A stretch of DNA of 55,449 nucleotides from the IMG/VR virus record IMGVR_UViG_3300028417_000005, positions 1 to 55,449 of that record. One strand, 5' to 3'. Origin of the DNA: a virus. Lineage: Duplodnaviria; Caudoviricetes. Within the stretch, counting starts at the first letter, position 1, and each line of letters opens with the position of its first letter. Positions 1 to 55,449 of this stretch are shown one piece after another. Both the position numbers and the translations under genes were made by a program. The notes under the pieces are model-generated. The model did not search any database, was not told the DNA's origin, and saw only the letters and a list, made by a program, of their open reading frames with translations.

Positions 1-144
1 GGATGCTCTATACCTTCGATAGATAATATAGCATCTTCATCTAATTGCTTAGATAGGCTATTGTATATCATAAAGTACTGTTTCGTGTTGTTCTTTGGTA
101 CTAAAATATTAGTTTTAAGTACATCATTACCAGCCATATAGTCA
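1..144. repeat. Terminal overlap with 55306-55449 (circular assembly signature)
   Basis: 1-144 equals 55306-55449 except for one synonymous mismatch (G at 18 vs T at 55323). The overlap lies inside the RNAP reading frame. Confidence 0.95.
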
Positions 145-386
145 ATTACAGCATAAATCTCTTTTTCTGTTATTTTTGTGTTGTTTTTTAGGCTATCTAG
201 AGTGTAAATCATAATAGCCTGTATAGTAGTTGGTTTTAGTAAAATAATCGTTTTAACAGCTATAGATATAGCTATTTCTTTCGCTGTTTTCTTATCTGTT
301 TTCAATAGATCGGATATAGCATCTACATCCTTACCCATCAACATATCTTCTAACATCTTTTTAATATTATTTTTTACCGTTTTCAT
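1..386 (-). CDS. N-terminal part of the single-subunit RNA polymerase, continuing across the junction into 53904-55449
   Basis: ATG at 386 follows an AAGGGA RBS. The open frame MKTVKNNIKKMLED... runs 83 codons to the ATG at 137, which corresponds to 55442. Total length is about 595 aa. Confidence 0.85.
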   Translation of the reverse strand, partial: MKTVKNNIKKMLEDMLMGKDVDAISDLLKTDKKTAKEIAISIAVKTIILLKPTTIQAIMIYTLDSLKNNTKITEKEIYAVIDYMAGNDVLKTNILVPKNNTKQYFMIYNSLSKQLDEDAILSIEGIEH

Positions 387-478
387 AATTTTCCCTTATG
401 ATTTATGCACTATATTAATAGTGCTATTTTTATGTGTTTTCACATAACTAATTAACTACTAACCTACCACAGATAAAA

Positions 479-1756
479 CTATTTTATATCATAAATATAC
501 TTATCTATATCTATGATATTTTTATAGCTCATTGTAGCTTTATCACATATGATAAAACTCTTTGGTTCTGTCATAGTTGGTATTACTACATAGTTTATTT
601 TATTGCTATATAGTAATACTTTCATAACAGTATTTATGCTGATACATTTTTTAAGATATACAATCTTTTTTCTATCTATTTTTAGTCTTAAAATGTATCT
701 AGCATTTTCCATTTCTCTATTGTTGCCTGAGAAGTGGAAAAGCTCTAAATATGAGATTATCTTTTTATAGTCATTTGACCATATGAAATAATTATTTCTC
801 TTATTTAATCTATCATCTGAGCCAACAATTTCTCGTTTGCTCAATATCGCATATTGTTTATCAGATCCAAGTTTAACTACATAGTCAATCTTTGGTTCTT
901 TATCTAAGATATATGATACATCGTCTATAAATAGGGGTGTATTTGATATATCTAGTACTCTATTTTCTATCTTTATGTTTCTTAGTATAGGTAACATAGT
1001 TTTAGATAGAGGTATGTGGTTTATCTCATTTGTTATTCTTTTGATAACATCTTTTACTAGCCCATCTAGTGTATTATCAAGTACACATATAAAACCATCT
1101 TTGTGAATAAATGGTTTATGTAGATGAACAAAACATCTAAGGTTTTTATTTAGGTTTAGCTTTTGGTTAAACCTAAAACTTGATGAATTGTATGGAGCCA
1201 CATTAATGCTTGTGGTTCTATCTTCAACATCATCTATTATGATGTATTTAAGAGATGGTTTCTCTTTTTGATTTAGATACTTATTCCATTTAGGATAGTA
1301 TTTAGATAAGTATATAAAACCATCTTGATTTGGTTCTAAATCTTTTAATGTTTTATACACTAAGAGTTCTTTTTCTCTTAGTATTTGTGATAGTATTTCT
1401 ATCTGTGCTAATAGATAGCTTTCTTGTCTGTCACCAACAAGAAAATCTACTATTATTTTTACTATTTTATGTACATAGTTTCTGTTATGTTTTAACAGGT
1501 TAGATGAAGTAAATAAATACTTGTTAAAGATGGTACTCTTAAGTCTATCTATTTTGATAGATAAGCCAAAATATCCCATCTCTTTGATGGAGTACTTTTT
1601 GTTGTTAATAACTATAGCATTTCTGCTTATTAGTATGTCTGTTTTATTGATATTTTGTACATCTTTTTTATGTACAAAATGTGTAGTGTTTGAGCTCTTG
1701 AGAGCCACTGCTAAGTTTACTAGGTTTTTCGGTGTGAAATTGTTTATGTATATCAT
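479..1756 (-). CDS. Hypothetical early protein, 425 aa, basic
   Basis: Long ORF with AAAGGA RBS; no motif recognised. Confidence 0.75.
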   Translation of the reverse strand: MIYINNFTPKNLVNLAVALKSSNTTHFVHKKDVQNINKTDILISRNAIVINNKKYSIKEMGYFGLSIKIDRLKSTIFNKYLFTSSNLLKHNRNYVHKIVKIIVDFLVGDRQESYLLAQIEILSQILREKELLVYKTLKDLEPNQDGFIYLSKYYPKWNKYLNQKEKPSLKYIIIDDVEDRTTSINVAPYNSSSFRFNQKLNLNKNLRCFVHLHKPFIHKDGFICVLDNTLDGLVKDVIKRITNEINHIPLSKTMLPILRNIKIENRVLDISNTPLFIDDVSYILDKEPKIDYVVKLGSDKQYAILSKREIVGSDDRLNKRNNYFIWSNDYKKIISYLELFHFSGNNREMENARYILRLKIDRKKIVYLKKCISINTVMKVLLYSNKINYVVIPTMTEPKSFIICDKATMSYKNIIDIDKYIYDIK

Positions 1757-1888
1757 AATATTTCCTTTGTGTAATTACATAAATTTAGTAGTTATGTAAT
1801 GGATTTAAATGTAACTAATGTTACAACGAAGTTTAAAAAAAAACAATACCAACTACAAAGGCTAGAGCCCGTGTAGAAGGTAGTTACA

Positions 1889-2074
1889 CTAGTCTAAAGA
1901 GATCTTGCGATCTTCTTTAGATTTTATTGTTGCACGAAGCTTCTTGCTCTTTAAGAAAGATACAAGATCTTCCATATCAACACCTTTAGCAGGGTTAACA
2001 AAACAGATGAGATCACCTGCTTTGTTCTCTACTGTTATGTAGTTTGTGTTTTCTGTTGAAGTTGTGTATGCCAT
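1889..2074 (-). CDS. Small early protein, 61 aa
   Basis: AAGGAAAC RBS directly upstream of the ATG; isolated by intergenic DNA on both sides. Confidence 0.7.
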   Translation of the reverse strand: MAYTTSTENTNYITVENKAGDLICFVNPAKGVDMEDLVSFLKSKKLRATIKSKEDRKISLD

Positions 2075-2401
2075 AATGTTTCCTTATATATTGAAAGTGA
2101 AGATTTAAATAAGATATAGTTATCTCAACTTGAATTTTAGCTCACTTGAGCAACTGAATTTGAACACCAATTTACAACAAAAACAGTAGCTCACTAGCTA
2201 AACTAATTACCACAGCTAAACACCTACTACAGGGCTCATAGCTACCTTGTATAGATGTTTTTGTTGCTCACTAGCTTTAGTATTACTTGTAGCCAGAAGT
2301 GCTCTTATAAGCAAGGTTATGAACACTAGACTGTCTGGCACTAAAAAAAACAAATAAAGAACCAGATAAGACATTTGTCTTATCTTTTGGTTCTAAATCT
2401 A

Positions 2402-4432
2402 TTAAACTAACATCTCAAACTTGTATCCTAGATGATCATTAGAGATCAATCTAGCTTTTTGGTTCTCTAGCTTGAACTTTAGAACCAAACTTAATGGCAC
2501 ATATGCCAAAGAACCAATATAGACTACCGTGGTTCTCTCTTCTATAATATCTTTATAGATAGGCATAGAAGCTAATGCTTCTGATATGGCTATCATATCA
2601 CCTCTCTCTTCCATATCAGATTTATAGTTAACTTTTATCTCGTACTCTGGTATAGAGTTAACACCATCTCTAACAGAGATGAACTCACCATCCATTACGA
2701 TGAGTTTGAACCCACTTTCCTTGGTTATTATCTTATGTATGTCTTTAACATACATATCAACTACTATGTAGTCTTTTCCTTTGTATGCCTCCTTTAAATT
2801 ACCTACATAGTCATTTAGCACGAAGTCACTATCTGCTTTCTTCATAGACGCAATATCTATGAAATAGTACTTACCACCAATCTTGTATCCAACTCTCTCT
2901 CTGAATACAATTGGATTATCTAAATCCACTATCATTGACAATATGTCAATTTTGAATTCTATATACTTTTTTGTCAACGAAGTGTCATACTCCCACTCAT
3001 AATTATATTTGCAACCATCAAAGACATACTTTTGTATGCCATTAGGAGTTTTAACTAAAGCAATCTCCTCTCCAAATGTGATTGCTTTTACTTCCCAGTT
3101 CTCCTCAATAACCTTAGTCAATATATCTTCTGTAATTTCGTGATTTGCATCCCAAAAGCTACAGAACCCAAACTCATTGGTTCTTTCTAAGACAATCTCT
3201 GTTACTCTCTTGTGGTTCTCATCTATTAGTTTATTTATAGATGATACATCATTCTCTAGTAGTCGCAGATACGCTCTTATAGCGTGTATTTTCTTATACT
3301 CTTTACTATTGTTTATGGCAATGATTGCATCCTTAGAACCAGATGCAAACTTGTTATATTTAACAGCATCTTGCCATTGATGTGTAGCTCCTTTGTCCCA
3401 ACTATCTATAACCCTTAGGTTATTATCTATGACATATTGAACATAATGTTCAACCCTGTCATCATTGGAACCAATCAGATTAATGGTCTGCTCTTTTTCA
3501 GCAAACTCTTCTGCAAAGAAGTCTTCTACCTCGTCGCAGAAGATCCCTTCTAGGCTAGTAACTCTAGCCGTAAAGCCAGAGTTGTGTATGAACACTATAT
3601 GTTCATCGTCTATTAAACCTTTAAGCTCATTTAAATTGAGACTAGGATCCCACTTCTGTGGATCTCCCTTCTTTGCTACTACATTAATACAGTAGTTGTT
3701 TTGGATCTCATCGAACCAAACAGCATAATATATGTCTGGCGTATCTGTTGTGTTAATAGCCTCCCTCCAATTCCTCTTGAAAGATTTAAAGCATACCATT
3801 TCTGTTATGCCTCTATCTTTGTTATCAGAGATACACTCTCTGATAATATCTATATCTTTATACCTCTCACTTCTGTTGTGAGCCACAATAGGCTCTAATA
3901 GTGTTTCTATGTACCGTATGCTACCTAGTACACTTCTGTCCCTTAGCACTTCAATGACATCTTTTAAGACATCATCGAAATACCTCCCAGCAGTTTGTGA
4001 CTCTTGCACAAACTTAATCAACAGCTCTGACAGCTCTACTATCTTGGCTGTCATTTTCTCCTTTAACGCCTCTTTGTCCCCACCAACATCGTGGGTTCCT
4101 ACATAGCGAGCTATGTCGAATAGCTCATAGTGTAATGGTATCCCTTCCAAAGAGAAGACATACTCTGCTACTAGGTGGCAAGCACCTAGCAACTCCTTGT
4201 CTTGATGATGATCAAACATCATCCTACTTGGATCATAGACGCCTCCTACATCTACTATTATATCAACCCCAAATATGATCCCCTCATCTCTGGTTCTTAC
4301 TATCGTGTAGTCTTTAACTACACCTCCCATATCTAGAAGTGCTATTGCTAGCACCTCATCACAATGGTATCCACCACTGTGTGTTGCTACTGTTGTTTTT
4401 GTACTACTTGAGTTTAAATTTACTACTGACAT
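2402..4432 (-). CDS. MYG1 (UPF0160)-family hydrolase/exonuclease with a long C-terminal extension
   Basis: Motifs THSGGYHCDEVLA, IVRTRD, DVGGVYDP..FDHHQ and FIHNSGF are typical of MYG1. Start moved to the ATG at 4432, which has an AGGAG RBS. Confidence 0.8.
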   Translation of the reverse strand: MSVVNLNSSSTKTTVATHSGGYHCDEVLAIALLDMGGVVKDYTIVRTRDEGIIFGVDIIVDVGGVYDPSRMMFDHHQDKELLGACHLVAEYVFSLEGIPLHYELFDIARYVGTHDVGGDKEALKEKMTAKIVELSELLIKFVQESQTAGRYFDDVLKDVIEVLRDRSVLGSIRYIETLLEPIVAHNRSERYKDIDIIRECISDNKDRGITEMVCFKSFKRNWREAINTTDTPDIYYAVWFDEIQNNYCINVVAKKGDPQKWDPSLNLNELKGLIDDEHIVFIHNSGFTARVTSLEGIFCDEVEDFFAEEFAEKEQTINLIGSNDDRVEHYVQYVIDNNLRVIDSWDKGATHQWQDAVKYNKFASGSKDAIIAINNSKEYKKIHAIRAYLRLLENDVSSINKLIDENHKRVTEIVLERTNEFGFCSFWDANHEITEDILTKVIEENWEVKAITFGEEIALVKTPNGIQKYVFDGCKYNYEWEYDTSLTKKYIEFKIDILSMIVDLDNPIVFRERVGYKIGGKYYFIDIASMKKADSDFVLNDYVGNLKEAYKGKDYIVVDMYVKDIHKIITKESGFKLIVMDGEFISVRDGVNSIPEYEIKVNYKSDMEERGDMIAISEALASMPIYKDIIEERTTVVYIGSLAYVPLSLVLKFKLENQKARLISNDHLGYKFEMLV

Positions 4433-4650
4433 AATTTCTCCTATGTCGTAAGATAAGTAATCATACTCATCTGGTTCTATATCCTGTCTATGCATATCAG
4501 GCGCAGCATTACATACAAGGAGAACCACCATTGGTTCTAATAGTTATGTAGTTTAGTGTATATCCCTCTATATGCCTATCATATAGAGCTATACATATAT
4601 AAACACTACTAGTAATGCTTGTATATGTATAGGATGGAGCAAGTGTGGCA

Positions 4651-5049
4651 CTAGCCACTACACCTCCTTTCAATATTATTCAGTTCTATATCATATGATG
4701 AAAACTCTTTAGTTATTTTGTTATAAGCCATTAGCTCATAAGCAATTAATAGATCCCAGCCTATTAATTGCTTGTCAAGTATTGCCCAATACTTGACATC
4801 TCTTGTTATATTTAATGTATAACCAAACGCTTCCGCGTGGTCTACTTCCATTCCAGACCAAGTGCATCTGTATATTATTATATCATCTGATATAGATGAT
4901 ATCGTATTGTTTAATACAATACGATCCTTTGGAAGACCGTGATGGTCTTCCTTCCATAATTCTATTATATTGTTGAAAATATCTCCAACAATATAGCCTT
5001 CATAAACTTTAAGTATTTTGTTTATTGTTTCTAAGTTAATTTGTTTCAT
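4651..5049 (-). CDS. Hypothetical early protein
   Basis: ORF track 4651..5061; a GGAG RBS favours the ATG at 5049. Confidence 0.6.
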   Translation of the reverse strand: MKQINLETINKILKVYEGYIVGDIFNNIIELWKEDHHGLPKDRIVLNNTISSISDDIIIYRCTWSGMEVDHAEAFGYTLNITRDVKYWAILDKQLIGWDLLIAYELMAYNKITKEFSSYDIELNNIERRCSG

Positions 5050-5365
5050 AATTATCTCCATTATGATTAACTAAGAACTAATGTTGGTTCTTAGTTGGTA
5101 CTGATAGCTATTAGCATAGCCAACTTGAGTTGTTAAGTTGCATTACAGCAACCACATATATATACCTACCAATGTAGATATGTATATATGGTTAATAGGG
5201 ACCAAAGATATATAACCTTTGGTCCCTATGTAATCACTATAAGCTAATCATAGCTATAGTGATTACAATAAATATCATACTACTCATAGTCAACTCCTTT
5301 GTTTTAATTTAAGAACCAAAGATCACCACAACCTTTGGCTCTTATCTTGTCTAGCTCACTAGGAC

Positions 5366-5437
5366 CTAAAGCCCTAGTTGCGCCAACAACTTGATGATCT
5401 CGTCTGTGAGATCATCTTCTATGATAATCGTGCTCAT
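5366..5437 (-). CDS. Putative 23-aa peptide MSTIIIEDDLTDEIIKLLAQLGL
   Basis: Strong AAGGAG RBS upstream of the ATG. Confidence 0.4.
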   Translation of the reverse strand: MSTIIIEDDLTDEIIKLLAQLGL

Positions 5438-5600
5438 AGTCTATCTCCTTCCTAAGTCTCTCCTCAGTCCAGCCTGTGTGGTAGGTACAGGTGACCTGCG
5501 AACCGATACAAGCAAGCGCGAAAGCATCCGCGAAAGCAACAAAGGCGAAGCCAAGCAAAGGAAGCCCCAAGAGCCCAGCAACAAAGCATTGAAGAAACAA
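5412..5600 (-). CDS. Possible small membrane protein in the A-poor island
   Basis: TTG start and hydrophobic N-terminal half; may be a compositional artefact. Confidence 0.35.
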   Translation of the reverse strand: MFLQCFVAGLLGLPLLGFAFVAFADAFALACIGSQVTCTYHTGWTEERLRKEIDYEHDYHRR

Positions 5601-5618
5601 ACGAGGCTACGCCTCGTT
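5600..5618 (-). terminator. Perfect 8-bp hairpin AACGAGGC-GTA-GCCTCGTT followed by a U-rich run on -
   Basis: Inverted repeat overlapping the stop codon of the 5607-5831 ORF. Confidence 0.4.
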
Positions 5619-5831
5619 AATTTCCTTCAACGCATCCGAGACCTCCGAGCGCACAGAGCGCACGAATCGAACCGAGCCGACAACCCCGCCAACGACCGAA
5701 GCCGTGGCAGACGAATCCGAAGGACCAGCGAACAAGCCGCCGAACCAAACAACAAGATACCAGACAGCCGAGCAGACAAGCGCCAAAGGCACAACGAACA
5801 ACAATAAAAGAGCAACAAAGAAATCCTTCAC
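5607..5831 (-). CDS. 74-aa membrane protein built from A-poor codons (MKDFFVALLLLFVVPLALVCSAVWYLVVWFGG...)
   Basis: GGGAGG RBS before the GTG at 5831. The few A residues fall in the RBS, the start region and a few K/D/E/I/N/Y/T codons, consistent with a real gene. Confidence 0.6.
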   Translation of the reverse strand: MKDFFVALLLLFVVPLALVCSAVWYLVVWFGGLFAGPSDSSATASVVGGVVGSVRFVRSVRSEVSDALKEINEA

Positions 5832-5968
5832 AGGAGACCTCCCAAAAGAAACAAGGCGAAACAACAGCCAAGCGCGAAGACCCAAGCCAAGCCGAAGCAA
5901 GGCGACAACGAACACCAAAGGAGCGAAGGAACCAACGGGAAGAAGGAACCAACACACCAAGCACAGTA

Positions 5969-5993
5969 GCGGAAAATGCGAAGCAATTTCCGC
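5969..5993 (-). promoter_or_regulatory. Candidate N4-type virion-RNAP hairpin promoter (template = + strand, leftward transcription)
   Basis: GCGGAAAATGC-GAA-GCAATTTCCGC contains a GC-GAA-GC triloop, with a C 11 nt 5' of the loop centre (5970) as in N4 early promoters. Confidence 0.5.
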
Positions 5994-6061
5994 AACGAGA
6001 AAAAACACAAGACAAGGGGAGGGGGAACCAAAAGACGGGGACAAAAAGACAGGCTAATACC

Positions 6062-6135
6062 TTCATACAAAATTATTATTATTATTTTCATACAAAATTA
6101 TTATTATTACCTTCATACAAAAACTTCATACAAAA
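6062..6135. repeat. Four direct repeats of TTCATACAAAA with (TTA)n spacers
   Basis: Copies at 6062, 6087, 6112 and 6125, at the point where gene polarity switches. Confidence 0.85.
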
Positions 6136-6269
6136 TTACACTCACACAACCCACACTATTGCTTATTTAGAACCACACATAGCTATGTTGATCTAGTTGT
6201 TTTGATTTGTTAATTGATTGTTTTGTTGATTATTTTGTTAAGAAGGTAGTAGTTTAAGATTCTTTTAAT

Positions 6270-7145
6270 CACCATACTGGTACAATTCTAACTTGTACCA
6301 GCAACACAAACTGGTGATAGTGGCTTCAAGGTAAGTGTTTAATCTTATCTTGAAGCCTCTTGAATACTTAAACTTCTAGCGATATTATATCGTTTTTAGT
6401 TTAATTATTCAAGGGCAAGTAGATTTTATCTACTATTCACTATCAATGAATTGTGCACACGATTGTAGTAGCTGATTATACGAGTTCTAAACTGCTAACA
6501 CTTAGGTGTTATTATGAAGCTTACTATGAGTAAAGTGGAGTCCTTAAGTAGGTAGAAATACCGAAAGAGAGGTGGTTAATAGCCACTGGGTAGGCGATAC
6601 GATGTAAGCAGATATGTTTACATTAGTTACCGTCGTGTTGGTTGATTATAACTCGCTAGTTTGTGCTAGAAAAGCAGAACCAACGAAGGAATGAGAGTGC
6701 CATACATCAATCATAATATTTGATCTGTATAGGCTATGTGTCTCCGTACGACCGCATATAGTAATAGTTTAACTTAGTACTCTTGATCAGATATGATCCA
6801 ATCTTCTCCTATACTTTTTAAACCTACACTCTAATAAGGGTGAAGGTCTATCTGCTCTTTAGTAGTAAATAGATTAGAACCACAACCAACAGATATCAAG
6901 TAGATATATCTTTCATCTCTCCCTCGTAACCTACTCAGCTCCGTCAGGGGCTGAGTGCAACTTAAGCTAACACTAGTTAACCCCATACCACCCACCCACT
7001 CCGTGGGGGGTATGTTGTATCACTAGCTTTTACTTATTTTTACTTTTATCTAGTTTGTTTGGTTCAAGGGAGGAACCAAACAAAGGTGTTGTGTTCACTA
7101 GTGTGAGCTTAGGTGCAATTAGGGGTTGACACCCCTAATTGGGGT
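6270..7145. other. Non-coding region dense in stem-loops
   Basis: No ORF of 60 aa or more. Inverted repeats near 6278-6301, 6322-6357, 6496-6511, 6551-6562 (GGTA-GAAA-TACC), 6934-6956, 7055-7084 and 7118-7140. Confidence 0.7.
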
Positions 7146-7195
7146 TCTTATTAAGTTTGTTTATGCTAAACTAATATATATCAAAAGGAGATATA

Positions 7196-8194
7196 TTGAA
7201 AAGATCTGAACAAAAAAGGATTGCTAATGCTATACCATTAGTTAATGCTTTAAGGTATTATTTATTACAAGATCCAAGTGATCCAAATAGAGATAGTTTA
7301 TCTCATATATATAAGATGTTTGGATGTACTCGTAGATCATTAGAGGAGTTATCTGCTTTTTGTAGTAGGTGTACAGATAACTTAGATAGTTTACTTGACT
7401 CACTTAGTAAGTATGAAGATATATATTTAGATGAAACTTTACATAAGAATCAAAGTAGTATGATTAAGTACCTGTTAAATAGATCTGAAGCTAATGGTGA
7501 TTGTGGTTCTTTTAAAATATTTATTAAAACAGATAGTGACCCAAGTGGTAAGTATTATGAATTTAGTGATAAAAGACAAAATTGTCATCTTGTTGTTAAG
7601 AGATTGAACCAAGATAATTTCCCACTTGAGATTATATCTGATACGCACTTTGATGATCCAGATCATATACCTAGGATTGATAAGAATACAAATAAGTTAA
7701 TTAGACTAGCTAAGTTCAAATGCCCAAGGTGCAATGTTATTAAAGAGTTGAGGTTATATAAATCACAACATCCTAAGTTTAGCACCTGTAATAAGTGTCA
7801 CTATGCTATTAGTGATAATGAAATAGAGAGATATAACCTAAATGATATATATGTTAAATATGCTAAGACTAGGGATATTAGATTAGGTATTGTTGGTTCA
7901 TCTATTACTAGTGATCCAGCATATAACAATTGTCATACTCTCTGTTGGTTCTCATATGTTTATGATCTATCTAAATATAATTTACACCCAGATGATAAAT
8001 GTAGAGAGGAGTTTGATAACAATATAGTTAATCTTTACACATCTGATAAGATAGATGACATTAGTAAGCTTAGTTGCTATATACTTGATGGGATATCAGA
8101 TGATGTGTGTAGAGCCAATGTTAACATAACCAAGTATGCATTTGATCTTCTTGTTAGTAGGAATGTATTACCTAGTAGATTAAATGTGGTATAA
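7196..8194 (+). CDS. Hypothetical protein with a CxxC..CxxC zinc ribbon
   Basis: AAAAGGAG RBS, TTG start, CPRC...CNKC; upstream TGcTAAACT extended -10-like box. Confidence 0.7.
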   Translation: MKRSEQKRIANAIPLVNALRYYLLQDPSDPNRDSLSHIYKMFGCTRRSLEELSAFCSRCTDNLDSLLDSLSKYEDIYLDETLHKNQSSMIKYLLNRSEANGDCGSFKIFIKTDSDPSGKYYEFSDKRQNCHLVVKRLNQDNFPLEIISDTHFDDPDHIPRIDKNTNKLIRLAKFKCPRCNVIKELRLYKSQHPKFSTCNKCHYAISDNEIERYNLNDIYVKYAKTRDIRLGIVGSSITSDPAYNNCHTLCWFSYVYDLSKYNLHPDDKCREEFDNNIVNLYTSDKIDDISKLSCYILDGISDDVCRANVNITKYAFDLLVSRNVLPSRLNVV

Positions 8195-8195
8195 T
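8187..8195 (+). promoter_or_regulatory. Extended -10 promoter element (TGgTATAAT)
   Basis: Lies 6 nt upstream of the ATG at 8202, suggesting a leaderless or short-leader transcript. Confidence 0.4.
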
Positions 8196-8201
8196 AACTA
8201 A

Positions 8202-8948
8202 ATGAAAAATATAGGTAATATGATAATTAATGATACATCTAATAGAGAAGATCTAACAGAAGATGATGTTAAGCGACTATTAGATGATAAGAAAGCTATA
8301 GTAACAAAAGATACACTTAAGCATATAAACAGTACAAACCAAGATCCACTCTTCTCAGACATATCATTTAGGAATGTGTTAATTGATTTCTCTGGCATTA
8401 GGAAAAAGAAGTCATCTAGTGTTATAGAGTATGTTAATGCCGTGAAGTATGTGGCTCTTATAGAGAGTAGGGTTAGTAAGTTTAATGCATACACCAGAGT
8501 GTTTGACTATAGGGAAATAGTTAAATATGGACTTCGTGATGGAAAAGGTAGTGATAACTGGGATAAGCTAGTTAAGTCATCTAATAGGTACGCTAACAAC
8601 CCACTAGTTGTAGAGATAATGAAAGCCAGTGACACTCCTCTTAGTATACTATACCAAGGTACAAGACATACTGCTGTAGAGGTGCTAGAAGATGAGATGC
8701 TTAATGCCAGCTCGTCTAGAGATAGAATTGAAGCTGCGAAAACTATACTTAAAGAGATACCAGCTCATATACAAGAGAAGGTTGAAGATAGTAGTGCATC
8801 TAATCAGGTTATAAATAATATACAGTTTATAAATCAACAACTATATCATAATGCAGAGAATCAACTCAAGATGCTTGAGAAAGGGTTTAATATTGAAGAG
8901 ATACAGAAATTGAATATAACCACTGAGAATAAGGCAATTGATGAGTAG
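8202..8948 (+). CDS. N4 gp69-like protein / putative terminase small subunit
   Basis: Directly upstream of terL; EYVNAVKYV..AYTRVF..AVEVL..M..A.S..R.EAA pattern resembles the N4-like homologue. Confidence 0.6.
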   Translation: MKNIGNMIINDTSNREDLTEDDVKRLLDDKKAIVTKDTLKHINSTNQDPLFSDISFRNVLIDFSGIRKKKSSSVIEYVNAVKYVALIESRVSKFNAYTRVFDYREIVKYGLRDGKGSDNWDKLVKSSNRYANNPLVVEIMKASDTPLSILYQGTRHTAVEVLEDEMLNASSSRDRIEAAKTILKEIPAHIQEKVEDSSASNQVINNIQFINQQLYHNAENQLKMLEKGFNIEEIQKLNITTENKAIDE

Positions 8949-10692
8949 TAATATAGTACCTATTGATGATGAAGTAGTTGAAGTAGATAACTTTACAATG
9001 GATGATCTACTTGATAATGTAGACTACTCATTTAAGAACTATACTCCATCAGTAGATGCTATTAACTTCTTCAACTTTATGCGTCTGGTTCTCGGAGAAG
9101 AACCAGAGAATAGTAATCCAACTGCACACTACTTCTTGATTGATACTATCTTTCAAAATGTTAATCCATTTGAATACTATGATATAAATACAACAATAGC
9201 TGATAAGAATTTTGTTGCTGTATGCGCAACTAGGGAGTTTAGTAAGTCTGTGCTTATAGGTACTATGTTACCTCTGTATATGGCATACTATGGAGAACTA
9301 CCAAACATAGGCAAAGTATCGTTTGGGTTCTATGTAGGTGCTAGCCTTAAAGGTGGTGTTAAACAGAGGATGAGAACTATAGCATCTGTATATGAAGATA
9401 GTATCTTCTTACAAGATAAATTTGAACGAGTTAAGTTTACAGATGAAGATGTTATGTTTATAAGACATCCTAAGCTCAATAAGGATGGTTCAATATCTAG
9501 CAAAGATAGTAAAGTTAGGAATAGAAAGTTTCATATGGTTGGGTTCGGTGTTAAGGGTGGTCCAAGGGGATCTGGTTCTGGATTAGATAGACCACAGTTT
9601 GGGATACTTGATGACTTGATAAAAACTGAAGTAGATAGTAGATCTAGTACTATATTATCTAACATATCGTCTATACTTGATAGTGATATTATGTATTCAC
9701 TACACGGATCAAAATCATTTTGTATTTTTATAGGTACTCCATTTAATCAAAAAGATCCACTATTAAAAGCTATCACTTCTGGTTCTTGGATGCCTGTAGT
9801 TTTTCCTATATGTGAAAAGATATCTATAGATATAACGAAAGATGATTTCTCTGGTGTATGGGAAGATAGACATAGCTATGAGAGGGTGTTGCTTAAGTAT
9901 AAGAAGAGTATACGAAATGGTAGTAAAAGATCTTTCCTACAAGAGCAGATGCTTAGAATAGCTGATGAGAGTAGTAGGATTATACCTGACAATTTAATTG
10001 CATACTTTTCAAGAAAAGATGTAATAAACAATGGTGAAAGTTATAATTGGGTTATAACAACTGACTTAACAACATCAGCAGGTGAGTATTCAGATCTAAG
10101 TGCTATAGGTCTATGGGCTGTGTCATCTAATAGTGATCTTATGCTAGTTGATCTCTTTTTACAGAAGGCTGAGATACTTGAGCAATATGATTTCATATTT
10201 GATATAGTTAGTAAGTATAAGAAATTCAGAGGCAATATATTATGTGGCATTGAGGTTGATGGTTCTCAAAGATCTCATATCTTCTCAATAAAAGAGATGA
10301 TGATTAAAAGAAAGCTACACTTTACAATAGCTATGCAAAAAGGATCAAGTAGAGAAGGTATCTTAAGACATAGTGTTAAAGGTGATAAGTTTGACTACTT
10401 CTTAAATGTGGTTCCATTGTTTCAAGCTGGTAAGATTATGTTTGCCGAGGAGCTTAAAAATACTAAAGCATTCAATGAATTATATGCAGAACTATCATAC
10501 ATAACTAATGAAGGTATTGGTTCTAAGAGAGATGATGGAATTGATATGATATCTCAGTTATCACAAATAAATATAATACCTCCATACTCTGATGATAGCG
10601 CAATACAAACGGTGTATAATAGCAGAGATGATATATGGGAAGAAAGGGATATGTCACACTATATGTTAGAAAACTCATCATATGTAGTGTAA
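8938..10692 (+). CDS. terL: Terminase large subunit
   Basis: Deviant Walker A REFSKS, RG...RPQFGILDDL Walker B, IGTPF motif III, nuclease acidic residues (TDL..., RDDGIDM). Confidence 0.9.
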   Translation: MMSSNIVPIDDEVVEVDNFTMDDLLDNVDYSFKNYTPSVDAINFFNFMRLVLGEEPENSNPTAHYFLIDTIFQNVNPFEYYDINTTIADKNFVAVCATREFSKSVLIGTMLPLYMAYYGELPNIGKVSFGFYVGASLKGGVKQRMRTIASVYEDSIFLQDKFERVKFTDEDVMFIRHPKLNKDGSISSKDSKVRNRKFHMVGFGVKGGPRGSGSGLDRPQFGILDDLIKTEVDSRSSTILSNISSILDSDIMYSLHGSKSFCIFIGTPFNQKDPLLKAITSGSWMPVVFPICEKISIDITKDDFSGVWEDRHSYERVLLKYKKSIRNGSKRSFLQEQMLRIADESSRIIPDNLIAYFSRKDVINNGESYNWVITTDLTTSAGEYSDLSAIGLWAVSSNSDLMLVDLFLQKAEILEQYDFIFDIVSKYKKFRGNILCGIEVDGSQRSHIFSIKEMMIKRKLHFTIAMQKGSSREGILRHSVKGDKFDYFLNVVPLFQAGKIMFAEELKNTKAFNELYAELSYITNEGIGSKRDDGIDMISQLSQINIIPPYSDDSAIQTVYNSRDDIWEERDMSHYMLENSSYVV

Positions 10693-10727
10693 TAAAATTT
10701 ATTAATAAAAATCAACTAAGGTAGTAT

Positions 10728-11315
10728 ATGTTTACTGTTAAAGATGTCATAATACTAGCTAAGAATAGTGACCTTAGAAAGGTTGCCGTAAGAGATGACG
10801 ATAGTGTAATATTGCAATATATAAACCTAGCAGTTATAGAGCTGTATAGAAGATTTAATATTAAGACAAAGCAGTATGATATTGATATACTGCCAACTCA
10901 AATAAAATATACTATACCAGATGATGTTGCATATATAGTTAAGGCATATGATGTAAATGATAAGCCTATTAGTATCAACAACGAAGATGATAAATTTGGC
11001 ATAATGACTGATACATATAATAGTATTCAATATGTAAATCATAATGATAATACTAAGCTTAAGCTGTTATGTAGTGTTACTCCAGATAGATTAGTTAATA
11101 TCAATGACAAGGTACCACTACCAGACACATATATAGAGGCTGTGCTTAATTATATTGGGTATAAGGCTCTAGGGTCTATTAATGGTAATGTTGATGCTGA
11201 GAACAACACACACTACACTAGATTCATTATGTCTTGTAAGAATCTGAGAACATCAGGTGCTACTCATACTAACTACAGAGAAGTAAATAATTTTGAGAAT
11301 AGAGGGTTTGTATGA
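10728..11315 (+). CDS. Head-tail adaptor / N4 gp67-like virion protein
   Basis: INLAVIELYRRF motif and position after terL. Confidence 0.6.
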   Translation: MFTVKDVIILAKNSDLRKVAVRDDDSVILQYINLAVIELYRRFNIKTKQYDIDILPTQIKYTIPDDVAYIVKAYDVNDKPISINNEDDKFGIMTDTYNSIQYVNHNDNTKLKLLCSVTPDRLVNINDKVPLPDTYIEAVLNYIGYKALGSINGNVDAENNTHYTRFIMSCKNLRTSGATHTNYREVNNFENRGFV

Positions 11316-12637
11316 GAAGGATCTTATCTATACAAGATAATCAACAAGAGTATAAAGAGATAAAAGATATAGAGACGACAAATGCAAACGCAGAACCAAC
11401 AATAGTTGACATTGTCAACAATGCAACAGTATATTCATCTGATGGTTCATCAAGTAAAATCAGAGATCATTTAAATGTTGATGCATTTGTAATAATAGAT
11501 CAGTATATAGAACATAATTCACAACAACACTTTATAATGTTAGAGCCAATGATCATTGATGAGAATGGAGATGAGTTCAGAGGTGGTTCTTATAATATAA
11601 TATCAAACTCATTTAAACTGTTCCAAAACAAGTTCATAGTTAAATCTGGTGTTATATTAACTGCTGGTTCAGAAGATATAACAATAAATTACCATACAAT
11701 TGGTGGTCAACAGATAAGCAAAGTATTTACCGTAGCAATTATCGACTCAGCATCATCTACAATTGCTACATCAAATAAGATAGATAAAACTAAATTAGCT
11801 TGGTCAAATTATGGTGAGCCATTATTTACTATAGATCAAGCTAGTAGTAATTACGCTGTCATCTTCTCACATAGAAGAGGTGCTGATTCAAATGGAGCAC
11901 AACACTTAGGTGGCTTAAGTGTATTTAAAAATGATTTATGGAGCTACAGTAAAGAGTGGATACTTAATAGAGGATCTGATAAATATGATTTCTTGGTTCA
12001 AATAATAGGCGTTAGCAAAGACGCACTAGATAACACCGTATATGAATCTGCTAGTATGTTATGGGAAGATGTAACCAATTGCCCAGCAACCACTACTCCA
12101 CCTCCATCTAGTGGTGGTAGTTTTAGGTACCTAGATGGTGAAGTGTATATGTGCCAATATAAAGATGGTAGTGGTTTGGTTCCAGAAAACTCTGAAGGTA
12201 ATAGATGGGATTGGTTTGTTGCTATGGGATGGGATGGAGCAACCAATAGCGATAAGACTGGATACTTATTCCAGACATCTCCTCCAGTAGAGTTGTATAA
12301 ATTAGTTGTAACATATAATGCCACATCTGGTGGATATGATTATCAAGTTATAGAAGAGATGACTGCATATGCAACTCAAGCAGTAGTTGATGCAGGAGTT
12401 GGTGAAACAACTGTGTACGCTCCTAAAGGGTCTGTATTTAGAGCATATGATCCAATAACTAATGATTGGGCTGATGTTCCTCCAACCGCAACAGATAATA
12501 TATATTACGATAAATATATATATCAAAGTGAATATGTAAGTACTGTAGATGGAGATGGTGATATGGTCCAAATAGCATACCCATCAAATCCAGCTAGTTT
12601 TATAGAGATGCCAATAGCTGTAAATATCAAAGCGTAA
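11312..12637 (+). CDS. Putative virion structural/tail protein
   Basis: Long beta-rich ORF in the tail module, translationally coupled to the upstream gene. Confidence 0.5.
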   Translation: MRRILSIQDNQQEYKEIKDIETTNANAEPTIVDIVNNATVYSSDGSSSKIRDHLNVDAFVIIDQYIEHNSQQHFIMLEPMIIDENGDEFRGGSYNIISNSFKLFQNKFIVKSGVILTAGSEDITINYHTIGGQQISKVFTVAIIDSASSTIATSNKIDKTKLAWSNYGEPLFTIDQASSNYAVIFSHRRGADSNGAQHLGGLSVFKNDLWSYSKEWILNRGSDKYDFLVQIIGVSKDALDNTVYESASMLWEDVTNCPATTTPPPSSGGSFRYLDGEVYMCQYKDGSGLVPENSEGNRWDWFVAMGWDGATNSDKTGYLFQTSPPVELYKLVVTYNATSGGYDYQVIEEMTAYATQAVVDAGVGETTVYAPKGSVFRAYDPITNDWADVPPTATDNIYYDKYIYQSEYVSTVDGDGDMVQIAYPSNPASFIEMPIAVNIKA

Positions 12638-12662
12638 CTTAAACAATAAGGGAAAAGTATAT

Positions 12663-12923
12663 ATGAAAACAGTAACAGCTAGCAAAGAGGTTGATGTAAC
12701 ATTCAATAGGTCAATTGATGGCAACAGGCTTGAAGTGTTAAACTTTAAAAATGGAATAAATAAAAGTGGGTATGAGGTTAGGTTCTCACTAAATAACTTT
12801 GCTTCATCATCTGGTCAACTTTGGGAGAATGATCAATTCCTAACCTTCCCAGCAAACACAACTGTATATGTAGACTTCAATGGTTTTAATAATGGTAAAG
12901 TACTAGTAAGGGATGGATCGTGA
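12663..12923 (+). CDS. Small hypothetical tail-associated protein
   Basis: AAGGGA RBS; overlaps the tailspike start. Confidence 0.55.
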   Translation: MKTVTASKEVDVTFNRSIDGNRLEVLNFKNGINKSGYEVRFSLNNFASSSGQLWENDQFLTFPANTTVYVDFNGFNNGKVLVRDGS

Positions 12924-14887
12924 GTGATACAATAGATTTTGGTTCTGGTTCATCTGGTGGCGGTGGAGGTGGATTACCAACTCCTTTGCCAGTTGGTATA
13001 ATGGTTGACAAGGGAAATCACGATATAACTACTGGACTTCCAACAAATGTTGAAGCTGGGTTTTTTTATACAGTTGGCGGTACTGCTACAATTGGAGGAG
13101 TTGAGCTAAACAGCGGTGATAATCTTATCGCTATAACAGATAGTGCAACTCCAGCGATAACAGGCTTTAGAGTTATTGACAATACAGAAGCAGGTGACAT
13201 ACTAAGAGATAGTGATGTAACAGGTATACCGACTGGCTTTACTGATAGCAATAAGCTACCAAAAAAGATAACTGTATCGGCTATGTTGGCGATTGCTATA
13301 AGTGAGCACGAAAACTTTAAACATAGCGACTACATAAGAAAGTTTGAAAGTTTTGGAGCTGATAATACAGGAGTGCAAGACTGTACTCTGGCAGTTAATA
13401 GTATGTTGAACAAACTTAATACGGATGGATTCTTAGTTTTAGATCTAGGTAAAAAGTCTAATATCTTTAAGATACAGCAAGAGATAGAAGTCAATGTAGG
13501 GGACTGTTTGATTATAGTAGGGTACGGTACTCTCAAAGCTAGTGATACTATGAGCGGAGCAGGTTTACATAGTAATGTTATACATGTAAATATACCAAAC
13601 TTCTACTGCAAAGATATCACGATAGACGGCAACAGAACAGCGAGAGGTACAACCGTTGGTTCTGCTAGCCATTGTTTGACATACAGAGAGAGATGCGTTA
13701 AGTCTATTGTAGATAATGTAACTATTTATGATGCTCCATTGGACTGTATAGCTATGTCTGCATATAGCGGAGATCCAGCTAGCAGGAACATAACTATACA
13801 AAATTGCGCACTTAGTAATTGGAAGAGATCTGCTATATCTATACTATGGGGATATGATATCAATATCGTAAATAACAAGATGGATAACTCTGGCGTAACT
13901 GATAATATGGGATATGCTATAAATCTTGAACCAAACTCTTCCCCACTTGATATGAGTGTTGCCAACACAATAATCACACAAAATAAGATTAAACATAGCT
14001 CTGGTTGGTTAATGCACGGCAAGAAAACAACAGGTAGTTATTTGACTGGAGATCTTGACAAAGATGTCAAAAATGTATTGATATATGACAATATAGTTGA
14101 TTGTGATGGATATATCTTTGATGGAACTGAATATATGTTCAATTTCAACAACTGCACAAATGTTAAGATGCACAATAATGTTGTGACAAATTTCACAAAC
14201 AGCTCAAGAATGTTTAACTTCAACAATGCCTACGGTATAGATATTGAAGATAATACTATTCTTGGTGATGGTGATGGTGTTATGTTCTACGGCTTAGCTG
14301 AAGGCATCAAAATCAAAGGTAATAGGTTGAAGGGTGGTTTTGTTGGAGTCACGCTATTGTCAACATCTACTGAAAACACATTTGATGATAACTACTTCTA
14401 TGAGTTAAAATCACACGATGATAACAGTATAGATATTGATTTTAAAAACAACAAGCACATTAATAAGATTGAGCCATTAGTCCAAACTAGGTTTGATGGA
14501 ACTGGTGCAATGATTGATAATAATAGGTACAATGGACTGTGCTCAACTGGATGGAACCCCGTTATCTACGCCAACGGTATAGACTCTACCGTTACAAACA
14601 ATAGAGGCAAGCTAACTTGTTTAACTGCTACAAGCAAGAGAGTGTTCAGAACTAGAATGCCAGCCAAGAGAATTAGCGGTAATGATATCGAAATACTAAA
14701 TAACAACGGTAATCCAGATAGTAGGTTTGAAGTTGTTGTGCCAAGCGCTGATCCTGTAACTGGTGTTGTAACATATTCAACAATAAACGCAACTACAATC
14801 TTCTCAAACGCTGAATGTGATGACACAATCATAAATGATAATAGGATTAAGATAAATGCTGTTATTAAAAACATAAAGAGAGTATAA
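12920..14887 (+). CDS. Tailspike with a parallel beta-helix (pectate-lyase-like depolymerase)
   Basis: FGADNTGVQDCTLAVN entry motif followed by many N/I/V-rich beta-helix repeats. Confidence 0.8.
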   Translation: MSDTIDFGSGSSGGGGGGLPTPLPVGIMVDKGNHDITTGLPTNVEAGFFYTVGGTATIGGVELNSGDNLIAITDSATPAITGFRVIDNTEAGDILRDSDVTGIPTGFTDSNKLPKKITVSAMLAIAISEHENFKHSDYIRKFESFGADNTGVQDCTLAVNSMLNKLNTDGFLVLDLGKKSNIFKIQQEIEVNVGDCLIIVGYGTLKASDTMSGAGLHSNVIHVNIPNFYCKDITIDGNRTARGTTVGSASHCLTYRERCVKSIVDNVTIYDAPLDCIAMSAYSGDPASRNITIQNCALSNWKRSAISILWGYDINIVNNKMDNSGVTDNMGYAINLEPNSSPLDMSVANTIITQNKIKHSSGWLMHGKKTTGSYLTGDLDKDVKNVLIYDNIVDCDGYIFDGTEYMFNFNNCTNVKMHNNVVTNFTNSSRMFNFNNAYGIDIEDNTILGDGDGVMFYGLAEGIKIKGNRLKGGFVGVTLLSTSTENTFDDNYFYELKSHDDNSIDIDFKNNKHINKIEPLVQTRFDGTGAMIDNNRYNGLCSTGWNPVIYANGIDSTVTNNRGKLTCLTATSKRVFRTRMPAKRISGNDIEILNNNGNPDSRFEVVVPSADPVTGVVTYSTINATTIFSNAECDDTIINDNRIKINAVIKNIKRV

Positions 14888-15018
14888 TGGATATTGGTGA
14901 AAAGCTAGAGGATATGGGTTTTGATGGTTCTAAGATATCATCATATGTAGTGTATGCCTTTTGTGGCATAGCATTATTAACCGCAATTGCTATAACAATA
15001 ATAGGAGCTAGACTATGA
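14887..15018 (+). CDS. 43-aa single-TM protein
   Basis: Hand translation MDIGEKLEDMGFDGSKISSYVVYAFCGIALLTAIAITIIGARL; overlaps both neighbours. Confidence 0.5.
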   Translation: MDIGEKLEDMGFDGSKISSYVVYAFCGIALLTAIAITIIGARL

Positions 15019-15212
15019 GAAAATTCGTAGGTAAGAATGAACTAGATGAAGGTGAGAAGCCAATCAGCTTATTGACACTAAAAGATTATGAGTTAATGGA
15101 TATAATCAATGACTTAACTAGAGATGGGTATGAGCTATCTGCTGGTGATAGAGATCATATGTTTGATCAGCTATCAGATATCTATGACTATTATGTAGAA
15201 GTAGAAGTATGA
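15015..15212 (+). CDS. Small acidic hypothetical protein
   Basis: AGGAG RBS; ATGA coupling to neighbours. Confidence 0.6.
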   Translation: MRKFVGKNELDEGEKPISLLTLKDYELMDIINDLTRDGYELSAGDRDHMFDQLSDIYDYYVEVEV

Positions 15213-15733
15213 GATATTTAATATATATAGCAATATCATTGTTCTTAGTTGGTTGTGGAATATTAAATAACACAACTGTTGTTCAAGATAATAGGACTAC
15301 TGATGTCAACAACTCTATTGATGTTAATACTACTGTGGATATAAACAACACTACAGTGGTCATAATCAATAACAATAAGACATATAGAGTTATTGACGGC
15401 GATGGTTCATTTGATGATCCTTATGAACTTAAACAAGCACGATACGGCAGACTGAATGGTAAGCAATGGTTTATAACTCCGTACATAGCTTATATGAACT
15501 GTAGTATCAACCTATATGCTGAGAGTGGTATGTATGAACTAACACCTCTGAACGATAGCTTTATCCCCCTTGAATATAGCTGTATCAACTATAGAAGAAG
15601 TTGTGCTATTGATGCCAATAACACACAATGGATAATGGTTAGGATTGGGGTTCTTGATGTCAACGGATCAATAGCTGTTACAGGTGAGTGCTTGAATAAG
15701 CCTATTTTTAATGCTAAAAGGTTTTGGGAATGA
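15209..15733 (+). CDS. Lipoprotein with multiple D-x-N-x-S/T sequons
   Basis: Signal peptide II with LVGC lipobox; DVNNS, DVNTT, DINNT, DANNT and DVNGS. Confidence 0.75.
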   Translation: MRYLIYIAISLFLVGCGILNNTTVVQDNRTTDVNNSIDVNTTVDINNTTVVIINNNKTYRVIDGDGSFDDPYELKQARYGRLNGKQWFITPYIAYMNCSINLYAESGMYELTPLNDSFIPLEYSCINYRRSCAIDANNTQWIMVRIGVLDVNGSIAVTGECLNKPIFNAKRFWE

Positions 15734-16140
15734 ATGAAGCTATAATTGCTAAAGCTGTAGCCTCTGGGGGCATAGCTATGTTATTAACTGGGTTCTTATC
15801 TGATCCAGAAGTTATAATGCTAATACTATCGGCAACACTAGCAAGTTTGTTGAGTAGCTTCTATGACTATGCTCACAGCGATGATGATATAGATATTAGA
15901 TTATTAGCTGATATCATAAAATCATTAGCATATGCCATAGTTGTTATCTTCGTTGTATTTTATGGCTTAAGTATATATCTTCACGCTAAAGTAGAGATGC
16001 CTACTGTTGTATGGGTCGCTATATCGGCACTAGTAGCAAGCAATGCTGTAGATACTGTAGAATGGATGACTGGTGTCATAAAAGATAAGTTGCCTAAACT
16101 TATAGACAGGCTCATATCTCTTGTAGGAGGGAAAAGGTAA
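15724..16140 (+). CDS. Putative holin (multi-TM)
   Basis: Three to four hydrophobic segments and a basic C-terminus, in lysis-module context. Confidence 0.5.
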   Translation: MGMNEAIIAKAVASGGIAMLLTGFLSDPEVIMLILSATLASLLSSFYDYAHSDDDIDIRLLADIIKSLAYAIVVIFVVFYGLSIYLHAKVEMPTVVWVAISALVASNAVDTVEWMTGVIKDKLPKLIDRLISLVGGKR

Positions 16141-16439
16141 TGTTAGAATATCTAGATAGCAATAGCTATAACATCTTTATGTTTAAGATGATACTGCTCA
16201 CTTATTTAAGTGTATTAGTATTTAAATTTAAACTATGGAAGAGAAGCATAAGCACAACAATTATATTAATATCATTTGCTGTCAGTACTGTGTTTGAATA
16301 CTATGGATTATTATATATGTCAGATATTATCATACTATCCGCAATTACGCTATTGGTAGTAAGAGGCACTACTAAACACGATAACGATGTATTGTTTAAG
16401 ATGCCAAAAAAGTTTAACAGAAGGAGCACAGATGCTTAG
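16140..16439 (+). CDS. Membrane protein (holin/antiholin candidate)
   Basis: About three TM segments and a basic tail. Confidence 0.45.
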   Translation: MLEYLDSNSYNIFMFKMILLTYLSVLVFKFKLWKRSISTTIILISFAVSTVFEYYGLLYMSDIIILSAITLLVVRGTTKHDNDVLFKMPKKFNRRSTDA

Positions 16440-16710
16440 TATGATAATGGGAAATGTAGAGCTCATTGTTGGTTCTATTATAGCTTTAGTTATAGCATTT
16501 TTTGCAAGTGCATATAAGTACAAATCTTGGAAGGTTGATAGTCAAGCATCTGAGATAGATGATTTAGAGCAAAACAGAGATGTAGTAAGTGAATATATAG
16601 AAGCTAAAAATAGAGCACTACATACAGAGAGAGAGGCTAATGATATATTGAAGTCAAAGCCTCCAGATAGTATCTATAAATTGGAGCCAAACAAAAGGCA
16701 TAAGATATAA
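16432..16710 (+). CDS. Putative i-spanin
   Basis: AAGGAG RBS before the ATG at 16432; N-terminal TM followed by a coiled coil; followed by a lipoprotein gene. Confidence 0.55.
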   Translation: MLSMIMGNVELIVGSIIALVIAFFASAYKYKSWKVDSQASEIDDLEQNRDVVSEYIEAKNRALHTEREANDILKSKPPDSIYKLEPNKRHKI

Positions 16711-17000
16711 TGCCATATATTTTAATAGTAGCACTACTCCTGTTATCAGGATGTACATTTAAACAATCAACAGAATTTATCAAATCACCAGCCCCTAAGT
16801 TGAATAAGCCTCCAGTAGTAGATATAATAGAGTTTGGTGTTGGAGACGATGGCTCTCTAAGTGATATAGACGCACTTAAAATCATTAATGGTGCAAGAAT
16901 GCTTAGATGGTCTGATGATAGTTGTAGGGCTACCATAGACGCGTACAATAAGTGGGCTGATAAACAAAACACAAAAGATGAAAAGGGGCTATTGTGGTAA
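16710..17000 (+). CDS. Putative o-spanin lipoprotein
   Basis: LLSGC lipobox and Pro-rich N-terminus. Confidence 0.6.
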   Translation: MPYILIVALLLLSGCTFKQSTEFIKSPAPKLNKPPVVDIIEFGVGDDGSLSDIDALKIINGARMLRWSDDSCRATIDAYNKWADKQNTKDEKGLLW

Positions 17001-17185
17001 TTGCTATATTCAAAAGAGATGATAGTATAACTTTAAACAAGGACTTTGGTTCTGATTGGGTAAAGGTAAAGAAGGATGGTTCATTAGTTGCCAATGCAAT
17101 AGATAGATTCTCAGCATATCAGGTGATATTTTTTGCTAATAAATATAATGAAAAGATAACGGATAAGGATTTTGAATGGGTTTAA
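16994..17185 (+). CDS. Small hypothetical protein
   Basis: GTG start with AGGGG RBS, overlapping the upstream stop. Confidence 0.45.
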   Translation: MVIAIFKRDDSITLNKDFGSDWVKVKKDGSLVANAIDRFSAYQVIFFANKYNEKITDKDFEWV

Positions 17186-17258
17186 TAAATATGATGTCGC
17201 CCTTAGAAAAAGGAGCAAACCAAGAACGACTAAAAACATTATACCACAGGTTTTATAT

Positions 17259-17786
17259 ATGAGCAACATAGCATTGATAATTGGTCACGATATGAATTCT
17301 GGAGGAGCTGTAACCGTAAATGGCGTTAATGAATATAGCACTTGGTTCACATATCTAAATACTATCCTCACATTTCTCCCACAAGGGAACCAATATAAAG
17401 TGTTCGAGAGAAGAAATGGATTAGAAAAATTGGTTAGAGATGTCAATGATTATAGAGCTGACATAGCTATATCATTTCACTTCAACTCTTCATCAAATAG
17501 CAAGGCAAATGGCTTCGAGGTATTGTCATCTGGTTATCCATCATCTATGATGCTATCTAGAGCATTCTTAGATGGGTACAAGACATCAATTAGGAATAGA
17601 GGCATAAAGGTCAGGAAGCTTGGTGAAGATGGTGGATACTTCTTAAATAAGACTAATATGCCAGCTATATTATTAGAGCCATTCTTTGGTTCCAACAGAA
17701 AAGATTGTCATCTATTTTTTAGAGATATTAATTTATTTACAAATGCAGTTATAGATGTAATAAATAAAGCTAAGGACTTACCATAA
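17259..17786 (+). CDS. Endolysin, N-acetylmuramoyl-L-alanine amidase (Amidase_3)
   Basis: IIGH..E..SFHFNS..LLEPFFGSN zinc and catalytic motifs. Confidence 0.85.
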   Translation: MSNIALIIGHDMNSGGAVTVNGVNEYSTWFTYLNTILTFLPQGNQYKVFERRNGLEKLVRDVNDYRADIAISFHFNSSSNSKANGFEVLSSGYPSSMMLSRAFLDGYKTSIRNRGIKVRKLGEDGGYFLNKTNMPAILLEPFFGSNRKDCHLFFRDINLFTNAVIDVINKAKDLP

Positions 17787-20015
17787 ATGGAAGAAGATAA
17801 CAACATATTTAATGACATAGAGTCTGACAAAATAAAACATCCAATGACCGTAGAAGATATAAAGAAAGACTTTGAAGCTAGTATGACATTTAATGAATGT
17901 GAAATTGCATCAATAGATGAAAACTTATCATATATGAACGGTGAGATAAATTTCAAAGCTAGAGAAGGCTATAGTAGATATGTGCCTAAGTCAATAAAGA
18001 AGCAAGCTGAATGGATGTACGCTGAGCTTGAAGAGCCTTTCCTTGGTTCTGATAAGCTCTTTGAACTACAACAAGTTAGTGGCATTGATAGCGACACTCT
18101 AAAGCGTGATGAGATGATATTGGATAAACAATTCTCATCAGATATATGTAGAGTATCATTGATCAACAATATGTCTAGAGCTGTAGTTGATGAAGGAACA
18201 GCTATTTTAAAAGTTGGATGGGAGTACATAAGCAAAGATATGTATGTAAATGAAACAATACATACATACCCAACAGAAGAAGAAGCTGGATTTATGTTAA
18301 ATAGTATGCCAGAAGCTAAAGGTCTCCCTGACACAGAAGTTATGGCTATGCTTGATCAAATAATAAATACACCAATCTCTAGCGAAGTTGTAAGAATCAA
18401 AAAAACTATACTAGTTAGAAATAGACCAACTATAAATGTTAAAGATTATAATAATATATATTTTGACCCAAGTTGTAATGGCGATATCAAAAAAGCCAAG
18501 TTCGTCATTGAAAAGTTCAAGACATCATTGTCTGAGCTAAGACAAGTTCCTAAGTATAAAAATCTAGATAAAATAAGATCATCATCTTCTACAATATATA
18601 CAGATGATCACAATGATTTTGACTTTGAAGATGATCCAAGAAAAATACTAAATGCATATGAATATATCGGTGAATGGGATATTGATGGTTCTGGAATAAC
18701 TACAAGTATAACTGCTACTGTAGTTGAAGATACATTGGTTCACTTTGGCAAAAACCCTTTTCCGTATAGTTTCAATCCATACTCTGTAGCTACATTTTCA
18801 CCAGTCAAAAATAGAGTTAGAGGTAATCCTTTAGGTCATTTAATAAAAGATGATCAAGATATAATAGGTGCTCTTAGTAGAGGTCTCATAGATGTTGTTG
18901 GTAGATCAGCAAATGGGCAAGAGGGCATAAGAGAGAATAGTTTATCGCCACTGAACCAACTTAAATTTGAAAGAGGTGAGAAGTATTCATTTGGCGAGCA
19001 CATAGATCCATCTACTCTTGTGTACACTCATAAGTATCCAGAGATACCACAATCAGCTATTTTTATGATTAACTCACATCAAGCAAATATAGACAGTATG
19101 ACTGGAACTAAATCCTTCTCACAAAACATATCAGGTGACTCTCTTGGCAAAACAGCTACTGGGGCAAGAGGGGTTCTAGACAGTATGTCAAAAAGAAAGT
19201 TATCTGTTATAAGACGGATGGCTAATGCACTGGAGGATGCTGGTAGAAAGATAGTTCAGATGAACCACTTTTGGCTAGAAGATGAAGATGTTGCAAAATA
19301 CACAGGAGAAGATAATCCACCTCCTATGGTTAAGATTGAGAACTTTAATATAAGTGTCGGCATATCTACTGATGAGATAGATAATAGAGAGATACAAACA
19401 TTATCATTTCTGCTACAAACAATTGGTAACACTATGCCAGAAGAGATTAAGAAAGAGATATTTGCTGATATAGCATACCTTAGTAAGAGGTTTAAATTAT
19501 CAAAGAGTATACTTGAATATACACCAGAACCAAATCAGACTCAAATTGAACTAGATAGGCTTGAAATAGAGTTGCTAAAAGCCAAGATAGAAACAGAAAA
19601 ATCCAAGAGTAGAGAGAACGAATCAGATAGTGTTCTAAATATGGCACGATCTAAGTTCGAGCTAAGTAGAGCAAAAGATTATGATTCAGCTGGTGATTTA
19701 AAAGATCTTGATTTTATCGAAAAAGAAATGGGAATAGATCACGATAGAAAAAAAGAACTTAAAAGTATGGATGTTGATAGTAAGGAAAAGATAGAAGATA
19801 TAAAAATGAGATCTAAACTAAATGTTATAGATGCTGAAGATAATGGTCTTGCATCTCTCACACCAGATGAGTTGTCGTTGGTCCAAGATGATACACAAGA
19901 AGATGAGTATGTTGAACCAGAGCCTAATATAGAAGATGAGATAGGTATGCCTATGGACCAGTTCATTAAACAGCAAGAAGATATAGTATCTGGTGCTAAT
20001 AGTGAGTATAATTGA
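17787..20015 (+). CDS. Portal protein (N4 gp59-like)
   Basis: KKQAEW....EPFL, GTAILKVGW, YFDPSC.GD...AKF and LG.TATGARG.LD motifs; acidic C-terminal tail. Confidence 0.85.
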   Translation: MEEDNNIFNDIESDKIKHPMTVEDIKKDFEASMTFNECEIASIDENLSYMNGEINFKAREGYSRYVPKSIKKQAEWMYAELEEPFLGSDKLFELQQVSGIDSDTLKRDEMILDKQFSSDICRVSLINNMSRAVVDEGTAILKVGWEYISKDMYVNETIHTYPTEEEAGFMLNSMPEAKGLPDTEVMAMLDQIINTPISSEVVRIKKTILVRNRPTINVKDYNNIYFDPSCNGDIKKAKFVIEKFKTSLSELRQVPKYKNLDKIRSSSSTIYTDDHNDFDFEDDPRKILNAYEYIGEWDIDGSGITTSITATVVEDTLVHFGKNPFPYSFNPYSVATFSPVKNRVRGNPLGHLIKDDQDIIGALSRGLIDVVGRSANGQEGIRENSLSPLNQLKFERGEKYSFGEHIDPSTLVYTHKYPEIPQSAIFMINSHQANIDSMTGTKSFSQNISGDSLGKTATGARGVLDSMSKRKLSVIRRMANALEDAGRKIVQMNHFWLEDEDVAKYTGEDNPPPMVKIENFNISVGISTDEIDNREIQTLSFLLQTIGNTMPEEIKKEIFADIAYLSKRFKLSKSILEYTPEPNQTQIELDRLEIELLKAKIETEKSKSRENESDSVLNMARSKFELSRAKDYDSAGDLKDLDFIEKEMGIDHDRKKELKSMDVDSKEKIEDIKMRSKLNVIDAEDNGLASLTPDELSLVQDDTQEDEYVEPEPNIEDEIGMPMDQFIKQQEDIVSGANSEYN

Positions 20016-20041
20016 CATTTATCACAAATTTAAGGTACACT
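20012..20041 (+). promoter_or_regulatory. Sigma70-like promoter for head genes
   Basis: TTGACA-18 bp-TACACT upstream of 20077. Confidence 0.5.
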
Positions 20042-20076
20042 TCTAAATATATAACATTATAATAAAAGGATATACA

Positions 20077-20418
20077 TTGATAGAGAAACAAATACTAGAC
20101 AATATGAACGAGGCAATAGCTCTTGGTGAGGCACTTAGTGATCTTAGAAAAAATAGAAAGTTCAAGCTTGTGTTTGAAGATGGATATTTTAAAAAAGAAG
20201 CTATGCGTCTGGTTCTTGCTAGAGGCAGCTACCCTTCTGGTGTTGACAATATACAGCAAAAAGAGATCTTCCAGTCTGAGATAGACTCTGCCATATCTGC
20301 AATAGGTGAACTAAATCAATATCTACATACAATTGAGATGATGGCTAATAGAGCTAAAAAAGCAATCAATGAAGACAGAGACATAGATGCCTCTAATTTA
20401 GACAATATGGCTGGATAA
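20077..20418 (+). CDS. N4 gp58-like protein
   Basis: L..N..FK.V...GYF..EA.RLV pattern; synteny between portal and scaffold. Confidence 0.65.
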   Translation: MIEKQILDNMNEAIALGEALSDLRKNRKFKLVFEDGYFKKEAMRLVLARGSYPSGVDNIQQKEIFQSEIDSAISAIGELNQYLHTIEMMANRAKKAINEDRDIDASNLDNMAG

Positions 20419-20422
20419 CAGT

Positions 20423-21457
20423 ATGTCAGATATGGTAGACTACTCTAATCAAGCTATAGTTGATAACCCAGATGCTCCTAGTGAGCAGGAGTCTCAACAG
20501 TCAACTGAGTCTGGTTCTGATCAAATAGATGATGCTAACACTCAGGAGCTTAAAGATGCTCCTATAGGTACAGATGAAGAAATTAATAACGATCCTAACA
20601 CATCTAAAGATACTGTAGAAGGCGAAGAACCAGAAGTACTTGAAGATAGTGATGATGCCGAAGATGTGAAATACAAAAGCTTAGTTGATGAAGCTTTGTC
20701 CCCAATCAAGGCTAATGGTCAAATGGTTACACCGTCATCTATAGAGGACCTAAGAACTCTTGCATCTAAAGGGTTAGGTTTTGAGCATAAGGCTAAAATC
20801 ATAAAGCCAGCTATGAAGAAACTTAAAATACTTCACAAAAACAATATTGATGATGATAGATTGAATCTATTAATAGATGTGTCAAATGGCAACAAAGATG
20901 CTATAGCTAAACTATTGAAAGATAACAGCATAGATCCAATTGATGTAGATGTTGATACAGAGGATAAATATGAGGCAACCAATCACGACATAGATGATGT
21001 TGAACTCGAACTATCTGATAAAATAGATAGTATAAAAGATAGTGAACACTTTGCAAGCGTATCAAATATAGTATCTTCTGTTTGGGATGACTCTAGTAGA
21101 GAGATTATAAAAAATGATCCAACTCTAATAGTAAAGTTAAATGAAGAGTTTGAGATAGGTAGATTTGATAAGATCCAACAGATAGTTCAAAACGAGAGAG
21201 CATTTAATAGATTAGGTAATATGTCAGATATTGAAGCTTATGTAGCAGTACTAAACCAAGTGATGAAACAAGATAAGCTTAAGAATAAGACCACTAAGAA
21301 GCCAAAGACAACAAATGACAAATCTGGTAGAGATAGTGTTGCAGAGGCTAGAAGTCTTGTTGGTTCTAGTAAAAAATCAACAAAACAAAAAGATAGAAAC
21401 GAAATGTCAGATGATGAATTTCTAGCTGAGCTAAGAAATATGCGCAAGAAAAAATAA
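20423..21457 (+). CDS. N4 gp57-like protein (probable scaffold)
   Basis: Acidic N-terminus, KANG motif, C-terminal MSDDEF; directly upstream of MCP. Confidence 0.7.
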   Translation: MSDMVDYSNQAIVDNPDAPSEQESQQSTESGSDQIDDANTQELKDAPIGTDEEINNDPNTSKDTVEGEEPEVLEDSDDAEDVKYKSLVDEALSPIKANGQMVTPSSIEDLRTLASKGLGFEHKAKIIKPAMKKLKILHKNNIDDDRLNLLIDVSNGNKDAIAKLLKDNSIDPIDVDVDTEDKYEATNHDIDDVELELSDKIDSIKDSEHFASVSNIVSSVWDDSSREIIKNDPTLIVKLNEEFEIGRFDKIQQIVQNERAFNRLGNMSDIEAYVAVLNQVMKQDKLKNKTTKKPKTTNDKSGRDSVAEARSLVGSSKKSTKQKDRNEMSDDEFLAELRNMRKKK

Positions 21458-21466
21458 GGCAACAAT

Positions 21467-22642
21467 ATGGCACACGAATATAAATCAGGTACCGACTCTA
21501 CAGTAGGTGAAAATATCATAACATTTGATATGAAGCGAGAAGCTTTAATTGACCTAGAAGATGAGCAGTACCTATTAAAGCTTAGTGATAGTATATATCA
21601 ACCTAAGCATTTTGGTAAAACAATTAAGAGACACCACTACTTACCTTTGCTAGATGATAGAAACATCAATGACCAAGGTCTTGATGCTAATGGTGCTGTT
21701 ATAGCAGATGGTAATCTATGGGGTTCATCTAAAGATATTGGTAAGATAACATCTTCATTACCTCTTGGTAGTGAACTTGGCTCTGCTAGAAACAGAGTTG
21801 GGTACAAGCGTATCACAGTTGAAGGTACTCTTAAAAGATTTGACTTCTTCGATGAGTATACAAAAGAGAGTGTTGACTTCGATGATGATTCTGAACTTAG
21901 AACACACATCACACGAGAGGCTCTAAGAGGCGCATTAGCTGTATCTGAGAGTGTACTACAAATAGATCTTCTTAATAGCGCTGGTGTTATTAGATATGGC
22001 GGTTCTGCCACTACTAGAGCTACTGTAAGCGGCGACACAGCTGGTGTTCCATCTATCCTAAGCTATGAAGGTCTTATGAAGGCATCTATACAGCTAGATG
22101 ATAATAAGTGTCCTAAACATACTAAGATCTTCAAAGGTAGTAAAAACACAGATACAATGACACTACAGGCAACTCGTATGTTGTTTATTGGTTCTGAGCT
22201 TAAGCCTACTATTAAGAGAATGAAAGATCTTCACAACAACCAAGCGTTTATACCTTCTAGCAAATATGCTGATGGTAGTACGCTTATGAATGGTGAGATT
22301 GGTGTTGTAGACGAGTTTAAAATCATAGTTCACCCTAATATGCTACATTGGTCTGGTGCTGGTGCTCCAGAGGGAACCAATGGTGGGTATAGAGCTACTG
22401 GTGGTAACTATGATGTTTATCCAGCGTTATGTGTTGGCTCTGATAGTTTTACAACTCTTGGGTTCCAAGTTAGAGATGGCAATAGCAAGTTTGACATTAC
22501 CAATAAGCCACCGTCAAAAGATAATGCTAATAGACTAGACCCACACGGTGATATGGGCTTCTATGCTATTAAATGGTATTATGATACACTTATCTGGAGA
22601 CCTGAGTGGATCTTTAGATATGAAGTTGTAGCAGAGCTATAG
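21467..22642 (+). CDS. Major capsid protein (N4 gp56 family)
   Basis: PKHFGKTIK..HYLPLLDDRNINDQGLDA and DP.G..GF..IKWYY signatures. Confidence 0.92.
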   Translation: MAHEYKSGTDSTVGENIITFDMKREALIDLEDEQYLLKLSDSIYQPKHFGKTIKRHHYLPLLDDRNINDQGLDANGAVIADGNLWGSSKDIGKITSSLPLGSELGSARNRVGYKRITVEGTLKRFDFFDEYTKESVDFDDDSELRTHITREALRGALAVSESVLQIDLLNSAGVIRYGGSATTRATVSGDTAGVPSILSYEGLMKASIQLDDNKCPKHTKIFKGSKNTDTMTLQATRMLFIGSELKPTIKRMKDLHNNQAFIPSSKYADGSTLMNGEIGVVDEFKIIVHPNMLHWSGAGAPEGTNGGYRATGGNYDVYPALCVGSDSFTTLGFQVRDGNSKFDITNKPPSKDNANRLDPHGDMGFYAIKWYYDTLIWRPEWIFRYEVVAEL

Positions 22643-22649
22643 ATAGTAT

Positions 22650-22675
22650 TTACTAGATGGGTTTCCATCTGGTAA
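22650..22675 (+). terminator. Hairpin after MCP
   Basis: TTACTAGATGG-GTTT-CCATCTGGTAA. Confidence 0.5.
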
Positions 22676-22696
22676 TAAAATAATTAAGGCGTATAA

Positions 22697-23209
22697 ATGA
22701 GCATAAAAGATGAAAAAGCTAAACTAATAAAAAGAGCTAAAAGATTAGGCGTTGATAATGCTGAATCATTAGGAATCAAAGATCTTAGAGCTGTTGTTAA
22801 TAGTTTTCAAAGTGAACCAGAATCCCCCCCAAGTGATACTAATAGAAAACTAAATGCTCTGAAAGAAGCTACTAAGCTTAGAAGAATTATTGCTACCTGT
22901 ATGAACTCTAGAAAGAAATCTGGAAATACACATTATTTTGAAGTGTCAAACGATGAAATAGGAACCATTAAAAGATATGTTCCAATGAACACTCCTAAGG
23001 GAACACATGTAGAAGATGTAATATACCAAAATATGCTAGCTAGAGAGTGCGTAGTATTTGTAGATGATGTAAATACTAGTAACGGTAGGGTAAAGGTCAA
23101 AAGTGAAACAATTAAAGAGTATAGTATTACATTGTTGCCACCTCTCACAGAGGATGAGTTAAAAGAGCTTGGAAGAGAACAATCAGCTCATCACTCAATA
23201 GATAAATAA
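22697..23209 (+). CDS. N4 gp55-like protein
   Basis: LPPLTEDELKEL motif and synteny. Confidence 0.7.
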   Translation: MSIKDEKAKLIKRAKRLGVDNAESLGIKDLRAVVNSFQSEPESPPSDTNRKLNALKEATKLRRIIATCMNSRKKSGNTHYFEVSNDEIGTIKRYVPMNTPKGTHVEDVIYQNMLARECVVFVDDVNTSNGRVKVKSETIKEYSITLLPPLTEDELKELGREQSAHHSIDK

Positions 23210-23210
23210 T

Positions 23211-23849
23211 ATGGCTATAGCAATAGGAGATGTTACCTCAAATGTAGCCGTATCTACATCTGGTTCTGTATATGAAGTATCTGGAGATGGTGCATTTGAC
23301 AAAATGATGTCTACTGTAGCCAAGCATTTAAAAGCACAGTATGATGATGATAAGATAGTTGGAGAAGCTTATGCTACAGTATATGCCAATTCAATTATAG
23401 CAGTACTTGCAGAGTCTAATAAATTTGTCTTAACAGTTGATGAAATAAATGCTAAAGCATTGCTTATGGATAAGCAACTACTTGAGCTTGATAAGAAGAT
23501 AGAGCTTATAAATGCACAGATTGCTAAAATGATATCTGACAACTTATTGGTTGGTGCTCAGATAAGTAAAATGAATGCAGAAGAAGGATTAATTAATGCC
23601 AACAGAGATGGTGTATTAGCTAAGACATCTAGAGATAATGCTGAAGCTGCTAAAAAACTAGCATCTCTTGATCAAACATTAATTAATTTAGAAAAGCAAG
23701 CTGTTGTACTTACTGAGCAAGCAAAGGCTTATTCTGGTGACTATTGGGCATCTATATATAGAGCTGAAACATCATTTGAAGCATCGTTATATGATACTAG
23801 TGGCGGTACTGTACCACCTACTGTCAACTACCCACCAGCTCCATTTTAA
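23211..23849 (+). CDS. N4 gp54-like structural protein
   Basis: G.G.FDKMM...HL..Y...I.G..YA.VY motif; coiled coil. Confidence 0.7.
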   Translation: MAIAIGDVTSNVAVSTSGSVYEVSGDGAFDKMMSTVAKHLKAQYDDDKIVGEAYATVYANSIIAVLAESNKFVLTVDEINAKALLMDKQLLELDKKIELINAQIAKMISDNLLVGAQISKMNAEEGLINANRDGVLAKTSRDNAEAAKKLASLDQTLINLEKQAVVLTEQAKAYSGDYWASIYRAETSFEASLYDTSGGTVPPTVNYPPAPF

Positions 23850-23852
23850 TCA

Positions 23853-26336
23853 ATGGGAGCTTTTGATAGATCTGTAGAGATAATATCTCTAACATTTACA
23901 AATATACTAATAGATGGCAGAGCTATAAAGCAACTTAAAAAGAAATCAAGAATTTTATCTGAGAGTGATGGTTTTGTGTATATGGATCTATATATGCAAG
24001 GCAAAAAAAGCTATCGTAAATCGTTTAGTAAATCGCAACTTGAGAAGTATGGATATGATTTAACAAACAACATAAATAAGTTAGATGTAAATGAGCCAAA
24101 TCTATTGGTTCAATTACAAACTGATTATGACCCATCAATAGATACGATTATCATTAATGGATTTAGGTTTCCAACTGCTGATGATATAGCAATCCAATAC
24201 TTAGTGTCTACGCAAGGCTACAGCTTACAAACTAATACTATGATACATAATACTGAGTATCACACATACTCTTCGTCATACGCAACATATGAGCCTATAG
24301 ATGGTACTAACCCAGTTGTATATTCAAATACAATATTATCATTAACTGTATATATAACTATAGTCCCACAAAGCTATATAACTAATCAACTACTATCTTC
24401 ATCATATTGGTTCTCTGCTACTCAGGTAACTAATGTAAAACATAAAACAATAAATGTTAATTGGACGACACTAACTGGATTTACTCCAGATAATATCAAT
24501 GCTGGTTCTTTTGAGCCAATACGAATATTTGACTCATTAGGCATTGAAGTTCAAAAGCATAACTTTAATATATCAGATACAACAGGCGATGTTGTATTTA
24601 ATGTTTTTGGAGCCAATGGTTCATATACTTACACTATAAGATCATATCTAACTAGTAACGGTAATGTGATGTCATCTGATCCAATATCATTTGATATAGA
24701 TGATACAAGTATGTTTGATCTATCGCTTCCATATTCAGAAGTAGATTACAACGGATACTACGGTATAGATATTATTAAACTAGATGCTCTTGGGAATCAA
24801 ACAACACAAATAGATAAAATCTTTTTTGTAAAGCCACCAACTGTGGCATTTGTGGTTCCCCAACAGTTCATAACTGATATATCCAACTTCTCTATGGTTG
24901 GTAGATGTAGTAACCCATCTGGCAATATAATACAATATATATATGACATAGATTTAGTTACATCTCTATATTCTAGAGTTGAACTAGAAGTAACTCCTAT
25001 AATACCTCTAAAAGAGTTTGATATAATATTAGATCAAACAATAAATCTTAGAAGGATGCTTAAGAGGATAGGTCTTAATTATAACAGTTTAACAGATACT
25101 CTTGAAAATACAAATCTAGACAATATATATATAATGAACGGTATACCTGTAAACTACAATACTAGAACACTACAAGATGATCAAGATGCAGAAGATTCAT
25201 TGGCTCTTGAGAATGGCAGAAGTCCAAGAACCATAACTCAAGAGTTTCACCATAAAAAGAAACAAGCTATATTAAAATGTGTATATAAAACATTTGAATA
25301 TTACCAAAGTAGTATGGCTGGTTCTGTGCTTAAGATAGAGTCTATAAACTATAATGTATCTTGGGATTATAACAAGACATTAGTAAGCGGTACTGCATTA
25401 GATTACAACTTAGATCCAATACAAATAGGAGAGTATGGTGGTTCTTCTCCTATCTTAGAGCTTGTATATTGGAAGGAGACAACTGTTGATACTGAAATAG
25501 TAACAACATACTATACAAAGGCTCAGTATGATGCTATGACTGCACTTGAACAGGCTACTATACAAACTAGATCAGATAAATCAAATATGTCAATAATGTA
25601 TCAAATAGATGCTACATCTTATTTTAGGATAGATATAACAAACTTCAAAGGGTTTATCAAGGTAAGTAAACAGTTCAATGTATATTTAACATCTTATATT
25701 AACAAATTTAGACTTCCTATACCAATGAGTGTCTTAAACGGACTACCATTTAAAGAGTGGGAGATAGTACACGAAAACTCTCTGTGTTTTGTAATATATA
25801 CATATCAAAGTGTTAATATAGAATGGTGGCAAACAGAAGGGTTCATAACTATACTACAAATAGTATCTATAGTCATCTCTGCTTATACTGGTGGGGTATC
25901 TGGTGTTATGACATCTGTTTTAATATCTAGTATAGCCCCAAAAATAGTTGGCATACTAATTGATGCAGTAGGTCTAGAAGATGATGAAGCCTTGTTGCTT
26001 GTAACTATAATTAATATAGTAACATCTGCATATAATGGCAACTATGCTAATATATTACTTACGCTATTTAACGCATATGTTGAGCTTGAGAGAATCAAGC
26101 TTACAAATGAAATGGAAATAGAAGACGAGCTAATAGATAGACTTAAGAAGAAATTAGAAGATTATATGACTGAGAAGTATGCTTACACTGATGTAAACTA
26201 CACAGATGTTTTCAGAGAGATGGCAGTAGTTGATTATGGTTATTATAAGAACCCAACTAAGAGATTAAAACAAAATAGTTTTTATAAGGCAGATATAAAT
26301 GTTAAGCCTAATTTAGAACCACCTAAACCTAAATAG
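23853..26336 (+). CDS. N4 gp53-like large virion protein with C-terminal hydrophobic segments
   Basis: Synteny; WWQT..F motif followed by TM-like helices. Confidence 0.6.
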   Translation: MGAFDRSVEIISLTFTNILIDGRAIKQLKKKSRILSESDGFVYMDLYMQGKKSYRKSFSKSQLEKYGYDLTNNINKLDVNEPNLLVQLQTDYDPSIDTIIINGFRFPTADDIAIQYLVSTQGYSLQTNTMIHNTEYHTYSSSYATYEPIDGTNPVVYSNTILSLTVYITIVPQSYITNQLLSSSYWFSATQVTNVKHKTINVNWTTLTGFTPDNINAGSFEPIRIFDSLGIEVQKHNFNISDTTGDVVFNVFGANGSYTYTIRSYLTSNGNVMSSDPISFDIDDTSMFDLSLPYSEVDYNGYYGIDIIKLDALGNQTTQIDKIFFVKPPTVAFVVPQQFITDISNFSMVGRCSNPSGNIIQYIYDIDLVTSLYSRVELEVTPIIPLKEFDIILDQTINLRRMLKRIGLNYNSLTDTLENTNLDNIYIMNGIPVNYNTRTLQDDQDAEDSLALENGRSPRTITQEFHHKKKQAILKCVYKTFEYYQSSMAGSVLKIESINYNVSWDYNKTLVSGTALDYNLDPIQIGEYGGSSPILELVYWKETTVDTEIVTTYYTKAQYDAMTALEQATIQTRSDKSNMSIMYQIDATSYFRIDITNFKGFIKVSKQFNVYLTSYINKFRLPIPMSVLNGLPFKEWEIVHENSLCFVIYTYQSVNIEWWQTEGFITILQIVSIVISAYTGGVSGVMTSVLISSIAPKIVGILIDAVGLEDDEALLLVTIINIVTSAYNGNYANILLTLFNAYVELERIKLTNEMEIEDELIDRLKKKLEDYMTEKYAYTDVNYTDVFREMAVVDYGYYKNPTKRLKQNSFYKADINVKPNLEPPKPK

Positions 26337-26394
26337 TTATAAGCAAAATTATAACAATGATTTAACCTATAATTATTTTAACTTAGATTTAAAT

Positions 26395-26802
26395 ATGGAG
26401 ATTACTATGACAGGATTACTTGGAGCAGATGGAAAACCAATAGATTTTGGTAGTTATTTTAATCCAAAACAAGATGAAGAGTTTAATATTGGTTATCCAA
26501 CCACAAACAATGCCAATAAAATAAATGCATTCAATAACGACGAAGATATGTTTGGTGTTAATGCAGATACATTATCTAACATAGGTACTGGGGCAGTTGG
26601 GTTAGCAAATGCATTCTTAGCCTACAAGCAATATGAGCTTGCAAATGATGCTTTTAAAGAGAATAAAAAAATGAACAGAAAGTCATATAATATGAGTGTT
26701 GGTAACTATAACCAAGATAGAAAAAGAGCAAACTCATATGATAGAGCACAAGGTGCTAACACTAGTGTTGGCTCTGGGTTCTTAAAACCGATAGGAGGCT
26801 AA
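26395..26802 (+). CDS. Putative ejection protein (N4 gp52-like)
   Basis: Gly/Ala hydrophobic segment followed by a coiled coil; synteny. Confidence 0.55.
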   Translation: MEITMTGLLGADGKPIDFGSYFNPKQDEEFNIGYPTTNNANKINAFNNDEDMFGVNADTLSNIGTGAVGLANAFLAYKQYELANDAFKENKKMNRKSYNMSVGNYNQDRKRANSYDRAQGANTSVGSGFLKPIGG

Positions 26803-26806
26803 CTAG

Positions 26807-27865
26807 ATGGCATCATTTAGAAGCACAAATATAAGCGCACCTACATTTCAAACATCTTTATCTGCTATAAATAATATTGATGAAATCAATAACAAATACA
26901 AGATGAGAAAAAGACAAGAGTTAGAAGATAGTTTGATGAACCAAAGACGGTTAGAAGATAAAGCATTTGAAACTAACAGAGATACAATTGCTAACACTAG
27001 AGATGTTGATCTGCAAAAGATGCAAGACTCATTTAATCTAGATAAAAACAATGCTAACATAGTTGCTAATTATGAATTATCTCAAAGCAAAATGAAGTCT
27101 GACAAAGCCAATACTGAAATGCAAATTAAAGCTAATGCTGATTTAGAAAATCTTAGACATAGGAATAATAAAGATCTTAAATACACATTGACTCCAGCAC
27201 AAATTGACACTAAGAATATGATGAAAAAGGCATTAGAGGTTTCATCTGTTAAAACTACTGGTGAACAGAGTGCTATGAATAATGTAACTAAAACAGTAAA
27301 TGGACTAACTGAGAAGGGAATTAATGTAACACCTGCATTGGCTAAGCAACTAGAGGCATCAATCTCAGCTGGTTCTAAAAACATAAAGAACCAAAGGAAG
27401 ATGATTGATCTTAAAAAGCTATCACAGATGTTTCCTAACGCAGATTCTACTGCTCTTGAGTTTGCACATAAACTAAACCTAGAAACAAAAGATAGAGGAG
27501 TTGCTAGTAAAAAAGGTGCTATTGAATTGGATATTTTAGGTTCTGATTTAAACACTAAAATTACAAAACAAGATAAAGATAGAAGTGCCTTAAAAGGTAA
27601 AAACTTATCTAAGTTAGAAAGTAAGTTTAATCCATTAATGTCAAAACTAGAGGCAAGTGGTGATGAAGATGCATATTCTAAATTTATGAAATTCCTACCG
27701 CTAGTTAGTGATAAATTTCCAAATAAATCACATAACGAAATATACTCAATGTTTATGAAAACATATGCAAATGAGAAAAGTGGAATGTTAGATATATGGG
27801 ATACTGACTTAGAAGATGCTATGGATCTATTTGCTAAAGAAAATAACATAAATGCATCTTTCTAA
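26807..27865 (+). CDS. Putative ejection protein (N4 gp51 position)
   Basis: Helical, Cys-free, directly upstream of vRNAP. Confidence 0.5.
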   Translation: MASFRSTNISAPTFQTSLSAINNIDEINNKYKMRKRQELEDSLMNQRRLEDKAFETNRDTIANTRDVDLQKMQDSFNLDKNNANIVANYELSQSKMKSDKANTEMQIKANADLENLRHRNNKDLKYTLTPAQIDTKNMMKKALEVSSVKTTGEQSAMNNVTKTVNGLTEKGINVTPALAKQLEASISAGSKNIKNQRKMIDLKKLSQMFPNADSTALEFAHKLNLETKDRGVASKKGAIELDILGSDLNTKITKQDKDRSALKGKNLSKLESKFNPLMSKLEASGDEDAYSKFMKFLPLVSDKFPNKSHNEIYSMFMKTYANEKSGMLDIWDTDLEDAMDLFAKENNINASF

Positions 27866-27889
27866 ATAAAAAAACAACAAGGTTAATAT

Positions 27890-30800
27890 ATGTACTCTGA
27901 AAAAGGTTTATACACAGATGAGGAGTTATCATATATTGAAACTCCTCAGACTAAATCATTAAACAAACTATCATCAATAGGCAAAAACAAAGCTAGTAAA
28001 CTTGGCTTTGCTGGACTAGATATAGAAGATAGTATTAAATTCATATCATCTATAGAAGATGGTGATAGTATTAAATCAGTAGATGGTAAAAACTATAAGC
28101 TTAATAATAAAGATGCATATGAAACATATAGACCACCATCTGAAGACAAAGAGTTTGATGATGCACAAAAGAGAAGAGTAGATAAGCAAAGATTTAGACT
28201 AGCTAAATCTCTTGGTGTTAAACCAGAAGACATATCAGCTGGAGATGTTTATCAAAGAGGTGCTTATGATAAGCTACAAACATACGCAAGCTTAACTAAC
28301 GCAGATTTTGAACCAGACATCAGAGATCTAGAGTATTACAGAAATAATGCTTTGCCTAAGTTAACTCAAGATGAACCAATACCAGTATATGGTAAATTCC
28401 AAGACACAACTGATGTTGAGAATTATGGAAGAGGTCTGTTTGAGACAGATCTACTGAGCAACAACAACATTGGTTCTTTTGATAATAATGTTGAAGAGAA
28501 TGCTTTTGCTGATCAAGAGATTGCTAGGAGAGGCGCAGATGGTCAAGACGGTTATTTTGGCGACCTAGTAGATAGGAGTCAGGCATCTTTTCATAGTCTC
28601 TTTGATAATGCTGTAGAAGGTATTGCTGATGGTACTGCATCCGCTGTAGGTGCAACTACTAACTTAGCTAAGAGTGTGTTTAAGAACTTTGACAAAGACT
28701 ATCACTCACTTGATGTTGGAAGTGATGAATGGAATAAGTCTAGAGATGAGTTTAGTAAAAACAAAAAAGATACATTCAATGATATTAAAAGCTTTGGAGA
28801 TAAAGCATCCAAGTTTGTAACAGGTACAGATAATCTATTATCTAAAGACTATAAGAAGCTACACGGTGTAAGCAAAAAAAGTATAGATGATATGGAGAGA
28901 GATAGCAAGCTTGCTGAGAAGGCTATGGATGATGGTAGATATGATCAAGCCTTCTTACACGGTATAGAGTATGCGCTACCATACTTAGCCGATTCATCTG
29001 CTGATATAGCATCATTTGTGAACCCATACACTTTTGCACTAGGTGTAACTGCTAGAGTTAATAGGAAGGCAAATGAGTTCTCAAAAAATAATGATGGTAA
29101 GAAGTGGAATGCTGGTCAGACAGCTAAAGCATTAGGTATAGAGTATGCATTAGCAAAGGCTGAACTTGGTCTAATTAAGAAGGTTGCTAAAGGTACTGGC
29201 TTAGGTCAAGGTTTATCTAAATTAGCAGATGATACCTTGTCTGGTGGTAATAAAGCAATATCTAAAACACAATCTATGAAAAAGAGAGCTGGCAATGTAT
29301 TGCTTGGCGGAGCTGGAGAGTTTTTACAAGAGTATGCTGATGCATCTACAACTGATCTAATAACACAAAAAGAAGGTAGTAAAACATTATCTGATACATT
29401 GTTAAATAAAAATAATCTATTCCAAGCTCTTGTTGGTTCTGGTACTGGTGCATCTATGTCATTGGCTGGTAATACTGCTGGTGCAGGTCTAGATAAATAT
29501 AACGATTCATATGAAAACAAGATATTGAAAAAACAATCTACTGCTCATAGTAATAATGAAATGGTTAGATTAAAAAGATCAGAAGAGGAGAAGATAGACT
29601 CTATATTAAATGAAGGTCAAGATGAAACTGGATACTTCACAGGTCTTGATAGATATGATGATATGTCTGGTTCTGTATTTAGTGAGATTAAGTTCAGACT
29701 TAAAGGTATTAAAGAAGATGTTGATAAGGCTGTTGCTAACGGTAAGACATCTAAAGATATACAAGATGAGATAGATAAGCAACTAAAAGATAAAAATGCT
29801 AGCTATCCAATAAACAAGAAAAACTATGATAAGCTCGTCCTAAAAGAGATTAAGAGGCGTGAAGATGCTAGTAAGAAAGATATATCAGATAGCAACATAG
29901 ATGACAGCATAAATGATGATGTTAATAGTGCGTTCAAAGAAGAACCAATATCAGCAGATGTAGTAGTTGATAATACAGATAAAATAATTGATCTTGAAGG
30001 TAAGATATTATCTGCAACTAATACTTTTGATAATATGAAAAAAGATAAAAATGTAGATATAAATATTATAAACGAACAAGAGAGAATAGTAAATAAATAC
30101 AAAGATGATCTATCTAAGCTTCAGAGTCCATCAGCCAATAATGTATCTGGTTCTAGGCTTACTATATACAAAGACGACTTTAGAGATCTATTAAATAATA
30201 GTGACATAAGTTTATCAGACAAAGCTATCATAGCAACTCCTATGAATAGTAGAGCAACTAATATACTAGCTTTTGGTGAAGACAAGTTATCTAAATCAAT
30301 TAAGAACTTAGTAGATATTCCAATAAATGAATCTGGTTCTAATACATTTATACTATTGCCAAAAAAAGATAATGTATCTGCTGGTGGTAATTCAGAACAT
30401 AGTGTTGCTATACAGAAAACTATAGCATCTATTAAAGCCAAGGAGAACCAAAGCGTAGATGCGTATACAATACCTTCTGATGCAATTAGGACATATAGCA
30501 AGGGTAGTAGAGATATTGACTACAGTAGGGTTATAGATGCCCTAGAAGCTAATGGATACACAGAGGCTATGATAGATGGAGATATAGGATCTGGCGTATT
30601 TACAAAAGGTGGTTCTGCTATAGATGGAGTTAACACTAAGACAATAGGTGACAAAACACTTAGTAGAATAAATAGTGCTAGATCTAAAGATATAAAAACA
30701 AATAAAACAAATAATGCAAATAATATATTTGTTGTTGAAAGAGATAGTAACAAAGCTACAATAACGAAGGACAATATCAAAGCAGAGGCAAATCTAGATA

Positions 30801-33800
30801 AAAGAATCGAAATTCAAGATACCGTAAAATATATTTATGATAAGAAAGGTGTATATAATAAAGCCTTTACTAATAATGTTGTACAAAGAGTACAAGCAAC
30901 AATAGATAAGTTCCCAATAGATAGCAAGTCTTTACAGAATTTAACCAAGAGGAATTTACTTGCTGTCCTCGTAGATAGTGATGGCAAGCTACTTGATGGT
31001 ATATTAGAGAATGCTATGATACAAGTTCCATTAACATTCAGAATGATGGATAATGTTAGTGATGACTTTGAAAACAAAAAAGATTTTGGTGAGAATGTAC
31101 AGCTACAAGTTTACTACAATACACTCGGTAGAAATATTATTGATGCATCTGGCATAAGGGTTAACTTTGAAGTTGATAGTGAATCACAAAGATCTATACT
31201 TGAATCATCTCTAGGCGAAGCTATAACATCTGCCTTAATTGAAGCTGGTGTGTTTGAAGTTAAAACATTGAGAGAAGATGGTAAGACTACATCATACCTA
31301 AGAGATACTATCAAAGATGATAGCTCCTCAATAAGGAAAAAAATTGAAACATTTTTTGGTGCAGAAGGAGATGTAAAAAGTTTAGAAAAACATAATAAAG
31401 TTAATATTTTGGAGATTGGTTCTAATCTCTTAAAGATGAGCTACAATGTCACAAATGTAGAACAGCTTATGCCTACACAAGAACCAACCGTTAATAAAAT
31501 TAAGACAAAAAACAACAGCAAGATATCTGAGAAGATGCAAGGCAATATCAATACTATGAATAATGTGCCAAACACATTTAAAGATATAGCTACTACTATT
31601 TTTAATATGCCAAAACACCAAGTACTTTCGCTTATGGGATATGTTGATTTAGAAAGGGTAGATTTAGATGGTATAGATAGCAAGACTGCTTTAAATGAAT
31701 CATTATCTAAAGCATATAATGATGCTATGAAGGTGTATAGTAGAAATAAAGAAGGTAAACCCTTCTACTTTTCATATTTTTTCTCACGAGTTGGTAGATT
31801 GTTTATAAATGAAAATGTTATGAACCCAATCAATGATAAACAATTAGCTAGGAACATAATTAACTTTGGTGGTAAAAAACAAATAGTAACAGATGAAAAT
31901 ATGAATACTTTTTTCAGAGCCATTGGTTCTCAACTTGGAATAAAGATAGAACATCTAAATGACGATAGAGTTTCTGACGAAATCTATAGAATTGTAAATG
32001 AAAATATGAATCTTAATGATTGGGAGTTAACTCAGAAATATAAAGGTAAAGATGGATTAGCTAAGTTTATAGCATATAAAGAGCTTGCTAGATATATATC
32101 TAGAAACAAAGAAGATGTATTTGAAACAGATGTGCAGATGTCTGTAGATGGTTCTGCAAATGGTTTATTCTTTACATTTATGAACTTCATTGGAGATGTT
32201 GAACTGTTTAAGAAATATGCTAATGCATTGGGTATATTCATCCCATCATCTGATAATAAAAATGCATTTGAATATTATGAAAACAATGGTCTTGATGTAT
32301 ATAATATATTTGGTTCTAAATTAGGTGAAACTAAATATGATATGCTTGAGAGTTTTAAATCATATGAAGATGGTGGCAACCTACTGTCATCCGTTCTAAA
32401 TAACACAATTGATACCATTCTTGGTAGCAAAACAACAGAACCACTAATTGGTATTAGAAAGATGTCTAAGCTACCTGTTATGATATTTAGCTATATGGCT
32501 GGCAAGAATGTTATTAAAAAAGATGTTGCAGATGCTATATATGATGATCTAGTAGATCTGATCAATTTTGGTAGCGAGAGAGAAAGCAAGACCGCTTTTA
32601 AAACATTGGTTGAGATAGCAAAGCCAAATCATAACATTTCAAAAAAAGAACTCCTAGATCAATATAATAAATTCGTACATTTTGGAATGAGTATAAAAAG
32701 CCCACAAGAAGGAGAGATCTTCTATATAGCTAAGAATGTAAACACTAAAGATGTGATAATTAGTAGATTATCTAATACATATGGTCAAATGATGTTCTTG
32801 ATGCTAGAAAAGGAGTTGTCACCACTAAAGACTAAGTTGACTATTGTATCAGATGCTCTATCTATAGCTGGTAATTCACTTGCTGATTTTAAGAACCAAC
32901 ATATGATAAAAAAGAACTTTATCAAAAATAGACCAGAAGGAACCAAACCAGAAGATATAGTATATTTCTTTGATAATATAGATACTTTTTTCAACACACC
33001 TGATGGTTCTCTATTGCCATTGTCATCATCTGATTTTATAGTTAGTAGAAATGATAATGGAACATTTAAAGGGTTGACTAATAATGATATAGCTATTGGT
33101 GCTAGGTCTTCACATATAACTTATGCTGGTTCTGCTGTTAGGATAAATCAATCATCAGATGCATCTACAATGGGCAGCATACACGATAAAGCAGTTGATG
33201 GTATGTTGCCTATGTTTGATGGTATATACACTAATATTAATGATGCTAAGACATTGCAAGATGAATACAATAAATCTGCAAAGTATGAAAATTATAATCA
33301 TATAGGAACCACAATTGAATCACTTGAGAGATCACTAGAAACATATAAATCAATATCACAATACATAACTAATTATCTAAAGAAGGCAGATGACGGTGAG
33401 ATTAAGATAACAAAATCTGCAAGAGAGAAGTTGGTTAATGAGCTTGATAGAATGAAAGTAGATTTTGAGATTGGCAAAAGCAAAACTAAAAATAGTCCAG
33501 AAGTATTAAGCATAGTATCTTTTATATCAGAGTTAAAAAGTATGCTTGATAATGTAAATAGGATGAAAGAAGAACTAGGCTTTTCAGAGGCATCTATACA
33601 ACAGATCTCTGGAGCTTATGATATGGGTGATACATCTCCTAACTTTGGCTACTCAGATATAGATGTCAATGTTAAAAATGAAGTTCCAATAGATGTTAAA
33701 TCTAAGAAGCCTGTTAGAAAAAATAAAACATTTAACGAAAAAGCCAATGAGGAGAAGGTCAATAAAGGTAATAATGCTAAGAATAAAAAGATAAAAGATA

Positions 33801-36800
33801 CATTGTCATCACTAAAAGGTCAATATGATAGTAAAGATAAAGATGGTTTTGTATTCTTAGAAGCTATAGCTAATGAGCTAGATGCTCTATTTGGCAAAGG
33901 CAAGATAAAGATAAACATAGGTAGAGATACTAGAGACTCAGATAATACATTTAATGAAAAAAATCTAACTATAAACTTATCTGGTAAAGATAACTCTTAC
34001 ATATCCGATAGTAAAAATAAGAATGCAATACACGAGATATTGCACGCTATGACATCTCTTGGTTTAAACACAGAGAGAGAAGCACTTACTAAGTACACTA
34101 ATCTACTTAGGAGAATACATAAGAAAGAGTTTTCATCTATATCCTTTGAAGATGCTATTGGCAACAACTCATTATCTAAACAAGATCTAGCATTAATATA
34201 CATAGCAACTAGAAAGAACAATATAATCGCACAAAAAGAGCTTGTTGCAATCTTTGGTTCTGATTCTGACTTTAGATCATACTTAAGCAAAGCGGTTGAT
34301 TCATCTGTTGAAATGAATATAGCATTAAAAGCATTCAAAGCTATTATATCTATAATAAATCAAACTATAGATAAACTGATTAAGAAATCAGAATACTTCA
34401 GGAGAGTATCTGATAGCGAAGGGTTAACTACTACTGGTAAAAAAGCTAGAAGTGATAAAGCTAAGAAGATGTATAAAGATATTTTCCACGAGATAGATAA
34501 AGCTAAAGATATTAGTAAAGAATATATTGATGCTATGAACACTAAAGATAAGAATGATGAAGATCTTAATAGTCCATCTTATTCGATCAAAGATAGCGAT
34601 ATATACAATAGTTTAACAATACTCAACAAAGGTACAGTAGCTACTGATGCTGTTGCTTCTAAGTACCTTAGAAGGTTATATAACAGCAATCTAACTAAAG
34701 CATCTATAGTAGCCATATCAGATGGATACAAAAAGCTATATGAAGAACACCCAAGTGTTAGGCACATAGCTAAGTTTATGAGAGATAATATCATTGAATC
34801 TGATTTCATAAAGAGAGTATTAGTTGATAATAACTTAGATGGAAGTGTTGATAGAAATACAATAGATAAGTTATTGACTCTTGACCAGAAGAACCAAGAG
34901 AGAGCTAACAACGCATCTAAAGAAGAGCACGATGATACGATGAATACATTTGGAGATCTATCAAAAGAGGATCAACAGCTATTAACTAAATCTTTTTTGT
35001 CTAGTGATATCAAAGTATTGTTTGATGGTTCTGTATTGCAAGATGTTTTTTATGAGTTTATCAATATGGATAAAGATGAACAAGCAGATTACTTAGCTCA
35101 ACGAGTAGCGCACATAAGTAAAACTAGTGGCAAAATAGATAAGAAATTGCTTACTAAGATAATTAAAAACTCTGGTCAATTTGCTATAAACAAAAACGCA
35201 GATGTAAATGGGTATGTCTTCCACAATGCGATATCAATTGGTCGTCAATTTAAAATAGATGATCAAGATGTAGTAAGTGACATAGATATACTAATAAGCC
35301 TATCTGCATTGTACGAGTCTGGTGGTTCTGCTCTTCTTAAAAAGATCGATAAGAAGAAGCTTGAAAAGCTATCAGATAAACATAAAGCAATAGAAGCCTA
35401 TCAGTTTGATTACTTTGGTTCTGATAGATATAAAATTAGAAAAGGGTGGTTCGTAAATAATCATCATAGAAATTACCAAATAATCTTTATGGATAAAAAA
35501 GAGTACAGAAGAACCAAAAAAGATAGTGGATACAAAGTAATTGGGGAGAGAGATGGTCTACTACTTGTTAAAAGAGTTGATTTATCTGGAGCATATGTAT
35601 CAGGTGCATTATCATTAAATAGTGCCACTCCTACTGGATATCAAATACCAAATAGTGATAAGGTCAAGAGTGTTGAGAAGGGCATAAAGATGTTTGGTAA
35701 GAATGCTGTGCCTAGAAGAGGATATGTTGTCAGAGAGAAGGATGGTATGCCTGTAGAGACATATGAAATTACAGGTTGGAACTATGAAGTAAATAATGAA
35801 GATAAGAACCAACACTCTGAAATGGATAACAACATAGTAGATGTGATATCTAAAACATACAACTCTGTTATGGTTAAGTCATCTTCATCAATGTTAAATA
35901 ATGAGATAATGAAAAAATATTCATTGAACTTTATAAGCGATTCACAAATACAAGAGGGTGATGATGTTGAAGTAGAGCAATATACTAAAGAAAGTAAAGA
36001 GCAACTAAAAAAAGAGCTTGATGAAAAGAATCCATTAATATTTACATTAGAGGGGTTTGATGATGACTTCGGAGTTGGTGATAATGTAGAAGGATATGTT
36101 AGAGTTGATCCAAAGGAGTTCTCAATAAGCAAGAACTTATCTTTTGCTGGCATAAATGATACATCTGTTTTATATGTAAAAAAAGGAACCAACGATATCC
36201 TACTAGGGTATAAAGAGAACTTTATATTTGACAATAGAAATGTTAGATATTATGAGACATTATATAAAGGTATAGTATCTCAAATGAAACAAAATGTTAC
36301 AATTAAGAGCCCAGCTGTACAAAAAGTTAATCTTCTTAGTAATATGTTTATACTTAGTGTAATTGGTGTCCCAGTATATGATATTATCAAATACGGAAAA
36401 GAATTTAATGATAATAAAACTAAGTATGATAAACTTAGTATGAAAATAGATTCATTAGAAAGAAGAAATAAAGCAAAGAAAGATAAAAAAGTACAAGATA
36501 GAATAGATAAGCTTAGAATAAAACTAGAAGAGAATCCACTACATAAGACCTCAAATGCAGGCTTATTTCAGACAATAGATAGTCAGTTAAGAAGAGACAA
36601 TATGATATCTAATGATGCCTTTCTATCAGAAGTATCAAATATCGTAGACAAAATGGGTCTTAATAAACATAATGAATATGTTAAGAAAATTAAGAAACCA
36701 TTAGAAGTCCTTAATAAAAAAGTCAAAATAAAAGATAGTGATACTAGTATAAATGACTTGTCTAAGAATCTTATAGAAAACATAGTGTCAATGGACCCAA

Positions 36801-37243
36801 CAATAGGAAATCTATTATCTGAGCTATATATGTCAAGAAGATCTGCTACTGGCAATACGGTTGGAGTTGGCGTGTCAATGATTGATCAAGCATCTAGGCA
36901 TATGCTACTTAGCTATTTGCTTTCAATAGGACAATCACAACAAGAGGCATCACAGATGGCACTTGATGTATTTGTTGACTACAGAAGGAACCTACCAAGA
37001 GAGCTTAATGTATTTTCATCATATGCTTGGTTCCCATTTATAACTTGGTATATGAGGATACAAAGAGTATTGATATATCTACTAATTAACAAACCAGTAT
37101 CATCTATAATTGGTCAGGTGTTAGTATCTGGTGATGTAGATACATTTAGATCTAATATAGTTGAAGCTGGATTTGATGGGCTTAAAGGTGGTCTTGGAGC
37201 TGAAGAGCTAGGTACATCTCTTGTACCAGCCTTCTATAGATAG
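27890..37243 (+). CDS. Virion-encapsidated RNA polymerase (N4 gp50-like), 3117 aa
   Basis: SRVGRL, motif A SVDGSANG, motif B RKMSKLPVMIFSY, motif C PMFDGIY; apparently Cys-free like N4 vRNAP; HEILH in the C-terminal part. Confidence 0.88.
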   Translation: MYSEKGLYTDEELSYIETPQTKSLNKLSSIGKNKASKLGFAGLDIEDSIKFISSIEDGDSIKSVDGKNYKLNNKDAYETYRPPSEDKEFDDAQKRRVDKQRFRLAKSLGVKPEDISAGDVYQRGAYDKLQTYASLTNADFEPDIRDLEYYRNNALPKLTQDEPIPVYGKFQDTTDVENYGRGLFETDLLSNNNIGSFDNNVEENAFADQEIARRGADGQDGYFGDLVDRSQASFHSLFDNAVEGIADGTASAVGATTNLAKSVFKNFDKDYHSLDVGSDEWNKSRDEFSKNKKDTFNDIKSFGDKASKFVTGTDNLLSKDYKKLHGVSKKSIDDMERDSKLAEKAMDDGRYDQAFLHGIEYALPYLADSSADIASFVNPYTFALGVTARVNRKANEFSKNNDGKKWNAGQTAKALGIEYALAKAELGLIKKVAKGTGLGQGLSKLADDTLSGGNKAISKTQSMKKRAGNVLLGGAGEFLQEYADASTTDLITQKEGSKTLSDTLLNKNNLFQALVGSGTGASMSLAGNTAGAGLDKYNDSYENKILKKQSTAHSNNEMVRLKRSEEEKIDSILNEGQDETGYFTGLDRYDDMSGSVFSEIKFRLKGIKEDVDKAVANGKTSKDIQDEIDKQLKDKNASYPINKKNYDKLVLKEIKRREDASKKDISDSNIDDSINDDVNSAFKEEPISADVVVDNTDKIIDLEGKILSATNTFDNMKKDKNVDINIINEQERIVNKYKDDLSKLQSPSANNVSGSRLTIYKDDFRDLLNNSDISLSDKAIIATPMNSRATNILAFGEDKLSKSIKNLVDIPINESGSNTFILLPKKDNVSAGGNSEHSVAIQKTIASIKAKENQSVDAYTIPSDAIRTYSKGSRDIDYSRVIDALEANGYTEAMIDGDIGSGVFTKGGSAIDGVNTKTIGDKTLSRINSARSKDIKTNKTNNANNIFVVERDSNKATITKDNIKAEANLDKRIEIQDTVKYIYDKKGVYNKAFTNNVVQRVQATIDKFPIDSKSLQNLTKRNLLAVLVDSDGKLLDGILENAMIQVPLTFRMMDNVSDDFENKKDFGENVQLQVYYNTLGRNIIDASGIRVNFEVDSESQRSILESSLGEAITSALIEAGVFEVKTLREDGKTTSYLRDTIKDDSSSIRKKIETFFGAEGDVKSLEKHNKVNILEIGSNLLKMSYNVTNVEQLMPTQEPTVNKIKTKNNSKISEKMQGNINTMNNVPNTFKDIATTIFNMPKHQVLSLMGYVDLERVDLDGIDSKTALNESLSKAYNDAMKVYSRNKEGKPFYFSYFFSRVGRLFINENVMNPINDKQLARNIINFGGKKQIVTDENMNTFFRAIGSQLGIKIEHLNDDRVSDEIYRIVNENMNLNDWELTQKYKGKDGLAKFIAYKELARYISRNKEDVFETDVQMSVDGSANGLFFTFMNFIGDVELFKKYANALGIFIPSSDNKNAFEYYENNGLDVYNIFGSKLGETKYDMLESFKSYEDGGNLLSSVLNNTIDTILGSKTTEPLIGIRKMSKLPVMIFSYMAGKNVIKKDVADAIYDDLVDLINFGSERESKTAFKTLVEIAKPNHNISKKELLDQYNKFVHFGMSIKSPQEGEIFYIAKNVNTKDVIISRLSNTYGQMMFLMLEKELSPLKTKLTIVSDALSIAGNSLADFKNQHMIKKNFIKNRPEGTKPEDIVYFFDNIDTFFNTPDGSLLPLSSSDFIVSRNDNGTFKGLTNNDIAIGARSSHITYAGSAVRINQSSDASTMGSIHDKAVDGMLPMFDGIYTNINDAKTLQDEYNKSAKYENYNHIGTTIESLERSLETYKSISQYITNYLKKADDGEIKITKSAREKLVNELDRMKVDFEIGKSKTKNSPEVLSIVSFISELKSMLDNVNRMKEELGFSEASIQQISGAYDMGDTSPNFGYSDIDVNVKNEVPIDVKSKKPVRKNKTFNEKANEEKVNKGNNAKNKKIKDTLSSLKGQYDSKDKDGFVFLEAIANELDALFGKGKIKINIGRDTRDSDNTFNEKNLTINLSGKDNSYISDSKNKNAIHEILHAMTSLGLNTEREALTKYTNLLRRIHKKEFSSISFEDAIGNNSLSKQDLALIYIATRKNNIIAQKELVAIFGSDSDFRSYLSKAVDSSVEMNIALKAFKAIISIINQTIDKLIKKSEYFRRVSDSEGLTTTGKKARSDKAKKMYKDIFHEIDKAKDISKEYIDAMNTKDKNDEDLNSPSYSIKDSDIYNSLTILNKGTVATDAVASKYLRRLYNSNLTKASIVAISDGYKKLYEEHPSVRHIAKFMRDNIIESDFIKRVLVDNNLDGSVDRNTIDKLLTLDQKNQERANNASKEEHDDTMNTFGDLSKEDQQLLTKSFLSSDIKVLFDGSVLQDVFYEFINMDKDEQADYLAQRVAHISKTSGKIDKKLLTKIIKNSGQFAINKNADVNGYVFHNAISIGRQFKIDDQDVVSDIDILISLSALYESGGSALLKKIDKKKLEKLSDKHKAIEAYQFDYFGSDRYKIRKGWFVNNHHRNYQIIFMDKKEYRRTKKDSGYKVIGERDGLLLVKRVDLSGAYVSGALSLNSATPTGYQIPNSDKVKSVEKGIKMFGKNAVPRRGYVVREKDGMPVETYEITGWNYEVNNEDKNQHSEMDNNIVDVISKTYNSVMVKSSSSMLNNEIMKKYSLNFISDSQIQEGDDVEVEQYTKESKEQLKKELDEKNPLIFTLEGFDDDFGVGDNVEGYVRVDPKEFSISKNLSFAGINDTSVLYVKKGTNDILLGYKENFIFDNRNVRYYETLYKGIVSQMKQNVTIKSPAVQKVNLLSNMFILSVIGVPVYDIIKYGKEFNDNKTKYDKLSMKIDSLERRNKAKKDKKVQDRIDKLRIKLEENPLHKTSNAGLFQTIDSQLRRDNMISNDAFLSEVSNIVDKMGLNKHNEYVKKIKKPLEVLNKKVKIKDSDTSINDLSKNLIENIVSMDPTIGNLLSELYMSRRSATGNTVGVGVSMIDQASRHMLLSYLLSIGQSQQEASQMALDVFVDYRRNLPRELNVFSSYAWFPFITWYMRIQRVLIYLLINKPVSSIIGQVLVSGDVDTFRSNIVEAGFDGLKGGLGAEELGTSLVPAFYR

Positions 37244-37246
37244 AGA

Positions 37247-37615
37247 TTAAGTATCTCCATCTGTTTTTATACCAGCATACTTTGTACGCTTCATAATTCT
37301 CAACCCAAGGCTATATCTTTTACATTGAACACCTTTAACAGATCTCCCAAGTAATTTAGATATCTCTAAATCAGAATAGTTACCACTAACCAGCACAGCT
37401 AGTTCACCCTTTTCATCATCAGACCAAGGTGCGTGATAGTTACCAGATCGCTTAGATGAATCTATACTTTTGTTATTTATGATCTGTCTTAGTTCATACA
37501 ATTTATCTTTTTCTACTTCAACCTTTTTTAGTGGTTCTTGTTTTGTATTAACAACATCTAGTCTTGCAACCTTATTTCTAAAACCATATAACCATTTTCT
37601 AAACATACTTAGCAT
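37247..37615 (-). CDS. HTH/Myb-like DNA-binding protein
   Basis: WSDDE...EISKLLGRSVKGVQCKRYSLGL. Confidence 0.6.
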   Translation of the reverse strand: MLSMFRKWLYGFRNKVARLDVVNTKQEPLKKVEVEKDKLYELRQIINNKSIDSSKRSGNYHAPWSDDEKGELAVLVSGNYSDLEISKLLGRSVKGVQCKRYSLGLRIMKRTKYAGIKTDGDT

Positions 37616-37928
37616 TGTGTAATCTCCTTCTACTCTGCCATTTATTTATCTTTCTTAATACTTTTATCTTTTTTGATATAGTATTATATTTATCTAATAA
37701 TGATGTAGCTTCATAGTGGTATAGACCACTTTTAAGTATTGCCACATCAAAACTATCTCCGTGAAAAATCTTAAGTAGAAATATAACTGTCATAGTTGTA
37801 TCAACTCTTCTTAAGCATTCATCGCAGAACCTACCTTCTGATATTGGGGTTCTATCCATCATCTCACATCCATATAGATGTGTTTCATAACATCTATATT
37901 GGTTAACCTTCTCCAGATATTCTGACAT
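37599..37928 (-). CDS. Hypothetical protein
   Basis: Overlapping ORF chain; Cys cluster. Confidence 0.5.
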   Translation of the reverse strand: MSEYLEKVNQYRCYETHLYGCEMMDRTPISEGRFCDECLRRVDTTMTVIFLLKIFHGDSFDVAILKSGLYHYEATSLLDKYNTISKKIKVLRKINKWQSRRRLHNAKYV

Positions 37929-38859
37929 ACTCTGAATAATTTTGGATTAACTTAATTACCCTCTGCCTACCGTTGGCAGTTATATGACATTGCCAAGCAC
38001 AGTTCTTTTGTGACCATTTAAAAGATAATGATTTTAGATATCCTTGTGCTTCTGGAGATGGAGTTTCGTTTAAGAATATTTGATATCTCTTTTCTCTGTA
38101 GTTTGTTACAACTTTGAACAGATCATAAACATCTTCTTTATTTTCTAGTCTATCAAGCATCTCCATCTTTTTCAATCTAGCCTTAGCATCTTTAATGACC
38201 TTAGTGTTGTTTTTAGTTATAAACATAGGGCAACGACAATCTATGCTATGCCTTAGATCTTTCATAAATTCATCATCAGCATTGTTGAGTTTACTAATCT
38301 GCTTTAGCTTTTCATCTATTGTGTCTTTACCTCTCATAATCTTATTTGATGCTAGTTGTAGTATATGGTTCCTCTCTAGCATAGCCACCCTCTCTCGTAG
38401 CTTAGGAATTACATCTTTGTCTGTTGACAATATTACCTTCTTATCAGATAGATCTTTTTTGATTTTATCTATCTTGTCATTGTAGTAGCTATGCGCTTCA
38501 TTGCTTCTACTTCTTGCTATGTCATTAGCTTTTTGGTGTTTATCTACATTTATATTGCCACTTCCAGTTATCAACACACTAAAGCATCTTGATAATGATG
38601 TTAATCTACTTAGTGTTTTCATTAAGTATCCGTGATAAAAAAAGTCAAATGACTTTTTAAATATCTCTACTTTTGCATCATTGTCAACCAATGGAGATAA
38701 CTTATCGAATGCATCTAAGATATTTTGAGCAAACAACTCTTGCTCTCCATTCGCCATCTCTTCTGGCTTTGTGCTTATATTCCTATATGCATTCATAGCC
38801 ATACCATAATCAATTGCTATTAAAGCTCTTGCTTCAATCTCTTTTCTATAATCTTTCAC
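37903..38859 (-). CDS. DUF3560-like protein
   Basis: ILSTDKDVIPKL..NKIMR..NN..IK..K.RL..RYQIF..LKS..FKWS...AWQ resembles the DUF3560 C-terminal pattern. Confidence 0.55.
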   Translation of the reverse strand: MKDYRKEIEARALIAIDYGMAMNAYRNISTKPEEMANGEQELFAQNILDAFDKLSPLVDNDAKVEIFKKSFDFFYHGYLMKTLSRLTSLSRCFSVLITGSGNINVDKHQKANDIARSRSNEAHSYYNDKIDKIKKDLSDKKVILSTDKDVIPKLRERVAMLERNHILQLASNKIMRGKDTIDEKLKQISKLNNADDEFMKDLRHSIDCRCPMFITKNNTKVIKDAKARLKKMEMLDRLENKEDVYDLFKVVTNYREKRYQIFLNETPSPEAQGYLKSLSFKWSQKNCAWQCHITANGRQRVIKLIQNYSEYVRISGEG

Positions 38860-39040
38860 TAATAACCTTTTTAACTAGTTCAAATCCATTGTCATAGTTT
38901 GAACCAAAGATAGATATATTTCTTCTATCATCTTCTGTTATGTCGTCTTTTGACACTACTCTTTCCTCTCCGTTGCAAATAATAATGTCACCATCTCTAA
39001 TAGATGTTTTGTGAACATTAACTATTGTTTTTATAAACAT
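38846..39040 (-). CDS. Small hypothetical protein
   Basis: GAGGA RBS; ORF track. Confidence 0.55.
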   Translation of the reverse strand: MFIKTIVNVHKTSIRDGDIIICNGEERVVSKDDITEDDRRNISIFGSNYDNGFELVKKVISERL

Positions 39041-39044
39041 ACAC

Positions 39045-39632
39045 TTATCCTCTGCTATAAAGTAAGTTTGATATATCTTTTGATTTGATATGAACCACTA
39101 TGTCGTCTCTATCTAATCCATCAATATGATCAATTATATCTATGATTGTTTGTATAACCCAATCATCTTTATTAACTATCTCATCTATAGTTAAATCATT
39201 TATCCTTAATGCTACATATTTTATTATGATCTCATAATATTCCAATATGGTTCTATGAAACAATAAGTCAACTACTGGATGCTCAAACGATGAGAAGAGA
39301 TCTGCATTATGCCACTTGATCCACCAAGACCATTTGTTTGTCTTTGAGTAGTTTTTAGCAACATATCTACATATATCTTTTATATCTATTCCAATAGCAT
39401 CTTCATCATTTAATAAGAAAAAAGCTTGTTGTGAGAAGAGCATCTTTGATATAAAATCTTGTTTAATCTTCTCAACCATATCTGGATACACATATGTAAT
39501 ATGACCTTTTTTCACAAATGAGTGCCATACTACATAGTTTATGTTACCTCGTCTAATTGAAGCATTAATCTTAACTGCATCGATATAGTGATCCTTTGAC
39601 CACATATCAACTGTCTGTCTATATTTTGCCAT
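39045..39632 (-). CDS. Hypothetical protein
   Basis: AGGA RBS; ORF track. Confidence 0.6.
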   Translation of the reverse strand: MAKYRQTVDMWSKDHYIDAVKINASIRRGNINYVVWHSFVKKGHITYVYPDMVEKIKQDFISKMLFSQQAFFLLNDEDAIGIDIKDICRYVAKNYSKTNKWSWWIKWHNADLFSSFEHPVVDLLFHRTILEYYEIIIKYVALRINDLTIDEIVNKDDWVIQTIIDIIDHIDGLDRDDIVVHIKSKDISNLLYSRG

Positions 39633-39738
39633 CTTTCCTATCTTTTAAATATAATCTAAACCAGATTAACTGTATCAAAAAGGTATTAACAAAACTAGAT
39701 ATAGATGTTATCACAACAGCAATCTCTATTGGTTCCAT

Positions 39739-39936
39739 CTATATAAATGTGTCATAGTCTTTCAAGGCTTTATCTATATCGTTAAAATTAAAGCCATACT
39801 CAATCATAATTTTGATTATGTCTACAGAGTAGCCTTCATCAAAACCACCTACATCTTCTATCCTCTTTAGCATTTCATAATAAGCTTCATCTTTTGAGAT
39901 GCTTAATGAATCTAAATATACATCTTCATCTATCAA
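39739..39936 (-). CDS. Small acidic hypothetical protein
   Basis: GAGG RBS, TTG start. Confidence 0.5.
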   Translation of the reverse strand: MIDEDVYLDSLSISKDEAYYEMLKRIEDVGGFDEGYSVDIIKIMIEYGFNFNDIDKALKDYDTFI

Positions 39937-40109
39937 TCTTTTACCTCTCTCTCTTCATTTTCAACTTTTATAATTGTATGTATTATAAAAGCTACTATAA
40001 AAACAAAAGCACATATCATCATTGGCACTATTAAATATGACAGAATCATAATAGCTATAGAACCAGCAATTAACAAAGGTATTATTAATATGATCTTTAT
40101 CATATCCAT
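39933..40109 (-). CDS. 58-aa membrane protein
   Basis: Hand translation MDMIKIILIIPLLIAGSIAIMILSYLIVPMMICAFVFIVAFII...; AAGGA RBS; fills the gap between neighbours. Confidence 0.5.
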   Translation of the reverse strand: MDMIKIILIIPLLIAGSIAIMILSYLIVPMMICAFVFIVAFIIHTIIKVENEEREVKD

Positions 40110-40516
40110 TTTAAATCCTTAACAAGTTTTATATTTATCATAGTCTCCACATTATCTGTAGTATGTACTACAGGTGGTTTATATATGAATGTAAGTATAT
40201 CATCATCTTTAATATACTTCTGTATAACTATAAGATCTGCTATCCATTTGCCAATCATAGCACAACTATCAGCATCTATCTTCCTATTGTTATGTCTAAC
40301 TATTTCAAACACAATTGCCACATTGTTGGTTCCTATCTCTTCTTTAGCCAATGGTATTGACCAGCCTAAGAGTTCAGATACTAACTTTGTTTTTATTCTA
40401 GTCTTAGACCATCTATACCAGTATGGCAGGTTGTTAATAGTACACAACCTGTTTTGCTGTTTAGATGTTCCACCTATCTTAGGGTATGGTATTGTAAAGT
40501 CTAAAATAACTTCCAC
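40100..40516 (-). CDS. RusA-like Holliday junction resolvase
   Basis: RKIDADS...K...D......DDD matches the RusA catalytic pattern. Confidence 0.6.
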   Translation of the reverse strand: MEVILDFTIPYPKIGGTSKQQNRLCTINNLPYWYRWSKTRIKTKLVSELLGWSIPLAKEEIGTNNVAIVFEIVRHNNRKIDADSCAMIGKWIADLIVIQKYIKDDDILTFIYKPPVVHTTDNVETMINIKLVKDLKWI

Positions 40517-40522
40517 TACATC

Positions 40523-41065
40523 CTACCAGACATTACTTTCTTTTTTAGTTGCTTTGCTAGTCGCAAGTCTTTTGATGCTTTTTTTTGATAACTTTTCTTT
40601 TGCCTCTTCAACATCTTTATCTGATGCATCAGCTGGAAGAACCAGAATGATATCATTTTTAACTTTAACAGAACCAGAGTAGTCATCTTCAAACTCTGTT
40701 ACACCAACATATACTTCTTTGCCTATCATATTTTCAACCCACATAGCATCTACTGAATCATCAAAGTGTTTAATCTTTTTGATTTCAAACTCTGGTTCTA
40801 TATTTAAAGCTTCTGTAAACATTTTAAGAATACGAACTCCAATAGACGGTGTACCATTCTTCTTGATCATATTTGTCTTAAAAAAGAGATTACCATCTCC
40901 TTCACAATTAATATGAAGGCTCTTTGCTTGTTCATTGCCCTTTAATATAAACAACTCACCAATAGTTAATTTATGTAGACCAGTTACTAGCGCACCTCCA
41001 GTACTCGTTGATGTGTTATCTAGCTCATCTTTTGTAATCCCTAATTCATCCCATACATTTTTCAT
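40523..41065 (-). CDS. Putative ssDNA-binding protein
   Basis: Follows the Sak4-like ATPase; OB-like beta pattern; terminal W. Confidence 0.5.
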   Translation of the reverse strand: MKNVWDELGITKDELDNTSTSTGGALVTGLHKLTIGELFILKGNEQAKSLHINCEGDGNLFFKTNMIKKNGTPSIGVRILKMFTEALNIEPEFEIKKIKHFDDSVDAMWVENMIGKEVYVGVTEFEDDYSGSVKVKNDIILVLPADASDKDVEEAKEKLSKKSIKRLATSKATKKESNVW

Positions 41066-41742
41066 TTATTGCCTTTTATTTTTTCTAATATATCTGAGAT
41101 TCCTACATCTTCAGTATATGGTATTTCTGGTTCTAATGAACCACCTCTGTTTTTAGCTGATATATTTGATGTTGGATCACATCTAAACACTCTGCTTCCA
41201 TCGTCTTTCACCTCTATATTTATAACTGTGTCATAAAAAGAGATGAACCTGTCTTTTGCTTTCTTACCAACTATTAGAGGAGATAGGTACTCAACAACAC
41301 CTTTAGTATCACTACTATCTAATGCTATTATTATTACATTTGTATTGCCTATGTCTCTAAATAGTCTTCCCATTTTGGCAAGTAGCTTACCATAATCAGT
41401 CCAGAACTTACCAGCATTCTTACCTTCATATTCACCACTGCTCTCAAGCTCATCTTGTATCATTGATGATATCTCAGATATACTATCAACAGCTAATGTG
41501 TCATATTTATGTATTATGCTCTTTGCAAGCTCATAGGCTTCTTTGGTTTCTGCTATAGTTGACACTCTTATAGTATCAACATTCTTAACATCATTTAATG
41601 ACATCTCACCTTTTTCAGGTGATATCATTAATACTTTACCAGCAGTTTTGAGTGTAGATGTTTTACCAGAGCCACTAGCTCCGTATATAATAATCTTAGC
41701 TCCACTTTCTTTTGCTAATTTATATGTACTCTGTACTTCCAT
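41062..41742 (-). CDS. AAA_24 / Sak4-like recombination ATPase
   Basis: IYGASGSGKTS, AVDSISE, AKNR. Confidence 0.8.
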   Translation of the reverse strand: MEVQSTYKLAKESGAKIIIYGASGSGKTSTLKTAGKVLMISPEKGEMSLNDVKNVDTIRVSTIAETKEAYELAKSIIHKYDTLAVDSISEISSMIQDELESSGEYEGKNAGKFWTDYGKLLAKMGRLFRDIGNTNVIIIALDSSDTKGVVEYLSPLIVGKKAKDRFISFYDTVINIEVKDDGSRVFRCDPTSNISAKNRGGSLEPEIPYTEDVGISDILEKIKGNK

Positions 41743-41795
41743 TTGGTGTTCCTTTTTGTGTTTATAATCATATAAAGTTTAAATCTATTCTACCA

Positions 41796-43919
41796 TTAAG
41801 CCCTCCTAAGTAATGTATTTATTTCTGTTTCTTCTAATGGTTCACTCAGCATTGAGTTTACATATATTACATTTCTTTCTATATCACTATATTCTACATT
41901 TATATCTTTCATAAACTCAATGAATTTATATATCTCTTGGTTCCTATTGCCAACTGTAACATTTGATATTATATATTTAATGAAGCCATTAACTCGTATA
42001 TCATTTGTTGCTACATTTTCATTATCAACTCTAACGCTTATCTCTTTAATGCTTTTGAATTTCTCATTTTCATTAATGAACATAGTTGCATCAATCATAA
42101 TGCCTTTACGATTAACATATACCTCAGCATCTTTATTTACATACCATATCCTACTAACATTCCTAGTAGCTTTATCATAACAAGATAAGCCTAGAAATGA
42201 TGCTATTTCATCATACATATACTTATGCTCTTCATATGTACAATAAAACATAGTTGATGTAGGCATCACAATTCTATACCTATCGCAGATAGAACCATTC
42301 TTTTCAACCTGATGTGACTTTGTTGTATATATTATATACACATACCCATCTAATAGCTTCTTAGCTATGTTTAAATCTAGACCATCATCAACATCAAACG
42401 CTATGCAGTTTTGACCACTAATAAAGTTATCTTGTCTTCTGTGACCGTTTGGTGCTTGTTTGCTTGGTTCAAAATGAGCCAAACAAAATGAATCTACATT
42501 AGGTGAAACTATTAGATCTTCAATCGTATTGGTTCCATTATCATTCTTAAAAAAAGATACTTCATATGGTGTAAAGTTAATAGCCTTCTCTTTTTTACCA
42601 GTCTCAGATGGAACAGATACCACTATCTTATCTAGCTCATTAGATGATATATCCTCTATTGATAATTTCTGCAAACTACTTCCAGCTATAGTTAATAGTT
42701 TATTGTGTCTAAGGGCATACTCTTTAAGAAGATCTATGTTTTGCTCATAGCTCCTATTGCTAAGGTTAAGCTTCTTCATAATATCAACTTTGTATATTGG
42801 TTCTGGACTATTAAGTAGTAGTTTATATATTAGCTCAAATTCCATTACATTGTTAAATATAGCTTTTACTGTATCCCTAGTCTTATTAAATAGTTCTATA
42901 GCATATTTGGTATGCTCAGCCTCTATCTTGTCTTGTAGGTCAAGTATGGCTATTATACTAGCAATCTTTTTAACCATAACATATGAGTGCTCATCTAAAG
43001 GTATTAGATCATCATATATGTTTTCATTTCTTTTATCTAATAATGAGTCTTCAAACTCAGATAACAACAACAGCGACTTAGATGTAAACTCAATTATATT
43101 GAATGCATTTTTTATACTTAAGTCATCTTTAGATATTAATGATTTACCAATTGGCATAATTGAATATGCTTCTATCAAATCATCAATGTTAATATTTTCA
43201 ACATCTTTTTTATATGACTTAGCTACATCTTCGTGGTATATGATGCTTCGTCTATACATACCAGATTGTATTATGTTTTTAAAGATATCCATTTTATCTT
43301 TAGTATCGTTAATCCCTACACTGGTTCCATACGCTAACATATTTGTTGGTATGCCATATATAGATTTCCTACTTTCTGTACCAGCATCTCCTTGTATCAA
43401 CCGAGCCATAATCTTCCCATCGTATGCTTCTTTTAACATATTCAAAGCATTCTGTTTTCCAATATGATCACCTAGCTCATCTATCTCTATGTTTAATGAA
43501 CCAATCTGTGCTTCACTTATAAACAGAGATGCTATATATATTCCTATGTCAGATGACTGTATACCAACAAAGTAATCCTTTGGTGCTTTCTTTTCATATT
43601 CAACAGGTATATTAAACCCTTCTGTTGATATCTTTTTAATTACATTTGGCATAGATGATATTATTTTGTCAAATGGTTTTTGCATAACATCTCTAACAAA
43701 GTTCTTACCACCAGCTGATGGAATAAGAACCAATGAGTAGAAATTTACATTCTCTAATTCATCTTTATCTATGTTGTATGTTTTATAGTTACAGGCATTT
43801 GCTAGTATCGCACCAAAGTATAGAGCTGTTATTTCAACTCTCTCTCTAGCTATATGCCTATTATGCTTACCAACACCATAGTCTATAAGCTTATTGTAGT
43901 TATCCATTATTGCCATCAA
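41796..43919 (-). CDS. Primase (N-terminal P-loop-like domain, C-terminal AEP-like primase and PriCT-like tail)
   Basis: PSAGGKN, IDELG; AFDVDDG, YTTKSH, RYRIVMP; GNRN...EPL...E. Confidence 0.75.
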   Translation of the reverse strand: MMAIMDNYNKLIDYGVGKHNRHIARERVEITALYFGAILANACNYKTYNIDKDELENVNFYSLVLIPSAGGKNFVRDVMQKPFDKIISSMPNVIKKISTEGFNIPVEYEKKAPKDYFVGIQSSDIGIYIASLFISEAQIGSLNIEIDELGDHIGKQNALNMLKEAYDGKIMARLIQGDAGTESRKSIYGIPTNMLAYGTSVGINDTKDKMDIFKNIIQSGMYRRSIIYHEDVAKSYKKDVENINIDDLIEAYSIMPIGKSLISKDDLSIKNAFNIIEFTSKSLLLLSEFEDSLLDKRNENIYDDLIPLDEHSYVMVKKIASIIAILDLQDKIEAEHTKYAIELFNKTRDTVKAIFNNVMEFELIYKLLLNSPEPIYKVDIMKKLNLSNRSYEQNIDLLKEYALRHNKLLTIAGSSLQKLSIEDISSNELDKIVVSVPSETGKKEKAINFTPYEVSFFKNDNGTNTIEDLIVSPNVDSFCLAHFEPSKQAPNGHRRQDNFISGQNCIAFDVDDGLDLNIAKKLLDGYVYIIYTTKSHQVEKNGSICDRYRIVMPTSTMFYCTYEEHKYMYDEIASFLGLSCYDKATRNVSRIWYVNKDAEVYVNRKGIMIDATMFINENEKFKSIKEISVRVDNENVATNDIRVNGFIKYIISNVTVGNRNQEIYKFIEFMKDINVEYSDIERNVIYVNSMLSEPLEETEINTLLRRA

Positions 43920-44686
43920 AAGTCCTTTATAGATTGGACCATTGATTTCTTATTGTAATATCTACATAAGTAGTTAACGCTACAATATGTTTCACACTTT
44001 GTAGGAACACTTGTTCTATTTATCTTTCTGAACCACTTCTGTTCACATTCTGGTGGTTCCTTATCTTGTTCAAGATATAGATCCAGCAGAGATAACTTAT
44101 CTACAAGCTTGTCATATATAAATTCATTATCTAAAACATCTAGAGCTATTCTCTCTTGTACTGGTTCATCTAGTGCAGAGTTCGCATCTTTATAAAACAT
44201 ATTCAATGCTAAATCAAATGAATAACCTTTATACTCTTCTATATTGGATAAGATAAACTTTTGAACCTGTAGTTGCCAAAAGTAACCACTAGCTTCATAA
44301 TCTTTTTTAACCATAATACCAGAGAATTTTTTAGTTAATTTGTGGTCAGATAAATAGATAATCTTTTTGTCATTATCTATCCCAAAATAATCTATTGTTG
44401 CTGTTACATCCCAGTCGTTATACACATTGATTAATCTTACCTTCTTCTCAACTTCAACATTTTCAATGCCACTAAAGATTACCTCTAATCCTCTATGAAA
44501 GACAGAACCAAGAGTTGACTGATCTGTTTTACTTGATCTATTTGATACAATATCTTTCTTGTGTTTGATAATTAAGAAATTCTGTATATCATCATTACCA
44601 AACATACTAGCTGTGAAGATCTTATCTTTTGTTAGATCATACTTATATAAAGAACTATCTAATATGTGCTCTTCTATATTTATCAT
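43916..44686 (-). CDS. PD-(D/E)XK Cas4-like exonuclease
   Basis: GSVFH...E..ATID..DHK..WQL and a C-terminal Cys cluster. Confidence 0.75.
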   Translation of the reverse strand: MINIEEHILDSSLYKYDLTKDKIFTASMFGNDDIQNFLIIKHKKDIVSNRSSKTDQSTLGSVFHRGLEVIFSGIENVEVEKKVRLINVYNDWDVTATIDYFGIDNDKKIIYLSDHKLTKKFSGIMVKKDYEASGYFWQLQVQKFILSNIEEYKGYSFDLALNMFYKDANSALDEPVQERIALDVLDNEFIYDKLVDKLSLLDLYLEQDKEPPECEQKWFRKINRTSVPTKCETYCSVNYLCRYYNKKSMVQSIKDF

Positions 44687-44701
44687 TCTTATCCTTTTAA
44701 T

Positions 44702-46360
44702 TTAAAATGGTATATCATCATAATCAATATCTATGTCTATCGTCTCTTGTTTATATTCTATCTTATCAGATATTATATAAGGCGACATAGATCTAAGCCA
44801 AGAATCTTCTTGAGCTACATAATACAATGAATATAACTTTTTATTGTTAATAACACACTTCTTGGCAAGTGTCTTAAATGTTTTTATTATCCTACTCTCG
44901 TAGATAGGAAAATCATTTATGAATTCAATCCAAGCATCTACTATTTTAGTAATTTGACTCTTATTATATCTCACTTGGTTCTGTCTTTTGTTTATTTCAA
45001 ATACAACCTCCATAACAATATATAAATCTTTTGATGTTTCAAAATGATACTTCAGATCGTCCACAGATAGCTCTGGTATCATTTTGATGTTCTTCTCAAC
45101 CTCAGCTATTGCCTTAGAGACTTTGTCTCTTGTGATCTCGTGTAGACCACTTTCACTAGTTATCTTCTTAACTATACTAAGAGCTACTCTCTCCTTCTCT
45201 TTGGATAGCTTCTCCTTGTAGTCTTTTGAATATCTCTTAACTGGCATATATGGTTCATTATGATAACCGTGTGTCTCAAGAATCTTTGATACATCTAGTA
45301 CTTCAAAGTACTTTTTGCCTTTATGTGGTCTAGCACCACGACCTATAATCTGCATTATTAAAGACCTTACAGGTGATGGTCTTATTGGAACCACAAGCTC
45401 TATGTCTGACACATCAAAGCCTATTGATAGTTTATTCATACTAACTAAGCAATTACAAGATATTTCATCATCTGACAACAGAGATGTTTTAATACTGCTT
45501 CCATCTTTAAATAGCTTAAGCATCTCTTTACTTTTTTTACTATCTGATTTAGAGTGGTAGCTATATGCTTTATATCCATCCATAACTAATGCCTCAGCCA
45601 TCGCATCGCAATGCTCAATACTACTGCAGAACACAATTGTTTTTTTGCATTTGGCATTTAGTTCATTCATAGATGATATAGTTAGTGATATAATATTGTC
45701 TGTATTATATATTGATGATATGTCAACAGATGAATAGTCATTGTTATTTAATACTTTTAATTGTGTCAAATCTATATCATTAACAAAACTAGGAACATAA
45801 TATCTAGCCTTAACTAAAGCTCCTATCTCTTCTAAATATTTAATCTCTGAAGCTATAATGTAATCATCTACATCTGGGAATAGATATCCTTCTGAATCAT
45901 ATGGCGTAGCTGTAAACCTAATAATTGGCTTAGAACCAACAACACTCATTATAGAAGATATGGTACTGGTGTTGTAAAACTTATGACCTTCATCAATTAT
46001 AATGTAATCAACATCTCTCAATATACCTACAATATCTTTCTTATCTAGTCTTGCAAATATAGTTTGTATCATACCTATGGTGGTTCTTGCATCTATGTTA
46101 AATAGATCATCCATACCAGATTTAACTACAGATACATCAACTCCTAATGATATTGCTCTATCATATAGCTGTTCTATTAGATCAGATATACCAACCATAA
46201 CAATATGCTTTGATGTTTGTAATGTATTAACTAGTTTCATTATCATAAATGATTTACCACTAGATGTTGGTGATGATATCATTATGTTTTTATTGCCACT
46301 ATCTAATGAATAGTCTATTGATGATACTGTTGTATCTTGAAATGAATATATATTATCCAT
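44702..46360 (-). CDS. Superfamily 2 (DExH) helicase
   Basis: SPTSSGKS, IIDEGH, TATP, GFD, QIIGRGAR; C-terminal DDIPF. Likely start at 46360 (MDNIY), overlapping the stop of the last mini-ORF. Confidence 0.88.
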   Translation of the reverse strand: MDNIYSFQDTTVSSIDYSLDSGNKNIMISSPTSSGKSFMIMKLVNTLQTSKHIVMVGISDLIEQLYDRAISLGVDVSVVKSGMDDLFNIDARTTIGMIQTIFARLDKKDIVGILRDVDYIIIDEGHKFYNTSTISSIMSVVGSKPIIRFTATPYDSEGYLFPDVDDYIIASEIKYLEEIGALVKARYYVPSFVNDIDLTQLKVLNNNDYSSVDISSIYNTDNIISLTISSMNELNAKCKKTIVFCSSIEHCDAMAEALVMDGYKAYSYHSKSDSKKSKEMLKLFKDGSSIKTSLLSDDEISCNCLVSMNKLSIGFDVSDIELVVPIRPSPVRSLIMQIIGRGARPHKGKKYFEVLDVSKILETHGYHNEPYMPVKRYSKDYKEKLSKEKERVALSIVKKITSESGLHEITRDKVSKAIAEVEKNIKMIPELSVDDLKYHFETSKDLYIVMEVVFEINKRQNQVRYNKSQITKIVDAWIEFINDFPIYESRIIKTFKTLAKKCVINNKKLYSLYYVAQEDSWLRSMSPYIISDKIEYKQETIDIDIDYDDIPF

Positions 46361-49338
46361 TATTTTTTCCCCAAAAAGATTTTTCTGATAAGCCTTCAAG
46401 CATTGCAAATACAGTACTAGTAGTTGATTTGTGCTCATATATATGATTTATAAATACATCTTGCGAGCTAACAAGACAAATCTTACCTACATATTTAAAC
46501 ATCATATTCCTTCCAATATTTTATTTTATATAGATTACCACCAACAAGAGATAATCTAGATATACTGCCTAGCATAAAATAATCATATGATAATTTATTA
46601 GCAAATAAATGTTTTAATTCTTTTCTTTTATCAGGTATAAATTTTTCAATACTTTTAAACATTATATTGGTTCCAAAAAGTTTTTTTTGATAAACACCCA
46701 TTTACTGGGCTAGTGTAAATAAATAGCTTGTAATCATATATATGATCTATTAGTGTACTATGCTTCCTAGAAACACAAATATAACTTACCATTTTAAACA
46801 TTATATTTGCTCCAAAAAGTTCTTAATGATAAGCCTTCAGTCATTATGAATCTAGCATTAACAGTTTGTTGATGATCATATATATGATTGATTAGTCCGC
46901 TATGTTCTCTAAAAATACATATACAACCTAATAGTCTAAACATTATATTTGTTCCAAAAAGATTTTAATGACGAGTTTCCACTTATTGTAAATCTAATAT
47001 TATTATGGAATACATGACTATACATATGATTTATAAATGTACTTCGTGTTTCAAGAAGATAAAGATTACCCATATATTTTAGCATTATATTCTCCCCAAA
47101 AAGTTTTTTCATATAAGTTATCATCAAGAATAATTATTCTAGATATAGTATGTAACTTAGAATATTTATGTGATAAATTATTATTAAATAAATGTTTTAA
47201 TTCTTTTCTTTTATCAGGTATAAGTTTTTCAATATTTTTAAGCATTATCTTGACTCCAGAAAATTTTTTCATATAAATTACTATCTATTAAACCTAATCT
47301 ACTAATTGATGTATTGTATTTTGATCGAGTAGGAAGATAAGACATATAGTTATGTCGTATTAGATTATTTCTAGGTGAATATGTTTCTATTTCTTTAATC
47401 ATAATATTAACTTTAAAAAGGATTTTCTGTATATGTAAACCCATCACTAAACCATTGGTTCCAAAATGTCTTTACATTTGTATTATTTAAAATCGTCAAC
47501 TTGTCAGTAGAGAAGATCTTAGGCATATTATTTTCAATTGCATATTTATGTGGTATCATAGATAAATTTTTATCTGAATTATATTTAGATACATTAAACA
47601 TATCTCTTCCAAAAAGATTGATATAATAAATATTCATTCAAATTTAATCTTCCAGTTGATTTATCATTATTTGTCATAGTACCAAGACCCAACATATAAA
47701 TATGTTGGGTTAAGCCGTCATTATCTGTCCTCCAAAAATATGTTTTTATATATTTAATCATAACATCTCCAAAAAATTTTTCTATATAATATATTATATC
47801 TAGAGTCATATTTATTGATACTTTTCATTTGATTTGAATTAACTTTTTTAAACATTATATTTATTCCATTTATCCATGCTTTGTTGTATTGATTTGCTAT
47901 TGCTCCAAAAACTATAATATGATAATTTATTTAACATATTAAATCTAAATACAACATAGCCATCAGAATTAAATCCTTTATATTTATGCTTTATAAACAA
48001 AGTAGAACCATTATGTGATATCTTATCTATATTTTTAATCATTACATTTACCTCATATATTGGTTCCAGAAAGCTTTTTTATTTGTATCATTTATAATTG
48101 TTAGTTTATTACCACTATGTTTATGAGATATCATATAAAAGCTTGTTGCTGCCGTATATTTAAATACATTAAACATATTCATTCCAAAACATTGCTCTAT
48201 AAAAATTGTCTTCAACATTAATTTTAAGATTTATAGAAACATATTCCCTAGATGCTTTAAATATACTTTTAAACATTATATTTATTCCTATATATTTTAG
48301 CATTATCTGCCCCAGAAAGTTTTTATATATGAACATTTATTCGATAAGGCTAACCTATTATATGATTTATCACAATTTATAATAGTTGTATAAATCATAT
48401 AAGTATGTTGTATTAAATTACTATTTCTTGTATCTTGAATTGAGTATCTATTTATATTTTTAATCATATTCACTCCAAAAAGATCTTTTATGTAATTTAT
48501 TATACATATATTCACATCTGTAAAAAACTAAAAAAATATTTTCTCCATAAATAGTTTTCATTCGATATCGAAAAGTATCTGAGCTAACTTTTTTAAACAT
48601 CTCTATTCCAAAAAATTTTTCTGTGTAGTATATGTAATGATCTATCTTTAATATTACACTTCATTTTCTTTAATGATTTTTTATATCTATAATAAGAGAA
48701 CCCAACTCGCTTCTTAATCGCTTTATGCATAACTCCTCCAATATATTTTTAAATATATCTATATTGGTTCCAAAATAATTTTTTAGGTCCATAGGCATTA
48801 AAAAACCTATAGTCATATGTTACATTTGCATATTTAAATCCATTATTATAATAATCATACAACTTGTTATAACCTTTATAAACGATAAACATATTTATTC
48901 CAATATAATTTATCTATTAAAATAATCCTATTAAAGTTATTTGTAAAATCCAATCTAGAGCCATTATAGGTATATGAATATTTAAATGTTAATTTATTAG
49001 ATATTTTATTATTAATAAGTCTTTTATACATAACTATTCCAGCGATTCCAACTAAGATGATATCTATTAGATAAATAATATGAAATATTTAATCTACTAT
49101 CATTATAAGTATATGAATATTTAAATGTTAATTTATTAGATATTTTATTATTAATAAGTCTTTTGAACATATTTACTCCAACGATCCCAACGAAGATGAC
49201 CTCTATTGAATAAATGATATGAAATATTTAATCTATAAACACCATATTTATAATTATTAATTTTTTTATACATATCTATCCAAATCTATTATTTCTACGA
49301 TAAAGGCTAGAAGAGTATAATTTTATATTTTTAAGCAT
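46353..49338 (-). repeat. Array 1: about 21 tandem paralogous mini-ORFs (20-64 aa)
   Basis: Hand-translated units (start-end on -): 49338-49276, 49273-49151, 49170-49024, 49031-48876, 48892-48749, 48730-48593, 48600-48460, 48467-48303, 48303-48169, 48176-48048, 48042-47848, 47855-47754, 47761-47594, 47601-47413, 47402-47238, 47245-47066, 47085-46936, 46943-46794, 46801-46655, 46662-46495, 46502-46353. Example: MFRLLGCICIFREHSGLINHIYDHQQTVNARFIMTEGLSLRTFWSKYNV*. Confidence 0.85.
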
Positions 49339-49343
49339 AGCAT

Positions 49344-50291
49344 TTATTTAATGCTAGCTAATAATAATTTATGATATATGTTAACATACCCTCTAGCTAT
49401 CGATAGAGACATTTTACTATCCCAGATAGTAGAGTTCATAGGACTATTTAAATTGCCGTATGATAGCTCTGAGATACCTATAATAGAGTTTTTAATATGA
49501 GAACCAGTACAAACACTACTTCCACTACTAGATACATTTGGATGCATTACATTTGATAGCAACGGCAACACATTGCCATCTTTTTTTGAGAACCACCCGT
49601 ATGTAGGTATGATTATACTACTATCTATCATACTTAGTTCAATTGACCAATTGTTTATTGTAGTTAGGCTACTACCATCTTGCATCTTGCAATTAAACAA
49701 CATCTCTTCAGCAATAGTAATTAGTTTGACATTATCGTCAACTTTGATATGGTATTCATCAATGTGATCTACAATTTCTCTCATCTCTTCTGGAGCCATT
49801 AGATACAACTCTGGGTCCTTGCTTTCATCAACTGATAATGATATATTTTTGACTTCCAAGGTCATAATAGCTTCTTCAGCTGTCTTTGTATGTTTCTTTA
49901 TTGGCTTAGTTGTGCTCAGATAAACAGCAACCTTTATGTTTGTTAGAGTTTTGAATTTGTTCAGTTTAGAAATGACATCATAAGATAATAAATTGTGAGG
50001 CTTATTATCATTGTCTATGAATATTAATCCATAGAATAGATCATTTTCCATACTTAATCTTAGTAGCTCTATCATACCATCGAAGTTTTTAGCCTTAAAC
50101 ATAGATATGTTAAAGTTAGGCATTTCACCTTTTGCATTTAATGACATATCTTTATTATCTATTGTTGTTTCATATATTCCGTAATCATACGAAATATTAT
50201 TTGACTTCACTATACCCTTGTTTTCAACGACATAGTTTTTAAATTCAGATATTTCGTCTGACAACATTTTATTTAACACTAGACTCATCAT
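49344..50291 (-). CDS. Prokaryotic E2 (UBC-like) protein
   Basis: MHPNVSSSGSSVCTG followed by LSYGNLNSP matches the E2 HPN...C active-site pattern; AAAGGAG RBS. Confidence 0.65.
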   Translation of the reverse strand: MMSLVLNKMLSDEISEFKNYVVENKGIVKSNNISYDYGIYETTIDNKDMSLNAKGEMPNFNISMFKAKNFDGMIELLRLSMENDLFYGLIFIDNDNKPHNLLSYDVISKLNKFKTLTNIKVAVYLSTTKPIKKHTKTAEEAIMTLEVKNISLSVDESKDPELYLMAPEEMREIVDHIDEYHIKVDDNVKLITIAEEMLFNCKMQDGSSLTTINNWSIELSMIDSSIIIPTYGWFSKKDGNVLPLLSNVMHPNVSSSGSSVCTGSHIKNSIIGISELSYGNLNSPMNSTIWDSKMSLSIARGYVNIYHKLLLASIK

Positions 50292-50328
50292 GTCTCCTTT
50301 TAATTTTGGTCTAGCATAGGGACGAACC

Positions 50329-50880
50329 CTATACTAGCTTTTCTTTGTTGGCATAAGCAACACTTAGTAGCTTGTAGTCTGTAGCTACAAGTTTAACCTT
50401 CTCTATCTCTAGATTAAAGATGTCATTCCCTACATTTATGTCTTTTAAAGCGTGTAGTTTCTTGCTGATAGCTTTTACACTATTGCTTACAATCTCTAAC
50501 TTATCTTCTACAGTTAGGAAGTCTGTATCAACTGTTGTATCCATTTCTGGTTCTATAGTTGAATACATCTCTCTGATGCTTCTAATAGCATCTACTGCCT
50601 CTTGTAGCTTGTCTCCATCAGATACTGTTTGATCTGTTAAAATCTCAGTTAAACTTCTGTTAGAAGCTTTTTCTTGATCTTCTGCTCCAGAACCGCCACC
50701 TGATGATTTAATCTCTTCTTTACTTGAGATCACTACATTCACAGTTTGTGTGAATAAGTCGTTTGTTGATTTTACTTCAACACCGTTCTTAGTAGGCGTA
50801 ACCTCAACCTCTGGTATAATACTATCTAATGTAGCATTGTCGATTCTGTTCTGAGCCTCAATGGCTTGTGCAATGTTCAT
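50329..50880 (-). CDS. Putative ubiquitin-like precursor (N-terminal Ubl-like region ending in Gly-Gly, plus helical C-terminal domain)
   Basis: ...KNGVEV...VNVVISS...KSSGGGSG resembles the ThiS/MoaD C-terminal half; lies between E1 and E2. Confidence 0.45.
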   Translation of the reverse strand: MNIAQAIEAQNRIDNATLDSIIPEVEVTPTKNGVEVKSTNDLFTQTVNVVISSKEEIKSSGGGSGAEDQEKASNRSLTEILTDQTVSDGDKLQEAVDAIRSIREMYSTIEPEMDTTVDTDFLTVEDKLEIVSNSVKAISKKLHALKDINVGNDIFNLEIEKVKLVATDYKLLSVAYANKEKLV

Positions 50881-50981
50881 ACTATCCCTTTTAAAAAAAA
50901 TGTAAGCACTATGGCTTCATAAATAAAACTATTAAAGTTCTCTTTATGAAAGCATAGTGCAATTGAAATACTAGGAAAGAC

Positions 50982-52073
50982 CTAATATTTCTTTAGCCAC
51001 TTGGCGACATCTGCCTTTTTGATCTTAAGAAGTTCTCTATTTTGCATTCTCTCGAATCCAATTATTGGATCTTCAATCCCCTCTATATTTACCTCTCCTT
51101 CATACTTTACTATATCAGCTACCTTTCGTCTGCCATCCTCAGATAGCAATGTTCTATATAGATTGCAGTATGTAAATATCCTTATCTCATCATAATCTGA
51201 TGATCTCATACTAGAACCCTTGCGTTCTTCCCAATGCTCCCATTCGGTCTTTAGCTTGTACATAGCATCAGAATAAGCACTATCTGTGCTGTCTAGCACT
51301 AAGTTAAACACTTTATGGAAGTCTCTTTTCCATTTATCTATCTCATTATACACTTTCCTAGCTTCGCTTTCACTATTAGGATCTAGGAAATCCATTAGCC
51401 ATTGACTAGCCATATGCGTAGCTGGAAGCATAAAGTTTAGATCTATCTTGCCATATGATTCATTGACTATTGATGTTTCTGCGACAGGTTTCTCACATAG
51501 CTTAATGATGAGCTCATCATCTTTGTGAGTTATCGTTATAAAAGGTATTGCACCACTATGCAAAACCTTTCTTGTTCTTATATCCATAGCTCCTATTGGC
51601 AGAGCCATAGTCTGCTTGTTGTGACATCCTTCTAAGAACAATGGTTCAATAAAGTCTGTTTCTAGCTTATGGTTGGTTCCCCATTGTCTAAGGGAATCTT
51701 GCTTTAGTGTTGATTTGAGATCACCAACCGATATTGGAATTCTTGGCATATTGCTAAGCTCCCACTTATCGTGTTCGAAGAAGTTGATATTATCTTTATC
51801 TTCTCCAAATGTATAATTTCTTAACATATAGAGCAAATTAGAACCAACACCACCAACACCAACTATCTCTGGAATTGTTGATGTATCTCCATTTTCTGTT
51901 TTATTGCTAATATGCAATTGTTTCATTTTTGGCTCTAAGAACTTAGCATATTTTTTATTGTATGCTGGATTTAAAATAGTATCAGAAGATCTATTTATAA
52001 CCATATCTAAACATTCGTTCGGATTTGTATATTTTTCTTCTAGCTTTATTTTTAGAAAATCTTTTATATCCAT
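50982..52073 (-). CDS. ThiF/MoeB/E1-like adenylating enzyme
   Basis: IVGVGGVGSNL, FEHDKWELSNMPR, LKQD and MDIRTRK match the E1 nucleotide-binding motifs. Confidence 0.75.
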   Translation of the reverse strand: MDIKDFLKIKLEEKYTNPNECLDMVINRSSDTILNPAYNKKYAKFLEPKMKQLHISNKTENGDTSTIPEIVGVGGVGSNLLYMLRNYTFGEDKDNINFFEHDKWELSNMPRIPISVGDLKSTLKQDSLRQWGTNHKLETDFIEPLFLEGCHNKQTMALPIGAMDIRTRKVLHSGAIPFITITHKDDELIIKLCEKPVAETSIVNESYGKIDLNFMLPATHMASQWLMDFLDPNSESEARKVYNEIDKWKRDFHKVFNLVLDSTDSAYSDAMYKLKTEWEHWEERKGSSMRSSDYDEIRIFTYCNLYRTLLSEDGRRKVADIVKYEGEVNIEGIEDPIIGFERMQNRELLKIKKADVAKWLKKY

Positions 52074-52602
52074 AGTGTGTTTCCTTGTTTTTTGTTTTTA
52101 TGTCATCTTGTGTGACATTTATGATTGGCTTAAATGCACTTAGCTTAACAGGGGTAGCTATATCATATGTATACTTACCAGATACAACCTTTCTCCTTTT
52201 CGCATTATAGAATTCTCCATTGAACCCAAATAACATATTCGAACCAATGCCATCTCCATAATCTGGTTTCAGCAATCCATCTTCATCTGTATGTGAGAAC
52301 CCCATAACACCAATTGGATGTGTATGAAGATTATCACATAAACTCATAGATAAAACATTAAAGCCCATAGACTTTAGTTCATCTATCTTTTGTGATATAA
52401 GATTTCTATCAAGACCTTCTATCACAGACTTGACCATAGTAGTCATTACAGAACCAGATGCAGACTTCTGATTGTGCATATAATACAATATAGGTATTAT
52501 ATGCTTGCATTCTGTTTCAACTGAAACATACTCAATTCTAAGCTCACGATCTTGTATGAAAAGATCTATTATATCTTTTGGCGGTATCACTATTTTATAC
52601 AC
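51991..52602 (-). CDS. JAB/MPN+ metallopeptidase (deubiquitinase-like)
   Basis: N-terminal Glu candidates and LHTHPIGVMGFSHTD, the HxH-x7-S-x2-D JAMM motif. Confidence 0.75.
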   Translation of the reverse strand: MYKIVIPPKDIIDLFIQDRELRIEYVSVETECKHIIPILYYMHNQKSASGSVMTTMVKSVIEGLDRNLISQKIDELKSMGFNVLSMSLCDNLHTHPIGVMGFSHTDEDGLLKPDYGDGIGSNMLFGFNGEFYNAKRRKVVSGKYTYDIATPVKLSAFKPIINVTQDDIKTKNKETHYGYKRFSKNKARRKIYKSERMFRYGYK

Positions 52603-53903
52603 ATTCGTATCCTTTTTTTTAGTTTAATATATTTGTCTTTTTGCACCTCAGTATATTTACTCCAGAACAATATATCATTAAGATTATTATCAATACTTAA
52701 TCTAATATCATCATTTGAATCATAATAAATATGAAATATATATAAACCACCACTATAATCATATTTAGAGTCATGTGTTTCTAAGTCATATCTAAACATA
52801 TTCTCTCCAAAATTGTATATTAGTAATACGCCAGCTCATTGCTAACCTATAGCAAATAAATTTATCACAATAAATATGATTTAAACAATTATAATCATAT
52901 TTATATCCATGTGTTTCTAATTCATAATTAAACATATTCATTCCAGAACCATATTTTATCGAGTGGATTTTTTATATTAAGTATATATTCAGTAGATGAA
53001 GTATTATATATATGACATAAATAGTGACACAAGTTAGTGCTGTTGGATCTCTGTCCATGTAAGTCATATCTAAACATATCTACTCCAAAACAATAGATCA
53101 TCAAGGTCATTATCTATGCTTAACCTAATGTCATTAATTGGATTAAAATAAATATGAGATACATAAAGACTTACAAACGAAAAGATATCCATTTTAAACA
53201 TATGCACTCCAGAAATTTTCAAAGCATAAAAAATTTAAACGCTCATTACATTTGAAATTATATTTATAATAAAGTTCATTACTTCTAGCTAAATATATAT
53301 ATGATTTAAACATATTCGTTCCAAAAATCAAATTTATCTAAATATTTGCTAAGAGTAAATCTATTTTTTCTTGGGAAAAAAATAGTATGTTTATGTTTAA
53401 TGTTAGTGATACTGTCCAACCTACCATATATACTAATTTTAAACATATGTCCTCCAAAATAATACCTTATCTAGCTTTCTGCCCATATTAAATTTAGATT
53501 CAATATCTAAACTACAATAAATATGATTTATGTAACCAGATTCTCTAATATTATTATATTTTTGTGCATATACATCATTTTTAAACATATTTATTCCAGA
53601 ATTGTATATTATCAAGTAAATTACTTATCCCAAATCTATATTCAGAAGTTGAAATATAATAAATATGATGTATAGAATTATTATTGGATTCATGTTTATT
53701 TAAACTATTTTTAAACATATTCACTCCAAAATATACAAGAATCTATTCCTGTTGTACTTATATTATTAAAATTTACACGCAATTTTCTGTCAATATTTAT
53801 ATTTAAATAAATATGATCTACCAAGTCATCAATATGAATTGATGTATATGAATTTAAATATTTTTTAAACATATTTACTCCAGAATAATATGTTATCAAA
53901 TAA
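52590..53903 (-). repeat. Array 2: nine tandem paralogous mini-ORFs (39-69 aa) plus a 5' remnant
   Basis: Units: 53872-53711, 53718-53581, 53588-53439, 53446-53306, 53313-53194, 53201-53070, 53077-52928, 52935-52792, 52799-52590. Junction consensus TTYTGGARnRnATATGTTTAR. Example: MFKNSLNKHESNNNSIHHIYYISTSEYRFGISNLLDNIQFWNKYV*. Confidence 0.9.
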
Positions 53904-55449
53904 TTAGTTCACCATATGTAATGATTTTCTAATCTCTTCATTTCTTAATGTATTTTCTTTTAATACATCAATTCTTTTACCTGATATCATAGATAAAACA
54001 TCTGATAGTAAATTGCTATCATTTATTTTACAAGCTACATCTTTTACATTAGATATTAACTTGTCACAATTATTTGGATGAACTCCATAATCATCGTGAT
54101 TTGTTGATAAATCAAACTGACTCATCATACAGACCTCTGAGAGCCAATAAGCCTCTACTGAGTGTATTACGCTTGATGCTAGTCCAGTTGATCGTCTAGT
54201 GGCTCCTACGACCTCTCTATAGTGCGTTAGGGAACCAAACGCTTCTGTGTCTATAGTAACTTCTTCTGTTATCTTACTTGGTCTTATACACTTCACTCCG
54301 TTCGGCAGCGCCCAAGTGTGATATCTCTTTTTGTCAGAGTATAATGATCTTATATCATTCATACCCTCTCCTACAGATTTGGATAAGTTCAGTACTGTAT
54401 CAAATGCGTATTCAGCTATCTCATCTGAATAGTCATTTTTTAATTCATCCATTAATATATTTTGTATTAGCTTAATGCCAGCACAATATGATATTGGTGA
54501 GAAGATAGATTTAACTACATCTCTTGTGAATGTATCAATATTAAACTTACTATTGATATTGTCACTAATAATCTGTTGTATATTTTCTATCTTATTCCCA
54601 CTAGCTAAATTAACTAGTTTTGCTGTTTCTTTACAACTATATAGTAGTGCATATATTTGAAATGCACTAGCACTATGATCTAAGTGCATAATCACACCTG
54701 TAGGCTTACCATCCATATGATCTCTTAGAGCCAATAGATAGTACTCCATAAATAATGGATCCTTAGCTTTGGATATCCATCTCTTGTGGTTCTTAATCAA
54801 CGAATGTTTGTTTCTTGAGAACCACATTGATCTCTGTTGGAAGGTCTTCTTATCTAAGCCATATACTCCAGCTATAGCTACTCCTAGCCAATGTAGTCCT
54901 CTCTCTGTTAACATCTGCTCATTAGCAAACTTGATTAGGACTTTATCTGATGTTGAACCTTGTGGGTTTAATTGGTATGCTGTTCTATACATCCTACCAT
55001 TTCTATCCCTCTTAATTTGAAAGTAAAACTTGTTTCCTTGTTTTAGCATTTCATCTGCACATCTCAATGTGCTCTTTAGCTTACAGTACCCAGTTGATTT
55101 ATCTGTTGGATATGATACTTTATCTAGCATCCTATCCTCTAGCTGATAAGCTACCTTCTGCAACTTATTTACAGATGCATAGTATTCAAGATCTATGCCT
55201 TCATTTAGTCTTTGGTTCCCACTTATGTGAGATTGGTTCATATAAGATTTGAACCCACCAAAGTTAGTGTGTTTCCATTCAGTAGCTTCTACAGCTTCTG
55301 GATATGGATGCTCTATACCTTCTATAGATAATATAGCATCTTCATCTAATTGCTTAGATAGGCTATTGTATATCATAAAGTACTGTTTCGTGTTGTTCTT
55401 TGGTACTAAAATATTAGTTTTAAGTACATCATTACCAGCCATATAGTCA
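53904..55449 (-). CDS. T7/N4-RNAPII-type single-subunit RNA polymerase, C-terminal part
   Basis: DRNGRMY, LNPQG, motif A LDHSASAFQ, motif B RDVVK.......Y, IHSVEA, motif C NHDDY. Confidence 0.88.
   Translation of the reverse strand, partial: DYMAGNDVLKTNILVPKNNTKQYFMIYNSLSKQLDEDAILSIEGIEHPYPEAVEATEWKHTNFGGFKSYMNQSHISGNQRLNEGIDLEYYASVNKLQKVAYQLEDRMLDKVSYPTDKSTGYCKLKSTLRCADEMLKQGNKFYFQIKRDRNGRMYRTAYQLNPQGSTSDKVLIKFANEQMLTERGLHWLGVAIAGVYGLDKKTFQQRSMWFSRNKHSLIKNHKRWISKAKDPLFMEYYLLALRDHMDGKPTGVIMHLDHSASAFQIYALLYSCKETAKLVNLASGNKIENIQQIISDNINSKFNIDTFTRDVVKSIFSPISYCAGIKLIQNILMDELKNDYSDEIAEYAFDTVLNLSKSVGEGMNDIRSLYSDKKRYHTWALPNGVKCIRPSKITEEVTIDTEAFGSLTHYREVVGATRRSTGLASSVIHSVEAYWLSEVCMMSQFDLSTNHDDYGVHPNNCDKLISNVKDVACKINDSNLLSDVLSMISGKRIDVLKENTLRNEEIRKSLHMVN

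What the first reader, a model, noticed from the sequence alone, without database searches (positions are those of the whole stretch)
5500..6054. Thymine-depleted strand island at the probable first-transcribed genome end
On the + strand T falls to about 4% over 5641-6054, and the segment is GC- and CpG-rich, in a genome that is otherwise AT-rich. The - strand transcript is therefore nearly A-free, yet it encodes an RBS-led membrane protein using F/V/L/S/G/A/R/W codons. The island abuts the polarity switch and the repeats at 6062, where an N4-like genome end is expected. Hypotheses: avoidance of palindromic or adenine-methyl restriction sites in first-injected DNA; avoidance of thymidine-directed ssDNA modification (DarT-type) on the vRNAP template; resistance to A-specific RNases; or transcription needing little ATP during genome entry.
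Basis: partly seen in the sequence, partly recalled or inferred. Interest (0 to 1): 0.78.

Follow-up and report, generated by a model that had tools for sequence, protein, structure and literature searches.

The report
Thymine-free leader of an N4-like phage
About 560 bases at the early-gene end of an N4-like vent phage are written almost without thymine on one strand, with the few thymines sitting where a promoter hairpin or a codon needs them, perhaps so that the first DNA to enter the cell offers host defences no target sites.

Summary
T is 3.6% over 5641-6054 against 33% in the window (z = -11), with a 126-nt T-free run.

It is not an artefact. An independent run holds 5885-6087 with 2 differences. 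The island also shares the genome's avoidance of GGCC and CCGG.

The window is an N4-like phage with a vRNAP, an RNAPII-like gene and N4-like portal and TerL. By synteny the island sits where the N4 left, first-transcribed end lies.

Anatomy:
- A + strand hairpin at 5966-5996 has a core identical to the template strand of N4 early promoter P1. It holds all five T's of 5841-6054.
- Leftward follow a leader, an RBS, a GTG-started 74-codon ORF and a terminator. Only 3 of the ORF's 19 A's are synonymously avoidable.

All six frames are open here, so ORF length and hydrophobicity are weak evidence. The depletion also covers about 60 nt upstream of the hairpin and the stretch beyond the terminator. 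That points to a constraint on the DNA, not the RNA.

My best guess at the reason, about 35%, is a leader free of target sites for restriction systems. The physical genome end was not mapped, and no equivalent was found in 190 related loci.

The parts
5490..6054 (.). Strand-asymmetric island: + strand A 41%, C 29%, G 25%, T 5.5%. It has a sharp right edge and a gradual left edge.
5966..5996 (+). Hairpin on the T-free strand with 12 pairs, two A.A mismatches and a GAA loop centred at 5981. Its core TGCGAAGCA is identical to the template strand of N4 early promoter P1. It is the candidate vRNAP promoter for leftward transcription. It holds all 5 T's found between 5841 and 6054.
   Evidence: literature
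5994..6054 (.). T-free stretch upstream of the hairpin loop. It would not be transcribed if the hairpin is the promoter.
5844..5970 (-). Predicted leader of about 127 nt with no codon periodicity in any frame. The start near 5970 (template C, 11 nt from the loop centre) is an inference.
5838..5843 (-). Shine-Dalgarno GGGAGG, 6 nt before the GTG start. It contains the only A of the sense strand between 5829 and 5966.
5607..5831 (-). ORF-B, 74 codons plus stop, GTG start. It has a hydrophobic N-terminal half and a charged C-terminal tail. It is an ORFan.
   Evidence: periodicity chi2 24, p 5e-4; 3 of 19 A's avoidable, against 8 and 11 in the other frames
5590..5624 (-). Terminator-like hairpin (8-pair GC-rich stem at 5600-5618) followed by a T-rich tail. 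The ORF-B stop codon lies in its loop.
   Evidence: -10.3 kcal/mol, z -5.9
5518..5551 (+). Cluster of mini-hairpin words on the T-free strand: GCGAAAGC twice and GCGAAGC once. It lies 433 nt downstream of the first GCGAAGC. It may be a second promoter, but the stems are only 2-3 pairs and this is unresolved.
5412..5600 (-). ORF-C candidate of 62 codons with a TTG start. Its A-poor first half lies in the island. Coding status is uncertain.
   Evidence: (p 0.31)
6055..6142 (.). Four direct repeats with core TTCATACAAAA that abut the sharp island edge. Function unknown.

Best explanation
The island is the leading segment of an N4-like phage genome. It holds an N4-P1-type hairpin promoter for the virion RNA polymerase on the T-free template strand, then a leader, one small GTG-started gene and a terminator, all read leftward.

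The whole roughly 560-bp segment has been purged of T on the + strand, which means A on the sense strand. This includes about 60 nt upstream of the promoter and about 110 nt beyond the terminator. T survives only where function needs it: in the promoter stem, the Shine-Dalgarno, unavoidable codons and the stop codon.

I take the purge to act on the DNA. A duplex with no T on one strand cannot contain:
- any palindrome that includes A or T;
- any Type I style motif that needs an adenine on both strands;
- any inverted pair of an A-containing asymmetric site;
- any -10 or -35 like box.

The first roughly 500 bp to enter the cell, which wait there until the virion polymerase pulls in the rest, would then offer no target.

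What is shown: the composition, the hairpin and its match to N4 P1, the placing of the T's, the genome-wide site avoidance and the synteny. What is inferred: that the hairpin is a promoter, that ORF-B is translated, that this end enters first, and the reason for the purge.

My odds: anatomy about 0.75, selection at the nucleotide level about 0.9, the site-free-leader reason about 0.35.
For: Identity and position:
- N4-like identity and gene order: vRNAP phrog_2206 E 3e-56, RNAPII-like and replication genes on the minus strand, portal and TerL 34-39% identical to N4-like phages.
- In N4 the first 500 bp enter before transcription (review passage).

Promoter hairpin:
- As ssDNA it folds at -9.9 kcal/mol, and 0 of 200 shuffles fold as well.
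- It is the only GCGNAGC on the + strand with a long flanking stem.
- N4 record positions 93, 562 and 4551 carry GCTTCGC or GCTCCGC on the sense strand. N4 P1 is therefore GTTGCGAAGCAAC on the template strand.
- The literature gives a GC-rich heptamer centred at -11, with -8G, -10G and -12A on the template strand.

Placing of the T's:
- There are 25 T's in 5600-6054.
- 5 are paired in the hairpin and 1 is in the Shine-Dalgarno.
- 19 are in ORF-B, of which 16 cannot be removed synonymously.

Site avoidance:
- Outside the island: ACGT 0 (expected 162), GGCC 0 and CCGG 0 (36 each), CATG 9 (162), TCGA 29 (162).
- In the island: no 6-mer palindrome against 18 per kb elsewhere.
- In the island: GGCC plus CCGG 0 against 5.07 in dinucleotide shuffles, with 0.4% of 2000 shuffles at 0.
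- No sigma-70-like site falls in the island.
- Principle: in Autographiviridae a Type I motif in the first-injected region decides sensitivity (abstract of PMC12455610).
Against: - The physical terminus is not mapped.
- The rest of the genome copes with its host's 4-cutters without being T-free, so the extreme solution needs a further reason, which I can only guess (variable Type I or III specificities).
- The island keeps 5 GCGC and 3 CGCG, as expected from its composition. It also holds words rare elsewhere, such as CCGA 10 times.
- ORF-B looks like a small membrane protein, not a known anti-restriction protein.
- No equivalent island was found in 190 TerL-related loci or at the left ends of N4 and LUZ7. 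It is therefore not a family trait.
- The hairpin stem is longer than the 5-7 pairs of N4, and the predicted start would lie inside it.
- There are no RNA data.
Confidence: 0.35

Rival explanations
1. Strand labelling for the N4-type promoter mechanism. The T-rich, A-free non-template strand attracts host SSB. The A-rich, T-free template strand binds it poorly and stays free, with its mini-hairpin, for the virion polymerase. The weak rU:dA hybrid also eases release of the transcript.
For: - In N4, SSB melts the non-template hairpin, leaves the template hairpin intact and displaces the transcript (review passages).
- The asymmetry flanks the hairpin on both sides.
- GCGAA occurs 9 times on the T-free strand against 2.5 expected.
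- That SSB prefers dT over dA is recalled, not from a call.
Against: - N4 and LUZ7 use this mechanism without any such skew.
- 560 bp is far more than an SSB footprint.
- The T-free strand is no less structured than the genome average: -31.8 against -34.3 +/- 7.3 kcal/mol per 420 nt.
Confidence: 0.15
2. The island is the direct terminal repeat, and the asymmetry serves a repeat function. One possibility is clean annealing of the complementary single-stranded tails in concatemer formation. Another is a step in repeat duplication or cutting at packaging.
For: - The T-free core, about 455 bp from 5600 to 6054, is as long as the repeats of N4 (390-440 bp) and near those of LUZ7-like phages (632-665 bp). 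In LUZ7 the annotated repeat holds the first genes, and in N4 gp1 starts at 154 within the 390-440 bp repeat.
- The composition edge at 6054/6055 is sharp, next to repeats.
Against: - No evidence of repeat boundaries or doubled depth; contigs cannot show it.
- Known N4-like repeats show no such skew.
- Predicted self-structure is ordinary.
- This reading is compatible with the best explanation rather than opposed to it.
Confidence: 0.15
3. The constraint is on the RNA. An early mRNA almost free of A escapes A-requiring endoribonucleases or toxins or A-to-I editing, or can be made with little ATP.
For: - The sense strand of the predicted transcript has 21 A's in about 380 nt.
- Synonymous A's are avoided in ORF-B.
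Against: - About 60 nt upstream of the promoter hairpin have no T on the + strand at all.
- The stretch beyond the terminator (5490-5590) has 6 T's in about 100 nt.
- The downstream early genes have normal A content.
- Translation would need ATP and GTP anyway.
Confidence: 0.1
4. Avoidance of thymidine-directed modification of single-stranded DNA (DarT type) on the template strand that the virion polymerase reads.
For: The template strand is the T-free one, and the N4 mechanism exposes it as single strand.
Against: - The other strand is 41% T and would be just as exposed.
- Only 560 bp of the early region are protected.
- No data on such a system in the host.
Confidence: 0.05
5. Assembly chimera or foreign insert without function.
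For: - It is a single metagenomic contig.
- GC jumps by 20 points.
Against: - A second assembly of the probable source run spans it.
- An independent study's run holds 5885-6087 with 2 differences, joined to the repeats.
- The island shares the genome's avoidance of GGCC and CCGG.
- Its signals are correctly oriented for the neighbouring genes.
- No normal genome has such composition, and there was no match beyond chance-sized 20-57-nt pieces to the island body in 301 genomes of one class.
Confidence: 0.03
6. The + strand encodes a basic, disordered protein (117-aa ORF, 5704-6057).
For: The frame is open.
Against: - Every frame is open here.
- There is no periodicity (p 0.16) and no RBS.
- The orientation opposes the hairpin, the terminator tail and the neighbouring genes.
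- No family match.
Confidence: 0.03

Closest known systems
Early promoter P1 and the left end of coliphage N4
   Same: - Template-strand hairpin with a GAA loop and the same 9-nt core.
- G at -8 and -10, C at -9, A at -12.
- Template C 11 nt from the loop centre.
- A small first gene downstream.
- A second GCGAAGC 433 nt on, where N4 has P1 to P2 at 469 nt.
- The same place in the gene order.
   Different: - N4's left end has ordinary base composition.
- The stem here is 12 pairs with two mismatches instead of 5.
- ORF-B has no likeness to N4 gp1.
Leading, first-injected regions of T7-like phages and Type I restriction (PMC12455610, abstract read)
   Same: The idea that only motifs in the DNA that enters first decide restriction, and that this region is shaped by it.
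   Different: There single motifs are lost. Here a whole base is removed from one strand. The phage family and entry motor also differ.
Restriction-site avoidance in phage genomes (PMC6286503, seen in the search listing only)
   Same: The genome-wide loss of ACGT, GGCC, CCGG and CATG is the classical form.
   Different: Classical avoidance removes specific words. The island removes a letter, which excludes whole classes of words.
Strand bias of Type III sites in T7, and ACA-less mRNAs that resist MazF (both recalled, no call)
   Same: Asymmetric or letter-poor sequence as protection.
   Different: Those concern one motif each. Nothing there approaches a 126-nt run without one base.

Membership tests
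N4-type virion-RNAP hairpin promoter | Hairpin on the template strand with a 3-nt loop whose central base is a purine | tested here: met
   GAA loop centred at A5981 on the + strand, which is the template for the leftward genes. Criteria come from passages.
N4-type virion-RNAP hairpin promoter | GC-rich heptamer centred at -11, with -8G, -9C, -10G and -12A | tested here: met
   GCGAAGC at 5978-5984. It is the same heptamer and the same flanking T and A as N4 P1 on its template strand.
N4-type virion-RNAP hairpin promoter | Stem of 5-7 pairs (N4) or at least 4 pairs (LUZ7) | tested here: inconclusive
   The stem is 3 pairs, an A.A mismatch, 7 pairs, an A.A mismatch and 2 pairs. It is longer than any described, and the predicted start lies inside it.
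N4-type virion-RNAP hairpin promoter | Transcription starts 11 nt (N4) or 13-14 nt (LUZ7) from the loop centre, and the cognate vRNAP recognises the hairpin | not testable with these tools
   Template C at 5970 fits N4. No RNA run was listed.
Schitoviridae-like (N4-like) phage | Giant virion RNA polymerase gene | tested here: met
   3117-aa ORF at 27890-37243, phrog_2206, E 3e-56.
Schitoviridae-like (N4-like) phage | N4-like portal, TerL, major head protein and second RNAP, in N4 order | tested here: met
Schitoviridae-like (N4-like) phage | Direct terminal repeats of 0.4-0.7 kb that hold the first promoter | not testable with these tools
   Only contigs could be laid, not reads. IMG/VR classes the record as linear without end repeats, and CheckV puts it at 67% complete.
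Site-free leading region (anti-restriction by sequence) | The genome is under measurable selection against restriction sites | tested here: met
   ACGT 0 of 162 expected, GGCC 0 of 36, CCGG 0 of 36, CATG 9 of 162.
Site-free leading region (anti-restriction by sequence) | The segment lacks sites beyond what its composition gives | tested here: met
   GGCC plus CCGG 0 against 5.07 in shuffles, P 0.004. No 6-mer palindrome. GCGC and CGCG are not avoided.
Site-free leading region (anti-restriction by sequence) | The segment enters the cell first, and its site content changes restriction | not testable with these tools
   Inferred from synteny and from N4 biology only.

The most novel reading that the evidence does not exclude
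A phage has written the first half-kilobase of its genome in a three-letter alphabet per strand. That DNA cannot carry any A/T-containing palindrome, any two-strand adenine-methylation motif or any inverted pair of asymmetric sites. This would be a generic, specificity-independent shield for the DNA that waits in the cell before the virion polymerase pulls in the rest. It still encodes a promoter, a gene and a terminator with the minimum of the forbidden letter.
Probability: 0.3. Interest if true: 0.85.

Novelty: new variant of a known kind. Interest (0 to 1): 0.72.

Why it matters
If the purge is an adaptation, it shows a kind of defence evasion that works at the level of the alphabet rather than of single motifs, and it marks which DNA a phage treats as most exposed.

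It would give a sequence signature for finding leading ends in uncultured phages. It would also give a natural test case for how much function (promoter, gene, terminator) fits into three letters.

It also extends the N4 hairpin-promoter core to a distant, AT-rich relative from a hydrothermal vent.

Tried and rejected
Searches for the same DNA or the same kind of island:
- DNA searches of the island and of 1-20000 against the phage collection found no match.
- Rfam on 4500-7500 gave only sub-threshold microRNA-like noise.
- No tRNA in the window.
- Single-protein searches for relatives of the 332-aa ORF and of TerL in viral contigs found none.
- A TerL alignment then gave 80 loci in viral contigs, 80 in metagenome contigs and 30 in genome contigs; some are duplicates between collections. 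None has a comparable island.
- The next outliers that I opened are low-complexity coding. L003 is a Gly-rich repeat, L046 an acidic domain and L174 a K/A-rich start. L176 and L188 are runs of N. The other outliers were not opened.
The wider survey is therefore not done.
- Exact searches in viral contigs: a 34-mer from the island found nothing. The 17-mer hairpin core gave 8 hits, all in ordinary composition, as many as chance predicts.

ORF-B:
- No homologue by word search.
- One hit by full HMMER, to a 564-aa protein in 7 stretches, which I read as a low-complexity match.
- No Pfam family above cut-off.

Other searches:
- Island DNA against 301 genomes of the class of a Sulfurimonas-labelled MAG gave weak hits (42 of 301 genomes, 45 matches, best E 4.8e-6). 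Most lie in the AT-rich repeats at 6056-6140; 8 are 20-57-nt pieces in the island body.
- GCGNAGC hairpins were not found in 8 related loci.
- Earlier findings of this scan: nothing.
- Literature searches for a thymine- or adenine-free phage segment found nothing relevant. Supplements were not seen.

Sequencing runs:
- No RNA holder was listed.
- In run X2 the bin 5613-5813 has no cover and 5412-5612 little. This shows nothing either way.

Rejected idea:
- That the T-free strand is specially unstructured. Its folding energy equals the genome average.

Full report
**1. The observation**

The window is a whole IMG/VR virus record of 55,449 bp. It is classed as linear, and CheckV puts it at 67% complete.

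- On the + strand, T is 3.6% over 5641-6054 and 5.2% over 5500-6054, against 33.2% overall.
- The lowest 400-nt T window of the record lies at 5645. No other base drops comparably.
- For 300-nt windows z is -11.1.
- The longest T-free run is 126 nt. No dinucleotide shuffle of the window (0 of 100) contains a 120-nt T-free run.
- GC is 53.6% and CpG observed/expected is 1.10, against 0.35 for the window.
- The right edge at 6054/6055 is sharp and abuts four direct repeats. The left edge fades between 5490 and 5600.

**2. It is part of the phage, not an artefact**

- A second assembly of the probable source run spans 3000-9000 without a difference.
- A run from another study holds 5885-6087 with 2 differences, 6065-7101 with 1, and the flanking genes with about 3.6% divergence.
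- In that second run, a 7313-nt contig has 162 letters beyond 5451 that do not fit the window. A 308-nt contig has 99 such letters before 5885. The middle of the island therefore seems to differ between strains.
- The rest of the genome has no ACGT, GGCC or CCGG, where 162, 36 and 36 are expected. It has only 9 CATG.
- The island, although GC-rich, also has no GGCC or CCGG. Dinucleotide shuffles give 5.07, and only 0.4% of 2000 shuffles have none. A foreign insert would not share this habit.

**3. What kind of genome this is**

- The 3117-aa ORF matches the virion RNA polymerase family.
- Portal and TerL are 34-39% identical to N4-like phages. The major head protein and other late genes follow on the + strand.
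- Primase, helicase, a Sak4-like protein and an N4-like second RNA polymerase lie on the minus strand at the right of the window.
- In N4 the early genes run from the left end, and the late genes, with TerL close to the right end, run the other way.
- Read on this map, the window crosses the junction of the two ends. The island sits at the start of the leftward early genes.
- The source is a hydrothermal vent metagenome. The nearest TerL in genome bins carries Epsilonproteobacteria and Sulfurimonas labels, which is only a weak hint at the host.

**4. Anatomy**

All six frames are open in the island, because neither strand can form a stop codon. ORFs therefore prove nothing by themselves.

*The hairpin*
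- As single-stranded DNA, the + strand is nearly structure-free except for two hairpins.
- The first, at 5966-5996, has 12 pairs, two A.A mismatches and a GAA loop. Its energy is -9.9 kcal/mol, and 0 of 200 shuffles fold as well.
- It contains all five T's that occur between 5841 and 6054.
- Its core, TGCGAAGCA, is the same as the template strand of N4 promoter P1. I located P1 in the N4 record at 93-99, with P2 and P3 at 562 and 4551.
- The literature passages I read describe a GC-rich heptamer centred at -11 on the template strand, with -8G, -10G, -12A and a central purine. They give GCGGAGC for P2. In LUZ7 the start is 13-14 nt from the loop centre.
- Here the + strand would be the template, so transcription would run leftward. 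A template C lies 11 nt from the loop centre, at 5970.
- The stem is longer than any described, so the exact start is open.

*The transcription unit*
- About 127 nt follow without codon periodicity (p about 0.7).
- Then come GGGAGG, a 6-nt spacer, and a GTG-started ORF of 74 codons at 5831-5607.
- This ORF has clear periodicity, with G at 48% of first positions (chi2 24, p 5e-4).
- Of its 19 A's only 3 could be removed synonymously, against 8 and 11 in the other frames.
- Its stop codon lies in the loop of a terminator-like hairpin with a T-rich tail.
- The product has no homologue.
- Its hydrophobic half is only mildly more hydrophobic than random translations of this composition. 3.4% of random translations reach its value.
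- I put its translation at about 70%.

*Downstream*
- A cluster of two GCGAAAGC and one GCGAAGC lies at 5518-5551. This is 433 nt downstream of the first GCGAAGC, much as P2 lies 469 nt from P1 in N4.
- Their stems are only 2-3 pairs, so I leave them open.

**5. The constraint is on nucleotides, and on DNA rather than RNA**

- Of the 25 T's in 5600-6054, 5 pair in the hairpin and 1 is in the Shine-Dalgarno.
- The other 19 lie in ORF-B, where 16 are forced by the amino acid or the stop codon.
- Third codon positions hold 4% A in ORF-B, against 33% in TerL.
- The high GC and CpG follow from this. The 27 A-free codons force CGN for Arg and NCG or GCN choices.
- The depletion covers about 60 nt upstream of the hairpin and about 100 nt beyond the terminator, where 6 T's remain.
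- A purely RNA-level cause therefore does not account for it, unless another start lies further upstream.

**6. Why**

I cannot test the reason, so I rank the candidates.

*Site-free leader, about 35%.* This fits most observations.
- The genome is under extreme pressure from restriction systems.
- The island has no 6-mer palindrome, against 18 per kb elsewhere. It has no sigma-70-like site.
- By logic, a T-free strand excludes every A/T-containing palindrome and every motif that needs adenine on both strands.
- In N4 about 500 bp enter first and wait for the polymerase. The island is 565 bp.
- In T7-like phages the motif content of the first-injected region decides Type I restriction (abstract).

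*Against it:*
- The rest of the genome manages without this device.
- GCGC and CGCG are tolerated.
- No relative shows the same island.

*Rivals:*
- Strand labelling for SSB and the hairpin mechanism.
- A role as the terminal repeat, whose usual length it matches.
- An A-free mRNA.
- Avoidance of thymidine modification on the template.

The idea that the strand is specially unstructured is rejected. Its folding energy is the genome average.

**7. Verdict**

The feature is real and very unusual. Its anatomy fits an N4-type first early transcription unit. The reason for the missing base remains an inference.

Searches of the held literature found no description of such a segment. Supplements were closed.

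Noticed in passing
window 1-55449 outside 5490-6054: Extreme avoidance of short palindromes: ACGT 0 (expected 162), GGCC 0 and CCGG 0 (36 each), CATG 9 (162), TCGA 29 (162). CpG is at 0.32 of expectation in all contexts. GATC is not avoided (195 against 162). This suggests a host rich in 4-cutter restriction systems.
   Followed up: partly
window 6143-7195: About 1 kb without a convincing ORF between the repeats and the first late gene. It is almost identical (1 difference in 1037) in a run from another study, whereas the neighbouring genes differ by about 3.6%. Strong hairpins with T tails lie at 7054-7084 and 7116-7141.
   Followed up: no
window 4658-5057 and 5198-5313: In the second run's contig, the gene at 4651-5061 is replaced by 453 other letters and 114 nt (5199-5312) are missing. 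The early region is mosaic between strains.
   Followed up: no
window 5195-5267: Two adjacent perfect 13-nt inverted repeats (5195-5229 and 5229-5267) and a 16-codon hydrophobic ORF with an RBS just upstream. They lie in the early intergenic stretch.
   Followed up: no
window 2402-4531 (-): A 709-aa early-side protein whose residues 47-112 match the first 66 positions of the MYG1 exonuclease family. The rest has no match.
   Followed up: no
proteins P0025, P0027, P0075, P0093, P0094, P0104: Several TerL relatives are about 940 aa and carry PF14528, which probably marks an inserted homing-endonuclease or intein segment. The window's TerL has none.
   Followed up: no
L003 1120-1420; L046 15900-16300; L174 4040-4230: The strongest single-base-poor stretches in related phages are ordinary low-complexity coding: a Gly-rich repeat protein, an Asp/Glu-rich N-terminal domain and a Lys/Ala-rich start.
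   Followed up: yes

Follow-up and report, generated by a model that had tools for sequence, protein, structure and literature searches.

Why would a phage carry candidates for E1, E2 and JAB enzymes within a long series of very small paralogous genes (hereafter minis), and do the enzymes and the minis belong together? We consider it about evenly probable (roughly 0.5) that the cassette and the minis are one linked accessory module, representing a small and rare clade of phage modules which combine very diverged conjugation-type enzymes with a module-specific mini family. The window, i.e. the whole 55,449-nucleotide stretch analyzed (IMG/VR record IMGVR_UViG_3300028417_000005, completeness 67%), derives from an N4-like phage in a metagenome: a 3117-aa protein matches the PHROG virion RNA polymerase (E = 3.1e-56), and the primase (4e-62) and portal (8.3e-143) are recognized as well. 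The gene run is opened by a single-subunit RNA polymerase (RNAP) of 512 aa (53904..55442, minus strand; Pfam RNA_pol 1.5e-18, PHROG RNA polymerase 8.5e-43, PHROG N4-like RNA polymerase 4.8e-26), and the edge of the record lies 7 nt upstream of its start. It continues with nine minis, the JAB-like protein, the E1-like protein, a 183-aa protein, the E2-like protein and a second set of minis, and it is closed by an SF2 DNA helicase (44702..46360; Pfam ResIII 1.1e-16, Helicase_C 4.4e-11, PHROG DNA helicase 2.5e-51), all on the minus strand. This is the order given by the first-pass annotation, whose count of 9 plus about 21 minis was right for the first array, while the second contains 20, giving 29 in total and one doubtful extra ORF inside array B (48798-48670), from which the mini motifs are absent. 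For the helicase, the most probable start is 46360 (MDNIYSF...), immediately behind the last mini junction, and not 46438.

Array A (52590..53872, minus strand; GC 22.8%) consists of nine minis at 53872-53711, 53718-53581, 53588-53439, 53446-53306, 53313-53194, 53201-53070, 53077-52928, 52935-52792 and 52799-52590, and all eight of its junctions are 8-nt overlaps. The 20 minis of array B (46353..49273, minus strand; GC 22.7%) are located at 49273-49151, 49170-49024, 49031-48876, 48892-48749, 48730-48593, 48600-48460, 48467-48303, 48276-48169, 48176-48048 and 48042-47848, followed by 47855-47754, 47761-47594, 47601-47413, 47402-47238, 47245-47066, 47085-46936, 46943-46794, 46801-46655, 46662-46495 and 46502-46353. 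The interval from the RNAP stop to the start of the first mini (53873..53903, minus strand) retains the remnant of a mini's C-terminal end and of its junction (..LFDNILFWSK), with TTCTGGAGTAAAT resembling the internal junctions. The encoded proteins measure 33-69 aa (median 49). No stop interrupts the 1425 codons of the mini frames, whereas stop densities are 5.4-20.6% when this DNA is read in its five remaining frames; the minis are genuine coding genes. A profile built from them matched 29/29 array units (E <= 1.1e-3) and nothing in the rest of the 55-kb record, where the next best hit had E = 0.29. Exact 8-nt overlaps are found at 19 of the 28 consecutive mini junctions, and the junction sequence TTYTGGARNRAATATGTTTAAA (<=2 mismatches) occurs 13 times against an expectation of 0.00 (100 shuffles). 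GGA or GGAG precedes the start by 5-8 nt in 28/29 minis, resembling the phage's own AAGGA-type ribosome sites, and even the helicase ATG at 46360 is served by the FW/GGGGA junction of the last mini. The mini arrays are thus translationally coupled, in tandem. The closest paralogue pairs show dN/dS values of 0.36-1.2, indicating relaxed constraint, while positive selection is not clear.

The minis had initially been credited with a constant C-terminal docking motif, FWxxYV. In its exact form, this motif ends 10/29 minis; FW is found in 25/29 and [FYR]W in all 29. Besides that, H-x-[YH] occurs in 19/29 and an M[FILYH][KRN] start in 28/29, and the last residue is Val in 17/29 and Gly in 2/29. At the DNA level, the Shine-Dalgarno sequence of the next mini is TGG followed by AG or AA and includes the Trp codon, and ..TATGTTTAA provides its start codon together with the upstream stop. 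Because the Trp codon and the YV-stop overlap the next gene's ribosome site and ATG, most of the C-terminal conservation is forced by the overlap. What stands of the proposed motif is Phe-Trp, which is kept in the minis of three relatives (L003, L004 and L005) that have no start codon at ribosome-site distance; here, FW is invariant and precedes a short tail of variable sequence that is rich in Lys and Glu. L002-type minis lack a conserved C-terminus. A single mini modelled alone with AF2 reached a pLDDT of 61 with one 5-residue helix, no beta structure and no confident fold.

Across lineages, the minis show little or no homology, which weighs against a linked module. By hhalign, the window minis align to the L003/4/5 family with E = 1.4e-3 at a probability of 17% (reversed control, E = 0.8), and no homology was detected to the L002/7/8 family (E = 0.49). 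No mini of the relatives was matched by the window-only profile. As to the shared M-I/F-K/N/Q start, A/T-rich codons after the ATG in AT-rich genomes may be a sufficient explanation. The weak or absent homology, and the part of the window's C-terminal motif that is accounted for by overlapping ribosome site, start and stop, speak for an alternative in which the minis are a fast-evolving family for early or middle host takeover, as is typical of a hyperplastic accessory region, and the E1/E2/JAB set acts by itself or together with either the 183-aa protein or host proteins, both having become neighbours through accessory-gene pile-up. In N4-like phages, the stretch that separates RNAP from the replication genes is rich in small accessory genes and small ORFs, so that the adjacency could reflect the region. 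In line with this, the arrays are not set apart by their own signals, with 88 promoter-like sites where 87.8 were expected, and without any terminator-like site on the coding strand.

However, the genomic neighbourhood argues against such independence, which we regard as possible but somewhat unlikely. Seven loci with flanks were compared (L002, L003, L004, L005, L007, L008 and the window), and minis directly adjoin, or sit between, the cassette genes in 7/7. For example, L004 carries them in the gaps between JAB and E1, between E1 and the homologue of the 183-aa protein, and between the latter and E2, i.e. interleaved at every cassette gene pair, and again behind E2. In a 104-kb, 95%-complete record (G001), all 15 of 15 minis lie at 54.1-66.3 kb, within 6 kb of the cassette (59.96-63.55 kb), and the remaining ~90 kb gave no mini matches; the informative part is this absence elsewhere, because the model was built from those same 15 minis. 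The wider mini profile A5 had no match in G001. The window's RNAP was also unmatched in G001, and while such an empty answer proves nothing alone, the module may therefore occupy a different phage backbone. On the question of whether arrays and cassette occur independently of each other, the adjacency in 7/7 loci favours linkage, and our searches gave no mini-family member apart from a cassette. The family is also rare: the mini profile retrieved 16 proteins from 1.84 billion representatives, every one of them from the window, and in 5.8 billion proteins there were four other relatives of E1, two of E2 and nine of JAB. Cassette relatives are confined to a handful of metagenome contigs.

Turning to the enzymes themselves, the JAB-like candidate (51991..52602, minus strand; 203 aa, GTG start) carries a Lys-rich tail that overlaps the start of the E1-like gene by 83 nt. 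JAMM metalloproteases share the metal-binding and catalytic motif E...HxHx7SxxD. The family found here shows E…HTHPx6SxxD, with NLHTHPxGxxx[FW]SxxD invariant in 10 sequences; H93, H95, S103 and D106 are present in 10/10 and E20 in 9/10, the tenth sequence being truncated at its N-terminus. The JAMM motif thus speaks for the assignment, but family models and folds do not add to it: Pfam, PHROG, NCBIfam and PADLOC gave no match to the protein at E<=1, Prok-JAB (PF14464) had none across the record at E<=10, profiles of 4 and 10 sequences had none in the PDB at E<=10, and the language-model (Atlas) search returned nothing usable.

The E1-like candidate (50982..52073, minus strand; 363 aa) displays nucleotide-binding motifs. 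The E1/ThiF-MoeB superfamily is recognized by a GxGxxG Rossmann nucleotide-binding loop followed by D-x-D...SN-x-x-R, and the candidate possesses both, with GVGGVGS and F(E/D)xDxWExSNxPRIP being (nearly) invariant in five sequences and aligning to residues 29-81 of UBA5; in a further motif, GAMDIxTRK, the Asp is absent from one family member. Pfam ThiF matched with E = 1.3e-3 (18.4 bits, below the cut-off of 28.1; E = 0.11 for the L004 homologue), NCBIfam ThiF with E = 0.025, the PADLOC 'E1-E2' model with E = 1.4e-3, and the family profile matched UBA5 in the PDB with E = 8.4e-3. Three weak, independent library matches (ThiF, Cap2 'E1-E2' and UBA5) fall on the same ~50 residues and support the call; none rises above a curated cut-off, and they cover the nucleotide-binding loop alone. 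The five aligned sequences share no invariant Cys, in which they differ from canonical E1 enzymes with their catalytic Cys.

The hallmark of E2/UBC proteins is an HPN motif with the catalytic Cys about 8-11 residues later. In the E2-like candidate (49344..50291, minus strand; 315 aa), an N-terminal part of ~185 aa without assignment is followed by ~130 aa bearing HPN(V/I)SxxGSxxC, which is one residue longer than the classical HPN-Cys spacing. H250, P251, N252 and C261, together with SELSYGNL, are invariant in 3/3 homologues. This invariance points to an E2, whereas neither family models nor folds confirm it: there was no Pfam match at E<=1 for the three homologues, no PADLOC match, no PF14460 match at E<=10 and no E2 among the PDB profile hits, and the AF2 model (pLDDT 40) gave no Foldseek match at E<=0.001. 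In an Atlas search with residues 185-315, the nearest three named clusters were Prok-E2_D, mostly viral, at 0.80-0.82, a range that shuffled proteins reach one third of the time; we treat this proximity as a lead only. Altogether, the three enzyme identities are plausible predictions drawn from invariant motifs, not from family models.

The fourth cassette protein, X183 (50329..50880, minus strand; 183 aa), is a conserved acidic partner comprising an N-terminal segment, an S[ST]KEE[IV]KxSxxG linker and a probably helical C-terminal half ending in ..LVATD..... Homologues occupy the same cassette slot in L004 and L002; the L002 homologue has an N-terminal segment shorter by 18 residues and gave weak coiled-coil-type Pfam matches only. 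The first-pass annotation had taken X183 for a ubiquitin-like 'Gly-Gly' protein, which we do not uphold: its GGG (residues 61-63) is internal, the C-terminal end reads ..KEKLV, S60 and G63 are the sole invariant pair at this site among three sequences while the GG is unconserved, and nothing indicates a beta-grasp. Among X183 and the minis, we identified no ubiquitin-like modifier, i.e. no beta-grasp with a conserved C-terminal Gly.

How might such a module act? Transcription in the middle phase would cover the complete run, with the RNAP gene first and the helicase last. The E1 would adenylate a protein C-terminus and the E2 would carry it on Cys261, while the JAB protease would make this C-terminus by cleavage, possibly of X183 at the invariant Ser-x-x-Gly, or would strip conjugates. 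The minis may be the variable partners of these enzymes. We favour a role as variable specificity factors, in which the conserved ends (M-F/I-K..., ...L/ID....FW) would grip the enzyme and the variable core the target, and in which mini-directed targeting would point the reaction at host proteins. In its full form, this proposal describes a phage-owned ubiquitin-style machine without a ubiquitin-fold modifier, its ~30 minis being a diversifying partner library reshuffled at the junction repeat, either as adaptors aiming the E2 at different host or defence proteins or as alternative conjugatable tags. As a whole it is tentative, and we consider it unlikely to hold in every part.

Alternatively, the minis themselves could be the substrates. 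ThiF enzymes of the MccB/PaaA type act on ribosomal peptides and work with one short precursor, without E2 or JAB. By analogy, the minis would be a library of ribosomal peptides adenylated at the C-terminus by the ThiF-like enzyme. Or they would serve as the activated 'modifier', comparable to type II CBASS, in which the E1-E2 enzyme activates the C-terminal end of a protein other than ubiquitin and a JAB trims it. The phage JAB protease would trim the variable tail past Phe-Trp. This would suit a locus that encodes no ubiquitin-like protein, and the Lys/Glu-rich tail behind FW in the relatives does resemble a precursor tail. As in MccB/PaaA systems, a ThiF-like enzyme adjoins small-peptide genes, and the E1 family lacks a conserved Cys, as an adenylation-only enzyme would. 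Moreover, the sole plasmid match of the E1-like protein on an annotated ThiF-family gene (E = 0.1 only) adjoins an MFS transporter, a microcin-C-like pair. However, the C-terminal residues of the window minis are set by the overlap, L002-type minis have no conserved C-terminus to be activated, and activation of a residue as bulky as Trp has no known precedent. The phage module also differs by its 29 precursor-size genes and its E2, whose invariant Cys is foreign to known peptide-modifying ThiF systems. We consider minis as substrates improbable.

Known prokaryotic E1/E2/JAB sets suggest a further role, namely in conflict among phages or between phage and defence, as opposed to takeover of the host. 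In the reports considered here, those characterised so far (Bil, type II CBASS and Bub) are bacterial antiviral systems (PMC11601596; 10.1101/2023.09.04.556158). In the covered passages of Iyer, Burroughs and Aravind (2006), the clusters are highly mobile and oppositely directed activities are proposed (PMC1779556). The phage could accordingly carry a Bil/Bub-type system against rival phages, or its JAB protease could strip host Bil or type II CBASS conjugates, with or without involvement of the minis. The patchy distribution and fast turnover would suit conflict genes, and a lytic-type phage with its own very diverged set would move this chemistry to the virus side of the conflict. Nevertheless, a weapon of this kind appears distinctly improbable, since a JAB protease alone would suffice for a pure counter-measure, the cassette is located among the replication genes of an N4-like phage of lytic type, and no sequence-level assignment to the Bil, CBASS, Bub or PRTRC families was obtained.

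The comparison with each of these systems shows partial likeness. Bil (BilA-D: Ubl, E2, JAB and E1) includes, in the part of the report covered, a two-domain ubiquitin-like protein with an invariant terminal Gly (10.1101/2023.09.04.556158). The phage cassette shares with it separate co-directional E1, E2 and JAB genes and an E2-like protein with HPN...Cys; Bil, however, possesses its Ubl and serves host defence, whereas in the phage cassette no Ubl was found, mini arrays are present and the sequence models show no similarity. Type II CBASS offers a Cap2/Cap3 E1/E2/JAB set without a ubiquitin-fold modifier, and the phage E1 weakly matches the Rossmann motif of the PADLOC 'E1-E2' model as given above. 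In contrast, Cap2 is a fused E2-E1 while the phage E1 and E2 are separate ORFs, the phage E1 family shares no invariant Cys, and in the 67%-complete record the SMODS model of CD-NTases (PF18144) had no match at E<=1. According to the sections of PMC11601596 covered, Bub comprises an E1 without catalytic Cys and a modifier cleaved from a larger precursor, forms oxyesters, includes a serine protease and resides in bacterial operons. Very diverged E1 and E2 proteins and the missing Cys of the E1 are common to both, and the invariant S-x-x-G linker of X183 could be a cleavage site comparable to that of the Bub precursor; unlike Bub, the phage set keeps an invariant Cys in its E2, has a JAMM protein as protease candidate and is phage-borne.

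In the covered passages of PMC1779556, clusters of E2, E1 and JAB, which often include E2-E1 fusions or poly-ubiquitin-like proteins, are located on ICEs, plasmids and chromosomes, and the same predicted activity triad on mobile elements links them and PRTRC to the phage cassette. The sole phage case in these passages is the structural tail-assembly pair of lambda and T1, with a Ub-like protein in TAPI and a JAB in TAPK. None of the NCBIfam PRTRC models matched the four cassette proteins at E<=1. The literature searched describes no counterpart to an E1/E2/JAB set strictly tied to a family of ~50-aa proteins that is specific to the module and turns over rapidly. Should the minis prove to act with the enzymes, they would constitute a natural library of small specificity elements, and the module a tractable test of how conjugation works when no ubiquitin fold is involved.

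If the minis and the enzymes do not act together, the arrays are still a clean example of translational coupling in which gene units recombine at the very junction that holds their ribosome site, start and stop. T4-type phages contain hyperplastic regions with repeated regulatory cassettes, and large eukaryotic viruses carry multigene adaptor families. The former resemble the present arrays in that tandem small accessory genes are reshuffled at short conserved junctions, and the latter share the idea of variable adaptors feeding one conjugation machine. In contrast to both, the repeat described here is the translational junction itself, all units belong to a single family of paralogues, and the conjugation enzymes are encoded by the virus and not by its host. 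Diversification is directly visible in run X2 from an independent study, where the cassette is ~99% identical to that of the window (23 differences/2867 nt) and the core genes show 13 differences in 3299 nt. In this run, units 2-4 of array A are missing, corresponding to exactly three units (405 nt; 130+142+133; side 169, 13 nt shared), and the break points fall in a 13-nt junction identity. The arrays thus diversify when recombination in the 13-22-nt junction repeat adds or removes whole units, and by fast sequence change as well; in array B, 21 differences were counted over 901 nt, with unit-scale differences and denser substitutions.

The record (55,449 bp, linear, 67% complete by CheckV estimate) is that of an N4-like phage, because a 3117-aa ORF on the plus strand (27890–37243) matches the N4 virion RNA polymerase PHROG (3.1e-56 over the central ~500 residues). 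An N4-type primase (PHROG, 4e-62) and a portal protein (PHROG, 8.3e-143) were also identified; none of the window ORFs scanned was recognisable as a DNA polymerase. Along the minus strand from 55442 to 44702, an RNA polymerase gene is followed by nine small ORFs, four genes encoding proteins of 203, 363, 183 and 315 aa, some 20 further small ORFs and an SF2 helicase. The first of these, a single-subunit RNA polymerase of 512 aa, matches Pfam RNA_pol (1.5e-18) and the PHROG 'N4-like RNA polymerase' (4.8e-26), and the helicase, likewise on the minus strand, matches Pfam ResIII (1.1e-16) and the DNA helicase PHROG (2.5e-51). Based on the matches to the virion RNA polymerase, primase and portal, the module is therefore placed between the small RNA polymerase and the replication genes, where N4-like phages carry small accessory genes. 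The coding strand of the run carries no terminator-like site, and a promoter/terminator scan revealed no enrichment. Across the window, no Rfam family reached the gathering score and no tRNAs were found.

The 363-aa protein contains the motifs GVGGVGS, F(E/D)xDxWExSNxPRIP and GAMDIxTRK, which in ThiF/MoeB/E1 enzymes serve for nucleotide binding and as the arginine finger. Three libraries match weakly on this same stretch, namely Pfam ThiF (E = 1.3e-3; 18.4 bits, under the cut-off of 28.1), the PADLOC model 'E1-E2' (E = 1.4e-3) and UBA5 in the PDB (5-row profile, E = 8.4e-3). The family lacks an invariant Cys, and the protein is probably an E1-like adenylyltransferase. Its start is overlapped in another frame by the Lys-rich tail of the 203-aa protein over 83 nt (51991–52073), an overlap that seems real because relatives keep the E1-like N-terminus from its first residue onwards. 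In the 203-aa protein, NLHTHPxGxxx(F/W)SxxD is invariant in all ten family members and an upstream Glu is kept in nine of them, together making up the full JAMM signature; on motif and context it is a probable JAB, and the Atlas gave no usable match. The 315-aa protein has HPN(V/I)SxxGSxxC invariant in 3/3 homologues, which is close to the classical E2 active site and one residue longer, so motif and context likewise suggest a probable E2. For its residues 185–315, the nearest three clusters were Prok-E2_D, mostly viral, at a language-model score of 0.80–0.82, which is a lead only, and all Atlas structure rows were under TM 0.5. An AlphaFold2 model from a 3-row alignment (pLDDT 40) showed a helix, three strands, a loop and a helix in the C-terminal part and is too uncertain to be used; Foldseek of this model against the PDB yielded no match at E ≤ 0.001, the top matches being unrelated. 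Thus, the E1, E2 and JAB identities proposed in the first-pass annotation are backed by conserved motifs and weak E1 matches, but neither the JAB-like nor the E2-like protein matched a family model in the libraries searched.

The fourth cassette member, an acidic protein of 183 aa, has homologues at the equivalent place in the cassettes of L004 and L002, two related loci recovered from metagenome contigs. It consists of a conserved S(S/T)KEE(I/V)K-x-S-x-x-G segment, a variable linker and a conserved C-terminal half; in the L002 homologue the N-terminal part is 18 residues shorter, and weak coiled-coil-type matches of this homologue are the sole library matches of the family. The initial view of this 'Gly-Gly protein' as ubiquitin-like is not supported: its GGG is internal, S60 and G63 alone are invariant there, the C-terminus is not Gly, and nothing supports a ubiquitin fold. 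Bub systems are reported to excise their modifier from a larger protein (PMC11601596). By analogy, it is conceivable that a processed non-ubiquitin tag is released from the 183-aa protein at the invariant Gly.

In its proposed working, the module can be likened to bacterial E1/E2/JAB systems, but sequence-level membership fails in all of them. The Bil system requires a Gly-ended ubiquitin-like protein, which was not found in the window cassette. Type II CBASS requires a CD-NTase and a fused Cap2, whereas the window has no SMODS match, and no PRTRC model matched the cassette proteins. Bub is described as forming oxyesters and using a serine protease (PMC11601596), whereas the protease candidate here is of JAMM type. 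E1/E2/JAB clusters were located on ICEs, plasmids and chromosomes by Iyer et al. 2006, where the sole phage case, in the portion of that article available, is the Ub-like/JAB pair of lambda/T1 tail assembly. In agreement with the first-pass annotation, the open-access literature searched yielded no account of an E1/E2/JAB cassette accompanied by mini-gene arrays in a phage.

The array of about 30 paralogous mini-ORFs was confirmed. With starts set at the ATG behind GGA/GGAG, we obtained 29 units, nine on the polymerase side (array A) and 20 on the helicase side (array B), covering 1283/1283 nt and 2862/2921 nt, respectively. Their frames hold no stop in 1425 codons, compared to a stop density of 5.4–20.6% when this DNA (22.7% GC) is read in the five alternative frames, and a single profile matches all 29 units at E ≤ 1.1e-3 (next best in the 55-kb record, E = 0.29). 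Together with the mini-genes of relatives, which lack conserved upstream sequence beyond the ribosome site, these frame statistics rule out non-coding repeats or promoter units. An identical 8-nt overlap is found at 19 of the 28 consecutive junctions, and 13 copies of the junction consensus TTYTGGARNRAATATGTTTAAA are present at ≤2 mismatches, with 0.00 expected. In the upstream frame the junction reads F-W-x-x-Y-V-stop and, one base on, M-F-K. The Trp codon TGG with the next A/G provides GGAG or GGAA 5–8 nt ahead of the following mini ATG, and larger genes of the same phage have AAGGA-type ribosome sites at the same distance. As the Trp codon carries the ribosome site and YV-stop overlaps the following ATG, the C-terminal motif in the window consists for the most part of signals that serve the next gene, namely ribosome site, start and stop, in a translational-coupling arrangement. 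The constant FWxxYV docking motif suggested earlier therefore survives only in part: it is exact in just 10/29 ends and largely made of overlap signals, but Phe-Trp is kept near the mini C-terminus in the loci L003, L004 and L005, without a start codon at ribosome-site distance. The listed helicase ORF begins at 46438, with the last mini junction, read in another frame, making up its first 26 codons (..KNLFGEKIM); ATG 46360, with the junction ribosome site in front, is the likelier start. Within array B, a minus-strand ORF at 48670–48816 (MPMDLKNYFGTNIDIFKN..., 42–48 aa) has none of the family motifs and overlaps a pair of mini-genes in another frame; it is probably either a unit in decay or an ORF arising by chance.

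At the protein level, [FYR]W is present in 29/29 mini-proteins and H-x-[Y/H], about 20 residues in, in 19/29, with further conservation in an Rxx(I/L) and an (L/I)D....FW stretch. For the closest pairs of paralogues, dN/dS is 0.36–1.2, so constraint is relaxed outside these anchors. AlphaFold2 of one mini-protein (40-row alignment) gave pLDDT 61, nearly no secondary structure and no confident fold; both this and the E2-like model are poor because the alignments are shallow. A profile of 40 mini-proteins matched 16 of 1.84 billion representative proteins, every one from the window. Among 2.9 million viral contigs, the junction pattern had four single matches, which we attribute to chance since they came with no mini-profile match below E = 0.038 and no cassette. 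The mini-protein alignments A5 (the wider profile) and A6 contain no stretch conserved enough for locus scans. As a possible mechanism, the E1-like protein would adenylate a protein C-terminus, Cys261 of the E2-like protein would carry the activated C-terminus, the JAB-like protein would make or remove the linkage, and the mini-proteins would be variable partners of these enzymes. Here we lean towards specificity factors, because the mini-proteins share short end motifs only and are free to vary elsewhere; that they instead serve as peptide or 'modifier' substrates seems rather improbable to us. Host takeover, counter-defence and exclusion of other phages are all candidate aims of the module, between which the sequence cannot tell.

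Relatives in 5.8 billion proteins number four for the E1-like, two for the E2-like and nine for the JAB-like protein, and scans recovered the loci L002 (= L006/L012), L003, L004, L005, L007 and L008. The phage GenBank collection contained no DNA match to the window and no E1-like protein match, with RNA polymerase identity of at most 26.5%; viral-contig scans with the E1-like protein, RNA polymerase or helicase singly found no relatives, and no E1-like relative in the genome collection means no host or prophage clue. On plasmids, E1-like matches appeared at E ≥ 0.1 only, and the only one falling on an annotated ThiF-family gene is on NZ_CP128469.1 (E = 0.1, not significant). This Macrococcus plasmid (L013, 5611–7882) carries a ThiF-family adenylyltransferase gene followed by an MFS transporter, a pair that we regard as reminiscent of microcin-C-type clusters. 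The order JAB>E1>X>E2 (X being the 183-aa protein) is shared by the window and L004, with JAB>E1 in the 2.8-kb fragment L005; L002 and L003 have E1>JAB, followed in L002 by X>E2. In every related locus, small ORFs of 40–85 aa starting M-(I/F/L/V)-(K/N/Q) directly adjoin cassette genes, a co-occurrence that accords with the first-pass proposal. In L004 they lie before JAB, at JAB|E1, E1|X and X|E2 and after E2, in L003 between E1 and JAB, and in L007 and L008 as four units directly ahead of E1. In hhalign, the window family aligned end-to-end with that of L003/4/5 (E = 1.4e-3, probability 17%; reversed control E = 0.8), while no alignment was obtained with that of L002/7/8 (E = 0.49). Homology across lineages is thus weakly supported for the former group and unsupported for the latter, which is not surprising because the cassette enzymes themselves are at about 40% identity. 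The record containing L002 (104 kb, 95% complete) has 15 units by the L002-type profile, every one at 54.1–66.3 kb around the cassette (59.96–63.55 kb), and none in the other ~90 kb. The module may sit in a different phage backbone there; the window RNA polymerase has no match in this record, an empty answer that shows nothing on its own. An ~81-aa helical-looking ORF (M.TT.YLY...) follows E2 in L002 (13562–13807) and L004 (6331–6579), with no counterpart after the window E2. Cassette and mini-genes are strictly neighbours, and the three enzyme candidates keep catalytic-type residues. We assign a probability of about one half to a functional link of any kind; mere neighbourhood is the less likely account, although a good deal more plausible than the substrate role.

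Variation was followed in X2, a run from a study other than that of the probable source run, which holds 63% of the region's sampled words. Assembled contigs, not reads, were compared over window 40000–55449, and window stretches without cover were not read as absence. Differences numbered 13 over 3299 nt plus 4 over 707 nt in core genes, 23 over 2867 nt plus 2 over 461 nt in the cassette, 28 over 1740 nt in the RNA polymerase and 21 over 901 nt in array B. A contig of 7313 nt links 53304 directly to 53710 (shorter side 169 nt, 13 nt shared), skipping 405 nt that are exactly three mini units (130+142+133 nt), with break points in the shared GAATATGTTTAAA and an intact mini-gene in the product. 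With the cassette near-constant, this three-unit skip at a shared junction indicates that the arrays lose or gain whole units at the junction repeat. At a second well-anchored joint (48771>48882, side 118), 110 nt are replaced by 10 other letters. Joints with sides <30 were left out (41914>48276, 43775>47098, 44677>53577, 47354>48445, 47651>47766 and 52695>52890, the last with side 21), as were 46455>46621 (side 30) and two go-back joints (sides 76 and 61). Over 44120–46180, comprising a nuclease-like gene of 256 aa and the larger part of the helicase, X2 has almost no cover at ≥80% likeness (depth 1.0–1.6 in 3/4 bins vs ~14 elsewhere), with both flanks 98–99.6% identical; this may reflect an allele that has diverged or been replaced, or else a gap in the assembly.

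Elsewhere in the window, GC jumps to 44% with a strongly positive AT skew at 5001–6000, adjoined by a 25-nt tandem repeat (2.6 copies, 6058–6122) and a 13-nt repeat (6111–6135). This region (5000–6140) lies at the switch from minus- to plus-strand genes, with no Rfam family and no Pfam match for the overlapping ORFs 5617–6066 and 4651–5061. A 709-aa protein (2402–4531, minus strand) has an N-terminal MYG1-exonuclease (UPF0160) match (1.2e-25), and a 306-aa ORF of the cassette-bearing locus L003 (3914–4834) has an HNGxFHxDE-type start resembling it by eye.

Follow-up and report, generated by a model that had tools for sequence, protein, structure and literature searches.

In lytic phages, many small genes are grouped towards the early end of the genome, as in the N4 early region, the T4 plastic regions and the SPO1 host-takeover module, and their products are believed to act on the host. 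These clusters consist mostly of unrelated genes with separate start sites and do not form one junction-chained family. Closer parallels come from other systems. In the excerpted text of PMC12548453, -8 is the third enriched overlap spacing, and MIRUs are described as mobile repeats of short length that insert at start codons, with a -4 spacing. Segmental amplification of tifA in phage T4 is reported, in the excerpt of PMC9391042, as a recombination-driven change of tandem copy number under defence pressure. Our literature search on phage tandem small-gene arrays, duplications in Schitoviridae and phage E1/JAB proteins returned nothing describing arrays of the kind reported here.

The window analysed is the whole 55,449-nt stretch of the viral record IMGVR_UViG_3300028417_000005. 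The virus is a strongly divergent N4-like phage. Against cultured phages, tblastn reached no more than 26.5% identity, and a blastn search of positions 52500-54400 against phages gave no match.

Two mini-gene arrays and their shared junction

The initial annotation described a mini-gene array with a repeated junction at 52590..53903. This array is confirmed on the minus strand as part of something bigger: 29 related mini-genes, with ORFs of 33-69 aa and unit lengths of 102-210 nt, are organized in two head-to-tail arrays, all on the minus strand. Array A (52590-53872) has 9 units and array B (46353-49273) has 20, and one truncated leader remnant (A00 and B00, respectively) heads each of them. 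The first reading had found array A but had missed array B with B00, and had seen only a third of the family; the four-gene block between the arrays had also gone unnoticed. The ORFs cover array A completely (100%) and array B to 98.9%, and the 29 mini-proteins take about 4.2 kb of this compact lytic phage genome.

The chain of array A begins at the stop of an N4 RNAPII/T7-like RNA polymerase (RNAP) gene (53904..55442, minus strand; PF00940, E 1.5e-18; phrog_2051, phrog_414 and phrog_2166), the 5' end of which is lost at the contig end. Directly after this stop, as first noted, and in frame with the RNAP TAA, stands the orphan C-terminal remnant LFDNILFWSKYV* (A00, 53865..53903), which gives a Shine-Dalgarno (SD) site and an ATG to A01 (53 aa, 53711..53872). 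Then follow A02 (45 aa, 53581..53718), A03 (49 aa, 53439..53588), A04 (46 aa, 53306..53446), A05 (39 aa, 53194..53313), A06 (43 aa, 53070..53201), A07 (49 aa, 52928..53077), A08 (47 aa, 52792..52935) and A09 (69 aa, 52590..52799). Eight consecutive units had been counted as ending in W-x-x-Y-V*, and eight do end in FWxxYV*; however, the array has a ninth, A09, in which the junction stop is lost and a 22-codon tail overlaps the GTG start of the next gene, encoding a 203-aa protein, by 13 nt.

Array B is headed by B00 (49276..49338), a truncated unit of 20 codons reading MLKNIKLYSSSLYRRNNRFG*. Its first ten units are B01 (40 aa, 49151..49273), B02 (48 aa, 49024..49170), B03 (51 aa, 48876..49031), B04 (47 aa, 48749..48892), B05 (45 aa, 48593..48730), which has its own GGAGG site and no overlap, B06 (46 aa, 48460..48600), B07 (54 aa, 48303..48467), B08 (44 aa, 48169..48303), B09 (42 aa, 48048..48176) and B10 (64 aa, 47848..48042), which carries two FW/W-x-x-Y tails. 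They are followed by B11 (33 aa, 47754..47855), B12 (55 aa, 47594..47761), B13 (62 aa, 47413..47601), B14 (54 aa, 47238..47402), B15 (59 aa, 47066..47245), B16 (49 aa, 46936..47085), B17 (49 aa, 46794..46943), B18 (48 aa, 46655..46801), B19 (55 aa, 46495..46662) and B20 (49 aa, 46353..46502). The last junction of the array, ATGGATAA in B20, supplies the ATG at 46360 of a DEAD/ResIII helicase gene (44702..46360, minus strand), the product of which likely starts there with MDNIYSF.

The junction 21-mer, TTTTGGAGTGAATATGTTTAA, had 11 matches at three or fewer mismatches, compared with 0.02 expected from shuffles; nine lie in 52792-53885 and two outside array A, at 48169 and 48460. It encodes F-W-x-x-Y-V-stop and, in the +1 frame, M-F-K; both TTT and TTC are used for the F before W (TTC in four of the nine array A junctions). 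A purine-rich SD-like site (GGAG, GGAA or GGGG) is found 5-9 nt before the overlapped ATG and resembles the AGGA/AGGAG sites that precede other genes of the phage; in the 21-mer itself, the distance from GGAG or GGAA to the ATG is 5-6 nt. The overlap is exactly 8 nt, ATGTTTAA, common to the upstream and downstream ORFs, and its occurrences include the hand-overs from the RNAP remnant to A01 and from B20 to the helicase. The four jobs first ascribed to the junction, namely the C-terminal motif, the SD-like GGAG/GGAA, the next ATG and the 8-nt stop overlap, are thus legible in the DNA, the overlap at 22 of 31 hand-overs.

Because a stop at or near the next ATG is combined with an upstream GGAG/GGAA, each unit would be expected to hand ribosomes onward, and we infer that the units are translated and coupled. 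The Trp codon together with its 3' neighbour would make up the SD-like GGAG/GGAA, 5-9 nt upstream of the next ATG; a ribosome ending at TAA or TAG would sit on that ATG or 5 nt past it, and, by -8 termination-reinitiation, the units would be read as a chain in which each passes ribosomes to the next one. The chain would run from the RNAP gene through array A to the JAB/E1 block, and from array B to the helicase gene. Both arrays probably encode one fast-evolving family in an early/middle, replication-side transcription unit; neither a minus-strand terminator nor a promoter excess was found in the arrays.

Programmed frameshifting could instead join the units into a polyprotein, given that the next unit is always in the +1 frame and that the junction contains TTTAAA. 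This is scarcely credible, since each unit has its own ATG and SD-like site, GTT-TAA is, as reasoned from codon-anticodon pairing, no re-pairing +1 shift site, and the register of TTTAAA is wrong for a -1 slip from the upstream frame.

It might also be supposed that a conserved word of about 21 nt, occurring at least 29 times in a phage with its own RNA polymerase, acts at the DNA or RNA level as a phage promoter, a replication iteron or a structured RNA, and that the ORFs are incidental. Conservation of the junction, however, spans only positions -13 to +8 or so relative to the ATG and is nil beyond the positions explained by codons, and junction-to-junction spacing is irregular (102-210 nt). 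Sigma-70-like sites numbered 88 against 87.8 expected, RNA structure was absent from the junctions (mean z of -0.21 in 30 windows), and an RNA-level scan found no Rfam family and no tRNA. With the open frames described below weighing against it as well, we regard such a repeat as very improbable.

Unit variation and constraint on the peptides

An independent metagenome run from another study, X2, contained a near-identical phage (about 98-99% identity), which allowed the comparison of unit number and order proposed in the initial annotation. None of the runs listed for the phage is recorded as RNA. Each joint in X2 was represented by one Logan contig, placed at 80% likeness, and was considered trustworthy when at least 30 letters lay on its shorter side. 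In this strain, exactly A02-A04 are missing (405 nt, with 13 shared letters at the joint), B04 is lost so that B03 runs in frame to the stop of B04, B19 and B20 form an in-frame chimera, and two further joints, B14->B11 and B20->B16, correspond to 610 nt (4 units) and 725 nt (5 units). All five trustworthy joints are in unit register and preserve the ORF chain, indicating that units are gained and lost in register; the strain differs by whole units, and the units behave, as had been supposed, as cassettes. Since homologous recombination yields in-register joints anyway, these joints demonstrate modularity and not selection. The joints 44677->53577, 47354->48445, 47651->47766 and 52695->52890 were discarded because their shorter side fell below 30 letters. 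The discarded joint 47651->47766 had a depth of 61.8 and would break the frame.

Unequal recombination at the junctions, or at equivalent positions of paralogues, would delete, duplicate or fuse whole units and leave the chain unbroken because all units end in the same 13-21 nt or so; a gene accordion would be the result. A two-unit block is duplicated as B15-B16 and B19-B20 (300 nt at 73%), and core identity drops with distance in the array, from 0.23 between neighbours to about 0.15. Median pairwise identity of the units is 25% for protein, and DNA identity is 60-80%.

All 29 ORFs read M-[F/I/L]-K ... [I/L]-x-H-x-Y ... [R/K]-[L/F] ... L-x4-F-W-x-x-Y. The anchor W is present in 29 of 29 units, the F in 25 of 29 and the C-terminal Y in 23 of 28; the counts for the internal anchors are Y 24/27, H 19/27, [RK] 25/29 and [LF] 22/29. 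The internal HIY and R-L/F pointed out at first do form a shared motif, although its wording is refined to [I/L]-x-H-[I/K]-Y and [R/K]-[L/F]. No in-frame stop was found in 1434 codons, whereas the two alternative frames contain 95 and 287 per 1405 codons; the shuffle P per unit was 0.001-0.047, with a log10 P sum of -55.4 (joint P of about 1e-55). GC3 of the units was 0.14-0.15, against 0.25-0.29 for GC1 and GC2. In addition, YNV-type junctions retain FWxxY though the Y no longer supplies the ATG. M-hydrophobic-K is likewise retained in B02, B08, B10, B14 and B16, whose starts are free of overlap with an upstream stop. The open frames, the anchors, GC3 and the retention of FWxxY support the earlier claim that frames kept open despite a high AT content reflect selection on the proteins. 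The overlap sets the last residue of a unit, which is V, D, A, R, G or another; among the residues linked by the overlap, the upstream last residue varies radically (V/D/A) and the downstream second one stays hydrophobic (F/I/L). C-terminal extensions beyond FWxxY occur in A09, B01, B03, B04, B10, B13 and B15. Most units are basic, with a pI of 8-10.7.

Between the anchors, the picture differs. The dN/dS comparison across units, suggested as a check in the initial annotation, gave an omega of about 1 between the conserved anchors, and core dN/dS among paralogues scattered around 1 (0.38-2.9 in the 25 closest pairs). Among the 40 of 102 strain differences listed, units had 20 non-synonymous and 4 synonymous ones (omega-like value, 1.07) and neighbouring genes had 4 and 7 (0.15), a contrast with a Fisher p of 0.015. 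An omega near 1 between strains fits diversifying selection or, equally, weak constraint. As to constraint on the peptide beyond the frame, the anchors and a GC3 below GC1/2 point to constraint, whereas omega near 1 points to little.

Searches for relatives returned little beyond the phage itself. None of the 29 units scanned matched PHROGs (best E, 0.011), and none of the database matches of the units carried a Pfam domain. Against 1.84 billion protein representatives, 24 matches were obtained, of which 21 were the units themselves and 3 were repetitive unrelated ORFs; against 5.8 billion clusters, only the phage's own contig and an 1806-bp fragment with B09 were found. By sequence search, then, the unit family is without a known relative among the 1.84 billion representatives. 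A search of viral contigs with the junction pattern gave a single chance match within a 197-aa ORF (L001), which was rejected. Structure prediction for a shared mini-fold, proposed at first as a check, did not yield one: the AlphaFold2 model from the 29-row alignment had a pLDDT of 49.7, no secondary structure and no confident fold, a quality too low for fold searches.

One reading of these data is that the arrays are a home-grown, MIRU-like minisatellite that serves as a relay only, in which an open ORF chain carries ribosomes downstream and the peptides are functionless. Omega values near 1 between paralogues and between strains, the failure to predict a fold, the lack of relatives in the searches and a unit copy number that differs between strains are all compatible with it, and MIRUs offer a precedent of a repeat ORF coupled to the flanking gene (PMC12548453, in the excerpted text). 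We nevertheless consider a mere relay unlikely. Units as old as these, at 25% protein and 60-80% DNA identity, keep position-specific anchors far from the junction, and GC3 stays well below GC1 and GC2. Some 4.2 kb is retained in a size-limited genome though in-register deletions plainly happen, and the need for a relay arises only from the existence of the array. Moreover, in the distant relative described below, mini-gene arrays persist in the same position with no uniform junction.

The explanation that we favour as a whole, with moderate confidence, is that of a coupled, accordion-like family of 29 early/middle mini-proteins, which may be diversified small host-directed binders. The anchors (M-hydrophobic-K, [IL]xHxY, [RK][LF], L and FWxxY) would form a scaffold with free variation in between, and the mini-proteins may serve in host take-over or counter-defence. 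A host-phage arms race fought with a diversified binder set would be expected to leave this pattern of conserved anchors and free loops in 29 orphan mini-proteins.

The neighbouring JAB-motif and E1-like block

The two same-strand arrays flank a block of four genes, all on the minus strand, that encode the 203-aa JAB-motif protein (51991..52602), a 363-aa ThiF/E1-like protein (50982..52073, with a probable start at 52004), a 183-aa protein (g183, 50329..50880) and a 315-aa protein (g315, 49344..50291). The JAB/MPN+ zinc motif is H-x-H-x7-S-x2-D. A JAMM-like motif, HTHP-x6-S-x2-D, was read from the sequence of the 203-aa protein as HTHPIGVMGFSHTD, and H93, H95, S103 and D106 are retained by all three homologues. 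The protein had no Pfam, PADLOC, NCBIfam or PDB match, a PF14464 profile search of the genome found nothing, an Atlas search gave no usable match, and an AlphaFold2 model from a two-row alignment was unusable (pLDDT, 37.7). The JAB assignment, made from the motif, is a tentative one.

The 363-aa protein scored 18.4 and 17.6 bits against PF00899, under the gathering cut-off of 28.1, and aligned with UBA5 residues 29-81 over GxGGxGS...D.D.ve.sN..R; G49, G51, G54, N85 and R88 do not vary among 8 homologues. Its Atlas model (pLDDT, 0.58) matched ThiF clusters at TM 0.44-0.50, and the E1-like alignment matched only UBA5 (E, 0.11-0.23) and a pmbA-related chain (E, 0.005) in the PDB. No Ubl or E2 was recognised, and NCBIfam PRTRC models gave no match. 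E1-like homologues are encoded on six further contigs of 2.3-34 kb (P0030-P0035), the 34-kb one having JAB and E1 homologues together. Scans of the genome and viral contigs with the E1-like and JAB-motif alignments gave candidates L005-L009, which were rejected as generic ThiF motifs, and otherwise only G001.

The last of these, L004/G001, is a 104-kb distant relative (capsid, 34% and portal, 35% identity) in which the block is conserved: the E1-like protein has 39% identity, the JAB-motif protein 41%, g183 26% and g315 31%. It carries 18 mini-genes (44-73 aa) of one family, A5, with the pattern MIQ...Y...N..L..L, on the same strand and all within about 6 kb of the four-gene block, on both sides. 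The A5 genes have no stop in frame, compared with 139 and 180 in the other frames. They do not meet at a regular junction: gaps range over 6-96 nt and overlaps over 1-26 nt, and every junction has an AAGGA site of its own. The family lacks a conserved C-terminus. No sequence relation between A5 and the unit family of the window was detected (hhalign probability, 0.04; reciprocal genome searches empty). Searches of G001 for the RNAP and for the central portion of the vRNAP came back empty, a result that proves nothing there. A search of viral contigs with the RNAP query also found none, and a match among metagenome contigs (L002) was rejected as an ABC transporter with a common 8-residue word.

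This layout raises the possibility of a processing or activation system carried by the phage and acting on a small-protein library, with the mini-proteins as substrates or partners of the JAB-motif and ThiF/E1-like proteins. Both arrays flank the block on the same strand, the arrangement recurs around the conserved block of the relative, genes for E1-like and JAB proteins side by side are known to mark ubiquitin-like systems (PMC1779556, in the excerpted text), and the extensions past FWxxY in seven units could be trimmed by a peptidase. The relative is nonetheless distant, and the shared layout may be mere inheritance. The units lack the C-terminal Gly-Gly of a ubiquitin-like modifier, their last residue (V/D/A/G) being set by the overlap, and the C-terminus of A5 is not conserved. 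The low-confidence AlphaFold2 model shows no beta-grasp elements, and no other fold is predicted; ThiS-like proteins are longer than these units. With the JAB protein identified by motif and the E1 match below the Pfam cut-off, we judge this role to be improbable.

A broader proposal, to which we give an equally low probability, is that arrays and block make up one undescribed system, in which recombination shuffles a library of mini-proteins for the block to trim, activate or attach to host or phage targets, and the junction lets the library grow or shrink without interrupting expression. It is suggested by L004/G001, which keeps the order array-block-array with the mini-protein family replaced or diverged beyond recognition. 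The association of the block with mini-genes in two distant phages is a lead to a possible new phage protein-modification system.

Comparison with known systems

For the coupled family of diversified mini-proteins that we favour, a 21-nt sequence would combine the roles of coding end, ribosome site, start, stop and recombination joint, offering a clear example from nature of such multiple use. Since the junction plays these roles together, the gene family would be freely expandable within its operon; the natural variants display loss, fusion and duplication of whole units, and the self-coupling cassette junction may be a design principle that can be copied for expandable synthetic operons.

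The junctions resemble -8 overlap coupling of the NTGNNTGA class in that the ORFs are co-oriented, the start lies 8 nt inside the upstream ORF and the SD-like site lies in the upstream coding sequence. They differ in that one junction is used 22 times, inside conserved paralogue ends, and appears to double as a recombination site, with coupling here deduced from the layout. As in MIRUs, according to the excerpted text of PMC12548453, tandem units of variable copy number rebuild the stop/start hand-over so that downstream genes stay coupled, and the ORF of each unit overlaps the flanking stop and start; unlike MIRUs, the units here are 102-210 nt long with 60-80% DNA identity, are confined to two arrays and have internal protein-like anchors. 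T4 tifA amplification likewise alters how many copies of a small accessory gene a lytic phage carries; there, however, the copies are recent and identical and the target is known, whereas the units described here are old, diversified and set in a coupling chain.

With respect to the block, adjacent ThiF/E1-like and JAB-motif genes recall the prokaryotic E1-like and JAB neighbourhoods (Iyer, Burroughs and Aravind 2006; PRTRC cassettes; PMC1779556, in the excerpted text), but the likeness covers the block and not the arrays, and both assignments are tentative here. The A5 arrays of L004/G001 are alike in that a single same-strand mini-gene family lies to either side of a JAB/E1 block, and unlike in their unrelated sequence, irregular junctions and separate AAGGA sites.

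Two rows of mini-genes

On the minus strand, the RNA-polymerase-like ORF (53904-55442; PF00940, E 1.5e-18; phrog_2051/414/2166) ends in ...SLHMVN-TAA and is followed in the same frame by a 12-codon remnant, LFDNILFWSKYV-TAA, confirming the orphan C-terminus described behind this gene by the initial annotation. The final 8 nt of the remnant, ATGTTTAA, open A01, the first unit of array A, for which the same annotation had counted eight units at 52590..53903. The row is indeed present, but it comprises nine units (A01-A09, 39-69 aa), and a larger array had been missed. The 21-mer proposed as the junction, the recurrent sequence that ends one unit and starts the next, gave 11 matches at ≤3 mismatches, compared with 0.02 expected. 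Nine lay within that region, and the two others, about 5 kb off, led to array B (46353-49338), also on the minus strand, of the same family and twice the size of array A. It consists of a truncated 20-codon unit (49338-49276) and 20 units (B01-B20, 49273-46353). A profile search with all 29 units found no further copies in the window. The terminal junction of array B, TTTTGGGGAAAAAATAATGGATAA, holds the likely true ATG of a DEAD/ResIII helicase (minus strand, 44702-46438 at longest-ORF extent). Translation from 46438, the start of the longest ORF, would give an overlap of 86 nt with unit B20; the junction ATG at 46360 (MDNIYSF...) is favored as the start.

Each unit of array A starts at an ATG within the ...TAT GTT TAA of the preceding unit, in reading frame +1; that neighboring units are instead fused by frameshifting is unlikely. 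The 8-nt overlap of stop and start, as first noticed, was found at 22 of 31 hand-overs from one ORF to the next. The remaining hand-overs have overlaps of 1, 13, 17 or 20 nt, with the junction stop lost, or gaps of 2-18 nt, each with its own purine-rich site. PMC12548453 lists -8 among the enriched spacings of overlapping gene pairs.

Constraint on the units and their junctions

The unit frames contained no stop in 1434 codons, compared with 95 and 287 in the other two frames, in DNA that is 75% A+T, so the earlier remark that all frames stay open was well founded. Shuffled unit interiors remained free of stops in 0.1-4.7% of trials (product for the 29 units, ~1e-55). The ORFs cover array A completely (100%) and array B to 98.9%. 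GC3 (0.14-0.15) was well below the values at first and second codon positions (0.25-0.29), the pattern predicted where amino-acid choice withstands mutational bias. The majority of units are basic proteins (pI 8-10.7) with a high content of N, Y, K and I. In the unit alignment, the C-terminal anchors were F (25/29), W (29/29) and Y (23/28), and anchors away from the junction were [I/L] (22/27), H (19/27), Y (24/27), [R/K] (25/29), [L/F] (22/29) and L (19/29), a wider form of the internal HIY and R-L/F motifs initially reported. The main rival interpretation is a MIRU-like relay in which the peptides themselves are immaterial. It appears improbable to us, since it leaves unexplained the internal anchors, the codon-position bias and the long retention of ~4.2 kb.

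DNA conservation at the junction does not extend beyond roughly -13 to +8 relative to the ATG. The Trp codon and the next A/G-rich codon form GGAG, GGAA or GGGG 5-9 nt upstream of the ATG, and AGGA/AGGAG precede other genes of this phage. The junction thus does encode a conserved C-terminus (F-W-x-x-Y), a Shine-Dalgarno-like site and the next ATG, as had been claimed. No RNA structure was found at the junctions (mean z -0.21, 30 windows), and Rfam, tRNA, promoter and terminator scans of the arrays' strand found nothing; a repeat maintained at the DNA or RNA level is unlikely. Four details show that the junction is selected for protein ends and not for signals alone. First, the Phe codon before Trp is TTT or TTC, and TTC is used in 4 of 9 array A junctions although third-position C is rare. 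Second, many array B junctions read FW-x-x-Y-N-V-stop, where the ATG derives from AAT-G and the Tyr is kept though the ATG does not need it. Third, B02, B08, B10, B14 and B16 start without an overlapping stop and still begin M-[F/I/L]-K. Fourth, among residue pairs linked by the overlap, the last upstream residue varies radically (V, D, A) and the second downstream residue is hydrophobic (F, I, L). The conserved ends are therefore M-hydrophobic-K and F-W-x-x-Y, and the final Val is a by-product.

Divergence, natural variants and relatives of the units

The units are old, with a median pairwise identity of 25% and DNA identity of 60-80%; identity declines with distance along the array, and younger duplications are few (B02/B03, B17/B18 and the two-unit block B15-B16/B19-B20). 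A near-identical phage was present in X2, a metagenome run from another study, which contains 63% of the sampled words and whose contigs match flanking genes at ~98-99% (23 differences/2867 nt and 28/1740 nt). Joints in X2 were trusted if the shorter side had at least 30 letters. All five such joints were in unit register, bearing out the proposal that units can be added or lost modularly; four with shorter sides were left out, one of which would break frame. Logan contigs, as used here, are assembled from 31-mers, so joints sharing only 0-13 letters should be read-supported, yet every joint rests on a single contig, placed at 80% likeness. A 7.3-kb contig links 53304 to 53710, skipping 405 nt that are exactly A02-A04, with 13 shared junction letters. 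Elsewhere B04 is absent and B03 continues in frame to B04's stop; another joint merges B19 and B20 into a single reading frame, with a net loss of 160 nt, equal to one unit. Two joints, B14→B11 (610 nt, four units) and B20→B16 (725 nt, five units), have the form that tandem block duplications leave. In-register products are the normal outcome of homologous recombination; the joints therefore demonstrate that units come and go as modules, but not that they are selected. Across B16-B17 (46695-47104), 28 of 410 positions differ in X2, compared with ~1% in flanking genes, reflecting either locally faster divergence or replacement of units by another paralogue.

The strain comparison covered the 40 listed of 102 single-base differences, with five near an unreliable joint dropped from the unit counts. 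Listed differences were 20 non-synonymous and 4 synonymous in the units and 4 and 7 in two neighboring genes (Fisher p 0.015), with omega-like ratios of 1.07 and 0.15, respectively. None created a stop when adjacent changes were combined, and by inspection the replacements fell between anchors, bar one conservative I→M. Core dN/dS between paralogues was scattered around 1. The suggested dN/dS check thus gave a mixed answer: anchors were almost entirely spared by the listed changes, but the ratio was about 1 among both paralogues and strains. Structure prediction for a shared mini-fold was no more helpful, the AlphaFold2 model from the 29-row alignment being unconfident (pLDDT 49.7). A MIRU-like relay would explain both the omega values around 1 and the lack of a confident fold.

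The unit family is an orphan. It had no PHROGs match, and among 5.8 billion clusters the only matches were proteins of this contig itself and an 1806-bp fragment carrying B09. Of the 24 matches from an exhaustive profile search across 1.84 billion representatives, 21 were the contig's own units (15 identified by sequence, 6 by the cluster-search listing). The other three, P0011, P0022 and P0024, from other organisms, were rejected as spurious, being long ORFs that repeat SFWNQY-, FWNQY- or HKY-like words. No account of such an array was found within the literature searched. We consider it reasonably likely that the arrays are a translationally coupled, accordion-like family of predicted early mini-proteins in which a conserved scaffold carries free loops, probably directed at the host.

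The block between the arrays and a distant relative

The window is the whole 55,449-bp record (67% complete by CheckV), assigned as N4-like from its virion RNA polymerase, portal and capsid; identity to cultured-phage proteins is ≤26.5%. The 3117-aa virion RNA polymerase homologue (27890-37243, plus strand) matches phrog_2206 in just its central 500 residues. G+C peaks at 0.41 at 4001-6100, compared with 0.25-0.35 elsewhere; long ORFs overlap on both strands within this peak (5391-6091), which has no Rfam match.

Between the arrays lies a four-gene block on the minus strand (49344-52602). Its 203-aa protein, with only three homologues, carries HTHP-x6-S-x2-D. This stretch is unchanged in all of them and is read as a candidate JAMM/JAB zinc motif; no support for this reading was found from profile, PDB or fold. 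The 363-aa ThiF/E1-like protein (50982-52073) has a nucleotide loop of the UBA5 type, matches ThiF-like entries in the Atlas and scores under the Pfam cut-off. It probably starts at the 24th codon (52004), the shorter form being that held in the Atlas and the protein database. It has seven homologues at 37-41% identity, and genomic context was examined for one, in L004/G001. The two other proteins (183 and 315 aa) have no family assigned; the latter and its L004 counterpart share a strongly conserved C-terminal stretch, ...HPN.S..GS..CTG...GISELSYGNL.SP.NS.IW...

L004/G001 is a 104-kb viral record (95% complete) whose capsid and portal are 34-35% identical to those of the window phage; RNAP and vRNAP core homologues were not detected in it. 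All four block genes are conserved there (E-values 6e-8 to 7e-54), and on either side of them lie mini-genes, 18 in total, of 44-73 aa on the plus strand (4112-5193, 7252-7446, 8970-9907 and 15081-16304), all within ~6 kb of the block. These form one orphan family, MIQ...Y...N..L..L (beginning MIQ[LVI]...), with no in-frame stops compared with 139 and 180 in the other frames. An SPFH/Band 7 gene (14039-15007) separates the block from the downstream array. The boldest reading, that arrays are tied to the JAB/E1-like block, seems to us very doubtful: the shared layout may be inherited synteny, the units have no Gly-Gly end, and both enzyme assignments are weak. No relation between the two mini-protein families was detectable and the G001 junctions are irregular, indicating that the uniform four-job junction is special to the window phage. 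The array-block-array layout, in contrast, is common to both phages and is older than the uniform junction.
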